Assembly: GCA_963514005.1 (NCBI GenBank)
Contig: OY740792.1
Span: 31,496,001-31,560,000 of the forward strand
From: Raja brachyura
Lineage: Eukaryota
Direction: 5' to 3'
DNA: 64,000 bases
Below the pieces are notes generated by a model. That model worked only from the letters and a program-made list of their open reading frames with translations, made no database searches and was not told the DNA's origin. Shown in pieces: positions 1-64,000 of this stretch (within the stretch, counting starts at the first letter, position 1; each line of letters begins with the position of its first letter). The position numbers and the translations under genes are program-made.

Positions 1-462
1 GCAGCTCCAATATGCTCCCATTGTAAATATGTAATTTTGCCAAGATGCTTGTCTACACTCAAAATGTTAAAGCTTAGTAGATAATTATACCCATCAAAAC
101 TGTAGTTAAGCATTTATTGTTGTCTTTGTGTTTAAAACATACATAACCCTGATGTACTTTAGAGTTTGGAGATTCTGCAGAGAGGGCCTCCAAGAGAATG
201 CTTGTTTCTCTTGACAAATACTTTTTGTATCAACCAGCTTCAGCCTCCAAGTTCAAAAGCTCACAAGAGTGTGTGTACCAGTGTGTTATGATGAGGCGTG
301 TAAGTGCATCCGTGTTACAGTGAGATTTGCAGGGTTCATCTAAGTGTTACAATGAGGATTGTGAATATGTCAGTGTGTTATGCTAAGGGGTGTGGTGTGT
401 TCCAGAGTGTAACAGTGAGGGGTGAGAGTCATATCAGTGTTACAATGAAGAGTAGGCACCCG

Positions 463-1220
463 AAGCTGCAGATTGAATCTCAGTGTGAGATTTTGATATA
501 TTTTTGATTAGTACAGGTGCCAGAGGTTATGGGGAGAAGGCAGGAGAATAGGGTTAGGAGGGAGAGATTGATCAGCCATCTAGAATGGTAGAGTAGACTT
601 CATGGGTTGAATGGTCTTGTGGGATGGTTTTGTGGAATGGTCTTGACGAAACGATTAAACAAAGTATGAATATAATGCAATTTTAAAAAATGTACAAAAG
701 ATATATCCTTGAAAAGTACAGTAATGAGGAAGGAGAATGTAAATCTCACAGATGTTAATGGTGCTTGTTCTTTTGTTCTTTTCTTTTTTTCTTTTTTTTA
801 AATTAATAGCTTGATTGGACTAGTTTTATTTGAATTGTCTGTTTAGTTTATTTTATTGAATTTTGCATTTGTTAATGGTGAAGAATGGGGGTAGGACTTG
901 ACAAGCATAGGCTTCTTCCTATCCCTTTTCGAACGAGTCTAATGTGTATTATGTTGAAATTGGCTTTTGATTTTTTNNNNNNNNNNNNNNNNNNNNNNNN
1001 NNNNNNNNNNNNNNNNNNNNNNNNNNNNNNNNNNNNNNNNNNNNNNNNNNNNNNNNNNNNNNNNNNNNNNNNNNNNNNNNNNNNNNNNNNNNNNNNNNNN
1101 NNNNNNNNNNNNNNNNNNNNNNNNNNNTTTTCATTTTTTTCTTTTCTTCTCTTTTTTTTAATCGTTCGAAATAAAGATAAAATGGTCTAATTCTACTCCT
1201 ATCACTTATGACCTTATGAT
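463..1220 (+). mobile_element. CR1 LINE 3' tail interrupted by a 5'-truncated non-LTR retrotransposon 3' end (618-1180)
   Basis: GGTTATGGGGAGAAGGCAGGA...AATGGTCT|AATTCTACTCCTAT resembles the CR1 tail at 39525-39657. AATGGTCT is repeated at 610-617 and 1181-1188 (TSD). The insert ends with AATAAA and an A-rich tail. Confidence 0.6.
977..1127. other. Assembly gap (N run)
   Basis: Run of N characters. Confidence 0.99.
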
Positions 1221-1221
1221 C

Positions 1222-1555
1222 TATGCTGGTTTACAAAAAGACGCAAAGTGCAAGAGTAACTCAGCAGGTCAGGCAGCATCTCTGGAGGACATGGATAGGA
1301 GGCGTTTTAGGTCAGGCCATTAAGTCTTCCAATTAATGGTGGCATTGGGTGGGGGTAGAAAGCTGAAAGAGAATGGGACAGAACAAAGCCTGGTGAATGA
1401 TGAGTGACAGGTGGATACAGGTGAGCGGCGATATGGATAGACAAAGGTCAGAGATGAAAAGACAAAAGGTGTGAGATAAGGGTAGAAGAGGTGAGAATTG
1501 TGAAGTCAGAGAAAGGGGAGGATGAAAGAGAGAAATGGGTGTGAGTCCAGGTTCA
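1222..1555 (-). mobile_element. Degenerate Penelope-like 3' UTR/pseudo-LTR fragment
   Basis: GAGTAACTCAGCAGGTCAGGCAGCATCTCTGGAG followed by a purine-rich tract, colinear with 8233-8600. Confidence 0.6.
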
Positions 1556-2489
1556 CTGAACACTGGCATTCAGTCTGCTGATGCCTGCTGAACCTCCCGG
1601 TTGCTAACAATTTTAGCTCCCTTTCCCTATGCCATGGTGAGAGGTGTGTGGTGTATTTGAGTGTTACAGTCTGGGGATTGGGGTGTATCAGAGTGTTACA
1701 GTCTGGTGTTTGAGGTGATGGAGCGTTACAGTGAGAGGTGTGAGATGTATCTGAGTATTACAATGTGGGGTGTGGGGCGTATCAGTGTTACAATGATGAC
1801 CATGGGGTGTATCAGTTTTACAGTGAGGAGTGTGGGGTGTACCAGAGTTACAATGAGAGATGTACAGTATCCCTGGGTGTTACAGTCAGGGGTGTGGGAT
1901 GTGCTAGATCATTGCAGTGAGGGGGATGGAAAATATCTGAGTGTTGGTTGTGGTGAGAATAGTAAGATTAAATGAGAACGTACCAGTTTGAAGTTTGATC
2001 TTTATTTTATGAGGAGTTACGATGACCGATTACGTGAAGAAGGCCGTCAGCCGGCATGTGCGTCAATCTTCAAAGCAACGGTGTGAAATCACAGATAACA
2101 GTAGTTGAACGGAACATAGTAAGATTAGAGAAGAGTAAAACTACCAGATGACCTTTATGATACGAGGGTTGGGAGCAGAGGGCATGTAATCGCTCATCGT
2201 AACCCCTTATAAAATAAAGATCAAACTTCAAACTGGTAAGTTCTCATTTAACCTTACTATTTTACTTCGGAGTCATGTGAGTGACTACGTGAAGATTTCA
2301 AAGCTCTGTGATTTCATGCCGGAAACGAGTCCATGCGTCACACACTACATGGATTGACCATGGATGAGTGAAAAAGATTAATGCATTCAGACATGATTTA
2401 GTTTGTTAAAAATGCTGATGCTTTAATTATCAAAGTAGAATAATAATGACTCCTTTCATCCAGGGGGAAACTATAAAACAGAATCTAAA

Positions 2490-3443
2490 ATGGAGTTGGC
2501 AAATACCCCCGGTCTGGCAATGGGTTATTATAAAATGTTTGGAAAGTATGTTTGCTTGACCATCCTGCAGCTGCTAGGATGTGGTCCAGCGGAACATACA
2601 TAACCTTTGGAGCTGATGTGGTAGCAGCCCTGGTGGAGTGCGAGTTGAAAATATTAGTATTGACTCATGCATTAGCCAAAACCCCATTTTAACCACCTGG
2701 AGATGGTTTGAACTAATACCTTCTTATGAGTTTTTTTTGTAACTAACAAACATTGCTAGTTTGAAGCCTTTAAGGCTCTGGTGACCTTGACGTATTGTTG
2801 TAAATGTGTGATCACACATTACCAAAGGTCCATGGGGTATGCCATGAAAACTAGTTTGAGACCTGGTTAGTTCAGGTTAACTAGATCATAACATGAAATA
2901 TTATGCTATTTGCAGATGTAACCATCCTGTCCAGTCGCAATTTATGTGGTGACTGGACCCGTTGCACTGAGACCAGTGCCATGAGGATAACTATCTTATG
3001 AGAGCCGGCTAAAGATGAGGATGTAGCTGGAGCTCCCTGGTGAAGTAGTGTTAACATAACGTCAATATCCTATACTTCCATGTAACTGGACCTGGGCGAA
3101 CTTGTGTTAAAGATATCCTTTATAATTCTGGATATCAGAGGGTGAGACCCGACAGTGTGGGTCCCACTTGTTGCACAAATATGATGAGAAGACACGTTGG
3201 CACAGTTAATGGCACTATACCTTAATTATTGTCAAAGACCCACTTGAAAATGAACTCCAAGACGTCAGTTATCTGTGCTGTAACATGTAACATGTTATAT
3301 GTAACATGTGTATTTAAACAAATACGCTTCCCATATCCTGAAGAGGAAAGGTACTGCCTTTTTGGTGCTATCCCTGCTCTCTGCAGAGAGCACTTACATG
3401 GATCGGTCTGACAACCCGAGCCGCAGGAATAGTCGTCAGAGTC
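2490..3443 (-). pseudogene. Disrupted tyrosine recombinase of DIRS copy A
   Basis: Reverse strand near 2590-2655 encodes IFNSHSTRAATTSA, matching VFKSHSTRAASTSA of the intact YR. Stops and frameshifts are present. Confidence 0.8.
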
Positions 3444-3541
3444 TGCAAGTCAATGAATTGATTTATCATGCAGATGCTGGTTTCCCGAGTCACAAGCTGA
3501 ATAAGCAAAGTTTTATGTTTAGAATAACCATATAAGGTTCT

Positions 3542-5850
3542 ATTTTACTTCGGAGTCACGTGAGTGACTTTGTGAAGACCCCGCCAGCACGCATGCGCGA
3601 CATATCGTCGACCGCATGTGAAGCGACAGGCAGGGAGGAGGGTCGCTCCTCCACCGGAACGGACCTGCAGGTAAGGTTTTTTCTTTCAGGGACTCTGTGC
3701 GACAGAGTACCCCACCAATGGGCCGCCTCAAGAGACTGACTGCGGACCGCGGACGGCGGGCAGTCAGCGGCGGCAGAACTCACCTCAGAAGTCGGGCAGC
3801 CCGTTGACCCGCCAGGGTCCGGGCGCATAGAATCGCCATTCGCAGGTAGTGACGGCAGAACGGCAGCCCCGACTTTAACATCGCAGCCCTCAGGATCACC
3901 ACGGACTGATGGCTACGCTACCCGGAAGTCGGGTCCTCTGAGACAGCGTCGGGTCCCCGACTCAAACACAGGCGGCACAACGCCTGGAAGTGGACCCGGC
4001 GGGGTTCAGGCTCACAGACTAGCCATTGGGGCAGTCTATATTCCCCCATGAGGGCACACTCCAGCAGGAGTGTGGACACCATGGGTCTCCGAGCAGTACA
4101 CTTTACAGGGCTGCCAAATGCTCACCCTCTTTGCAGGGCAGCATAAGGAGTCAGGCCTAGGCTGATTCTGAAGGAGGGAATCGCATTACGCAACATCTGC
4201 CCAAACCTGGCAGAAATATGACCAACAGGTAAGTTTTACTAACCTTGAGTTGGTTCAGTTTCTGTATTGTTTAAATCCCTTAATAATGCAGAAAACGAGC
4301 AGTAAGAAGGCTGCTTCAAGCACGCCATTGAAGACCGCGGGACTTCGGAGCGAGGTCGGCGGCCAACATTCCTGGAGTTGACCGTGTTTTCCGGCAGCAT
4401 CTGTACCTCAGGCCGGAAAGACAGCGCAGAAGTCGGGGAGCCCCGCATAGTCGGGACCCGACTCTCCACCGCAGCAGTCCGGGGAGCTGCATACTGGCGG
4501 TAGGACTGCGCGGGATCAAGGTAGCTAAGACGCGACTCCCCACCGCTTTAGTCTGTATGAAAACAGACCAGTGGCAAAAAAGTGCGGACGACGGGGCCTG
4601 GTTAAGGGCACACCCCGACTCTCCACCGCTTCAGTTCGCTAGACTGCGGACCAGTGGCAAAACTGCACAAATGTCGTGTAGCCCCGTTGGAGCAGTTGGC
4701 ACCGACTCTCCACCGCTTCAGTTCGCTAGATTGCGGACCGGTGGCAAAACTAAACACAAGTCGAGTAGCCCCGCACGAGCGGCAGGCACCGACTTTGCGT
4801 CACATCAGTCCCGAAGACACGGGACTGGCGGCAAGCCTGCGCGGATGTCGTGTAGCCCCGCTGGAGCGGCTGGCACCGACTCCTTACCGTCGCAGTCGCA
4901 ATAGACAGGCGGAAAAACCAACAGGAAGTTGTGTAGCCCCGCAGGAGCGGCTGGCACCAGCTCTCCACCGCTTCAGTCCGGAGGACCGCGGACAAGCGAC
5001 AAATCCGCGCAGGAGTCGTGTAGCCCCGTAGGAGTGGCTGGCATCGACTACCTACCTCAGCCCCATAGACATCACCTCGACGAGGTGCGGACTGTCGGTA
5101 GAGGCCCCATTTGTTCATCAGAACTTGGGGAAGACGACTTGCCATCCGCAGATAGCGGCGGCGGTCGCATAGCTCAAATGGAGCTCATGGTCGAGCAGCT
5201 GCTCGAACGGGACCTTCTCCATCAGAAGCGTGCGTCCCTAGGATCCCAAACATCAACGGCAGGGGCCATGACAGGGCTGACCAACATCTCTCCCTCCTCA
5301 GTAGGGAGTGCCAGAAGTCAGGCACTAGCTGACTTCGAAGAGGGGTTGGCTGAAGACCTACAGTTGCAAGGGATGCAAGAAGAGGAACTTCTGGGAATGG
5401 TGTCTTCGCTCAGCCATCCCAGAAAGGGCAACCTCTTCAGCCAAGGCTAGCGGCAAGCATAAACTACCTGAGAACACACCAATTACAGGAACAGGGAATT
5501 TCGGAGACCACAAGCAAGTACATGGCCCGGAAAATTGTGTGTAGCTGAACGTCCACACCCATATGGGGAAACATCAGCCCTGGGATAAGGGCACAGAGAA
5601 AAATTCAAAAAATCCTGAAACTACTGACCTCAGGCATCATTGCATTTGCCAGGTGAGTCAACGGTATGGACATGATGGAAGAGCAGCAGAATGCATCCAT
5701 GAAGCGTATGCTCTGCAATACGCAATATGAGTTCAATTGCTTTGGAAAAGCTCTATCCGTCCTACACTCAACCCCAAAAATTGCGGGTTTGTGTAAGGCC
5801 TTTTGCTTACTCATCCAGGTCTTACCTGTTGGGTAAGTCTTACCTGAAGA
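3542..5850 (+). mobile_element. DIRS1-type copy B: 5' half (5' terminus plus disrupted gag), inverted inside copy A
   Basis: Starts ATTTTACTTCGGAGTCACGTGAGTGACTTTGTGAAGACCCCGCCAGCACGCATGCGCGACATATCGTCG, nearly the reverse complement of 57593-57662. The gag peptide GRIAQMELMVEQLL matches copy C and the intact gag (GRIDRMERLLELLL). Confidence 0.85.
4455..5055 (+). repeat. 87-bp (29-aa) tandem repeat in the gag N-terminal region of copy B
   Basis: ACCGAC-type unit starts at ~4614, 4701, 4788, 4875, 4956 and 5043. Translation repeats DSPPLQ...SCSPAGAAGT. Confidence 0.8.
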
Positions 5851-6287
5851 GAGGATTCGGCGGCTGGGCCCCTTCCATGTCACCCTGATAGCGCTGTTCA
5901 CTGCCGGCACTTGTAGCGTGAGGGAAACTCTGGAGACCAACTCTTCCGGCAGCAACACCTTCGTTTGCGAGTATCTCTTGAAGCCATATGCATGTGCTCC
6001 AGTATGTTCCACGGACATACTTTCAATTTTGAAGTCAGTTACATACTGACCACTTGCTCTGCCCTCCACAGAGAGGGAGATTTGTAGGCAGTCTTGAAAC
6101 AGGTGCAGCCGCAGGCTCCTTAGGATACCTGCGCTGATATGGCCCCTCTTTTGGACCGATACCAGGTTTGAGCATCACATTTGTGGGATAAACGCCGGAG
6201 GGCGCTATCCATGCTCCATCTGGGTTTAACGTGTGAGGACGTTCCAAGTATGTCAGAGGGGAACCCTCCTGGTGCGACTCCCCTAGT

Positions 6288-6575
6288 CCACAGGCCTAAC
6301 CTTCTTACTTTTGGTTTTACACCCTTTCTGGGGACCCACAGCGGTCTGGAAGCGGCTGACCGCTGTATGTTGGAGGGGTCCATCCTGGCCTGACTTACAC
6401 AAGCCTAATCATCTTACTTTTGGTTTTACACCCTTTATGGGGACCCACAGTGGTCTGGAGCAGCTGACCCCTGTATATTGGGTGGGTCCCTCTTGGCCTG
6501 ACTTTCACAGACCTTACCGGCTTATTGTTGGTTTTACCCCCTTGCTGGGGAACTGCAGCCGGTCTGGAAGACACT
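6288..6575. repeat. ~108-bp tandem repeat, about 3 copies, in the 5' region of DIRS copy A
   Basis: CTTACTTTTGGTTTTACACCC...GGGACCCACAG(C/T)GGTCTGGA recurs three times. Confidence 0.75.
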
Positions 6576-8325
6576 GACTATACTGTCAGTGACTTGGGTG
6601 GCGAACCCGACGGCAGCCGGCTACCCGCACTTCTGTGGTCTCTGTAGCCGGTTCCCCATGGTCCCGGTTTCCGTGGTCTGAGACCGGGATTCCCCACGGT
6701 CCATAACCGGTTTCGCGGCCCGTCCGAACTTCGCCCCGAATTAGTCCAGCAGGAAAATCTCTGAAACAGAGGTTCCTGCAGAAAATAGAAAAAACAGAAC
6801 CTGGGAATAAGTTGAAAACTTACCTTCAGGTTTAAACTTACCGCTGGAAGGAGCAACGCGCCGGCCAGTCAGCCGTTGTGCAATGCGCTGGACGTAATGA
6901 CGCGCATGCGGGCTGACGGCCTTCTTCACGTAGTCACTCACGTGACTCCGAAGTAAAATAACAGTGTACAGTGAGGAGTGTGGGGTGGAATCAGTGTCAC
7001 TGTGGCCAGTGTGGATTTCATCAGAGAGCTACAGTGAGGGGCGTGGAGTATATTAGTGTTATAATGAGGGCTGCGGAGAATTGCAGCGGTGTTGTGAGGG
7101 TTGTGGAGGACCTCAGAGTGTTACAGTGAGCAGTGCAGTGTGAGCCTGTGTTACAATGAGGTGTGTAGAAATGTACAGTGGCTTGCAAAAGTTTTCATAC
7201 CCCTTGAACTTTTTCACATTTTGTCACGTCACAACCTCAAACGTAAATGTATTTTATTGGGATTTTATGTGATAGACCAACACAAAGTGGCGCATAATTG
7301 TGAAGTGGAAGGAAAATTATACATGGTTTTCAAATTTTTTTTACAAATAAAAAACTGAAAAGTGTGACGTGCAAAATCAGCCTCCTTTATTCTGGTACCC
7401 CTAAATAAAATCCAGTGCAACCAATTGCCTTCATAAGTCACCTAATTAGTAAATAGAGTCCCCTTGTGTGTAATCTAATCTCAGTATAAATACAGCTGTT
7501 CTGTGAAGGCCTCAGAGGTTTGTTAGAGAACATTTGTGAACAAACAGCATCATGAAGCCCAAGGAACACACCAGACAGGTCTGGGATAAAGTTGTGGAAA
7601 AGTTTAAAGCAGTGTTAGGTTATAAAAAAATATCCCAAGCTTTGAACATCTCATGGAGCACTGTTCAATCCATCATCTGAAAATGGAAAGAGTATGGTAC
7701 AACTGCAAACCTACCAAGACATGGCCGTCCACCTAAACTGACAGGCCGGGCAAGGAGAGCATTGATCAGAGAAGCAGTCAAGAGGCCCATTGTAACTCTG
7801 GAGGAGCTGCAGAGATCCATAGCTCAGGTGGGAGAATCTGTCCACAGGACAACTATTAGTCGTGCACTCCACAATTCGGGCATTTATGGAAGAGTGGCAA
7901 GAAGAAAGCCATTGTTGAAACAAAGCCATAAGAAGTCCCGTTTGCAGTTTGCCACAAGCCATGTGGGGGACACAGCAAACACGTGGAGGAAGGTGCTCTG
8001 GTCTGATGAGACCAAAATTGAAGTTTTTGGCCTAAATGCAAAACGCTATATGTGGCAGAAAACTAACACTGAACATCACCCTGAACACACCATCCCCACT
8101 GTGTTTAAACATGGTGATGGCAGCATCATGCTGTGGGGATGCTTTTCTTCAGCAGGGACAGGGAAGCTGGTCAGAGTTGATAGGAAGATGGATGGAGCCA
8201 AATACAGGGCAATCTTGGAAGAAAACCTGTTAAAGAAGGAACTGCAGATGCTGGAGAATCGAGGGTTACACAAAAAGCTGGAGAAACTCAGCGGGTGCAG
8301 CAGCATCTAAGGAGTGAAGGAGATA

Positions 8326-8360
8326 GGCGACGTTTCGGGTCGAGACCCTTCTTCAGACTG
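8326..8360 (-). ncRNA. Minimal type I hammerhead ribozyme motif of the Penelope pseudo-LTR
   Basis: Minus strand reads CAGU-CUGAAGA-A-GGGUC-UC-GACCC-GAAA-CGUC: the CUGANGA/GAAA core, stem II and a GUC site. Confidence 0.75.
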
Positions 8361-8602
8361 GTCAGGGATCAGGGAAACGAGAGATATAAACAGTGATATG
8401 GAGAGATAAAGCAAGAACAATGAGTGAAAGATATGCAAAAAAGTATTGGAGATAAGGAAAGCAGGCCATTGTAAGCTGTTTCTGGTGTGAAAATGAGAAG
8501 CTAGTGCAACTTGGGGGGGGGGGGGGGGGAGATGGAGAAGGAATGTCAGGGCCCGAGGGCTGAGGGAGAGGTGGGGGGGTGGGGGGAAAGGAGCAGTCTG
8601 GG

Positions 8603-9206
8603 TTAACAGAATTGAGAAAATTCAATGTTTAAGCCCAGAGGATGCAGACTCCCCAAGCGGAATATGAGATGTTGTTCCTCAAACTTGCGGTGTTGTTCAC
8701 TCTGGCCATGGAGGAGGCCCAGGACCGAGAGGTCGGATACGGAGTGGGAGGGGGAGTTGAAGTGCTGAGCCACCGGGAGGTCGGGTTGGTTATTGCGGAC
8801 CGAGCGGAGGTGTTCGGCGAAACGATCGCCTAGCCTCCGCTTGGTCTCACCGATGTAGATTAGCTGGCATCTGGAGCAACGGATGCAGTAGACGAGGTTG
8901 GAGGAGGTGCAGGTGAACCTCTGTCGGACTTGGAATGACTGCTTGGGTCCCTGAAAGGAGTGGATGGGGGAGGTGAAGGAACAAGTGTAGCATCTCTTGC
9001 GGTTGCAAGGGAAAGTGCCCGGGGAAGGAGTGGAGTAGGAGGGAAGGGAAGAATTGACGAGGGAGTTGCGGAGGGAGCGGTCTTTGCGGAAGGCAGATAG
9101 GGGGGGAGATGGGAAGATGTGGCGAGTGGAGGGGTCACGTTGGAGGTGGCGAAACTGGCGGAGGACTATCTGTTGTATGCGCTGGCTGGTGGGGTGAAAG
9201 GTGAGG
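8603..9206 (-). CDS. Penelope ORF C-terminus: Cys-rich linker plus GIY-YIG endonuclease (partial)
   Basis: PCNRKRCYTC...NLVYCIRCSRCQLIYIGETKRRLGDRFAEH...PVAQHF...GLN. The frame is open up to the 5' truncation point. Confidence 0.9.
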
Positions 9207-9861
9207 TTGGAAGAAAACCTGTTAGTCTGCAAAAGACTTGAGACTGGGGCAGAGGTTCCCCTTTCAGCAGGACAACGACCCTAAACATACAGCCAGAGCT
9301 ACAATGGAATGGTTTAGATCAAAGCATTTTCATGTGTTATAATGGCCCAGTCAAAGTCCAGACCTAAATCCAATTGAGAATCTCTGGCAATACTTGAAAA
9401 TTGCTGTTCAAAGATGCTCTCCATCCAATCTGACTGAGCTTGAGCTATTTTGCAAAGAAGAATGGGCAAAAATTTCAGTCTCTAGATGTGCAATGCTGTT
9501 AGAGACATATCCCAAAAGACTTGCAACTGTAATTGCAGCGAAAGGTGGATCTACAAAGTATTGACTCGGGGGGGCTGAATACTTTTGTACGCCACACTTT
9601 TCAGTTTTTTATTTATAATAAAATTTGGAAACCATGTATCATTTTCCTTCCACTTCACAATTATATGCCACTTTGTGTTGGTCTATCACATAAAATCCCA
9701 ATAAAATACATTTACGTTTGTGGTTGTAATGTGACAAAATGTGGAAAAGTACAAGGGGTATGAAACCTTTGCAAGCCACTGTATATCAGGGTGTAATGCT
9801 GAGGGTTGTTATGTTTATCTGCGTTACAATGAGAGGTTTGGTGTATCCAAGCCTTATAGGC

Positions 9862-10555
9862 CAAGGCCTGTCGCTCTTAGTCAACTTTTTGGGCGACTGC
9901 AGGAGACTCTACGGTTGCCACATGGCCGCCACATATTCGCGGGTGGTTGCCGGGGAGTCGCCTTCATGGTCGTGAGGAGTTCCCGCATTCTGGGAACTAG
10001 TCGCGGGCTCATTATGGTCGCCGCAACAGCGTAGCGCGACCAGAATGAAACCGCCATGGAGAGTCACCAGGAAGTCCTAGTGTGTTGCCAGGAGGTCGAA
10101 GGTTTGTGTAGGTTGTAGCCAGTGCTGACCATTGAATGTCATTGGCTCGTTGGGGAAAAAAAATAAGCAGTAGTTTTCAGAACCAAGGATAACCGACCGG
10201 TAATGTTAATGTCCGCCGAGCTTCACAGCCGTGTATCTCTGGCCTCTTAAAAGTTGTCTCCACTCCTTCTCCCCCTTCTCCCCCTCTCCCTCCTCTTTTA
10301 AAGGACTTACCGTACACTGTGCTTTAGCCGTCATAATTACAGTGCCAACCTTCCTCTTCATCGCGGTGTGTGTCTGTATCACATTGGCTTTGCACCGTGT
10401 GAATTTCACTCAGACAGCGCTCCCCCCACTTGCCCTGTCCCCACCTGCATAACGGGCTGGTGAAGGAAACGATGTTTGTGTGTGTGTTCCACTCTGACAG
10501 TCGCCGTTCCATTTGCCGGTTTTTCAGGCGATTGCAGGCGACTTGACAGGCCCAT
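9862..10555. mobile_element. PIF/Harbinger-type non-autonomous element with degraded TIRs
   Basis: Ends GGCCTGTC...GACAGGCCCA. The internal AAGGACTTACCGTACACTGTG core is shared with 15702, 17662, 26893 and 32513. Confidence 0.65.
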
Positions 10556-10748
10556 GAAGCGTATGATTGCAGCGAGAGATGTGGGGCATATCAGTGTGTT
10601 ACAGCACAATACAATGGGATTTCTCAGCTGTCTACATCTCCTGATAACATTCTCACTTCACAATCTCTGCATTGAGCACAAGCTAATTTATTCTATGTAT
10701 TCCACCATTATACACACAATGTTCCCCACATCACCTACTTGACCATTA

Positions 10749-11207
10749 AGGGCCTGTCCCACGAGCATGCGACTCCATGCGGCAAGCTCGACCTAACGTG
10801 GTCGCTTGAGCCGTACGGCCTCGTGGGGCCGGTCCCACTTCGATCGCCGGAGCCGTATGGAGTTGTGCGGAGCTGGTCCCGACATTACGTGCAGCAACGG
10901 CCTGTTGGCCCACAGCCACCTCGACACCATACGCAGCGTCTTGACACAGTATGCAACGTCTCTATGCCGTACGCAGCGTCTTGACGCTGTACGTCACGCA
11001 CGAACTTCCCGCGGACTTTGCTCGAACATCACGTCACTCACTCGATCTCCACGCGGCCCCCGCTTCCGGTTTGGTCGTGTTTGCCGCATGCAGGCGCATG
11101 CTGGTGGGACTGGCCCTGTGCGAGAATCACTTGACCTCCGTGCGGCCCCCACTTCCGGTTTGGTCGCGCTTGTCGCATGCAGGTCGCATGCTCGTGGGAC
11201 AGGCCCT
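10749..11207. mobile_element. PIF/Harbinger-type MITE
   Basis: Perfect TIR AGGGCCTGTCCCACGAGCATGCGAC. TTA TSD at 10746-10748 and 11208-11210. Confidence 0.88.
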
Positions 11208-11879
11208 TTACAGCACCACTCATTTCATGAGAGCCTGGAAACATACTGGACTAGATCCCCCTGCAAAGTGCTACTGCCTGAGGTCCTCTCACACACACAT
11301 TGCTTGAGGTCCTCTCACACCATGCCCAAAAGTGTGGGTTCAGCAGAAATAATGCCTGCAGGGTTTGGTTTTGCTGAGTTTTGGAAAATTGTCATTGATT
11401 TCTAACAGTTGACAATGAGACATTTAAAAATCATGAGCATTGACCAATCATTAAAATGTTTTGTTTGAAAACTTATCACACCTAAATAAATGATTAAGAG
11501 ATTTTAAGGAAGGAAATTATATTTACATTCCGACCCATTCCCCTACAGTCCCGATTGGTATCAATGGGTTCACATTTACAGAGGCATTTCTCCAGTGCGA
11601 TGCTGGAGAATCATGGAACGTTTGGACTCTGTGTGAAGTCCACACTTGAGAAGGTTTGGCCTTTCATACGTGTCAGTAAATCCCAAATGTCTGCTTTTGA
11701 CAATGAATGCACGGAAATCCAGGACTCAATGCTGATAAGCAGTTGAATTCTAACAGCTCCGATCAAATCCTGTCAGCAGGATTCAGGACAACCAGCTGGC
11801 AAGTTCTGCACATACATACACATCAAAGAGCCCTGCTTCCCAAAATCTGTCCATAATACAGTCATTAAGTTTATATCAC

Positions 11880-11997
11880 AGTGATCACAGCCATGATCAT
11901 TGTGAATGGCGGTGCTGGCTCGAAAGGCCGAAAGGCCTACTCCTGCACCTATTGTCCATTGTCTATTGTCTATTGTCTATCTCTATCGTCTATATTG
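11880..11997 (+). mobile_element. CR1 LINE extreme 3' end
   Basis: GGCCTACTCCTGCACCTATTGTC followed by a (CTATTGT)-like tail, same as 39615-39657. Confidence 0.8.
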
Positions 11998-14754
11998 CTG
12001 CTGCTCTATTTTATGTTACAAGTGTTGGAATTTAGCCAAAAATTTGCTCTATGCACAAATTATAATTGAAGTCAATTTGCAGGGGGGTTGTGCATACAGG
12101 CAGGCAGTGGGGTATTCACAGGTTGACCCAGAGGACAAGGAAGTGGGCACAAGGTTGGAGCAATTCCCTGAGGGAGTCTGTTGATCTAATGATACTCGGC
12201 ATTTTCTGCAAAAACACTTTTGATTGAGTGAAGCTTTATTTGCCGACAATGTCATGGAGATGAAAATTCAAATTGCATAAATTTTTCTACATCTTTTCCA
12301 CGCATTTACTCCTCTTATTTTTTAACCTTTCACACATAGCAAATCTCTTTCTTTTACAACACCCCTCATTTAAGAACGGCTGTTTATGAAATGTTATTTT
12401 GAAGTGATGGGATATTTCTGACAGGGAATAGAAGGCACACTACAATATCCCAAAGCTACATCAGAAAATCAAAGCAATGTCAACAGAGTGTCTGCCGTGC
12501 ATCACTGTTGCTGCAAGGGTTTTAATTTTGCTTTGCCTTTCAGTCATGTACAAACTACTAAGCAGGCATTCCATCAGAGTGCCAGCATTCATCATGCATT
12601 TGAATATTGTAAGTCTGGCTTCTGTAAACGATATAAGGAATAAATATAATTAATATGTTCATTTGAAATATGAGAAATTGCTTCATTACACATCTGAAGC
12701 ATTCACTTTATTCCAGGCATCAAACTAAAACATACCACACGATATGCTTGTTAGTGATTCCAACCTGCATGTGATGCACAGTTTCCTGTGTTCTGATATA
12801 AACAGATAAAGAAATATGTACCACAGGGGATTTTTTTTAAAATGAAGACAAATCCTTTTGATTCTGCACTTGGTGCATTTTATCACGAGGATTGTAATGC
12901 TTGTCCAGACCTGGGAAATATATCACTATCTTTGCTGATAATGTGACTTTTCACGAGTCAAAAACACTCCATTCAACTGAGATTTGGGACAGAATGAAGC
13001 AGTATAGAAATAGCTGCTTATTAATTCTACAGCTGGAAAACTCTTGACATCAGTCAAATTTAGCTTAACCTTTATCTGCACTGAAGGAAAATGAGCAGAA
13101 ACTTAGTTCTTCCCATTTTACTGAAGGATTTTTGGAGGCAGTGTTTCACAAAACATAGATGCCAGAAATATATCCAATCCCAATTGGAGTCAGGCATTTT
13201 TCTGACGCCTGTGTGCCAGGTTCATGTAGGCCAAGGGTCTTTTTCCTGGAACATGGATTATCCTGAATAAAGTCCACTTGTGCTTGTTCTCCTGATGAGC
13301 CCCTGCCATCGAGGTGACCAAACTAAAGATTCCCTGAAGAGCCATGGTGGTTCCCGTCTGTTCATTATTGCTGGTTTACCGGTGGGAAAAGGAGGCACAA
13401 CTGAATACTATGCCGGCTTAAGGTGTCTCCTGGATGTTGACTCCAATGAATCTGATCAGTCGGAGACCAAGTTCCAATAACTCCACAACCCACCAAAGAC
13501 CGGCACAAGAGAAATCTCACCCCACCCCACAACTATGGCTGGTGAGTTCATCCCCAATGTACAGGAATAAAAGCAGCGGAAACCCAACTCAAATATAGAT
13601 TCCACTTCCTGTTTCTGACCAAAATGGCTGGCCTTTTATATGTCTCACAGGGAGGACTATGGATCAAATTAAATGGTTTATTCTAAGAAGGTTGAGATTT
13701 GGGTTGGAATTCTCCAGTCAGTGGCCATTGTTAAACTGTGAGTGGAAACTAGGATTGGTCCCAGCCAAGGATTTTCCATTGGAATTGTCGGAATTGATCA
13801 TAACTCCGCAGACAACTGTGGTCTGATCCTTGAGTATTTCTGGTATTTTTGTTTTTTATTTTACAGTACTTAGCTTCCACTTAAATACGAGCTGGAATTT
13901 TCTACTAGAATGTTAGAATATTTGTTCTGAATAACACAACACATTATGCTAAGATTTATGTTTTAAAATATAAATATGTTGGATTGCTTATGTTAGACTA
14001 AATGGGTCATTTAGTTACCCACCAGACAGTGTTATTGGGAATCTGATGTTAAACTTCAGGAAGCTAGTTATCACAATCAAGGATATGTCACAAGTAAATA
14101 TGTAGGTTTCAGATTATAAGACATGTAAATGATTGAAAGAAATTGTTCCTGATAAAGTAACTTTGGATAAGCCAAACCTGACATATTGTGTACTGGAGTT
14201 TTGGAACACAGACCCAGCAGCATAAAAATAGATGAATATTTCTTTCTGCGGCATCTGAAATGCTGATGATGGTAAATTTAGCCAGGCCTCTGATGCAGAG
14301 ATTGAACACTTAGAATATCTTTCCAATGAAATGAATTGTCCAAACTGCATTTGAATAAATTCCACTCAAGTAGAATACTGTCACTTTTAAACAAGTGCCA
14401 ATTTGTGTAATTTCCACTCCAACTGATGTTTTTCTTCTATTTGATTCTGTATTGTGCACTTCCTAATTTAAGCAGTGGGCGTAGAATCTGAAGTGTGGCA
14501 GAGAATATCTGAAAAGGCATAAAATTATGCTGGTACTAGGTCTGTGAAGCTGAATATTCATGTGGCAATGGTCATAATCATGTACTTATTCACTGCAAAG
14601 CCAACCTGTCAGCAGAGAGCATGGAAGTCTGATCTAAGTCAAGCATGGTAATTTGACAAATATGTGACAGGAAGAACTCGAATGTGAGGTTACCTTTCCC
14701 ATGGCATTTTGACAGGCTGTGGTTCTCTATGCCAAACAATTGAATTCCAGGATA

Positions 14755-15357
14755 TCTCAAATATACGTCCTATCGAAAAGACAGACAGGTGAGCAGAGGG
14801 GGTGAGGTAGTTTTGTTGGTAAGGAATGAAATTCAGTCCATTGCGAGGGGTGACATAGAATCAGGAGATGTGGAGTCAGTATGGACAAAACTGAAGAATT
14901 GTAAGGGTAAAAAGACCATAATGGGACTTATCTACAGCCCCCCAAAGAGTAGCCTGGATATAGGGTGCAAGTTGAATCAAGAGTTAAAATTAGCATGTTG
15001 CAAAGGTAATGCTACGGCCGTTATAAGAGATTTCAACATGCAGGTAGACTGGGAAAATCAGGTTAGTACTGGCCCCCTATCAAGGGAGTTGGTGGAGTGC
15101 CTCCATGATGGATTCTTAGAGCAGCTTGTATTGTAGCCTACCAGGGAGAAGGCAATTCTGGATTTAGTGTTGTGTAATGAACCGGATTTGATAAGGGAAC
15201 TCAAGGTAAAGGAGCCATTAGGAGGTAGTGACCATAATATGATGAGTTTTAATCTACAATTTGAGAGGAAGAAGGGAAAATTGGAAGTGTCAGTATTACA
15301 GTTGAGCAAAGGAGACTATGGAACCATGAGGGAGGAGCTGGCCAAAGTTGAGTGGAA
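14755..15357 (+). pseudogene. CR1 ORF2 apurinic-endonuclease fragment (copy 1)
   Basis: Motifs RGGEVVLLV, IYSPP, DFN, ILDLVLCN and LGGSDHN. In-frame stop. Confidence 0.85.
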
Positions 15358-15701
15358 AGAGTTTGTGTCTTCACCCTCAGGAAGGCTGATCTAACTTCTG
15401 CAACCCTGGGAAAAGGCACACTCAAGTCTGATGGGATGGATGCCCCATTGTTCTTGAAAGAGAGCAAAGCACTTAGAATACATAGAAAGAAGCACGAAAA
15501 GAGGACCTACACAGTTTCCAGTGTAAATAGACTCAATTGAACTCTGCTGTGGACAATTAACTGGATAGCTTCCACAGAAGGGCTTTGGTCTTAAAGGCAC
15601 ATTCCCCATAGCAGACAGACTGCAGCAATCACATGACCTCCATGGAGGGGCGAGAGGCGAGAGGAGAGAGGCGAGAGGCTCTGGGGATATGAAGAGACTT
15701 A

Positions 15702-16452
15702 TGCCCCTGTCCCACTTAGGAAACCTGAATGGAAACCTCTGGTGACCTTGCGCCCCACCCAAGGTTTCCATGAGGTTCCCGGAGGTTCTGGTCACTCTCC
15801 CTAATGGTCGAAAGTGGTTACCGCATGGTTCTTCTATGTTCCTTCAATTATTTCAATGGCTGTTTGGTTGAACCCGGTGGAGTGGGGTCGCTATTTACTT
15901 ACAGGCAGTCGAAGGCAATCTCCTTCCCTGACCGGCCATTTTGATTGGCTCATTGGAGTTTTCAGGACCTAGAAGATCCGCCGGAAGGTAAAATGCCCGC
16001 TAAACTTGATTAAACTTCTTAAAACTGTCTCCACTNNNNNNNNNNNNNNNNNNNNNNNNNNNNNNNNNNNNNNNNNNNNNNNNNNNNNNNNNNNNNNNNN
16101 NNNNNNNNNNNNNNNNNNNNNNNNNNNNNNNNNNNNNNNNNNNNNNNNNNNNNNNNNNNNNNNNNNNNNNACTTACCGTGTTCTGTAGCAGCTGTTTCCC
16201 TTCCTCTTCATCGCGCAGACAGCGCTCCATCGCTGTCCCTGGCCCCCACCATCGCGATGTGTTTGTGTGTGTGTGTGTGTGTGCGGTCGGTAGCAAAGAT
16301 CCTGTAGGATCTTTGGTCAGTAGTTGCAGCTCACGCTTCGGTCGAGGCTTTCCAGGCGAGTAACCAAAACCTCTGCCGACTCATGGAAACATTGGGTGGG
16401 GCGCAAGGTCACCAGAGGTTTCTGTTCAGGTTTCCTAAGTGAGACAGGGGCA
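15702..16452. mobile_element. PIF/Harbinger-type MITE (duplication copy 1; contains the gap)
   Basis: TIR TGCCCCTGTCCCACTTAGGAAACCTGAA with TTA TSD on both sides. Confidence 0.85.
16036..16170. other. Assembly gap (N run) at a CT-rich tract
   Basis: N run. The paralogous position 17996-18149 is CT-rich low-complexity sequence. Confidence 0.99.
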
Positions 16453-16693
16453 TTACAGTGCTTACATTGAGTACATGGCCTGATACCATTGAACAAAATA
16501 TTGGTGAGCCCACAGTTGGAGTACTTATTCACTGCAAAGCCAACCTGTGAGCAGAGAGCATGGAAGTCCGATCTAAGTCAAGCATGGTAATTTGACAAAT
16601 ATGTGACAGGAAGAACTCGAATGTGAGGTTACCTTTCCCATGGCATTTTGACAGGCTGTGGTTCTCTATGCCAAACAATTGAATTCCAGGATA

Positions 16694-17296
16694 TCTCAAA
16701 TATACGTCCTATCGAAAAGACAGACAGGTGAGCAGAGGGGGTGAGGTAGTTTTGTTGGTAAGGAATGAAATTCAGTCCATTGCGAGGGGTGACATAGAAT
16801 CAGGAGATGTGGAGTCAGTATGGACAAAACTGAAGAATTGTAAGGGTAAAAAGACCATAATGGGACTTATCTACAGCCCCCCAAAGAGTAGCCTGGATAT
16901 AGGGTGCAAGTTGAATCAAGAGTTAAAATTAGCATGTTGCAAAGGTAATGCTACGACCGTTATAAGAGATTTCAACATGCAGGTAGACTGGGAAAATCAG
17001 GTTAGTACTGGCCCCCTATCAAGGGAGTTGGTGGAGTGCCTCCATGATGGATTCTTAGAGCAGCTTGTATTGTAGCCTACCAGGGAGAAGGCAATTCTGG
17101 ATTTAGTGTTGTGTAATGAACCGGATTTGATAAGGGAACTCAAGGTAAAGGAGCCATTAGGAGGTAGTGACCATAATATGATGAGTTTTAATCTACAATT
17201 TGAGAGGAAGAAGGGAAAATTGGAAGTGTCAGTATTACAGTTGAGCAAAGGAGACTATGGAACCATGAGGGAGGAGCTGGCCAAAGTTGAGTGGAA
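16694..17296 (+). pseudogene. CR1 ORF2 endonuclease fragment (copy 2)
   Basis: Duplicate of 14755-15357. Confidence 0.85.
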
Positions 17297-17661
17297 AGAG
17301 TTTGTGTCTTCACCCTCAGGAAGGCTGATCTAACTTCTGCAATCCTGGGAAAAGGCACACTCAAGTCTGATGGGATGGATGCCCCATTGTTCTTGAAAGA
17401 GAGCAAAGCACTTAGAATACATAGAAAGAAGCACAAAAAGAGGACCTACACAGTTTCCAGTGTAAATAGACTCAATTGAACTCTGCTGTGGACAATTAAC
17501 TGGATAGCTTCCACAGAAGGGCTTTGGTCTTTAAGGCACATTCCCCATAGCAGACAGACTGCAGCAATCACATGACCTCCATGGAGGGGCGAGAGGCGAG
17601 AGGCGAGAGGCGAGAGGCGAGAGGCGAGAGGCGAGAGGCTCTGGGGATATGAAGAGACTTA

Positions 17662-18428
17662 TGCCCCTGTCCCACTTAGGAAACCTGAATGGAAACCTCT
17701 GGTGACCTTGCGCCCCACCCAAGGTTTCCATGAGGTTCCCGGAGGTTCTGGTCACTCTCCCTAATGGTCGAAAGTGGTTACCACATGGTTCTTCTATGTT
17801 CCTTCAATTATTTCAATGGCTGTTTGGTTGAACCCGGTGGAGTGGGGTCGCTATTTACTTACAGGCAGTCGAAGGCAATCTCCTTCCCTGACCGGCCATT
17901 TTGATTGGCTCATTGGAGTTTTCAGGACCTAGAAGATCCGCCGGAAGGTAAAATGCCCGCTAAACTTGATTAAACTTCTTAAAACTGTCTCCACTCCTTC
18001 TACCCCCCTTCTCCCCTTCTCCCCCTTCTCTCCCCCCTTCTCTCTCCCCTTCTCTCTCCCCTTCTCTCTCCCGGTCTCACTCTCCTTCTCACTCTCCTTC
18101 TCTCCCCTTCTTTCCCCTTCTCTCCCTCCCTCCCGCGCTCTCTAAAGGACTTACCGTGTTCTGTAGCAGCTGTTTCCCTTCCTCTTCATCGCGCAGACAG
18201 CGCTCCATCGCTGTCCCTGGCCCCCACCATCGCGATGTGTTTGTGTGTGTGTGTGTGTGCGGTCGGTAGCAAAGATCCTGTAGGATCTTTGGTCAGTAGT
18301 TGCAGCTCACGCTTCGGTCGAGGCTTTCCAGGCGAGTAACCAAAACCTCTGCCGACTCGTGGAAACATTGGGTGGGGCGCAAGGTCACCAGAGGTTTCTG
18401 TTCAGGTTTCCTAAGTGAGACAGGGGCA
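17662..18428. mobile_element. PIF/Harbinger-type MITE (duplication copy 2)
   Basis: Same TIRs and TTA TSD as 15702-16452. Confidence 0.88.
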
Positions 18429-18542
18429 TTACAGTGCTTACATTGAGTACATGGCCTGATACCATTGAACAAAACATTGGTGAGCCCACAGTTGGAGTAC
18501 TGCGTGCATAGTTGGAGTACTGGGTGTAAAAAAGATCCTTAA

Positions 18543-18868
18543 TGGGCCTGTCCCACTGGCAATGTTTAGGCAACTGCCGGTGACTGTCATAGCCGTAGCA
18601 GGTTGCCGTAAAACCGATAACAACCTACATCATGCTGGCAACACCCTACGTCAGCACCTATATCAGGAGAAGTCAAGATAAACTCATTGGCGTCAAACCC
18701 ACTGTCGGCGAAAAATTTTCAACATGTTGAAAATTTAGCGGCGACCAGAAATATGCTATGACTAATTGCACAACTGAGGAGACTACTCCCGGTGACCACC
18801 GGCGAACATGTGGCGACAAACTAGTCGCCTGTAGTTGCCTAAAAAATCGCCTAAGTGAAACAGGCCCA
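18543..18868. mobile_element. PIF/Harbinger-type MITE
   Basis: TAA|TGGGCCTGTCCCACT...AGTGAAACAGGCCCA|TAA. Confidence 0.82.
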
Positions 18869-20630
18869 TAATAATATTGCTAACACTGGAGGCCTTGTGT
18901 TACAAGGAGAGAGCGGATAAATTGGGACTAGTTTGCCTGGAGTGAAGGAAGCTGAGGTGTGACCTGAGAGTTTTGTAAAATTATGAGGGGCATAGTTTGG
19001 GTAGAGATTCAGAGTCTTTATACCATGGTAGGAGAGTGGAAAACAAAACAACCAATGCTTATCCTTTTCTGGTGTAAACCTTTCCATTTTGGTTTCATTC
19101 ACATCCGAACGATTCAACAGATTTTGCCCCCTTGTCCATCTAAGTGGCAACATCCTCATCATAATGCCGCTACTTCATGTCCTTATTCAGGATTTGTTCA
19201 GAAGGTGGATGCAAGGATCTGGATTTGGACATCTCGATGTATGTCCTGAGCCACTTCAGATTCCCCGGTCCTGAAGGAATCCCACAGTCAGTTTCAGTGC
19301 CAGGTTTCAGTGCATTATTGTTCCCTACAAATGATCATGGTGTAACGTGACCCAGGATAAGCACCAATATTCTCCTCCCTTTAAGCACCAGGTCCATGCA
19401 GAACAAACAACACCCACCCATAGAAATCCCAGAAAAACAATTGTGTGGGATTGGAATCCAAAGCCTTATGAGTCAAAGATAGTTCAGAAGGTACAGTGAC
19501 AATCAAAACTGGCCTTCCAGTTTTGTTTTTATACAAACCTCCTCAAATATAACACTCCAACTTCTAAAAAGATGGTGATCAGTGTGAAGTCACCATGTGT
19601 TTATCTATATAAGGTTAGGATAGGGCATAGTTAAGATCTGAAAACCTATTTGGTAGAACTGCCATAATTATACTCACGGAGTACACGTTGTGAGCAATCT
19701 CTCAATGTTTAAAGTTGTGTTTTTGGTTTAAAGCTGTGTTTTTCTTTTAAACCGTATCAGCATTGCAATCTTGAAAGAGGTATCTTACCAGGAACATCCG
19801 AAATTATATTATCTACCAGCATAGTCGTGACTCCTGTGGCACATTGTGAGATGGGCTTGGGTAGATAAGTGCTGAGATAAGGTTCCTAATATCAGGTCTT
19901 GTCTCTCCAAGATAAGGGATTCTGCAGCAAGCTGGTCCAACTGCTGAACTATCAAGGTCAGGTGATTTGGCAAGGACCGGGATTGTTTCCAGCAAGTATG
20001 GAGCCTGGAACCAGGTGCACTAGCAGGGTCAGTTACTAGAGGTCACTTCTGGGATAAGTGCCAGTCATTCCCAACTCTTCCCAAGATGGATGGTAACAAC
20101 ATCATGTATTTCTGCAACCTTCAGACTGAGGAAGTGACAGTAAATAGTCCTTCCCTGGAGCAAACTCAAAGGCACATTGAGTCAGTCCTTGAGCAAAACA
20201 GGAGGGGAAAAATGGTGGAAAAATAGGAAATCATGGACATAGGACTAGAGATGAGCGTACGATGGAGGTGACATAAGTGTACAAAGGAGGAATGAAGCGG
20301 GGGTTGATTGGGGAGGTGGGAGGTGGTGGGGAAAATTAGTGTTCACCAGGGTAAGGGAGAAAGAAAAAAGGGAAGGGGACAAGAAATGGGCATTAATTGA
20401 TATTGGAGAATAGTAAGATTGAACGAGAACTTACCAGTTCGAAGGTTGATCTTTATTTTATGAGGAGTCGAAGTGAGGGATTTCGTGAAGAGCTCGCCGG
20501 CGCGCATGCTCGACATACTTCAAAGTAGCGGCGTGGAATCACAGAACCAACAATAGAAATGACTTTGCATAGTATGATTGAATTGACTAAGATTACCAGA
20601 TGAAGGTGATTGAGGGTTGGGCGAGGAGGG

Positions 20631-20743
20631 CACGAAATCCCTCACTTCGACTCCTCATAAAATAAAGATCAACCTTCGAACTGGTAAGTTTTCGTTCAAT
20701 CTTACTATTTCATTTCGGAGTCACGTGAGTGACTTCGTGAAGA
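20631..20743. promoter_or_regulatory. DIRS internal complementary region (circle-junction template)
   Basis: 20631-20709 is the reverse complement of 20409-20487 (one mismatch seen). 20708-20743 is the reverse complement of the 5' terminus at ~25688-25723. Confidence 0.93.
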
Positions 20744-20885
20744 CTTCAAAGCTTCTGTGATTACACGCCCTGGACCACGTCCATGCTGACACACCACTAC
20801 CAGGGATGGATGGGAGGAACAAACTTGCTCAATAGTTCATACTGCAAAACAAGAGCATATTTATTAATAACAAATCAAAAACCCC

Positions 20886-21965
20886 TCATGCGGGGACATC
20901 TCCACGTTCTTGACCTGCATTCAGCACGGCTTCTGCGAACTGTAGAGGAGCAGCAACAGGCTTGTTATAAAAACGCTGGAACACAGCTTCATTCGCCCAT
21001 CCTGCTGTGGCGAGAATTTGGTCCATGGGCACCTCCATGACCCTCGCCGCTGACGTCGATGCAGCCCTGGTGGAATGAGACTTGAACACATTAGTGTCGA
21101 TACCTGACTTACCCAAGACGACTCGAAGCCACCTGGATATCGTCTGGACTGTCACTCGATGATGAGGTCTCTTATGAGTGACAAGCAGGTATCTCTCCAT
21201 TCCTCTGATGCGTGCCGTCACCTTGACATAGTGGCGGATATGTGAGGCTAAACATAGCCTAGCATCTGCGGGGTATGCCGGGAACTTCAGCTGCAGCCCT
21301 GTGCACCCAGGTCTATGCTGCTTTAGTAGCTCGTCAATGAAAAAGACTACTTCTGTAGGGGTAGCTGTCATTCTGTCGACACGATGTTTGTGTAGTGTCT
21401 GTACCCTCTGAGCTGAAGTCAGCGCTAGTAACATCACCAGCTTCATGGTGAGTTGGTCCAGTTGGAGCCCTTCCATGGGAGACCACGTCCTGAGCAGGGT
21501 TAATACGTCCCTGACATCCCAGGTGATATTATAGCGTGGTGTAGGCGGATTCATATTGAATATACCCCGCATGAGTCTGGACACTAGCCTGTTGGATCCT
21601 ACCCCAATCTTGAGGTAGAATGATAGCGCACTTCTGGCGCTGTTGATGGCACTGTAACTTAAGTGTTCATCATGGTGCAACCCCGCGAGGAATTCCAGGA
21701 CGTCGGTTATTGTCACGTCATCGTACGTGATGCGAGAGCGGCTGCAGTAGGCTTCCCACTTCTTAATATGCGAGCGGTATCTTCGCCTTGTGGACTCTCG
21801 ACACGACGCCCCGATGGTATCCATGGTCCGAGCCGAGAGGCCGTATTGGACTAACGGCCTGTTCAGAACCTGCAAGCCAACAAATTTAAATAGCCATGGC
21901 AGGGATGTGGCTCCCCTGAGACAGGGTGAGTAACCAATTGTGGGCAACCCTTCAAAAGGACCCAA
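20886..21965 (-). CDS. DIRS tyrosine recombinase (true start uncertain)
   Basis: N-terminal SAM-like region (YRSHIKKW, SYSAINSARSALS). Catalytic R (SAQR), K (LLKQ), HSTR, GW and FY are all present. Confidence 0.95.
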   Translation of the reverse strand: MGPFEGLPTIGYSPCLRGATSLPWLFKFVGLQVLNRPLVQYGLSARTMDTIGASCRESTRRRYRSHIKKWEAYCSRSRITYDDVTITDVLEFLAGLHHDEHLSYSAINSARSALSFYLKIGVGSNRLVSRLMRGIFNMNPPTPRYNITWDVRDVLTLLRTWSPMEGLQLDQLTMKLVMLLALTSAQRVQTLHKHRVDRMTATPTEVVFFIDELLKQHRPGCTGLQLKFPAYPADARLCLASHIRHYVKVTARIRGMERYLLVTHKRPHHRVTVQTISRWLRVVLGKSGIDTNVFKSHSTRAASTSAARVMEVPMDQILATAGWANEAVFQRFYNKPVAAPLQFAEAVLNAGQERGDVPA

Positions 21966-23872
21966 GGTTCGTTGAGCATGTCAAAGACCACCGGATACCA
22001 AGGCTGTGTGGGCCAGTCGGGTATAATAAGGATGCCCTTGGCAGCATCTGCCTGAATCTTTCGCAATACCCGACTGATGAGGCAAAACGGAGGGAAGGCA
22101 TAGAAAAACCAATTCCCCCAGTCCAGCGAGAATGCATCTAGCGCTATTGCCCCAGGATCTGGTTCCCATGAAACGTAGGCTGGTACCTGATGGTTTAACC
22201 GTGACGCAAAAAGGTCAATGTCCGGTTTACCAAATTTGGCTGTGACTTTAGAAAAAATCTCAGGATGCAACATCCATTCAATGTTGTCATTAAATTTGCG
22301 TGACCTGGTGTCCGCCACAGTATTAAGCTCACCTGGCAAATAGGTAGCTGAAATCCAAATGTCTCTTTGAACACACCAGAGCCAAATTGAATTAGCCAAT
22401 TTGTCACACGAAACTGACCTGGTACCACCCATATGGTTTAAATATGCCACAGCTGTGGTGTTGTCTATTTGGAGACGGACGTGTGCTCCAACAAGCTTGG
22501 AACAATATGCACGAAGTCCGTGGAATGCTGCCAGCAACTCCAAATAGTTAATCCCTTGAGTCAACAACATCGATGCCTCAAGGGTGTCCCATCTGCCCCC
22601 ACAACTAGAGCAATTATCAGTAGCTCCCCAGCCATTGGAGCTTGCGTCAGTCTGTAAATATACCACCGGATTAGCCTCCCTAACAGGCTTAAATGAGTTG
22701 CTAATGTGACACACCCACCATTGCAACTCAGTTATCGCTTCGGACGGCAGCTGCATTGATCGATCATAATGACCAGCGTTCCGTTTTAACGCAGTAATTT
22801 TAGCTCTTTGCAAATTCTGATAATGCAAAGGTCCATATCGTGCTGCCGGAAACAAAGCCACTAGCTTGCCAATTACTGTGGCTGTATGCCGAATCGATGG
22901 TATATTGGTGCCAATTACATCTCTGCACACCTGAGTGACTTCCTCAATTTTGTTAATTGGTATAGTTATCCTCATGCTCATTGAGTTCACCGTGAACCCT
23001 AGATAATTAATTACCTGGGCAGGGCAGAACTTCGATTTCTCTGGATGGACAATGAACCCTAATTGTTGAAATATATTGACAGCAGCTGCAACACCCTGTT
23101 CAGCCAATTGCAGGGTGTGGCCCACAATAAAGACATCATCTAAATAGGCCATAACTATATGATGTCGTTGTCTCAAATAAGCCATGATTGGCTTCACCAA
23201 TTTAATGAACAATCTAGGGGCTGTAGTGAGCCCATTAGGCAAAGCCTTATACTGCCAAAGCTGCCCCATCCAGATAAATTTCAGAAACCTTCTATCATAT
23301 TTCTGGATGGATACTGAATAATATGCATCCCTTAAATCAATGCATGCCATAAAGCAGCCATGAGAAATCAATGATTTGGCTGTTTCAAACGTATCCATTT
23401 TAAAATGAGTATATGTTACAAACGTATTCAAACGGGTTAGATCAATAATGACACGACAGCCTCCATCCTTCTTAGGTCTAGTAAATATGTTCGAAACAAA
23501 TTCAATTGGCTCATGCACCGTTTTCTCAATCACACCCTTCTGTTCCAGACTTAAAATTTCCTTATAACCTGCTGCCTGTTCTGCAGCAGACAATTTGAAC
23601 GTACGACCAGGCATGTGCTGGGATGGAGGAATGTCGCCATTAATAAACTCAATTTTATGCCCCTGAATATTCCGCAACACATACTCATCACCAGTAAAAT
23701 TACCCCATGCACCCAAAAACAACCGTAAACGACCACCAACATGGGAAGTTAAACAGAGAGAAAAAAGAGAACCAGACCCCCTCACCTCCGTGGTTACCGG
23801 CGGTCCTTGACACGTGTGGGTGGCCGTGGAGGTGCTGGGTTGGCTTGAGGGCGCGGCGTCTTCGATTTCCAC
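21863..23872 (-). CDS. DIRS pol: reverse transcriptase + RNase H + adenine-methyltransferase-like domain (true start uncertain)
   Basis: RT motifs KKDGGCRVIIDL, IDLRDAYY, LPNGL and YLDD. RNase H motifs TDAS, LELLA, IDN and ADTRS. C-terminal DLFAS...DAF...YAFPPF...PDWPTQPW. Confidence 0.96.
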   Translation of the reverse strand: MEIEDAAPSSQPSTSTATHTCQGPPVTTEVRGSGSLFSLCLTSHVGGRLRLFLGAWGNFTGDEYVLRNIQGHKIEFINGDIPPSQHMPGRTFKLSAAEQAAGYKEILSLEQKGVIEKTVHEPIEFVSNIFTRPKKDGGCRVIIDLTRLNTFVTYTHFKMDTFETAKSLISHGCFMACIDLRDAYYSVSIQKYDRRFLKFIWMGQLWQYKALPNGLTTAPRLFIKLVKPIMAYLRQRHHIVMAYLDDVFIVGHTLQLAEQGVAAAVNIFQQLGFIVHPEKSKFCPAQVINYLGFTVNSMSMRITIPINKIEEVTQVCRDVIGTNIPSIRHTATVIGKLVALFPAARYGPLHYQNLQRAKITALKRNAGHYDRSMQLPSEAITELQWWVCHISNSFKPVREANPVVYLQTDASSNGWGATDNCSSCGGRWDTLEASMLLTQGINYLELLAAFHGLRAYCSKLVGAHVRLQIDNTTAVAYLNHMGGTRSVSCDKLANSIWLWCVQRDIWISATYLPGELNTVADTRSRKFNDNIEWMLHPEIFSKVTAKFGKPDIDLFASRLNHQVPAYVSWEPDPGAIALDAFSLDWGNWFFYAFPPFCLISRVLRKIQADAAKGILIIPDWPTQPWYPVVFDMLNEPWVLLKGCPQLVTHPVSGEPHPCHGYLNLLACRF

Positions 23873-25545
23873 AAAGGTCTCTGCCGACCCTGTCCTAAAA
23901 AAGACCCTTGGTGCTGGTTCTGGTGCTGTTGTCGTTGTGGAGCTAGAGGGTGAGTCCTCGTCGAGGCACTGGCCGACCCTCGTGAGCGAATGTATGGAGC
24001 TTTTGAGCCTGACGGTGTGGGGGCACTCTGAGAGCGCATGATCCCCACCGTTTTGGCTTGTTCGTCAAGCTCTTTGACTCTCTTCGAGAGGTCCTCACCA
24101 AAGAGCTGACGGGGCGGCGGCGGTGGTTTGCACAATCCTGCAAACTTCAGGTTGAGTGCTGGGCGGATGCTGTTTTTGCGAAACCCGTTGATTTCGTGCT
24201 GGGTCGCGCACAATAAGGCCAGAGCATCTTCCTGGTCCAAATTTAGTTCGTCCCCGTCCACCGACCGCGCAAAGGCGGTAATACCGGCCGTGAGGAGTTT
24301 CAGGATCCGCTGCAATTTTAGCTCTTGTTGACGGATAGCCGCACTGATGTTGCCCCATATTGGCGCATTGACCACAGGCACGTTGAGGGAGTTGCAGTTT
24401 GATGGAGCCTTGTGACGGCTCATAGCCTGGATGAGGACTTCTTCCTGCAGCACCTGATTATTAAGAAAGTCCACTGTGGCTGCCAGCTTTGTATTGAGAG
24501 GAAGACCAGCCGTATGTGGGGCCGCGAATTTGGTCGCCACATCCAAGAGTTCCTCCGCTGGCACCTCCAACGGAGGTGGTACGGGATCCACCAGAACCTC
24601 CTCCTCCTGCTGCTCCAGGCTGATAGTAGATGTTGGTGAAGACGCCCTGTGCCTGTTGCTGCCCTGCTGTTGTTGATGTTGAAGCAGGAGCTCCAGCAGC
24701 CGCTCCATACGGTCAATACGCCCTTCACCCTGAACACTCAGGTGGTCGGAGTCCTCCGGCTCTGAAAAGAAAACCGGGCTCCTGTCATCGGCCCGCACCT
24801 CGTCGAGGCCCTGCCGGTGCCGGTAGTTGTCGCTAACAGCCGCCGAGGCGAAACTGCGCGATTCCTGCGCGGGCGTGTTCAACCGCCTCCGTTTAGCGGG
24901 AGCTGAAGTCGCTGCCACTAAGGGCACTTGCGGTGAGGTGTCGGCACCAGCCGAAGCATGGCTGCCTGGGGCCCGCGCAGTCTTGCCGGCTGCCCACATC
25001 GTGGACGTTGCCGACGCATGGTCTCGCCCACCCATCCATGGGGGGCTCGGCGACCGTGACGAGACCCGACTCGACCGACCCGTCCCGGCGTCGAGAGTCG
25101 GGGTGTGCCGGCTGGACTTCACAGCCGCCCCGGGTCTCGCCCTGGAACCTGACCGCTCTTCCGCGATAGGCAATGCCTTAGCCCTAACAGGGTTAGGCTT
25201 CTGGGCTCCTGCCCTCCCCCTTCTCGGAGGGCTGAGTGGAACAGGCCGTGCCACGGCACGTGCCCTGCTCGAGGTCGCCAGCGAGCCCGCTGACGACCTG
25301 ACTGCCATGGCAGGGTCCCCCTGCTCTGGCGGCACACCACACTCCTCCTCGTCGAACTCCTCCGAGCTGTGGTGTGCTGGCGGATCTGGACCTGTGAACA
25401 CAGGGCTTACCCACATCTCCGCCTGAGTCCCGGCCTGCGCTGCAGGTACTGCCGATGGTAAAGGCCCCGGAACTGTTGACCGGCGAACTCGTCCTGACGT
25501 CCTCCGGCCCTTCGAACTCCCATCCATGTCCTTGCTGCAAGACAT
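23794..25545 (-). CDS. DIRS ORF1 (gag-like); the ATG at 25527 is an alternative start
   Basis: 583-aa ORF in the ORF1 position. Low-complexity N-terminus, with conserved VPVVNAPIW and LFGEDL motifs shared with copies B and C. Confidence 0.88.
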   Translation of the reverse strand: MSCSKDMDGSSKGRRTSGRVRRSTVPGPLPSAVPAAQAGTQAEMWVSPVFTGPDPPAHHSSEEFDEEECGVPPEQGDPAMAVRSSAGSLATSSRARAVARPVPLSPPRRGRAGAQKPNPVRAKALPIAEERSGSRARPGAAVKSSRHTPTLDAGTGRSSRVSSRSPSPPWMGGRDHASATSTMWAAGKTARAPGSHASAGADTSPQVPLVAATSAPAKRRRLNTPAQESRSFASAAVSDNYRHRQGLDEVRADDRSPVFFSEPEDSDHLSVQGEGRIDRMERLLELLLQHQQQQGSNRHRASSPTSTISLEQQEEEVLVDPVPPPLEVPAEELLDVATKFAAPHTAGLPLNTKLAATVDFLNNQVLQEEVLIQAMSRHKAPSNCNSLNVPVVNAPIWGNISAAIRQQELKLQRILKLLTAGITAFARSVDGDELNLDQEDALALLCATQHEINGFRKNSIRPALNLKFAGLCKPPPPPRQLFGEDLSKRVKELDEQAKTVGIMRSQSAPTPSGSKAPYIRSRGSASASTRTHPLAPQRQQHQNQHQGSFLGQGRQRPLWKSKTPRPQANPAPPRPPTRVKDRR

Positions 25546-25959
25546 AATCAGACAACAAGGACCACCAACTAAAGGTAGAATACTTACCTCCGTGGCCCCT
25601 TATGAAGGGCTGACGAGGAGCGCGCTCCACCGCCAGCCGTCGCAGCAACGCGTTACGACGATATGTCGAGCATGCGTGCCGGCGGGCTCTTCACGAAGTC
25701 ACTCACGTGACTCCGAAATGAAATTGAATTTTGTAGCTACAGTTCAGTTGTAAACGACCCAAGTGGAATAAGTAAGTATTTGAATAGGTCAAACATTGCC
25801 CATGTAATGGTGTGATCTTCAAGATATTTCAAGCAGGTTCCTCTTTATTAATAAACCTTCAATGTTGGAGCCCCATTAACTGCAAATAACACATTGGTCA
25901 CTGTTCCTCACTGCTATGATTTTATAGAGTTTCTGTAAATAAACTGATACAGATTTTTG

Positions 25960-26085
25960 TTTAGCGATAAAGTGTGGAAACAGGCCCTTCAGCCCACTGA
26001 GACCCCATCAATTACCCATTCACACAAGTTCTATGTTACCCCACTTTTGCATCCACTCGCAACCAACTAGGGGCAATTTTATGAA
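25960..26085 (-). mobile_element. SINE 3' fragment (V-SINE/HE1-like)
   Basis: GGAAACAGGCCCTTCAGCCCAC...CTAGGGGCAATTT is complementary to the tail at 37968-38080. Confidence 0.55.
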
Positions 26086-26685
26086 CCTATGAAGCCTATA
26101 GGTAAATCCAGCCCTGCCGAGGCCCCCCTAGATCTCAAGGCCCTAGGCTTTAGCTTGTGAAGCTTATACGTAAATCGGGCCCTGCACACATTCACACAAA
26201 CACAAACACACGCACACATTCACACACACACTCACATACACACATCTGTTACCTCACACTCACAGTCCTCACTATCCCTGAATTATTTCACTCACAGATT
26301 CCTCTCATTACAATGTTCTCCAATCTCCTCCTAACTTCCAACACATCCCACGCTTCAGATCTTTCTACTGCCCTTCCATGGGCATGTCTATCTCTGTTGC
26401 CTACGATGTCTCATCTTCACTCCTGGGCCCTTCCCCACATCCCATTCGCACACCCATACCTGTTCTCCATGAAACCCATCTGTCCACAGTTATCTGCAAT
26501 GTACCCATATTGAAGGCCCAGTTCCCAGCCGAGCTCCATCCTCACAGCCAGCTCTACTGTCAGCTGCTCAGTCATTAGCCAATTCCAAATCCCAGGCCCA
26601 CCAGTTTTGTTTGTCAGAGGATTTTGTTAATTTTCTGCAATTAATGCAATTAATCAAAAGCAAATATAACTTCTGCACAATTTTG

Positions 26686-26808
26686 TGTAGGAAGAAACTG
26701 CAACATATGGATTAAACCGAAGATAGACACAAAATGCCGGAGTAACTCAACGTGACAGGCAGCATCTCTGGAGAAAAGGAATGAGTGACGTTTCGGGCCG
26801 AGACCCTA
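26686..26808 (-). mobile_element. Penelope pseudo-LTR-derived short repeat (partial hammerhead motif)
   Basis: GAAGATAGACACAAAATGCCGGAGTAACTCA...GACGTTTCGGGCCGAGACCC. Confidence 0.75.
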
Positions 26809-26859
26809 TTTTGTCTGTTTCATCCACAATGGATGAATCTCACCATGTAATGTAATGCA

Positions 26860-27456
26860 TGGAGAGTTACCCTCGAGCATGAAGGAGAGTTAGGGCCTGT
26901 CCCACTGCAGCGAGTCTTGCGCTTGACTCAAACTCGCAGCATGGTCGACACGTGGTTCTAGGAGGTCACTGTAACTGCTTCACTGTAACTCTCTTTCATG
27001 GTCAAGGGAAGTTCCCGCTTACTCGCTTACTCAGTTTGGTCGAGGAAAAATTTTCAGCATGCTGAAAACATTTCCGCGAGTAAAAGATTGGTCAGCATGG
27101 TTCTTTTGAACTCGTAGTGCACTGGAATGGGGTCGCTAGGCAGTCAAGGTAGCTGTAGGCAATCTCCTTTGCTGACCAGGCATTTTAATTGGCTCATTAG
27201 AGTTTTCAGAACCAAAGAAATCCGACCGGTAATGTTAAATGCCCGATAAACTCTATTAAAAGTTGTCTGGCTTCTTAAAGGTGTCTCCACTCCTTCTCCC
27301 CTCCTTCTCCCCTCCTTCTCCCCCCTTCTCTCCCCCCCACATCTGCGCTCTCTAAAGGACTTACCGTACACTGTGCCAGCCATCTTTTACCTTCCTGTTC
27401 ATCGCGGGTGTGAATTTCAGACAGCGCTTCCCCGCTTTCCCTGGCCCCCGCCTTTG

Positions 27457-27505
<49 letters not shown>

Positions 27506-27727
27506 GACAGTCAATGCAGCTCGCGGTTTCTTCGCTGATGGTCGATACAGCTCGAGGTTTTTCAGGCGAGTGCCCTCGAGCTTGAAGGTCGAAGACAGTC
27601 GCTGAAAAGTCGCGTTAGTGGGACAGGCCTTTTACAGTGATCTCCTAGGACCACGTGTCGACCATGCTGCGAGTTTGAGTCGAGCGCAAACTCTACTAAA
27701 TTAGGTCGCCGCAGTGGGACAGGCCCT
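26860..27727. mobile_element. Composite Harbinger-type MITE: a copy (26893-27631) inserted in reverse into a fragment of the same family
   Basis: Three GGGCCTGTCCCACT-type termini. TTA at 26890-26892 and 27632-27634. (TG)n at ~27458-27504. Confidence 0.8.
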
Positions 27728-29519
27728 TAAGTGTTGAATCTGTGTACACAACTGATTCAGGCCTTGTTTTTCCGATTCCAACCACCGCCCTGGTGAAAAG
27801 ATTCTTCCTCAGAACCCCTCTAATCCTCTTACTCCTCATCTTAAATATATCCTCATTTAAATGTCTCCATTACAAGGAAGGTTTCTTGGATTTATGCCTT
27901 TCATAATTTTGTCTGTCCCCTCCCTCTGTGCTCACTTATCCTAAACTGTTACTGAACCCAGTTAACCCACTCTGCATTGTACCTTAACAATGAATTATTC
28001 TGTACTGGTCTGGATGTCATGGTGGAGGGGGTAATTTCTCAGTGCTAACAGGCATAAGCCAAGTCACCTATTGCAGAAATTGGCATTGATCCATGAGATA
28101 AAAAGTTGTTGCAAGTGACTGATTATACCAAGCCTGAAGCAATGCAATAAAGGTTCCAATCTGTATATGAAATTAGATTTAAAAAAATGATATGGTAGAT
28201 AAGAAAATCACACTGGAGATTCATGTTGGCACAATTAAGCTCTTTATTGCAAAGGCAAGATAAACATTATGCATAAAACCAATGTTCTCTTTCCCTTTCC
28301 AATTGATACTTTTATCGGTGCAGAAGCTGCAAATGTATACATAGATATTTTCCAAAGATTGCAATGTCTGAAAAATGCTGATCAGTACAGAAGCAACAGG
28401 TAAAATAATGACATAAAAAACAGGCAATGGTTGCAATAGTGAATAATCTTTATTCTTCTTTTCAAAGACCTGCAGTTTGCAGCCTAGCTATGTTTTGCAT
28501 GGATCCAGTGCTGGCCAGGCAGAGCTCCTTACATTGGTTAACAATCCCAGGCACAGGAGAATCAGTGCTTTTTGTAGAAACACAAAAGATCAATGTGTGA
28601 GAACTTGGAACATAAACACCATGAGAAAATGTTGCAGTTATTGTACAAGTGCAATGATTTCCGGAATGAGTCAATTTGTTCAACCGTCACAGCCTGTGAA
28701 ACGTTCAGCAACATGACCGTGTCAGTGCCACCAGACTGGGTACTGTGACAGATGTTATTGCAGCAGTACATTGAAAAAGGTGATTTTGGGGCCATTGTAA
28801 TGTCACCAGCCCACTACAGATAGAGCCACAAACTCTCAGTTTAGCAGCTTTCCTCCCTTTGGCATCATCTGACTATGATACGGAATTGAATAGAAACACA
28901 ACCACTATTAAGGTCACCTCCTGGATATAACATCCCTTCCCTCTAATTAGATAAAGTGCAGTCAATAGAAGGACCTTGCTACGATAAATGTGTATGGCCA
29001 ACAGAGGTCATGGTGAGGTTGAACTGGAGAAGTTGCTATCGAATAGAGTCCAGGGTGCTCACATCAAGGACATAGACAAGTAACACTGACTGTCTGGACT
29101 CCATACTTCCAACTTCACTCTTTCAGTAGGGTGGGACCTTAGGTATTTGGCCTGATGATGGTCTTGAGATCGCTGAAGAACTGGCTCGAGTCATGGCCGA
29201 CTGCAAGCTGCTGAACATCTCGCCCTCTTTCCATCTATCTTCGCTGTTGAATCTCAGTGTTGGATCTTAGTATTCAGGTGCATGCAGACGTATTTCTTAT
29301 TTCTTGAAGCACGACAGAGCTTCCAATTCAAGAGTGCCTTTGGTTTGTACTTCGATTAGTTCCTTTATCTCTTGGTCATTCTGATCAAATCTGCTTTGAT
29401 TTTTTTCTGTGGTGAAGCTGAGAGCCTATTCACTGGTGCTGACAATGGTGGCCAATCGGTCAGTCTAGAACCTGTGGACAATCTGCAGCGTTGTTTTTGC
29501 TGGGATTGTATGACCACCA

Positions 29520-30302
29520 GCGGCGCCGGGGAGATGGCTGCCCTGCCGGCAGTCTTTCTTTTTGTTATTTTTTAGTGCGTTAAAAGTTTGTTTTAATGTT
29601 CTTCAGTTTGTTTTATGTGGGGGGATGGGGGAGAGGGAAGGGGGGACGCGGAACGGGGAGGGGGGGAGGGAGTAGGGGGGAGGGGAGGGGATTTTTTTCA
29701 GGTTCTTACCTTCCCGGAGATGTGATCAATTTTCGGATCACTCCGGGCGTTCTGCGGCCTACCATCGATGGAGCTGGAGGCCTCCTCGGACTGTTGTGAG
29801 CCCCACCGTGCGGCGTGGACAACGTCGGAGCTGATCCCTTGCCTTGGGCTGCTCCCACTGTGACCACCATGGAACCAACACTAAGGGCTCGCAGCCTCCG
29901 GTGAGGCAGAGTCGGGAGCTCCAACGTCGCGGAAAGTTCGACCAGCCCCGACGCGAGGTTCGATCGTCCAGCGCAAAGGAGCTGACATCCCCCCGATGCA
30001 GGAGCAGATCGCCTCGATGCGGAGGGCCTGAATGCCGCCGGCTACGGGATTCAAGATCATCCGTCACCGGGGGCTCGAGGCCCACAACCGAGGAAGAACT
30101 AAGGAAGGACTTGAACTTTATTTCGCCTTCCATCACCGTGAGGAATGTGTAGGAGTCACTGTGGTGGATGTTCATGTTAAAATGTGTGTTTTTTTAGTGA
30201 TCTGTTGCTTTTAATTGTATGACTGACCTGGCCAATGAAATTCCTCGTATGTTGCAAAACATACTTGGCGAATAAAGTGTGATTCTTATTCTGATTCTGA
30301 TT
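29520..30302 (+). mobile_element. GC-rich non-autonomous retroposon (SINE-like) with LINE-type tail
   Basis: Colinear with 45930-46585 (GTTCTGCGGCCTACCATC, GTGAGGAATGTG, CGTATGTTGCAAAACATACTTGGC, AATAAAGT). Ends in (GATTCT)n. Confidence 0.7.
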
Positions 30303-31257
30303 GTCAGTCTGTGAAGAACTATCTTAGTGGGATCCTTGAGAATCTGTGCAATGATTTTCCCATGGCCAGAATACATGAGTCATGGATTGAACACATAATT
30401 GAAACAAGTAAGTGGGTGACTAATGGTCAGTGCCGACTCAGTGGGCTGTAGGGCGGGTGCCGATTCAGTGCTGTATGAGTATAACACTTCAACATAAAGG
30501 ATGGAACATTGTTAGAGAAAGGAGAATTTGTTTGTGTCTGAAGGTTCTCAGAGACACAAGTTGGAGCAAACTTTGCTGGCTCCAGGAAGAGTGAGTAAAC
30601 TGGGTGAACAGCAGACTGACCCACCCCAAGTCGCTTAGTGCAATGGTGCAAACTTAACAGCTGGAATCATCAGCCAGATGTGGTGTCTGAGCACAGCATG
30701 TGTACTTTGGCTCTGAAGGAGATGTTCAGGGGTTTATGGGGTGGGTCCATGTTGTGGCTGCTGAAAGAATGCTGCTGAGCTAGGAGAAACTGAATCCTAA
30801 GCAAGCGTTCAATAACGGACGGGCAATGGGGGCAACTTCTCCAGGACGGAGGAGTGGAGTTAGGTATGTTTGCACTGTTCCTAAAGGGATAACATACTGG
30901 CAAAGATGCTAGAATTCTAACATCACTATTGGAATACTCCAGATCTGAGAGCACCATGTTGCTGATGGGCAGTACAAGAAAGCACTTGGATCAGACATTG
31001 TCAGAGTGGTACAGATAGGCAAAGTGGAAGGAGCAGCATGGTGACTGGGCTGGTAATGTATCTTAACCAGAGTTAATGGATGTATAGCATTGCACTGCAG
31101 TGTGCTGGAAGCGGGTCACTGTATTATAAAGACTCCTGATGTGCAATTTTAAACGCACAGTTGCATTGAATTGCTGCAGCAAAATGCATTTTCTTTTTTA
31201 ATTTTACTATCAGGGTCATGGAATGAGAAAAGATGTCCAGGTGTAAAAGTAGAGATA

Positions 31258-31800
31258 TAAGAGACTGCAAATGATGGATTCTTGAGTAAAAAACAAACAG
31301 CTGGAGGAATTCAGAGGGGTCAGGTAGCATCTGTGGAGGGAAATGGACAGATGATGTTTTGTTTCAGGACTCTTCTTCAGATTGATGGAGTATAAGAGAG
31401 AAAGATGTTAGAGAGAGGTGAGGGGAAGGGATAGGGGCAAGATCTGGCAAGTGACAGGTAGATCCAGGTAAATTGGGGTTAGGTGAGTCAGGTGGGAGAG
31501 AAGGATGGAGATAGTAGCCAAGGCTGGATGTGATAAGTGGAGGACAAAAGGGTGCAAATGGCAGAATCTGATAAGAACTGGAGGTTGGAGTAAAATTTTA
31601 AACTGGAGGGAAGGATAGCGGGTGACTGGGTGAGGGGAGTGGGGTGAGTTTTAAAGTTGGGTAGATTAATATAAAGAATATACAAGAAAATGACAGGGAA
31701 TGGAAGATGCTGTTCTTCCAGCATCCAACACCCCTGTCCATTTCCCTCTACAGATGCTGTTTAACCCACTGGGTTCCTCCCACATTTGTTTTTTGCTCCT
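31258..31800. mobile_element. Old Penelope fragment with inverted pseudo-LTR arms
   Basis: GCATCTGTGGAGGGAAATGGACAG (~31327) vs CTGTCCATTTCCCTCTACAGATGC (~31734). Confidence 0.65.
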
Positions 31801-32512
31801 GTGTAAGAGTAATTTGCCAACTCTCCACATATAATAAAAGTTCACTGTGGTTTGGAGATTGCTTACAGTAACTTAGCACTGGATGTACAATACCCCCCCT
31901 TTGCGTTCAGCATCCTGCTAGGAGTGCAAGCTTTCAGAAACTTAATCTACACTTTTGTGAATGGTAACACTGAATTTAATCTCACAGCAATCTCTGAAAT
32001 CAAAGTCTGGATTGTCGCCTGGCAACTGAATGTAGCAAATGAAAACCGCAGGCTATCAATTTACCACAGCAATCTGCATTATCCAAATGTTACTGGGTGG
32101 TATTTCGCTTCTGACATTCCAATGGCCCTAAAACTAAAAGCGTTGTAAACCGCAGCGGAATAGGTCACCTCCCTGGGAATGAATGGCGCTGTTTCACCAA
32201 AAACAAAACAATATCGCAGTTTAATTGTCATTAATTTTTTTAATGTTCACTGTGTGACAATTTAGCATTTTGACATTGTTGTGATATCTGCAAATGATTG
32301 TTTCTTGTGTAGCTTAATTACTGTCAACTTTACATTAATATACAAAATTGCAACTATAGTTAAAATGTACTTTATATCCGCCATCCCTTGCAGCGATAGC
32401 TCATGTTGACATCTCGTGGCTAGTGGATATACAGTAAAGGAGAGCATTGTATTGTGCTGGAAGGGTTTGCTGTATTCTAAGCACATGGTATGTGCTCCCA
32501 CATACACAGTAA

Positions 32513-33561
32513 AGGGCCTGTCCCACTGACGCGACTTTTCAGCGACTGTCTTCGACCTTCAAGCTCGAGGGCACTCACCTGAAAAACCTCGAGCTGGATC
32601 GACTGTCAGTGATGAAACCGCGAGCTGGATTGACCATCTGCACACACACTAATCGCAAAGGCGGGGGCCAGGGAAAGCGGGGGAGCGCTGTCTGTAATTC
32701 ACACCCGTGATGAACAGGAAGTTAAAAGACAGCTGGCACCGTTACAGTAAGTCCTTTAGAGAGCGCGGAGAGAAGGGGAGAGAGGGAGAACGGGAGAGAG
32801 GGGGAGAGAAGGGGAGAGAAGGGGCGGGGAGAAGGAGTGGAGACACTTTTAAGAAGCCAGACAACTTTTAATAAAGTTTAGCGGCCATTTAACATTACCG
32901 GTCGGTTTACTTACCTATTTTTTCTCAACGAGCTTTACCTTCGACTACCTTCAATTACCTGCGATTGCCTTTGATTACCTAGGATAGCATTACGACCTAC
33001 TACGATCTATCTCAACTAAACCTACAAGTAAAAAAAATTGATTTTTTCCATGGCGACCTTTTTTTACTCGCGGGCATTTTACAGCATGTTGAAAAAAATG
33101 CCACGAACTAGCTGAGGCCTCGAGTATGCGGGGATTACTCTCGAGCATGAAGGAGCGTTACAAAGACCTCCTAGGACCTTGTGTCGACCATGCTGCGAGT
33201 ATGAGTCGAGGGCAAACTCTTCTAAACTCGCGAATTAGGTCTTAACTTCCTGTTCATCGCGGGTGTGAATTTCAGACAGTGCTCCCCCGCATTCCCTAGC
33301 CACCTTTGCGATGTGTTTGTGTGTGTGTGCAGACAGTTGATCCGGCTCGCGGTTCCATCGCTGACGGTCAATCCAGCTCGAGGTTTTTCAAGCGAGTGCC
33401 CTTGAGCTTGAAGGTCGAAGGCAGTCACTGAAATGTCGCATTAGTGGGATAGGCCCTTTACAAAGATCTCCTAGGACCTCGTGTCGACCATGCTGCGAGT
33501 ATGAGTCGAGGGCAAACTCTTCTAAACTCGCAAATTAGGTCCTCGCAGTGGGACAGGCCCT
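32513..33561. mobile_element. Composite Harbinger-type MITE with an internal inverted left end and a duplicated right end
   Basis: TIRs at 32513, 33457 and 33561. 33243-33457 is an inverted copy of ~32513-32725, and 33458-33541 repeats ~33158-33241. Confidence 0.82.
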
Positions 33562-33934
33562 TTATATGGCCCTGTTGACTGCAAACTGCATTCTGCTTTG
33601 TAATATTTCTGTGCGTGATTTCATTAGCTGAAGTACACCATTTTTCATTTTTTAATATAAACTGTGCATTTTGCTGATGTGATTTATTATTTGATTTTAA
33701 TGAATGGAATTAAAATAATGACAACTTTCACAACAAGCTCATGAATGCAAGAGTCTGGAATTGAATCATTTTGCCTCTGATGGGATCATGCAAAAAATAC
33801 AGATGAGGACGGGTATTCAGCTTCCCTAAAATTGAAGCTCCTTACTCACATCCCCTCCACATGTGATTCAATGCGGATCGCAAAGTCAGTATGAGGTACA
33901 CCAGCAGGATTAGCAGCCATTTCACAATGAACGA

Positions 33935-34262
33935 GTGGCACTGTGGTGCAGCTAGTAGAGCCACTGCCTCACAATGTCAGAGACTTTGTTTTGACCTTCA
34001 ATAGTGTCTACATGGAGCTTGCACTTTCTCCCTTAGGTTTCTTCCAGGAGCTTTTAGTTTCCTCCCACACCTTAAGATATGCAGGGTTAACAGGCAATAG
34101 TACATAATCCCTCCTGCATAGTTGAATCTGAGGCAAAATTGGTGGCATGTGGGTAGAATTTTAAAATTTGATTTATTGATGAGTAGTGCAAATGGGTGGT
34201 TGATGATCTATGTGGAGAGTGGGCCAAAGGGTTCATTCTGTGCTGTATCTCTCTATGGTTCT
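33935..34262 (+). mobile_element. tRNA-derived V-SINE (HE1-like), degenerate
   Basis: A-box-like GTGGTGCAGCTAGTAGAGC, V-domain-like GGAGCTTGCACTTTCTCCC...TTTCCTCCCACA, and tail TGCTGTATCTCTCTA. Confidence 0.7.
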
Positions 34263-34582
34263 AAAAGCAACTTGCATGCAGTTACAATAATTTTCTGTCG
34301 TACGACTGAAATCTGAGGGCCATCACTATTATTTCCTTCCTTTTCCCTGCATTGGGCTGGGATCATTTCTAGGAATAAAGCAGCGAATGCTGAAAATACC
34401 CAATAGCTGGCGGCCTCTGTGGAGAGCGAATCCAGAGATCATAGGATTCAATAACATTCTATCACGCGTCAGGGGTTCACAATTGGATTTGAACATCTTC
34501 ACCACAGAGAAATCTAAAAAGGAAGCAGAATCTTGAAACATGACAGATGACGAGATAAAAAATAAATTAGGAGCAGTAGAAG

Positions 34583-34676
34583 AACATAAAATGCAGAAGT
34601 AACTCAACGGATCAGGTAGCATCTCTGGAGGACATGGATAGACAACGTTTCGGGTCGGGCCCCTTCTTCAGACAAT
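34583..34676 (-). mobile_element. Penelope pseudo-LTR-derived repeat with hammerhead core
   Basis: Minus strand: UGU-CUGAAGA-AGGGGCCCGACCC-GAAA-CGUUGUC. Confidence 0.7.
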
Positions 34677-36708
34677 GGGTTTAGGAGCAGGATTCCTAAA
34701 TTGCGATTGGATTCCTTCAACCTGTACGAAAATGCTGAGGTTATGAAATAGATTATTGCTGGGATCTTCCCTGATTGGCATCTGTAAATTCAATGGCTAG
34801 GAACCTCCCAGAAACCAGCGATCTGTCCATCAATGTTACTTTTTAAGAAACATTCAGTGCTTGAAATGGAAATGTGAGGAGGGGAGGAATTAAGAATCAT
34901 TATATATCCTGCTTAACCCGCTTGAATAATATTTCTAATTACGGGTCTGAAAGATGGTGGCTCCTTATGCCCTCCTCAGGTCCTGCAATCAGAAGGACCC
35001 AAATCCCAAAAGTCATGTGGGTTGGTGGGTTAATTGGCTGCAATAAATAACCTCTCATGCAGGTGTGTGATGCAATCCATGGAAAGTTGGTGGGAATCTG
35101 GTGACATGATCTAACTTCTGGGGATAACATATACATTAAGTTGTCTTGTAAGCAAACTGTTGTGAAGCTGCAGTATGCTCTTTCACTGAGATGTAGCTTG
35201 ATGGTCTTGCTCTTACTGCCTTGGTGGGTCTTGGTAAATCCCTTTTAGATTCTTGGTGGGTCTTACTCTTACTTGGGCAGCAATGTTTCTGCGTTCAAGA
35301 TCCTGGCTAATGCTCCAGCAAAGTGCATAGGGAAGAGGTGCACAATCAGATTCGCTGCTTCTCACATGCATACATTGCAAGAGGAGGCCATTTAGCCCAT
35401 CCATTTAATGCTGGCTCCTTCTAGGCCAAACCCATCAGCACCAATTCCCCCTCTCTTTCCCCACAGCTTATAAAATGATTATTTCTCAAGCACCTCGGGG
35501 TATGCATGAATAGTTGCTAGATGATCAGCAGGGAGTCGATGGGCGAAGTGCCTGTTTCAGTGCTGTATGACCAGTAAGTTTACCCACACAACTTACTTTT
35601 GACAATCCTGATTGTGATGGACGTTTCACCATCCAGGGGTATTAAAAGTTGGAACGGATTCAAAGATAAGCAGAAATGGTCTTTTCAACATCCTGCCAAT
35701 ATTTATCCTTCAGCAGAATCTCTGATCCCTAAGCAAATCACAGCCTACAAACTGACTGTTATATTCCCCTCACTACAAAGGTAATAACATCTGAAAAATT
35801 CTTCCCTGAGTGAGAGAGTTAGTGCCTTTCTTTCCTTTTTTTAATTTAAAAATATACATTTTATCTGGACATCTGGAAATAGTTATTTCATGGCTAATCC
35901 ATTAACTCAGAATTCAATCTTTTAATATTTTGCATGAATCCCTGGAGACAGCTGCACAGAGAGTGGATGGATTGGTGATAATATTCCAACACGACAGGGA
36001 TGCTGCAGGAATATTATGACTGTGAAATGCAGTGGGAAATTATTCAAAAGCAAACCTGGAAGCTGCTGCTTTGCGGGGGCGAGAGGCTGTGGACCAAGTA
36101 TGGTGGAAGGGGCAAGGAGGTCGGGAGGAGAGGGCTCACAAGCCCCTCGAGGGGCAGCCTTTGGTCTCACAGCTCACACCAGCAGCAAGTCAAGTGCGGC
36201 AGCCTCATCGCCCACACATGTCTCCGATTCTTGCCAGCAGACATCCTTCGTGCTTGCAGGACTTGATACTCCACAGAAGGCAGCACACAAAATGGCAGCA
36301 GGTTACGAGTTTATATCCCATTTTGGGGCAATTATTTTCAAAAATAAACTTTATTCAGAATTTAAAAAATCTATCTACCTTCTATCTATACTATTACTGA
36401 AACTCTCATCTTGATCACTTCCGGTCTGCGTTGTTTTTAAATTTACGGAAAAATGGTAACCTATATTGCTAGGATTTTCTCCTCTGCTCCAAGCCACCAG
36501 GTTTTGTTCTGCTCAGTGGAATATTAGAAAAGTTATAAATGTTTAAAAAATCGGAGATCAGCAGATTGGTCTTCTCGCCTGTCAATCACCATGAAGGTAA
36601 CACACCTTCGGGGGGCAAGGAGAATAAAGCCTCGGAGGCCAGGCATGAGTCAGTCAGCCCGGAAGCCATGAGTGGAGTTGAGTCCAGAACTGTGAGTCTA
36701 CAAGCCAT

Positions 36709-36835
36709 GCTGAGTCCGCAAGTCGCGCTGAGTCCGTAAGTCGCGCTGAGTCCGTAAGTCGCGCTGAGTCCGGAACTCGCGCTGAGTCCGGAAGTCGCGC
36801 TGAGTCCGGAAGTCGCGCTTGAATCCGGAAGTCGA
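36709..36835. repeat. 18-bp minisatellite (GCTGAGTCCGKAAGTCGC), about 7 copies
   Basis: Direct tandem units visible. Confidence 0.9.
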
Positions 36836-36839
36836 GCCC

Positions 36840-37294
36840 GAGTCCAGAGGTCCACAAGCTGTGAGGGCGTGAACTATGAGTCCACAAACCGTGCGTGACT
36901 GAACTGTGAGTCCATAAGCCATGAGCGACTGAACTTTGAGTCCACAATCTGTGAGTGACTGAACTGTAAGTCCACAAGTCGTGAGCGACTGAACTCTGAG
37001 TCCACAAGCCATGAGTGACTGAACTGTGAGTCCACAAGCCATGAATGAGTGAACTGTGAGTCCGCAAGCCGTGAGTGAGTGGACTGTAAGTCCACAAGCC
37101 ATGAGTGAGTGAACTGTGAGAGCACAAGCCGTGAATGAGTGAACTGTGAGTCCACAAGCCGTGGCTGAGTGAACTGTGAGTCCACTAGCCGTGGCTGAGT
37201 GAACTGTGACTCCACAAGCCGTGGCTGAGTGAACTGTGAGTCCACAAGCTGTGGCTGAGTGAACTGTGAGTCCGCAAGCCATAAGTGAGTGAAC
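36840..37294. repeat. 30-bp minisatellite (GAACTGTGAGTCCACAAGCCRTGRSTGAST), about 14-15 copies
   Basis: 30-bp periodicity with no unique spacers. Confidence 0.93.
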
Positions 37295-37949
37295 CCCCGC
37301 CCACACACCCCCATCCTCCTCCCCTCGCACACTCGCCCAGAGGCAGGCCACGGCAGTGGTAGGCCACGGCAGCGCTCCCCCACCACCGGCCCCCGCCTGA
37401 AGCCGTCCCCTCCCCAGCTACAGAACACTCCTGCCAGCCCCCACCTGAAGCCTCCCTGTCCCCAGCTGCAGACTAGCCCAAGAATCCATTCAGCCCACAA
37501 TGTCCATATTATCCCTCTGGAAACAGCCCACAACATGCATACTAACCTTCCAGAAAGCCCCCCATTGACCACCACCAGAAGCCTCCCCCTCCCCAGCTGC
37601 AGGACACTCCCCCCTGCTCCACCGGCCCCCAACAGCCCCGCCAGAAGCCATGCCCCTCCCCAGGCTGCAGGATGCAACAAGAAATGCAACAAGAAAGAAT
37701 GGACTGAATAAATCTCTTCTTTAACATTTAAATTGTTGTTGTATTTTAAGAGTTATTCACATTTTAAGCTTTAATAAATCCCTTTTCCACTTGCCGTGCC
37801 CGTCAGCTGCACCTGCGCAGTAATACCTGCGTGTTCTACGTCACAATGGGAACTAAATGGGAGGGAATGGCTGTGTCACCGGAGAGCCGCTATAAGTGGA
37901 TGGGGTGGGGGGGAGGGATGGAGTGAGTGCATGGGGGGAGGGGGGAAGA

Positions 37950-38080
37950 GATAGTTGGTAAAGATAATAAATTGTCCCTAGTGATAGGATAGTGTTAGTG
38001 TACTGTAGATCACTGGTCAGCGCAAACTCGGGTGGGCTGAAGGTCCAGTTTCTGCACTGTACCTCTAAACTAAACTAAAA
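37950..38080 (+). mobile_element. V-SINE/HE1-like 3' half
   Basis: TAAATTGTCCCTAGTG...CTGTACCTCTAAACTAAACTAAA tail. Confidence 0.65.
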
Positions 38081-38379
38081 CATTGTTTTTTCCCCCTGTA
38101 TTTCATGACTGTGCTCAGCAAAGCGCATTCACAGTGAAGCAAGCCCAAAGAGAATCCTCACTGCATGATGGGGACAATCTTTCTCTGATCCCTTGCTGTT
38201 GCCCAAGGCATTGGTCATCTTATCATAAGATCATTGGGGATGAATTAAGCCACTTGGCCCATCATTGCTGTTCTGCCATTCAATCATGACTGATCATGTT
38301 TCTCTCTCAAGCCCATTTATCTGCCTTCTTTGACACCATGTTTAATGAAGATGTTACCATGACATCCTCTTCCTTAAGG

Positions 38380-39835
38380 CTGTGAATTGCAGAGCCCCCT
38401 CCCCCGTGAACCTTTTGGAAGGAGTAGCACGAGCACATTTCACCCTGCTCCACAGCGCAGACACTGGATCGGAAGGTGATCTTGGCGGATTCTGAGACAA
38501 ACAGTACAGCTTTCTGCATCTTCACCTATCAGAGTTCCTCCCATAGCAAGATGTCCATTAGGGAATGCTGCCAACTGGCCTATTCCAGACTCCAGGAGTA
38601 TGTACTGAGAGACTCGCTGTGGTTTGGTGCAGCCAATGCAAAGGCTTTGTGGGGGAGGACTGCAGTCTTGGGTCCTTCCACTGCTGAACATAGAGGGGTG
38701 GAATAACACCCCATAGTAACATTAGCAAATTTGCAGAAGACACAAAGCTGAGTGGCAGTGTGAGGTGGATGCTACGAGACTGCAGGGTGACTTGGACAGG
38801 TTGGGGGAGTGGGCAGATGCATGGCAGATGAAGTTGAATGCGGATAAATGTGAGGTTATCCACTTTGGTAGCAAGAACAGGAAGGCAGATTATTATTTAA
38901 ATGATGTCAAGTTGTTAAAAGGGGAAGTACAATGGGATCTGGGGGTCCTTGTACATCATTCTATGAAAGTAAGCATGCAGGTACAGCAGGCAGTGAAGAA
39001 TGCCAATGGCATGTTGGCCTTTATAACACGAGGAATCGAATATAGGAGCAAATAGGTCCTTCTGCAGTTGTACAGAGCCCTAGTGAGACCACACCTGGAT
39101 TATTGTGTGCAGTTTTGGTCCACTAATTTGAGGAAGGACATTCTTGCTATTGAGGGAGTGCAGCGTAGGTTTACAAGGTTAATTCCTGGGATGGCGGGAC
39201 ATATGCTGAGAGAATGGAGCAGCTGGGCTTGTATACTCTGGAGTTTAGAAGGATGAGAGGGAATCTCATTGAAACATGTAAGATTGTTAAGGGTTTGGAC
39301 ACGTTAGAGGCAGGAAACATATTCCCGGTGTTGGGGGAGTCCAGAACCAGGGGCCACAGTTTAAGAATAAGGAGTAAGGCATTTTGAATGGAGACGAGGA
39401 AACACTTTTTCTCACATAGAGTGGTGAGTCTGTGGAATTCTCTGCCTCAGAGGGCGGTGGAGGCAGGTTTTTTGGATGCTTTCAAGAGAGAGCTAGATAG
39501 GGCTCTTAAAAATAGCGGAGTCTGGGGATATGGGGAGAAGGCAGGAACAAGGTACTGATTGGGGATGATCAGCCATGATCACATGGAATGGCGGTGTTGG
39601 CTTGAAGGGCCAAATGGCCTACTCCTGCACCTATTGTCTATTTTGTATTGTCTATTGACACACCTCAAACAAGGGAATGAACATCACCCCTGTAGCAAGA
39701 GTGTTTTGTTTAAAGATCGGCATAAACACTGAGTATGACCCTATTGTATAGACACTGAGAAGGTGTGAAGAATATTTGCACAGTTTTTGTTTAGTATATT
39801 TTTTTTAATTCTGAATAAATTTTACATTTGGTAAA
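38380..39835 (+). mobile_element. Tx1/L1-like LINE 3' fragment split by a CR1 insertion
   Basis: ECCQLAYSRLQEYVLRDSLWFGAANAKALWGRT C-terminal-like peptide. The 3' UTR resumes at ~39658 and ends near GAATAAATTTT. Related sequence occurs at ~57750-57850. Confidence 0.5.
38713..39657 (+). mobile_element. 5'-truncated CR1 LINE (RT C-terminus plus 3' UTR), pseudogenised
   Basis: KFAEDTKL (FADD variant), LQGDLDRLGEWADAWQMKLNADKC, YRALVRPHLDYCVQFW and IEGVQRRFTRLIPG. CTATTGT tail. Confidence 0.93.
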
Positions 39836-40174
39836 TAGAATGGGTGACGGATAAGCCTCCTGTTACACATGGTAATGAATTAACATGAAATGTCATTCTT
39901 ATTTGTTGGAATTATATTTAAGAGATTAATTTCCTCAATTAGATTTTGATGCGAGTAATTTTATCAATTATATTTAACCTTATCTGTGATGTTATAGCAT
40001 TATTGTTAACATTTAAAAAAGAAAGAAATCACTTGTGTTGCTCTTACACCCTTTGCCTCTCTAATAGGATATTCCAAAGCACTTTATGGCCAATTAAAGC
40101 TAAAATGTAATCTCCGTTCAGTGGAGGAACTACAGTACAGACAAGGATTTACGGGACCTGACTCTTGGCCATAT

Positions 40175-40507
40175 AAAGCAAAAAAGGCTATTTGGCCCAC
40201 AGCTGATCATCAACCTTTATTTTAGAGCAGTCCCACACTGATTCCACTTCATTCTTCCCAAGTCTCCATCGATTCCCCTCCCCACAATCCACCACTCACA
40301 CCAGGGTGATTTACAGCAGCCAAATATCCCATCAACTAATACATCTTTGGGATGTGGGAGGAAGCTGGAACAACCGGAAGAGACCACCCCATGGAATCAC
40401 AAAAAAACTTTCATACTCCACAAAGGCAGCACTTGATATCAGGATTGAATCCGTGTTGCTGGAGTTGTGAAGCAGCAGCTCTACCTGCAGTGCTGATGCA
40501 CTGCCCT
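40175..40507 (-). mobile_element. V-SINE (HE1-like), degenerate
   Basis: CTTTGGGATGTGGGAGGAAGCTGGAACAACCGGAAG is the reverse complement of a V domain. Confidence 0.65.
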
Positions 40508-41936
40508 GATTCAAGGATAGAATGAACTAATTAAATCAAGCCAATTAATACTAGGCAGAGGGTGGAAGTGTTTGGACACATTTAATTATATTGCGATGAT
40601 GAATGTTATCATAATTCACCCGAAATGTTCTCAAAGTGTCATTGGCTTTTTTTTCCAAAGAACTAAGCTCTTCTTGTAACAAAAGCCTGCTGTGTTTGCA
40701 GTAAGACGATGCCTGGATATTTTTAGCTTAATGAAAGGTGAAAGAGCATTGCTAAATTTGGAGTGCACAATCACAGTTTGTCATGTACAGTGCTTCTAAA
40801 ACAGAGGAGGCAGGGTTGTAGATTCTTGGGGTGCTGAGACCGTTTCTGGGGAACGTTAGCCAAGGTTTCCCTCAACTGTGGGCAGGGTTGCCAGTCCTGT
40901 TGAAAGATGGTTTAACTGAGCTTGGCAGGGCCACAGGAAACAGAGCAGAGGTTTTTAAGGGAGTCCTTGGGGTTCTGAAAATGGTAGATAAGAATTGAAT
41001 GAGAGTGTTTGGAAGGCAGACCAAACAAAGGTTAGAAAATAGACACAAAAGATATCCGGCTGTACTAATTGTTTATACAGAAAAGCAAGGAATTTATTGA
41101 ACGAGGCAGATGAGCCGAGGGCAATGAGAGGCATGTGAGGTATTACGCATTAGCTGTCATTGAACCAGGGGCAGGGCAGGCTGTTTACCAATTCTGGTTG
41201 AAGGGTTTTCAGAAGAGGTAGAAGGATAATAAGTTAGAGGTGAGGTAGCAATATTTGTCAAAGAAATACTACCCTCACATTTTGCAGGTGCAAATGAATT
41301 GCTTTGATTTCAGTGCGGAGGCTCGATAAAGAACATGGCTCCTTATTTTTATGGCCCGAGGGCCAGTACGTGGAGCAGCAGCGGGAAGCAGTGCAGGGCC
41401 TCGATGCTGACGAGGGCCACTAGAGGCCCCGCAACAGCCTGGGGCTTGGCCCAGCGGCTCAGCGAGCCACCGCTTCATCCCAACCACAGGCCCGGCTCGC
41501 TGGGAGAGCGAGGGCTGCCGAGTCCGGCCCCTGCTCATCCCATGGATCGGGAATCGGAGAGGAGGTGAAGGGAGATGACGACGGCGGCAGAGGCTGGACA
41601 AAGGGCCCCGGGGGGGGGGGGGGGGGGGAGGTCTTACCTTCTGTGCCCCCGAGGTCATCGGCCGGAGGCGGCCCCAGCGGAACAAGGGCTGAAGAGGGCC
41701 CAGCATGGAGAGGGACTTCGGATCGCGGGACGACCGGAATGGAGGTGACGGCTGCAACGGCGTTGTGGCTAGCTGTAGCCGGGTCTGTAAAATGGTGGCA
41801 AAATGGCGCCTCTTGCATATGGACTCAGTGGGCTGTTCTGTGCATATTGTACTGGCCGGAGGATTGTGTTTATGTACTGGGTCTTGCTGAGCTGTGTGCA
41901 AAAAACGTACTTCACTGTACCTGGTACAAGTGACAG

Positions 41937-43928
41937 CAGGGCCGGCCTTCGGAGGTGCGGGGCCCAATTGGGAACAATTTTGGTGAGCCCTAAGTCCCTA
42001 GCCAAGGTCTGTAGAAACATAGAAATACAAATAAAGTCTATTATAGACTTTATATCTCTTTGGTAGAATGGAAAATAATCAAAATGTGCGCTTAAAAAGT
42101 GCCTGCGAGTTAATGGACCAAACAGATCTAAGCCACATTTTAATATAAAATTGCATACATGCAAGCCTAGAAGTAACAAACAAAATGCGTGGATCACCTC
42201 TGAAAAGTGCATAGTTACAATACCACTTGTTTTAGTGACTGTGAAATGAAAAAAAAATAACTAGAGCCTGGAAAACCAATACCATTGGCGAAAAACCAGT
42301 CCAGGCATTACATTTTGGGCTTCAGCCCCATCCTACCCTTTGGGCTTCTACCCCATCCAAACATAGTTGTGTGTGTGTCTTCGTTGTATGTATGTTAGTT
42401 GTCTGTGCATTATGTGTGTGTGAGGGAAGGGGAGAAATGAGGGAGGGAAGTAGAGAAAGAAGGGTGGGAGGGAAGGAGAGAAAGGAAAAGAGAGAGGAGG
42501 GAAGGAGAAAAGGGAGGGAAGAAGGAAAGGGAGGGAGGCAAGGGAAGGAGAGGGCCGGCGACGGGAACAGATGCCGGGGCCCGGGTGTGAGCTGAGGCCA
42601 AGGTTTGTAAACGTTGCTCCAACCCCGGGCCCGGCCCTCCCTGTATTGTTCACCGCATCTTCCCGGAGAGAGAGAGGGGGGGAACCGGGGCTGTGTGCGT
42701 GAAGCACGGCGACTGGAGGGGCGGGAGCGCTGCCCCCGGGATCGTGAGGGCGCCTCCCCTTCTCCATTCCCCCTCACACCCCCTCCCCGTCTACCCCTTT
42801 CTTCCCCCTCTACTCTCTCTCCCCCCTTCATCCGGGGTAGATCTACCCGATTACTCTAAAGCAAAGCTGAGAAATTAAAGGATAGACAAAAATGCAGCGG
42901 ATCGGGCGGCATTTCTGGACAAAAGGAATATGTGACATTTTGGGTCGAGACCCATCTTCAGACGGACTCAGTGGAAAGAGGAACTCAAACCATCCTCTTC
43001 CCCCCCCCCCCCCCCCCGACACGGACATGGAGCGATCGGTGGCCCCACTTTCTTTGGTAAACATCGGTTTGTGTGTGTGGTTGTTTGGCGGAGTCTGAGG
43101 GGAGAGCGAACGTGTGGACAGACGGACAAAAGCAACGATCATAGAGCGGAATAGGTGACCAAAGATCTTTGAAGGTGACATTTCGGATCGAGACCCTTCT
43201 TCAGACTGAGTCAGGGGAAAGAGGAGCAAGAGATATAGACGGTACTAAGGACAAATGAATGGAAGATATGCCTATATCTCCCGTTTCTCTTTCCCTTGAC
43301 TGTCAGGGGGGTTACACAAAAAGCTGGAGAAACTCAGAGCGTGCAGCGAAGGAGATAGGCGACGTTTCGGGTCGAGACACCCTCGCACAGTCTCAAGAAG
43401 GGTCTCGTCCCGAAATGTCCACCTATGCCGCTCTATGATCATCGCTTTCCTCCATCTGTCCGCACGTTCGCTCGCTCTTGGTGCCGGTGCTTCTCCCCTC
43501 ATGGCAGCTATCAAAAAAGTCGACCCGAAATATCACCTAGTCCTCTCCAGTGATGTTGCCTGATCCGCTGATTTACTCCAGCCTTTTGTGTCATCTTCGG
43601 TTTAAACCAGCATCTGCAGTTCCTCCCTGTACAAGGTATGTGCCGTTTAAAAAGAAAATGTTAAAAAACATTTAAAAACACATAAACTGTTCCCACGCAA
43701 CGCTGCGAGAGTCATAACTGAAGTCGGGTCGAGGTTACTGAAATGACAGAAGTTGAGCTCCGTGCGTACTACATGTCAGTCCATTGTATTTCGCAGGAGT
43801 GGACCATCTTGCGCACTATAAGAGCTTTGCACCAATTGATCCCAGAGCGGAGCTCTCGGATCTTTTGATTACTCTAGCGCAGGGCCCAACTGGGAGCAAT
43901 TGGCCCAATCGGCTTAAGGCCGGCCCAG
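41937..43928. mobile_element. hAT-type non-autonomous DNA transposon with nested Penelope-derived pieces
   Basis: TIR CAGGGCCGGCCTT / AAGGCCGGCCCAG (1 mismatch). 8-bp TSD AGTGACAG at 41929-41936 and 43929-43936. Inserted in the tail of a GC-rich retroposon (~41470-43970). Confidence 0.88.
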
Positions 43929-44574
43929 AGTGACAGTAAAGAAACCATTGTACCATTGAACCATTGAACCTCTTTCCAGTGGCCCTGGTAAATTTGAAGG
44001 GAGCTTTGGAAACAGGACCAAGCTTAGTTTAAAGGGAGGATGGGAAATGGGACCCTGATCAGTTTAAGGGAAGTGCAGGAACCAGGGGCCCAGAGAGATT
44101 AATGGGAGCTTTGGAAATCGGAACTAGATGAGTTGAACAGGGCCCTGGGAATCATGTGGGGTGAAAATGAGCAGGAACCAGGGACCAAGTAGTTGAAAGG
44201 GTGGAGCTGAATGGGTGAGGCAGCTTTAGATTTCAGTCTTGTCAGATAGCAGAGTACATGAGTTTATCGTACCTAAATAATTATCTCCAAGTTTCAGGAC
44301 ACTGCGGTTGTTGGCTTATTCTTGATTATTAATGATTTCCTGCTGGTACTCCTTCACTGTTGGAACAAGAGCTACCTGGGTTGTGGGTCCTGATCAGAAC
44401 CTTGAGCAACGTGCAACACTATTAAACACTATTCTGCGACAACAGGGGGAAGAAAATGGGCTATTGGCGGCACAAATAGGGGGACGGTAGCGAGTTGAAG
44501 GGAATCTGTTGTGGGAGCTCGCTGGAGGGTGGGTCCACAATAGTCAGACGATTCGGATGAAGGCAGAGACAAGA

Positions 44575-44908
44575 AGAGTTAAGAGTCAAGAGTCAGGTCA
44601 AGGGTGTTTTATTGTCATATGTCCCAGATAGAACGATGAAATTCTTGCTTACTTGCTGCAGCGCCACAGAATATGCAAATATAGTATGATATGACAAACG
44701 AGTGAGAGAAAAGTAAAGCTCAGTGTGTGTATATACATATTCACACAACATACCCATATATATATAAACACACACAAACAAAACGGTATAACAATAATAA
44801 TAATAATAATAATAGTCTATTGTAGTTCAGAGCCTATATGAGGTTGTAGTGTTTAATAGCCTGATGGCTGTTGGGAAGAAGCTGTTCCTGAACCTGGATG
44901 TTACAGTT
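44575..44908 (-). mobile_element. Rex1/L2-like LINE 3' end
   Basis: Reverse-complement match to 60250-60550, with a (TCTTGAC)n tail. Confidence 0.7.
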
Positions 44909-44972
44909 CTGCACCCCTGGTGCAGATTCACAGAGTATCGCCTGCAGAAGCTGCAGTGCAAGCCCTTCTTTT

Positions 44973-45171
44973 GTAGGAAGGAATTGCAGATGCTAGTTTA
45001 AATTGAAGATAGACACAAAACGCTGGAGTATCTCAGCGGGACAGATAGTATCTCTGGACTGTGAGATTCAGTCGGACGAAGGGTCTTGACCCGAAACACC
45101 ACTCCTTCCTTCTCTCCAGAGATGCAGCCTGTCCTGCTGAGTCGCTCCAGCATTTTGTGTCTATCTTCGGT
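44973..45171. mobile_element. Palindromic Penelope-derived short element
   Basis: Arms GAAGATAGACACAAAACGCTGGAG...TCTCTGGA and TCCAGAGA...CTCCAGCATTTTGTGTCTATCTTC flank a degenerate hammerhead core. Confidence 0.8.
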
Positions 45172-45929
45172 GCAAGCCCTCCATGGCAGGCTGCTGGAGG
45201 CGTGCCACCCCAAGCAGAGCACAGAGCAGCAGAACAAAGCAGAGCCACTCTCCTCAGATTGATGAAGCTTTTCTGCTTAGTGTCAACAAAGTAGGTGGGT
45301 GGTGACAAAGTGAACACGGTTAAAGAGTGACAAATTCCTGTGAGGCAAACCATCTGTCACCGCAGGGAGAAACATGAAGCAACGATTTCTCATGTTCTCC
45401 AATTCACTGGGAAGGTCAGTGCATCTGCTGATAATTAAATGCATGACACCTTTTTAGACTGGTAAGCTGTAACTGGCAATGCACCAGAAGCATCTGTGCT
45501 GGGGCTTCAATAAGTCAGTTAACAATCAACACTTCGTGGAAGGGGCCGAGCACGCTGGCTTGTTAAAGACACAACGATAGGTGGGAAAGCCAAGTTTTGA
45601 GGAGATTGCAAAGAATTTTCAAAGGCATGTAGATGTATAAAGTGGGCAGGTGTAAATGAAGTGGTATAACATCAGAGGCATGAAGTTGTTCACTTTGGTG
45701 CGATGAACAAAAAATAGAACATAGAGCATTGCTCTTCCAGAGAGTGACTATGGAAAGGACACACAAGAAATGGAGAATGCTGGAATCTTGAGCAAAACAG
45801 AAAGTGCTACGGAATGTTTTTGATGCAAGGCCATCTAGATCCTTGTAGAAGAAATGCAGAAGGTTAGCATGCAAGAACTGCAAGTAACTTGGAGGTCAAA
45901 CAATATTGGCAATACTGGAGACCAGGGCA

Positions 45930-46585
45930 GGTGTACGATTGGCAGCCCCAGCCAACAGTCTGTTTTCTCTTTTATTTTTATTTTTAGTGTGTGTTAAAAG
46001 TTTGTGTAAGTGTTCTCTGGTTTGTTTTATGTGGGGGGGGGGGAAGGGGTCGGGGGCACCTTTTTTTTTCAGTTTTGTACCTTGCCAGAGATGCGATTTT
46101 CAGATCGCATTCTCCGGTCGTTCTGCGGCCTACCATCAATGAAACTGGAGGCCTCCTCGGACTGACCTTGGGCCCCACCACGGGGCGTGGACTTACATCG
46201 GAGTCGATCCCTTGCTTGGGATCACTCCAACCACGGCCTGCGGTCTTTACATCGGGAGCTCGCCGTCTCGGGAGAGGCCGTGGATGTCGGGACGCGCAGG
46301 ACGATCGAACCTCGCATCGGAGCTCACATCCCCCCCGATGCCAGAGCAGATCGCCTCGACACAGAATGCCCGTCGCTGGCTATGGGAGTCATGATCATCC
46401 CGTCAAAGGAGGGCTCGAGGTCATCACAGTGAGGAATGTGGAGGAGTCTCTGTGATGGATGTTTATGTTAAAATGTGTTTTGTGTGTTCCGTTGCTTTTT
46501 ATTTGTATGACTGTCTTGGCAAATGAAATTCATCGTATGTTGCAAAACATACTTGGCTAATAAAGTATTATTGTGATGTGTGATT
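45930..46585 (+). mobile_element. GC-rich non-autonomous retroposon, same family as 29520-30302
   Basis: Shared colinear blocks and tail. Embedded in an old CR1 fragment (~45560-47110). Confidence 0.7.
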
Positions 46586-49500
46586 GCAAAGAGGATGGAG
46601 TATAAAAGCAGTGAAGCAAGTCTTGCCACAACTGCAATTACATGGGACTTTTGGGAGAGCGCACCTATTGTACTGCATGCACTTTTGCTCTCCATATTGA
46701 AGAATGGATATTCTTGCCTTGAAGGCAGTCCAGAGAAGATTCAGAAGTACCTCTAAACTAAACTAAACAAAACTGAAGTAAAGATTAATTCTGGGAATGA
46801 AAAGTTTGATTTATGAAGAAAGGACCAATACATTGGAATTCAGACAAATGTAAGATCATCCTATTAAAACACATAAAACTGTGAGGAGGCTTGAAAGAAT
46901 AAATACTATGATGATACGTCCTCTCATGGGAAAATCCATAATGAAGAAGTGTGATGTTAAAATTAAGGGTTGATGGTATTAGATGAAAATGAGGGAGAAT
47001 TCCTTCTCCCAGGGCAGGGGTTCTTGAAACTTTGGAATTCTCTGCCATGGAAAGATGTGAAGTTGCATCATTGGACATATTCAAGGTTAAGGTACAATGG
47101 GTTATGGCTCATTCCCACACACTGAATTAAGTTATGCTTTTTAATCGTTGCCATGTAAACATCACAAACATCCGAAGGTTCTTCCGCTGTGTTCTGCATC
47201 GTAAACCAGCTTTTCTTTTCGATTTATCCTTTCACGGAAAGCAATTTTTGGGCAGTCAGCCCTTTCAGAAGCAGCTGGGAATGGCTGCCAGTAGAGATGG
47301 TGTAATGCTGCACCACTGAGATTTGCTCCATTGCTTGCGTGGGGCCATACTCGATGCTGAGTACCTGGCGGCTGTGGGAAGCAGGCCGGAAAATGGAGCC
47401 GAGGCCAAGATCAGATCAGCTGTGATCAGCAGGCCCAAGGGCCCTTCCTCCTGCTTCTAATTTGTATGTATTTCAACTGCCCAGCAGTGAGTGCAGATGA
47501 ACCCTGCAAACATTTTACAATCCTAACCGCAGGCAGTAAAATAAAATTATTTCTCCCTTGGAGCAGTGGGTAGGTGAGGAGGCATGGGAAGGCTGTCCTG
47601 TACCTGCAGATGTGCAGCATGTAACAACACAACAATGCAGGGAACAAAACCTTCACCATTTCAGCATTTAGAGTGTGCCTTTGGTGATTCATTTATTCTA
47701 TCCCTTGCAGAATGTCAGCTAAGGTGACCATTCACGCTGCACTTCATTTAAAGCGTTATTTGACATGTGATTTTTTTTTTCTCTGCTGCTGTGTGCAGCT
47801 GGCAACGAGCCCGTTTTAAACTGGGAAATAAACCAGGTACTCAGCACCAAAGCTTGTCCCAAGCGGATAATGGAGTAAATCTCAGTGGCACAGCATTTCA
47901 GCATCTCTGCTGGCAGCCACTCCCGGCTGCTGCAGAAAGGGCTGACTGCCCAAAAATTGTTTCCTCCGAAAGGATAAACTGAAAAGAGAAACGGCGTTGT
48001 GATGCAGAACAGAGGAGCCTTTAGATGTTTCTGATATTTAAGTTTTGCTGCAGCAGCTGCCTTAAGAAAAAAACGCAACTAGTCTATTTTAAATTATTAA
48101 AGGAAACTTGTGAGCTTCAGTATGTGACCACAGGGATATGCCATCATATTCCAGGCAACAGGCCAAATGTCAAAATCAACACAGAAACTCTGGAGCACAT
48201 TCATTAACTGCTCTGAATGTTATTGCACATTTACAGCAGAAAGGCCAGAAATGCACAAGCAGAACTTTTTCAATCTAACGGTTCAAACCAGGGTAGCAGC
48301 AAATTAACTATTTGCAATGACAAATTCATTAGCGGTGAGAATGGTAAAGTAATTTGCTGCTTTGGATTGATTAAATAATCCATTTATCCTGAGGCAAGAC
48401 AGAGGCACATAATAATTTTGGTTCTGAATAAAATTAATGCATTGTGAATAACCTGCCAATAGTCAAATACTAAGGAATAAACAAGAAAGTGTTTAGTAAA
48501 ATACAGGAAGCGGTTTCTGTACAGCTAAAGTCCTTCACCCAAACCAGGCAGTAGCACACTGGGATGATGTAGTGATCACTGTGTCTATTCTAATTGATCA
48601 ATAATGACTTCCATAGTAATCATCAATAGAAGAAAGACAAATGACAAGATAATTGTGAGTATTAAGGAAGGAATATATTGTGGATACTGTATTTGATTCA
48701 TGTACACCACACTGATATATCAACTCCTTAATATCTTAATTTACAAACTGACTTCTTTCCTTCACCAGATAAGGATAACTAATGTTAATGAATAGCTGCC
48801 ATTTCGTAAGTGCACTGAAGTCTGCCCGGACTCCAAATCTGCACGAACATATTTGATTTAAACCAAGTTTAGCAGAGCATTTTGCAATAAAGGTACAGTC
48901 AGGTCCCAAAGGAATTTCTAATGAAAAGAACATAAAAACTGTAAACAAGCATTGAAGGGAAGTGCATGAACTGTAACACAAGAGGATTCAGTTAAACGGG
49001 GGAGAGTCGAAACCATTAAAGTGCCAGACTACATGGCTGCTCAAAAAGGAAGGTTCAACAAGGTGGCAGGAGGAATACATTCTTACTGCGCTAATGATTG
49101 AGAATTCAGGAGCAATAATTCATAAACTAGTGTTTAAATCCCACTGTAACGCTGTGTGCATTTGAAATCGTTCAATCAGGTACCAGAAGGATCCAGCGGC
49201 TTTGCTAATGATCGTAAGGGGAAGAAACCTGGCCTCTATTCTTGGTCGAGCCTAAATGCATGCAATGTAATGCAGTGTGGGTCGGCATACCTTGCTTCCC
49301 TGTCTCCTTTCCATCCTAATGTTTCCTTGACTACCTAAGTAGAAGGACATCCAAAGAAACCAGAAACTGAGATTTATGCCAGGCAGTATCAATACTTTCC
49401 AATAGGACAATGCTTTCCAATAGCCCAATGTCAACACCCCCCCCCCCCCCCCCACCCAGAGCATTGATCAGGATTGCAGTGCTCCAGTTCAAGGCCATAA

Positions 49501-50089
49501 GTTGCCAGAACAAGGCCATAAGAAGGCAAAGGGCCTCTACAGGACTGTCAGAACAGCGAACATCACTCTCCTTTCAGGGAGGACAGTTTTCAGCTGTGCT
49601 GCATCTACTGAGTGCCCAAAGATGAGGATTAAAACACCTTCAGCAACTCAATCTTCCCTCAAGGTTGTCTGCAGAAAATTGTAGTGTTAATTTAAATTGC
49701 AATTGCTCAGACATTGAAGATATCAATGCTTGTGTACAGCAAAAACTACACAAGATCCAAGGCATTATGTGATGAGTGTTAAGTAACTATTGCACCACAA
49801 AAGTGTGAAGCAGTGACAATCACCAACACGAGAGGGTATTATTATCAGCCTTTGACATTCAATAGAATTAAACCAACCCAGTCCACTACCATCAATATCC
49901 TGCAGTCAGCGGTGGCCAGGAATTAAACTGGGTCAGGCATATACAGTATTTGCTGAAGGGCAAAGAACCTGTCAGAGTGTATATTCTGCAAAAGCTGCTC
50001 AGGCAGTGGCTTTCCTCCACCACCTTCAAGCATAAGCAAAGGATTCAATTGTCCCTGGGAAGACAAGTCCAAAAACACTCAAGACCTTT

Positions 50090-50950
50090 GGTTTAGTTTA
50101 GTTTATTATTGTCACTTCTACTGAAGCACAGTGAAATGCTTTTTGTTGCGTGCTATCCAGTCAAAGAAAATACTATACATGATTACAATCAAGATTTCCA
50201 CAGTGTACAATTAAAGGATAAAGGGTACAACATTTAGTGCAAGATAAAATCTCATAAAGTTCGATCAAAGTTATGTCAAAGTTCTCCTTTGAGGTGGATG
50301 GGAGGTCAGGACTGCCCTCTAGGTGGTGAGAGGACAGTACAGTTGCCTGATAACAGCTGGAAAGAAACTGTCCCTGAAGCTGGAGATATGCATTTTCACA
50401 CTTCTGTACCTCTTGCCTGATAGGAGAAGGGAGAAGCAGGTGTCCTCGATTAGGCTGGTGGCCTTGCCGAGGCATCGTGAAAATTGGGTAGAGTTAATGG
50501 AAGGGAAGTTGATTTGCGTGATAGTCTGGGCTGCATCCACAATACCCTGCCATTTCTTGCAGCCTTGGATGGAGCTGTTCCCAAACAATGCTACTGTGCA
50601 TCCTGATAAAATGCTTTCTATGGCACGTCCGTAGAAGTTGGTGAGAGTTGTTGGGGACATGCCAAACATCCTAAGGAAGTAAAGGCATTGGTGTGCTTTC
50701 TTGGCCATATGGCTGGTCAAGGTCAAATTGCTGGTAATATTTATTCCTAAGAACTTGAAGCCTTTCACCATCTCTACTTCAGTGCCATCAAAGTAGACTG
50801 CTTCGCTTCATGAAGGCAGTCACAGTCTCCTTTGTCTTCTGACATTGAGGGGAGGTTGTTGTCCTGCCATCAGGCTTCAAGATTCTCAATCTCCTTCCTG
50901 TACTCTGTCTCATCATTAGTTGATATCCAGTGGTGTCGTCTGCATATTTG
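50090..50950 (-). mobile_element. Rex1/Babar-like LINE 3' fragment
   Basis: FKFLGINIT...KKAHQCLYFLR...LTNFYGRAIESIL...SGKRYRS...FRDSFFPAVIR, with a (TAAAC)n tail. Confidence 0.8.
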
Positions 50951-50957
50951 TAAACTG

Positions 50958-51222
50958 AGTAGGAAGAACTGCAGATGCTGGTTTAAACCGAATATAGACA
51001 CAAAAAGCTGGAGTGACTCAGCGGGACAGGCAGCATCTCAGGAGAGAACGTGTGATCCTTACCAGAGTCCAGGTAGACAAGGAGCCATTTGTTGAAGGCC
51101 TGGATCTGGCATAGAATTAAGTTAAATGGAGTAAAGAAGGGTCTTGACCTGAAACATCACCCATTCCTTCTCTCCAGAGATGCTGCCTGTCCTGCTGAGT
51201 TACTTCAGCTTTTTGTGTCTAT
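50958..51222. mobile_element. Palindromic Penelope-derived short element nested in the Rex1-like LINE
   Basis: ATAGACACAAAAAGCTG...GGCAGCATCTC vs GAGATGCTGCC...CAGCTTTTTGTGTCTAT. Confidence 0.78.
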
Positions 51223-52064
51223 ACTTGTTAACTGAGTTGGATTGGTATTTGGCTACACAGTCGTGAGTGTAAAAGGAGTATAGAAGGGGGCTGATAGTGC
51301 GGGGCAAGAGCACTGAGGATTATTGTAGATGATCTGGCACCTATCCTCACTGATGGTGGCCTGTTGGAGGATAAAACACACTGGCAGCCCATCCCTCTGA
51401 CTTAAGCATTCCCTTTCAAGAACACATGGCAATGTGCCTACAATGTGTAATAATTACAGGACTATTTTGGCAGCTCCCCCTAAATCTATAAGCCTCCTCT
51501 CAAGTCTATAAACCGCCTCCCAGAAAGAGAAACACATGGAACACCATCTGCAGCCGTGCTGCCTCCAAATCTCACACCATTTGCACTTGGAAATACATTC
51601 CCAATTGTTGGTCAAATTTCTGAAACTTCCTACCATATTGTAATGCCTTTACTGGAAGCCCCAGAGTATTTTTTAAGAAAACCATGACCACCACCTTCCC
51701 AAGGGCTGGACTTCTCAAACCTGAGAATAAATATCTCAAAACGATCTCAATGGTATTGTCATTGTAGGTTTGCTAAATATGGGAAATAAGTCTTTGATTT
51801 GAAAAGTGCCCAGCAGGACAGGTTGGAGTGGATGACACTGGACCAGCCCTGCAATTTACAGTTGTCCCATGTGGGAGCCCCATGGTGGCCCAAAAGCTCT
51901 GCTTCTGTACCTGTGAACAGGTCCTGTGAGGATTAGCCCTGAATGCCCTAACGACCTTGTGCGATCAAAGACCTTTCATTATCTCCAAATATTTCTGAAG
52001 ATTACAGATCCTCTACCACCCTGTCCCCACTGTACTACACCTCGCTCCAATGTGAAAGGTTCCT

Positions 52065-52700
52065 GGGGAAACCATGGAAAATTTGAACAAATTACCCGAC
52101 CTTGGTAGGCACCTCTCAGCAAAGGCAGGCATCAGCAATGGAATTCATCATCACCTGCAATGCACCAGCACAGCATTTGGTCTATTGACAAAAAGAGCAT
52201 TTGAAGATCAAGATGTCAAACCAGGCACTAAACTCACTGTTTATCAGTCAGTAATGATCCATGTTCTCCCCTCCCATATGTTCCTGAGACATGAACTACC
52301 TAAGCAGGCAATGGAAAAATAACAACACAATTTCCTCAAAATACAATGGAATGAAGAGGAAATCAACTTCAGGATCTTTTCCCAGTCCAACATCCTCATC
52401 ATTGGGATCATATTTACATTCAGTTAGATCTGTTGTACAGGCCATGTTGTATATATTTGAAATAGCAGATTCCCGAAGCAACATGCTCCATTTCCAGCTC
52501 TGATATAGTAAGAGATCACCAGAAGGACAAAGGGAAAGATTTAAGAATGTGTTCAGAGGTTCATTGAAGAAAAAGCAACATTCGCACTGACTCATGGGAA
52601 TCTCTGGCTTTGGACAACTCATAGTTGGGAAGGGGCTGTAGTCTGGATATTGAGAACCACTTGCTGCACATCAGGTGCACCCCCCATAAGTGGTGGAAGG
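52065..52700 (+). mobile_element. Degenerate RTE-clade LINE fragment
   Basis: LGRHLSAKAGI...HHLQCTSTAFG...KPGTKLTVYQSV resembles an RTE RT C-terminus. GGACAAAGGGAAAGATTTAAG follows downstream. Confidence 0.6.
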
Positions 52701-53879
52701 AGAGCACCATCTCACTAAAGAACCCATCACCCAATCCACCAACTCCTGCCCTATCTCATTTAGTTTAGTTAATTGTCACGTGTGCAGATGTACAGTGAAA
52801 AGCTATCTTTGGAAAAGTCTGGGATTGGGACTTGAAAATGGTGTCAAATCAGACAACTCGGTATTCTGTCTCAGTGTAGTACTTCTATACACTTGTCCTG
52901 TATCTGAGATGCTTATCTAAGATGCATCTAAGTTGTTGTGCATATTGATACTTGTAATGAACTGTATAAAAAACTAATTTCACTATAGCTCGGTACATAT
53001 GATGAATAAAGTACCATTGTACCATTGTAGTCTGTTGTTCCCAAGTTAGACTTATCAGCCACCTCGGATTCCACAGAGCCAGAGGGGAAGCAAGTCATCC
53101 TCAATCCCAGGGGACTGCCTAAGAATACAATGCTGTCTAATATTGAATATCTGAGTTTACAGGGCCATTACTGGAGGTAATCCCAGTCAGCCTTAATCAT
53201 AATGCAGTTGCCAACAATCAGCAGGTCACATGCAATGAACACCATGGCAGACCAGACTGTGATACTTTCCTATGTCTGGTGCTCTAAACATTGGAGGGAA
53301 AATTGTCCTTTGCCACTAGAATGGTGAGAGGTTGCTCAGGAATTGAGGCTTGAAATCTCTGCCCTGTGAGCACATTAAATAATATTTTGACCAAGCAAAG
53401 ATGCTCGTGTGCTTCTTAAGTATTCATTGCACTTAAATTATTTAAATGAAGCAGATTACAATTCACTATTCACTTTGGGAAGCTTAATTAAGTTCTGAGT
53501 TTGAATTTTACTTTCAAAGATAAGATATGTTGTAGGAACCAGCCACATTGCCAGAGTGCTAATTGCTGAATAACCCATATGTTGAAACCACTTTTAACCA
53601 TTGATTAACGTGCCAGCTTTCTCCTGGACATGAGGCTCTTTTTTTTTCTCACTCACTGAGCCAAGGTGAAGCAGAGATTTGGAATGAGGGGGGCCCGTTC
53701 GCTCCTGATGGCGAGCAAGAACATGGTAATTGGGTGGGAGGTGTTCTCAATGTTGTACATGACGCGATGGAGTCCGACAACCTGCTCCTGAATTGTAGCA
53801 GGTGACCCGAATGGACGGTGTCTATCAGGTCAAGATATAAGGGGCTCCAGAGAAAGGGGGGAGAAACATACACAGCATA

Positions 53880-54670
53880 ACCCTCATTTCACATGGCCAC
53901 CTTTGTGTGTGACTGTTTAAACGGTGCATAGAACCAGACTACACAAACACCAGGTCACCACGAGCTGAGGTACAACCTGTCCTCGGTGTCATGAAGGAAG
54001 TGCCTGGCCTTGTAGTCATGTAATGTTCCATCCAGTTGGATGTTGCCACATTCATTATCTGCCCTTCATAGGAACATTTCTGCAGAAAAAAACACCCCTG
54101 GCCACGTCTATCAGATAGTGGCTGGCACAAAAGGCCCTGGAGGCTGAGCTGGAAACGATGGATCCCGTGGAATGGTTTCTCAAGCAGAGTGCCTCAGTAC
54201 CAAGACTCACAAATAAACATCAGGATCTGGCAGTGAAAGCGTCCATCTCTGCCCAACCAGAATCTTATTTCCAACACACACTGTCCTTGAGACAGTGGTG
54301 ATGTGATTGAGATGACCATCCAACTCTTTTTTGACTGCTCATATGTCAAGAAGGTTCTCAAAAAGGATGCAATGTCCTTATTGAGGATTGCCATGAGCAG
54401 TTCAAAAATACTGGACTAGCTGTTCCCGGGGACATACACTGAGATTATATTAATTGCAGCGGGAAGTTCATCAATTTGGTCTAAGCAACACTTTGGTCTC
54501 TGTGAAGCCTGCAGAACATCCTGGGTGAGAAGATGTCCACAAGCAAATACTGTGGACTGGCACATTCCAACATTCCAAGTATGCATTGAAGCTCGATGCA
54601 GTTGCCACAAAGTTTGGATGCAATAATTAAGGAGAAGATACGAGTGGCATTGACACATTGTAAGAGAATG
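53880..54670 (+). mobile_element. Degenerate Tx1/L1-like LINE ORF2 C-terminal fragment
   Basis: Remnant zinc-knuckle-like coding (CP...E..QLFFDC), TGTTCCC and CTTTGGTCT blocks. Heavily disrupted. Confidence 0.4.
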
Positions 54671-54896
54671 CATTAAAATAGTAAGATTAAACGAGAACTT
54701 ACCTGTTTGAAGTTTGATCCTTATTTTATGTGGAGTTACGATGAGGGATTTCGTGAAGATCCCGCCAGCACGCATGCGCGACATTCTTCAAAGCAGCGGT
54801 GTGAAATCACAGATAGTAGAATTGACTGGAGATAGTAAGATTAAGAGAAACTAATATACCATTTGACCTTATGATAGAGGGTTGGGAGGGTTGGGC

Positions 54897-55805
54897 CTAT
54901 CCCAGATAGTCCATAATGACAGAAGGTGTTAACTTAGATTTGTTTGGATGGATGACGAACCCCAGCTTTTGGAACAGTGACTTGGTGGCTGTCACAGCTA
55001 ATTTAGCCAATGCCAAAGTTTTCCCCACAATCAGGATGTCATCAAGATAGGCCATGACTATGTGGTTTTGTCTTCGTAGATACGCCAATGCTGGTTTCAA
55101 TATTTTGGTAAATAACCTGGGGGCTGTTGTTAGTCCATTAGGCAGTGCTCTATACTGCCACAACTGCCCCATCCAGACAAATTTCAAATATCTGCGGTGA
55201 TCTTTACGTATAGGTACTGAATAGTATGCATCTTTTAGATCGATGCAGGCCATGAAGTACCCTCTGGAAATCAGTTGTTTGGCAATTTCAAATGTTTCCA
55301 TCTTGAAGTGGGTATATTGCACAAAGGTATTCAGTTGAGTTAAATTAATAATAATACGACATCCACCATCTTTTTTGGTTTTGGTAAAGATGTTAGATAC
55401 AAACGCAAGAGGTTCATGTACGGTTTTCTCTATTACTCCCTTGGTATATAATCTGAATAGTTCTGCATGTCATTCCACTTTCTTGTTTTGAGAAAGCACA
55501 CTTTTTCGGCTAGGTACATGTTGAACTGGGGGGAGTTTGTTAATAAATTCAATTTCATAACCTTGAATACTGCGCAATATAGAGAGGTCAGAAGTTATGG
55601 AACTCCATGCATCCCCAAACAGGCGCAACCTACCTCCCACTTGTGAGGTTAGACATGCAGAATTCCCAAGGGAACCAGACCCACTTACCTCCATGGTTAC
55701 CAGTGGGGCTTGGTCTTCCATCCTTGGTTCTTGTGATGTGGTGGCGCTGTGGTGTGGGGTTGACGCATTTTCCAAGCGGGTCACTCTGGGCCTTGGCCTA
55801 AAAAA
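54897..55805 (-). pseudogene. Truncated DIRS reverse transcriptase (copy C)
   Basis: VGGRLRLF, HFKMETF, IDLKDAYY, LPNGL and YLDD. In-frame TGA at 55470. Ends at DYLG. Confidence 0.93.
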
Positions 55806-57472
55806 GGCCTCTGTGGATGAGGCGCGACCTTTGGGTTTGCACCCGTCACCCTATCGGGGTGAAAGCGAGGCCTGTTGGGTGTTGTGTAGGGATGCTGCCG
55901 TCAATACGCTGGTGGCCTGCTAGAGGAAGGTGGTTTTATTATGCCAACCGCTTTGGCTTCCTCATCTAGGTCCTTGACCTGTTTGGGCAGGTCATCCCCA
56001 AACAGCAAGCTCGGTGATGGCGTAGCGCTGGCTTTACACAACCCCGCAAATTTGGGGTTGAGCGTGGGACAGATAGAGCTATTCCTGAAGCAATTGATCT
56101 CATATTGAGCGTTGCAGAACAGAGCTAACTCATCCTGCTGCTCTTTCAATGGACCTAGCAAATGCAGTAATCCCTGAGGTCAGTAGTTCCAGAATATTCT
56201 GAATTTTCTATTCTTGTGCCCTTACCCAAGTGCTGATGTTGCCCCAAATGGGAGTGTTGACGGTGGACACATTTAGCAACACGCAATTCTCCGGGGCCAG
56301 GTACTTGGCTGTGGTCTCGGATATTACCTGTTCCTGTAGTTGGTGAGTAGTCAGGTAATTGATGCTTGCCGCTAGCCGTGGCTGAAGTGGTTGCCCTTTC
56401 TGGGACGGATGTGCAAATTTGGACACCATCCCCAGAAGTTCCTCTTCCTACATCCCATGCAACTTTGGATCTTCGGTCAACCCCTCCTCAAAGTCAGCCA
56501 ATCCCTGACTTCTGGCACTCCCCTCCGAGGAGGGAGAGATGTTGGACAGTCCTGGAAAAGGAGCTGTCGTGGACCTGTGTGATCCACGGGACGCATGCTC
56601 CTGCTGGAGTAGGTCCCTCTGGAGCAGCTGCTCCATCATCCGTTCCATGCGGGTAATGCGATCGCCGTCGCTGCCTGCGAACGGCAGGTCGTCTTCTCCA
56701 GACTCGGCTGAGTCAATGAGGCTATGACCGCCAGTCCGCATCCCGTCAGGGTGGAGTCTCCCAGACTGTTGCGGTAGAAAGTCAGTGCCTGCCGCTCCAG
56801 CAGGGCTACGCGACTCCCACGCAGATCTGCCGCCTGTCCGCGGTCTTCCAGACTGAAGCGGTGGAGAGTCGGTGCCTGCCGTTCCTCCGGGGCTACACGA
56901 CTTCCTTGTAGATCTACCGCCAGTCCGCGGTCTTCCGGACTGCGGCGGTGAGGAGTCGGTGCGTGCTGCTCCAGGGGGCTACATGACATCCACACAGGCC
57001 TGCCGCCAATCCGTGGTCTTCCGGACTGACGGTGCCTGCCATAAAGACGGGGTTACTCGACTTCCGTGCGGTTTTACCGCCAGTCCGCAGTCTCCGGACT
57101 GTCGCGGTGGAGAGTCAGGGCCTGCCGTATGTACGGGGCTGCCCGATTTCGGTACTTTTTTGCCGCCAGTCCGCGGTCGTCCGGACTGAAGCGGTGGAGA
57201 GTCGGGGCTGCCATAGGAACGGGGCTTCCCGACTCCCGCACGGTCCTACCACCAGTCCGCAGTTTTCTGGACTGTTGCGATGGAGAGTTGGGGCCTGCCA
57301 ACTAAGCGGGGTTCCCCGACTTCCGCGCTGTCTTCCCGGTCTGAGGTACGGGTGCTGCCGAAAACTCAACGGCCAGCTCTGGGGATTTTGGCCGCTGAAC
57401 TCGCTCCAAAGTCCCGTGGTCATCCATGGCGTGTTTGGAAGCAGCCCTCTTTTTGTTTCGCGTTTTGTCCAT
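55697..57472 (-). pseudogene. Disrupted DIRS gag (copy C) with ~87-bp repeats at ~56760-57330
   Basis: RITRMERMMEQLL, VNTPIWGNIS, LNPKFAGLCK and LFGDDL in shifting frames. Confidence 0.85.
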
Positions 57473-58929
57473 CGCGAAGTCTCTGTAAAAGATTTAACTA
57501 ATACAGAGCAACAACCAGCTCAAGGTTAGTAAAACTTACCTGATGGCCCTTTTTTAAAGCTGCCAGCAGAGGAGCTGCGCCTCTCCCAGCGAGCGACGAT
57601 ATGTCGCGCATGCGTGCTGGCGGGGTCTTCACAAAGTCACTCACATGACTCCGAAGTAAAATGATGTTATAATCAACAGAGAAGGTTGTGCACCAATTGT
57701 ATTTACCATATATATTATGAATAAGGATACTTTTGAAACAAAAGCAAAGCCCTAAGATCCAGGACTGCATACTGTGGACCAGGCTGTAGCCTGGTGCAAC
57801 CATTGCAAAGGCTTTGTGGGGAAAGACCATAATTTAAGGTCTCCTGCATTGCAACTAAGTGGCTGAAAACTGTGTCAACGTCAATGAACTATTTGCTTGA
57901 GGGTGGTACATAAATAATAACTGATGATCAGATAACAGCAATATAGGTCCTGTGCTGAAAATGTTGATTTAACTATTAACTATTCTTTCTTATCTACACA
58001 TGAACTTTTATGTATAACATGTTTTGTGAAATAAAAAAGGTACTCAACAGCTTGGCCTGGAACTTGATTTAACTATTTGATAATTATTGTTTATATGAAG
58101 CAATTCTGGTGAAGATATAATTATCAGGTTCAAGTAGAAGTCCGTGTGTAGTTTTACAATATAATAAAAATGAGTTACATATTCCAGAGCTAATAAACAT
58201 AAATTACATTTATTTGGTAACCAATAAACATTTAAAGGCTTTATTGCTGAGGCAGTTTATATAATCTGTAAAATGTCCTTCCTGCCCACATAAATAGATT
58301 TGTACATCATGAATTTGCTTTTCCAGAGATGTCAAATTCATTATCAAATATCTTAATTAGTTTTTAATAACGATGGAAAATTCAAACAGGAGGATTCATG
58401 AAAAAAATGTAACTTTGTAATTGCTATCATCAGTCTCTGTGAACCATGTTAATTAAGCAATATTTTCAATAGCCATGTGGTCGTAGCAATTATTGCAGAA
58501 AGGGGGTGGATAGCATATTTATTGTTTTCAGCCAGATACATCAGCTCACATTTTCTTATATTAAATTTCACCTGAAATGTCTTGCTAGGTTCTGCAGTAT
58601 TTGACCCTTTACATCAGAATTCCGAAAAATAAATTAAAACAGCAATGATCCTCAAACAGACCATTGCAAGGTACTGCTGTGCGTGGTACATCAGCCTTGG
58701 GCCTCAGCTACGTATTTGCTTGTTAGAAACAACGTTTATGGGCAATTAATGTCACCCCTGGGAATTCTATGTTGATGTCCCATTAGATATTGATTTTTAA
58801 CCTAAGATCACCAGGGTTCCTGTTTAAAATGCTGATTGGTTAATATCATTGGGCCCCAAGGGTTGATTTAACCAGATGTCGTCCAGTAGATCTCTGTATG
58901 TTTCCCATTGGACCAATGTAGTTGAAAGA

Positions 58930-59578
58930 GCGGGACTGAGCGTAGACTCGATGAACGTTTGCCGAACACTTTGACCTGGTCCACCAAGGCTTACTGGATC
59001 TCTCAGTTGCTGAGCACTTTAACTCCCCTTCCCATTCCCCTACTGAACTTCCTGTCCTGGGCCCCCTCCATTGCCAGAGTGAGGCCGCACAAAAAAATGG
59101 AGTAACAGCACCTATCATTCTGCTTGGGCAGCTTACAAACGAACAGTATTGAATTCTCAAATTTAAAGGAACCTCTCACAACCCACTGCCCTCTTCCTGT
59201 ACTCCCTCCCCCCCCCCCCCCCCCCCCCCGATTTTTCTCCCTCCATCTTCTGTGCCCCTCCTAGACTTGCATGTATTTCTACCCTCCCCTTCACCTCTGT
59301 TCCTTGCTCTGGCTTCACAATTCACAACTCCTTAATCCCCTTATCTCACACAATTTTTCAAAATCACTGACCTTTGTCCAACTATCTGGCTATCACAAAA
59401 TACCCTTGCCTGTGTTCACCCATTCCCTGTTATGCTTTGTCCTGTCCCTCCTCTCTCCCCCAGCACCCCACCTCCCTACAATGAGTCTGAAGAAAGGCCC
59501 TGACCCGGAACTTCATCTATCTATGTTCTCCAGGGATGCTGCCTGGATTACTCCAACATTTTGTGCCTTTTTGTGTCA
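58930..59578 (+). mobile_element. Degenerate Penelope 3' end (GIY-YIG remnant plus pseudo-LTR)
   Basis: Reverse-complement similarity to 8233-8830 (GTTGCTGAGCACTTTAACTCCCC). GTCTGAAGAAAGGCCCTGACCCGGAA at ~59485. Confidence 0.75.
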
Positions 59579-59929
59579 AAAGACCAAATGTGACCAGAAA
59601 GGATCTTTTTGCCATTGTTTTACTGTTTGTTTTACTTTACCATTGGAATCAGGATAACCAGGATTATTTCATGTTCCATCTCTACTTTTCACTCTGTGAA
59701 TACTTCTGGAATCATCTCACACAATTTACTCGAGTCAACCTTTCTCAAATGTCCATCAAAGTAAGATGGAGACACTAAGGGACTGCAAATACTGGAAACT
59801 TGAACAGAAAAATTACGTGCTGGTAGAAGGTCCAGCATTTGGATTTTGCTTTATCAAAGGCTCGGCTGTCCATTGGGAAAGAGCTTGGGCAGCAGAACAC
59901 GGGTACAGAGATGATGGATGGATTAGTTA

Positions 59930-61920
59930 TCATCTTCCAAAATTCCCCAGATTTTCAAAAGGCTCCAGTGGATTAAAATAGTAATGTAATACGCTTTACT
60001 ATTCAAGAAAGAGAGAAAGAAAAAATAGTGAACTGCGGGCCAATTAGCATAACTTCAGAGAAAATGCAGGAATCTATTATTAAGGAAATGATAACAACAT
60101 TTAGAAATGCATAAAATAATTAGGCTGAGTCAACACCACTTTATGAAAGGGAAATCACGTTTAACAAATTTATTAGAGTCCTTCAGTTCCTTCCTACAAT
60201 GGAGTGCTTGCACTGCAGCTTCTGCCGGCGAGTCTCTAAGATTCTCTAAGAACTGTAACGTCCAGGTTCAGGGACAGCTTATTCCCTATAGCCATCAGGT
60301 TATTAAACACTACAACCTAATATAGGCTCTAAACTACAATAGACAATTATTATTATTATTGTTGCGCTGTTTTGTTTGTTTTTTGAGTATGTATATATAT
60401 ATATGTATATATACACACACACTGAGCTTTTCTTTTCACTCTCTCGTTTGTTATTTCATACTATGTTTGCATATTCTGTGGTGCTGCAGGAAGTAAGAAT
60501 TTCATTGTTCCATCTGGGACATATGACAATAAAACACTCTTGACTCTTGAAATGGTTTGAATGAAGGGATTGACTGCAATGCAGCCAAACCTCCTAATGA
60601 AGCAAAAATAGGTGGGATACCAAGTTGTAAGACCAAGAAACCCACAAAAGGATATGGATGGGTTAATTGGTGGGCAAGAAGTTTGTATTTGGACTATGAT
60701 GTGCCAAAATAGGAGTTTATTCATTTTGGAAAGAATAAAAATGCAAATTAATATTTAAGCGAGTGAGATAACAAAATGTTGCGATGCAAAGGAATCTGGG
60801 GCTCCAAACACAAAAGGTCAGCTTGGAATTACAGCAAGCAATTCAATGGTTCTTTATTGTTGCCTATGCACAGCACAGTGACATTTTTTTTTTGCACAAC
60901 CACAACTGCACAGTTGCCACATAACAAAAGGAAAAGAAGAAACAGAAACAGAAAACACAAATAGTCCAAAGTGCAATTCCACGTGTTGGACGTCCTGCAG
61001 CGCCTCCGATCGAGGTAAGGTCGACCTGGTGTCCCTCTCCCCTGCTGAACGCCTGGGTTCCAGGGAGCACATCCAGTAGCCGAACTTGAGGGCGCTGGAG
61101 GCATTATCCTGGTTCCTCTGCTACCCGGCCCACCCTTCACGTCCGTCACCATCAGCGGCTCCCTCCTTGACTCTCCAGTCACTGTGTCACTCCACCTACG
61201 GCCCTTGTTCTTGTCCCTTGTTCTCGGCATTCACTTCAGTTACCATCATCATCCTCGGTAGTCACTCCAGTCGCCAGGCTTGTCCTTGTTCGTGGCCACT
61301 GTCGGCCAAGTCCGGTCTCCATCAGCTCTGCGCCGGTGGCCAGGTCCGATCCAGCATGGCCGCGTAGACTTCACCCGGAGCTTAACTTCTGCGCCAGCAC
61401 TGCACTCACCAGGAGCTTCACTTCTCAATTCAGAAGGATAATGAGGTGTATACCTATATCACAAAGGCTATGGAATATTAAAGCAGAGAAGTTGTCATGC
61501 AACTTCACAGGGTGCTGAGGAGGCCACACCTCCATACTGTGTGCAATTTTGGCCTGCATCTTTAAGGAAGGATGTGCTTGCACTGGAGGCTGTATGGAGA
61601 GGTTCACCAGGTTATTCCTGGGACATTCTGATTGAAACGTAGAGGATTTGAACAATATTGATAGCATGGATTTGTGTCACATTTGTAGAATAAGGGCTCA
61701 ACTATTTAAGATGAAGGTGAGGAGGAATTTCTTCTCTCATGTGATTATAATTCTACCCCAGAGAGCAGTGGAGGCAGAGTTAGATCATAAGGTCATATGA
61801 TAGGAATAGAATTAGGCCATTCAGCCAATCAAGTCTACTCCGCCATTTAATAATGGCTGATCTATTTCTCCCACCTAATCCCATTCTCTGGCCTTCTCCC
61901 CATAACCTCTCACACTAATT
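59930..61920. mobile_element. Old CR1 LINE fragments (plus strand) with nested insertions, plus a minus-strand CR1 tail at ~61785-61920
   Basis: SQHHFMKGKSRLTNLLESF peptide, GAGGCCACACC...TGTGTGCAATTTTGG, and AGAATTAGGCCATTCAGCC. Confidence 0.6.
60250..60550 (+). mobile_element. Rex1/L2-like LINE 3' end
   Basis: CAGGTTCAGGGACAGCTT...GCCATCAGGTTATTAAAC...GACAATAAAACACTCTTGACTCTTGA. Confidence 0.7.
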
Positions 61921-63127
61921 AAGCTATTACATATATTCAAGCTGACAAGGATATTAGTGGAGTGCGATTGAAAGTGGCATTGAGGTCAAGACTGGATTGA
62001 GGGCAAGTCATCGATTGGGAAACAGGTTAGGGAAATATGGCTGCCCCCAACACCTGATCCTGCAGCGCAGGTTCCAATCATCCTATTTTCAGATTCCAAT
62101 TGAGTTGGGTTCTACATTATGCTCAAAATGTTTTCACAATGTTTTCTGAAGGTAATGTAAAGCACACGTTACATCTCAACTCTGCTCAGATTTATTAGGG
62201 TGCATTTCAATCACTCGTTGTCTTATATGTCAGTTATACACTAGTTAACACAGCAAGCTAAAATATAAAGGTACATTTCAAGTGCATAAGTTGGAGTTTC
62301 AAATAGGGCATGTCAGCACTATTGCAAATGCACAATTTCAGCATTAGACACCAGGGAATTATTTTCACTTGAACTTGTTTAATCAGAGCAATGTGATTTA
62401 TGTGCACCTGGAACATGTTTTATGAAGTATGGAGTCTTGTCTGTGGAGTTACGAATATAACACCACATTTTTATAGATCAACGGAGGTGTTTTATATTCC
62501 CCATAGTAATATTATAGGGTCAAATCAGAATTGATTACATTAAAAGGTGCTAATGCAAAAGTAATATTCCTTGTAATGTTCCCCAGTTTTTTAAACTTCT
62601 GCTCTGAATTATAGAATAGATTCCAACCCTGGATAAATTGCTTTACTGCTGAGTATAAATATTAATTCTCCTTGAGTTCTCAAGTAAGTTTATCAAATTA
62701 GAATAATTTAGAAATACAATAAAATTGCTAATTCACCCCTTCCCATTCTCATATAGATGATGATCCAGAAATTAGATGTTACTATTTTAGGTACATCTAA
62801 TATGGTTGAGATTTTGCATGATAACAATTCATGTTTCCTCCAAAAAAAAAAATCAAGAAATCACTTAAAAAGACATTTGAGGCAGTATTATGATGGCTTG
62901 TGTGCAGGCAGAAGCATTAAAATGGAACCAGCATGGTTCCTAGTGTTATAATGCTCGATTCAGCACAATCGGACACACTTGGAGCACAGCAGTCAAAGGC
63001 CATTGCCCTTTAAAAGCACATCCTCGGTGGCCACCCAATGCAATGTTGATATATACACACAGCACTGCCAAGAGGGGATGTCATGGCAATTCTAGAAACA
63101 TAAGCAATGATCTTTTCACTTTGTGAG

Positions 63128-63354
63128 AACAGAACTTCAGATGCTGGTTTATACCAAAGATAGACACAAAGTGCTGGAGTAACTCAGCAGGTCAGGTCAC
63201 AGCTCAGGAGAAGAAGGATGGGTGGCATTTCGGGTTGGGTCTCTTCTTCAGACTGAAGAATGAAGTAAGGTCCTGACCCGAAACATTACCCAACCTTTTT
63301 CTCCTGAGATGCTGCCTGACCCGCTGAGTTATTCCTGCACTTTGTGTCTATCTT
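63128..63354. mobile_element. Palindromic Penelope-derived element with hammerhead-like cores on both strands
   Basis: AAGATAGACACAAAGTGCTGGAGTAACTCAGC...TTTCGGGT...TCTTCAG | CTGAAGA...ACCCGAAA...GCTGAGTTATTCCTGCACTTTGTGTCTATCTT. Confidence 0.82.
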
Positions 63355-63790
63355 CAAGCTTCTCACTTTGTTATCACTTAACCTGAAATATCTTTGCTGA
63401 AAACATGATGTCAATCCATACCTAACCTGGGATACAAAGGCCCAATATCATCCTGTACAATAATATCCTCCTCGAGGGAGGAGGTATGGTAATCGCAGAT
63501 AGTCCCTACAGTGTACCCTGTACACAGGAACAATGTTTGGGAGATTGATAAATTAGGTTGTATTTGCCGGCTGCTGCAGGGTGGCAGGCATCTTCTGCCA
63601 GATGGGAACAAGGCATTCCACTCATCTGCTCTCCCATCCTCCTCCCCCCCCCCCCCCCCCCCACCCTCGTCCCTCACGACTATCGGGGGCTGGGTCAAAC
63701 ACTGAGCAGACCTGCTCGCTCAGGTGGGTGGCCACTCTTCCCATGCCTGCTTACTATCAGTGAATGAGCTATTTCTGTGGTCCTCCCCAA

Positions 63791-64000
63791 CACATAGAAA
63801 CATAGAAAATAGGTGCAGGGGTAGGCCATTCGGCCCTTTGAGCCCCAACACCGCCATTCAATATGATCATAGATACATAGACAATAGGTGCAGGAGTAGA
63901 CCATTCGACCCTTCGAGCCAGCATCACCATTCAATGTGATCATGGCTGATCATCCATAATCAATACCCCGTTCCTGCCTTCACCCCATACACCTTGATTC
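63791..64000 (-). mobile_element. Two tandem CR1 3' ends (continues past the window edge)
   Basis: AATAGGTGCAGG(G/A)GTAG...CCATTCG occurs twice, with (CATAGA) tails. Confidence 0.85.

Follow-up and report, generated by a model that had tools for sequence, protein, structure and literature searches.

The window, that is the whole 64,000-nucleotide stretch of DNA analyzed, contains on its minus strand a DIRS1-like tyrosine-recombinase retrotransposon with three open frames, delimited by self-BLAST, termini and ORFs, and a second, decayed copy (copy C). The features discussed below are:

20409-25724, minus strand: whole DIRS1-like retrotransposon, ATT...ATT ends
25662-25724, minus strand: left terminus and left inverted terminal repeat (ITR); 25714-25662 is 89% inverse to 20464-20517, and 25724-25688 is a perfect inverse match (100%) of the left internal complementary region (ICR)
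25535-25587, minus strand: putative 53-nt leader intron (GAG/GTAAGT ... TTGCAG) ahead of the gag ATG, by sequence, with a 57-nt counterpart in copy C
23794-25527, minus strand: ORF1 (gag), 577 aa, beginning with MDGSSK and ending at TAA
23896-23902, minus strand: slippery heptamer U_UUU_UUA, predicted -1 frameshift site by its phase and its conservation in relatives
23874-23891, minus strand: weak 6-bp hairpin 4 nt 3' of the heptamer, possible stimulator (z -1.5)
23786-23896, minus strand: 37-codon linker in the -1 frame, which both Gag-Pol and Gag-YR would contain as predicted; it lacks an AUG, and the ATG of copy C corresponds to ACG at 23791
21863-23896, minus strand: pol in the -1 frame, 677 codons past the shift, with reverse transcriptase (RT, YLDD), RNase H-like and Dam-like methyltransferase domains
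21870-23785, minus strand: predicted 1916-nt intron (GAG/GTGAGG ... TTGCAG/GTT), phase 0 at both ends, which would cut out RT, RNase H and methyltransferase
21884-21890, minus strand: in-phase U_UUA_AAU in the pol/YR overlap, window copy only, not conserved
20886-21869, minus strand: tyrosine recombinase (YR) exon, 327 aa if read from the acceptor as predicted, with its earliest AUG at 21824
20631-20743, minus strand: ICR; its two parts, left and right, share AAT (20709-20707)
20409-20517, minus strand: right terminus, made up of the ITR and an extension with complementarity to the right ICR; the inverse match between 20409-20487 and 20631-20709 is 98.7%
55799-55805, minus strand: same heptamer in copy C
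55683-55694, minus strand: ATG GAG/GTAAGT of copy C, by sequence a phase-0 donor past the former gag stop

The order of the ORFs (gag-like, RT and RNase H, tyrosine recombinase) is that of DIRS1-like elements, as are the inverted termini, the two ICRs with a 3-bp overlap and the NTT ends, according to the definition in an excerpt of PMC3266345. RT and YR were identified by Pfam (RVT_1, 3.7e-19; Phage_int_SAM_4, 5.8e-07, and Phage_integrase, 5.5e-04). The methyltransferase matches Dam (PF05869) at E 0.0042, below the curated cut-off, and several homologues have PF05869 or PF12237. RNase H, for which Pfam gave no match, was identified by motif and homologues only. A Pfam search with ORF1 gave no match either; a homologue, P0004, begins at the same Met, and 1397 relatives were found. 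A second in-frame ATG of gag, at 25545, falls inside the putative leader intron. A search of viral contigs returned one distant locus.

The initial annotation had described a conserved TTTTTTA in gag from which the -1 frame opens into pol. Both copies indeed carry it in the same phase, at 23902-23896 (TCT TTT TTA GGA) and at 55805-55799 (CCT TTT TTA GGC). The intact copy has no other in-phase X_XXY_YYZ (with A or U as Y, and any base except G as Z) among the 601 codons of its gag frame. The -1 frame is stop-free into pol as claimed in the intact copy, where its 677 codons end at the pol stop; in copy C it extends for 111 codons only, which include VGGRL, the motif at the RT start, before a stop due to decay at 55472. 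Copy C also has a premature gag stop 7 codons past the heptamer and has lost most of pol and YR. Since each strand of the window has 18 occurrences of TTTTTTA, the two copies by themselves prove little, and the excess of the heptamer above chance rests on the relatives.

Among 39 families with overlapping gag and pol, clustered at 90%, 35 have an in-phase U6/A6 heptamer, compared to 8 and 2 in the other phases. These families are related (14 clusters at 60%); clustering at 70% gives 28 of 30. Control windows in gag contain a heptamer in 1-4 families per phase among 36-37, and the general X_XXY_YYZ pattern is in phase in 36/40 families (controls 11 and 6). One of the 35 families has a stop after the heptamer. 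As for the four families lacking an in-phase U6/A6 run, L001 has G_GGA_AAC and the others (L035, L041, and L073) look decayed. From the site, the pol frame is open to VGGRL in 36 of 37 cases and the third frame in none, and 16 of the 37 sites have no pol-frame ATG.

Whether Phe-Leu is always written TTT-TTA across subfamilies had been raised as a check. U_UUU_UUA indeed predominates (28 of 37 sites), but four sites have U_UUU_UUG and five have A_AAA_AAC. Explaining the latter on the RT tree takes four changes, of which starred branches enforce two or more; an excerpt of PMC5009743 names both U_UUU_UUA and A_AAA_AAC as shift sites. A starred clade of five elements in which gag and pol are fused has no in-phase heptamer. 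The -1 frameshift reading proposed at first thus gains support from phase-specific conservation, from swaps to another canonical heptamer and from loss in the fused clade, and we regard slipping of ribosomes at the heptamer as highly probable.

The same bases were also proposed to form a splice acceptor (CTTTTTTAG/G) that, joined from the leader donor at 25587, would skip gag and give free Pol or free YR. The leader donor is present, an AG follows the heptamer in both window copies and at 22 of the 28 U_UUU_UUA sites, and an ATG lies in the linker of copy C and somewhere ahead of VGGRL in 21/37 families. However, AG is missing at 15 of the 37 sites, among them every A_AAA_AAC and U_UUU_UUG site, and the phase is strict although an acceptor requires none. 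In addition, the 40 nt upstream of 23894 hold four AGs, compared to one for the other two acceptors, and the leader donor has a nearby acceptor at 25535. On a gag-skipping RNA, ribosomes would meet five AUGs in other frames before the first one in the pol frame, at 23614, which already lies beyond the conserved start of RT. This proposal therefore fared poorly, and we consider it very improbable.

Selection at the protein level on a PFLG motif of Gag, with the U run as a by-product, would agree with the presence of FL in 100 of 112 Gag tails, mostly as PFLG (P before in 77, G after in 86). Yet the codons at the site are always T TTT TT[AG], a spelling used for only 6 of 146 Phe-Leu pairs elsewhere; the peptide becomes K-N wherever the heptamer turns into A_AAA_AAC, and the fused clade has no FL at the corresponding place. 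The residue before FL is K, E, Q, M, or W in 1 of 100 cases against a 24% background, a weak test at the protein level because Pro dominates. A peptide motif as the cause is, in our opinion, hardly credible. Six bases are a short run for polymerase slippage, which could also change the frame on the homopolymer in place of the ribosome. All common variants are six-base runs of U or A, and in L072 the run is one base longer and the frames are fused in the DNA, as transcriptional slippage might suggest; but slippage of the polymerase requires no codon phase, while the runs end in phase in the 35 families counted above, which makes this explanation very doubtful too. Taken together, the conserved in-phase heptamer, its replacement by A_AAA_AAC, the sites without AG and the loss in the fused clade make it very likely that the heptamer is a -1 frameshift site rather than a splice acceptor or a motif in the peptide.

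The hairpin that had been noticed downstream (AGGGUC/GACCUU) is present in the intact copy with a 4-nt spacer, but at -8.7 kcal/mol and z -1.5 it is weak, since 15 of 200 shuffles fold equally well, and no hairpin was found at the same position of copy C (z 0.24). Across families, folding peaks directly 3' of the site, with a mean z of -1.15 compared to -0.13 and -0.21; z is below -2 in only 10 of 37 families, and the same stretch is also higher in G+C.

The initial annotation further combined the slip, or the acceptor, with a downstream splice to predict several products (Gag, Gag-Pol or Pol, Gag-YR or YR), and for the splice and the set Gag, Gag-Pol, and Gag-YR the support comes from sequence, namely a conserved phase-0 donor, in-phase YR acceptors and tandem donors. 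The predicted intron 23785-21870 has the GT donor and YAG acceptor of a U2-type intron, conserved and compatible in phase. In the window copy, its donor sits 8 nt past the gag stop, and a phase-0 donor (at least 7/9 match) is found past the gag stop in 42/47 families, compared to 0-3 in controls. The evidence for the acceptor is weaker. After the PPF of pol, AG is present in 25/38 families, in all 25 of which the YR frame is open from there; in 12/34 families, the TAG of the acceptor is the very stop that opens the YR frame. A bias towards AGY serine codons (25/26 against a 25% background) is not independent evidence because Cys TGY and Ser AGY are one base apart. A loose acceptor scan was unspecific, scoring 34/39 families in phase and still 13 and 23 for the control phases, and the window's own YR acceptor falls below its pyrimidine cut-off. 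Two Diadema RefSeq models, which may be ab initio, splice the linker (..ALPKE) directly onto the start of YR. Contigs from four of 7 sequencing runs (one guessed to be an RNA run) were uninformative: neither a 23786-21869 nor a 25588-23894 joint is among the 15 of 48 that were listed, and none of the 40 listed out of 768 differences lies in the heptamer. In the fused clade, all five elements have tandem donors 5-8 nt apart; the phase-1 donor leads to a stop 0-1 codons past the acceptor, and the phase-0 donor gives access to 392-398 codons of YR. On these grounds, the splice 23785-21870 appears probable.

Another reading accepts the shift into pol but has YR arise free of Gag or independently of the splice: ribosomes would either slip by -1 once more where pol and YR overlap, giving Gag-Pol-YR, or begin at YR's own AUG on a leader-spliced RNA. 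The YR frame is indeed -1 relative to pol, the window copy has its own in-phase U_UUA_AAU at 21890-21884, ahead of YR, and an AUG in good context (ACCAUGG) at 21824, and an RT-to-YR frameshift was proposed for Ngaro by Poulter and Butler (2015), as quoted in an excerpt of PMC13003380. However, a second conserved slip site ahead of YR was looked for and not found, in-phase canonical heptamers being found in the overlap in only 7/39 families compared to 15 and 6 in control phases, and no ATG precedes the YR core in 15/39 families. Such routes would also leave the conserved phase-0 donor and the tandem donors of the fused clade without explanation, and we judge them unlikely. A Gag-YR fusion is, in our estimation, the likely main form of YR.

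We thus favor, with a probability of about 0.75, a model of programmed -1 ribosomal frameshifting at the heptamer, with a splice past the gag stop deciding where the shifted ribosomes lead. The majority of ribosomes would end at the gag TAA and produce Gag (577 aa), while a minority would slip past Phe-Leu into the 37-codon linker. On unspliced RNA, the linker would continue into RT-RNase H-methyltransferase to give Gag-Pol (1221 aa); on RNA spliced from 23785 to 21870, it would be in frame with the recombinase and give Gag-YR (908 aa). Both enzymes would thereby be low in ratio to Gag and tethered to it. The fused gag-pol clade would make the same three products by means of its tandem donors.

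Retroviral spliced RNAs skip gag. In the DIRS elements, unlike in retroviruses, one shift is predicted to serve two enzymes, and a splice past the gag stop would choose between them. The likeness to HIV-1 gag-pol (PMC5009743, in excerpt) lies in the U_UUU_UUA heptamer, its phase, its place near the end of gag and pol in the -1 frame; unlike HIV-1, the window element has no protease or integrase, and its stimulator is weak or variable. In plant Ty1/Copia elements, splicing also sets the ratio of structural to catalytic proteins, which is nearest to the fused clade with its tandem donors; there, splicing and premature termination yield Gag only (PMC5580714, in excerpt), whereas the DIRS splice is predicted to drop pol and add the recombinase, on top of a frameshift. 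The Ngaro proposal (PMC13003380, in excerpt) shows that programmed frameshifting had been suggested before within the DIRS order; it concerns the pol/YR overlap of Ngaro. In the families analyzed here, the conserved site is at gag/pol, and we found none in the pol/YR overlap. Excerpts of PMC3266345, PMC7192593, and PMC9210276 describe DIRS1-like retrotransposons with the same gag, RT/RNase H/methyltransferase and YR frames, inverted termini, ICRs with a 3-bp overlap and ATT ends. These excerpts describe overlapping ORFs and give no translation route for pol or YR; the word "frameshift" is absent from them or means decay, and no element-borne splicing was found in them. Our open-access literature search, which did not cover the key reviews (Goodwin and Poulter, 2001, 2004; Poulter and Butler, 2015), found no report of a slip site at DIRS gag/pol. 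We lean towards the view that this group of animal DIRS1-like elements uses a two-stage recoding switch that has not been described for retroelements: a single -1 shift in gag would lead to RT or to a recombinase made as a Gag fusion, as chosen by a pol-skipping intron whose donor lies at most 41 nt from the gag stop, close enough for the RNA to be spared nonsense-mediated decay, and in one clade two donors 5-8 nt apart would replace the frameshift to give the same three proteins.

If right, the slip site and the intron would explain how enzymes are produced in widespread animal DIRS1-like elements, whose frames overlap and often lack an AUG. Their predicted true proteins, Gag-Pol and Gag-YR, are missed by gene callers. 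The family supplies many natural frameshift signals with repeated turnover of the heptamer, and its fused clade would be a natural example of frameshifting exchanged for alternative splicing. A recombinase tethered to Gag, if true, argues for replication of these elements in particles.

The 5.3-kb element, with Pfam matches to RVT_1 and phage-integrase domains and a weak one to Dam, has inverted termini and two internal complementary regions sharing the overlap AAT, an arrangement that matches the description of DIRS1-like elements in PMC3266345. Among named Gags, those of the skate Rhinoraja longicauda are closest (46–53% identity), so the host is probably a cartilaginous fish.

25724-20409, minus strand: 5.3-kb element encoding ORF1/gag, a −1-frame pol and a tyrosine recombinase (YR) in three long open frames
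25587-25535: putative short leader intron
near 57540-57483: putative short leader intron of copy C, a decayed copy
near 3670, 4228 and 6850-6780: further putative short leader introns

These GT-AG introns recur ahead of the gag ATG at DIRS 5' ends and, at 53–57 nt, are unusually short for a vertebrate; TACTAAC directly follows the donor in copy C and the 4228 copy. Decayed DIRS1-like pieces belonging to other subfamilies also lie at 1955-3411, 3538-5800, 6870-6960 and 54676-57662, and comprise a YR with a 3' end, two nested 5' ends and copy C, which has an internal deletion. Tandem repeats of 86–87 nt expand the N-terminal region of gag in copy C (56760-57350) and its relative (4600-5060). The window also contains 18-nt and 30-nt repeat arrays in which both strands carry open frames (36675-37752), a tandem duplication of 98–100% identity repeating about every 1.95 kb (14582-18501), and ORFs flanked by 166-nt inverted repeats 2.25 kb apart (7188-9770), an arrangement resembling a Tc1-type DNA transposon.

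As initially annotated, TTTTTTA is present at 23902-23896 in the intact copy and at 55805-55799 in copy C, and in both the −1 frame is open from the heptamer into RT. It is the sole in-phase slippery heptamer in gag of the intact copy, whose pol frame has no AUG ahead of the RT start motif, the first one lying at 23614. Two nucleotides past the gag stop, the intact copy has ACG (23791) and copy C has ATG (55694), at which translation could restart in copy C-like elements.

Relatives were collected by pol alignment (the 80 top-ranking of 476 confirmed metagenome loci, plus one viral-collection locus). Eight loci without the pol N-terminus were left out, and clustering the remaining 73 together with the two window copies gave 47 families at 90% RT identity (36 at 70%, 14 at 60%). 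Excluding six families with gag and pol fused in one frame and two too short upstream, 39 were tested for phase. A U6 or A6 run ends in the −1-slip phase in 35 of these 39 families, themselves drawn from the best 80 of 476 loci, where the other phases give 8 and 2. Gag control windows of equal size gave 1–4 runs per phase, and one RT window gave 12/41 in phase 0 with 0 and 3 in the other two. The exceptions are L001, with G_GGA_AAC, and L035, L041 and L073, with shortened or displaced runs.

Adding the two short loci to the in-phase sites gave 37 sites. The heptamer is U_UUU_UUA at 28 of them, U_UUU_UUG at 4 and A_AAA_AAC at 5; U_UUU_UUA and A_AAA_AAC are both named as shift sites in the accessible part of PMC5009743, which does not mention DIRS there. 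Past the site, 36 have an open pol frame and none has an open third frame (L024 has a stop after the site). Upstream, a pol-frame stop occurs within 0–25 codons in 33, and a pol-frame ATG is absent in 16. By sequence, phase and conservation, the heptamer is very probably a genuine −1 frameshift signal, strongly conserved within this known family.

The same bases had alternatively been proposed as a splice acceptor through which the leader donor skips gag. This is not supported: the AG is missing in 15 of the 37 sites, an acceptor has no need of codon phase, four AGs lie just upstream of the heptamer in the window, and the gag-skipped RNA would first encounter five out-of-frame AUGs. Were the heptamer a by-product of a Gag peptide motif, synonymous codons would be tolerated and a change to Lys-Asn would not be expected; away from the site, 6 of 146 Phe-Leu pairs are encoded by T_TTT_TT[AG]. 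The weak part of the frameshift case is its stimulator. The hairpin annotated after the heptamer in the intact copy does score, but weakly (z −1.5), and copy C has none at the corresponding place. Across families, folding is strongest in the stretch immediately downstream of the site (mean z −1.15 vs −0.13 and −0.21; below −2 in 10/37; paired p 0.026 and 0.0006, for related families and with higher G+C there).

A search of the open-access literature found no description of the slip site in the accessible portions of PMC6681497, PMC7192593, PMC3266345, PMC9210276, PMC13003380, PMC4495291, bioRxiv 2021.01.25.428050, PMC12440569, PMC3783388, PMC2685390 or PMC5580714; the original Goodwin and Poulter papers may mention it. 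Frameshifting was earlier proposed for the Ngaro RT/YR overlap, as quoted in a passage of PMC13003380.

Ahead of the RT start, 42/47 families have, in phase 0 of the pol frame, a donor that agrees with the consensus at 7 or more of 9 positions, against 9 and 1 in the other phases and 0–3 in five control windows. Among the 28 families whose gag frame is long, 27 have this donor between −4 and 41 nt from the gag stop, inside the 50–55 nt within which, according to PMC1854916, nonsense-mediated decay is escaped; the two may be linked. Candidate acceptors occupy two main places. An AG follows the pol PPF in 25/38 families, and the YR frame is open for about 70 codons onward in 25/25. Among the 13 families without it the YR frame is closed in 9, of which 6, the window copy included, have TGCAG just ahead of the YR core. 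In 12/34 families the stop from which the YR frame opens is the TAG of the acceptor itself, and an ATG ahead of the YR core is absent in 15/39. The acceptor of the window copy is pyrimidine-poor, a loose acceptor scan matched in 13 and 23 of 39 families in the control phases too, and Ser codon bias gave no independent support for the splice. Two Diadema RefSeq models, which may be ab initio, fuse the −1 linker straight to the YR start without RT.

YR might instead be reached by a second slip in the pol/YR overlap or from its own AUG, and the intact copy does have U_UUA_AAU at 21890-21884 and a good-context AUG at 21824; the second slip site is nevertheless not conserved (7/39 families, controls 15 and 6). 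Because the donor is situated downstream of the gag stop, and no AUG occurs here in the 37-codon linker between heptamer and donor, YR on the spliced RNA would be reachable only by slipping. From these phases and their conservation we infer that ribosomes that do not slip would make Gag (577 aa), while slipping would yield Gag-Pol (1221 aa) on unspliced RNA and Gag-YR (908 aa) on spliced RNA. A likely downstream splice would let one shift serve two enzymes.

On the RT tree of all 47 families, A_AAA_AAC requires four changes, two of them forced by starred branches, and one sister pair carries one heptamer of each type. Remnants of old Phe/Leu codons stand just ahead of the new A_AAA_AAC in L009, L022 and L049. 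The sixth fused locus, L072, is placed among frameshifting families, and its run, one base longer (seven U), joins the gag and pol frames in DNA. The other five fused elements (L037, L059, L062, L075, L078) form a starred clade with no in-phase site. All five have a phase-1 donor followed 5–8 nt later by a phase-0 donor. Joined to the acceptor, the former meets a stop within one codon (predicted Gag) and the latter opens 392–398 codons (predicted Gag-YR). In this clade, unspliced RNA would give Gag-Pol and alternative splicing at the tandem donors would give Gag and Gag-YR. The clade represents one evolutionary event, yet it is predicted to make the same three products without frameshifting.
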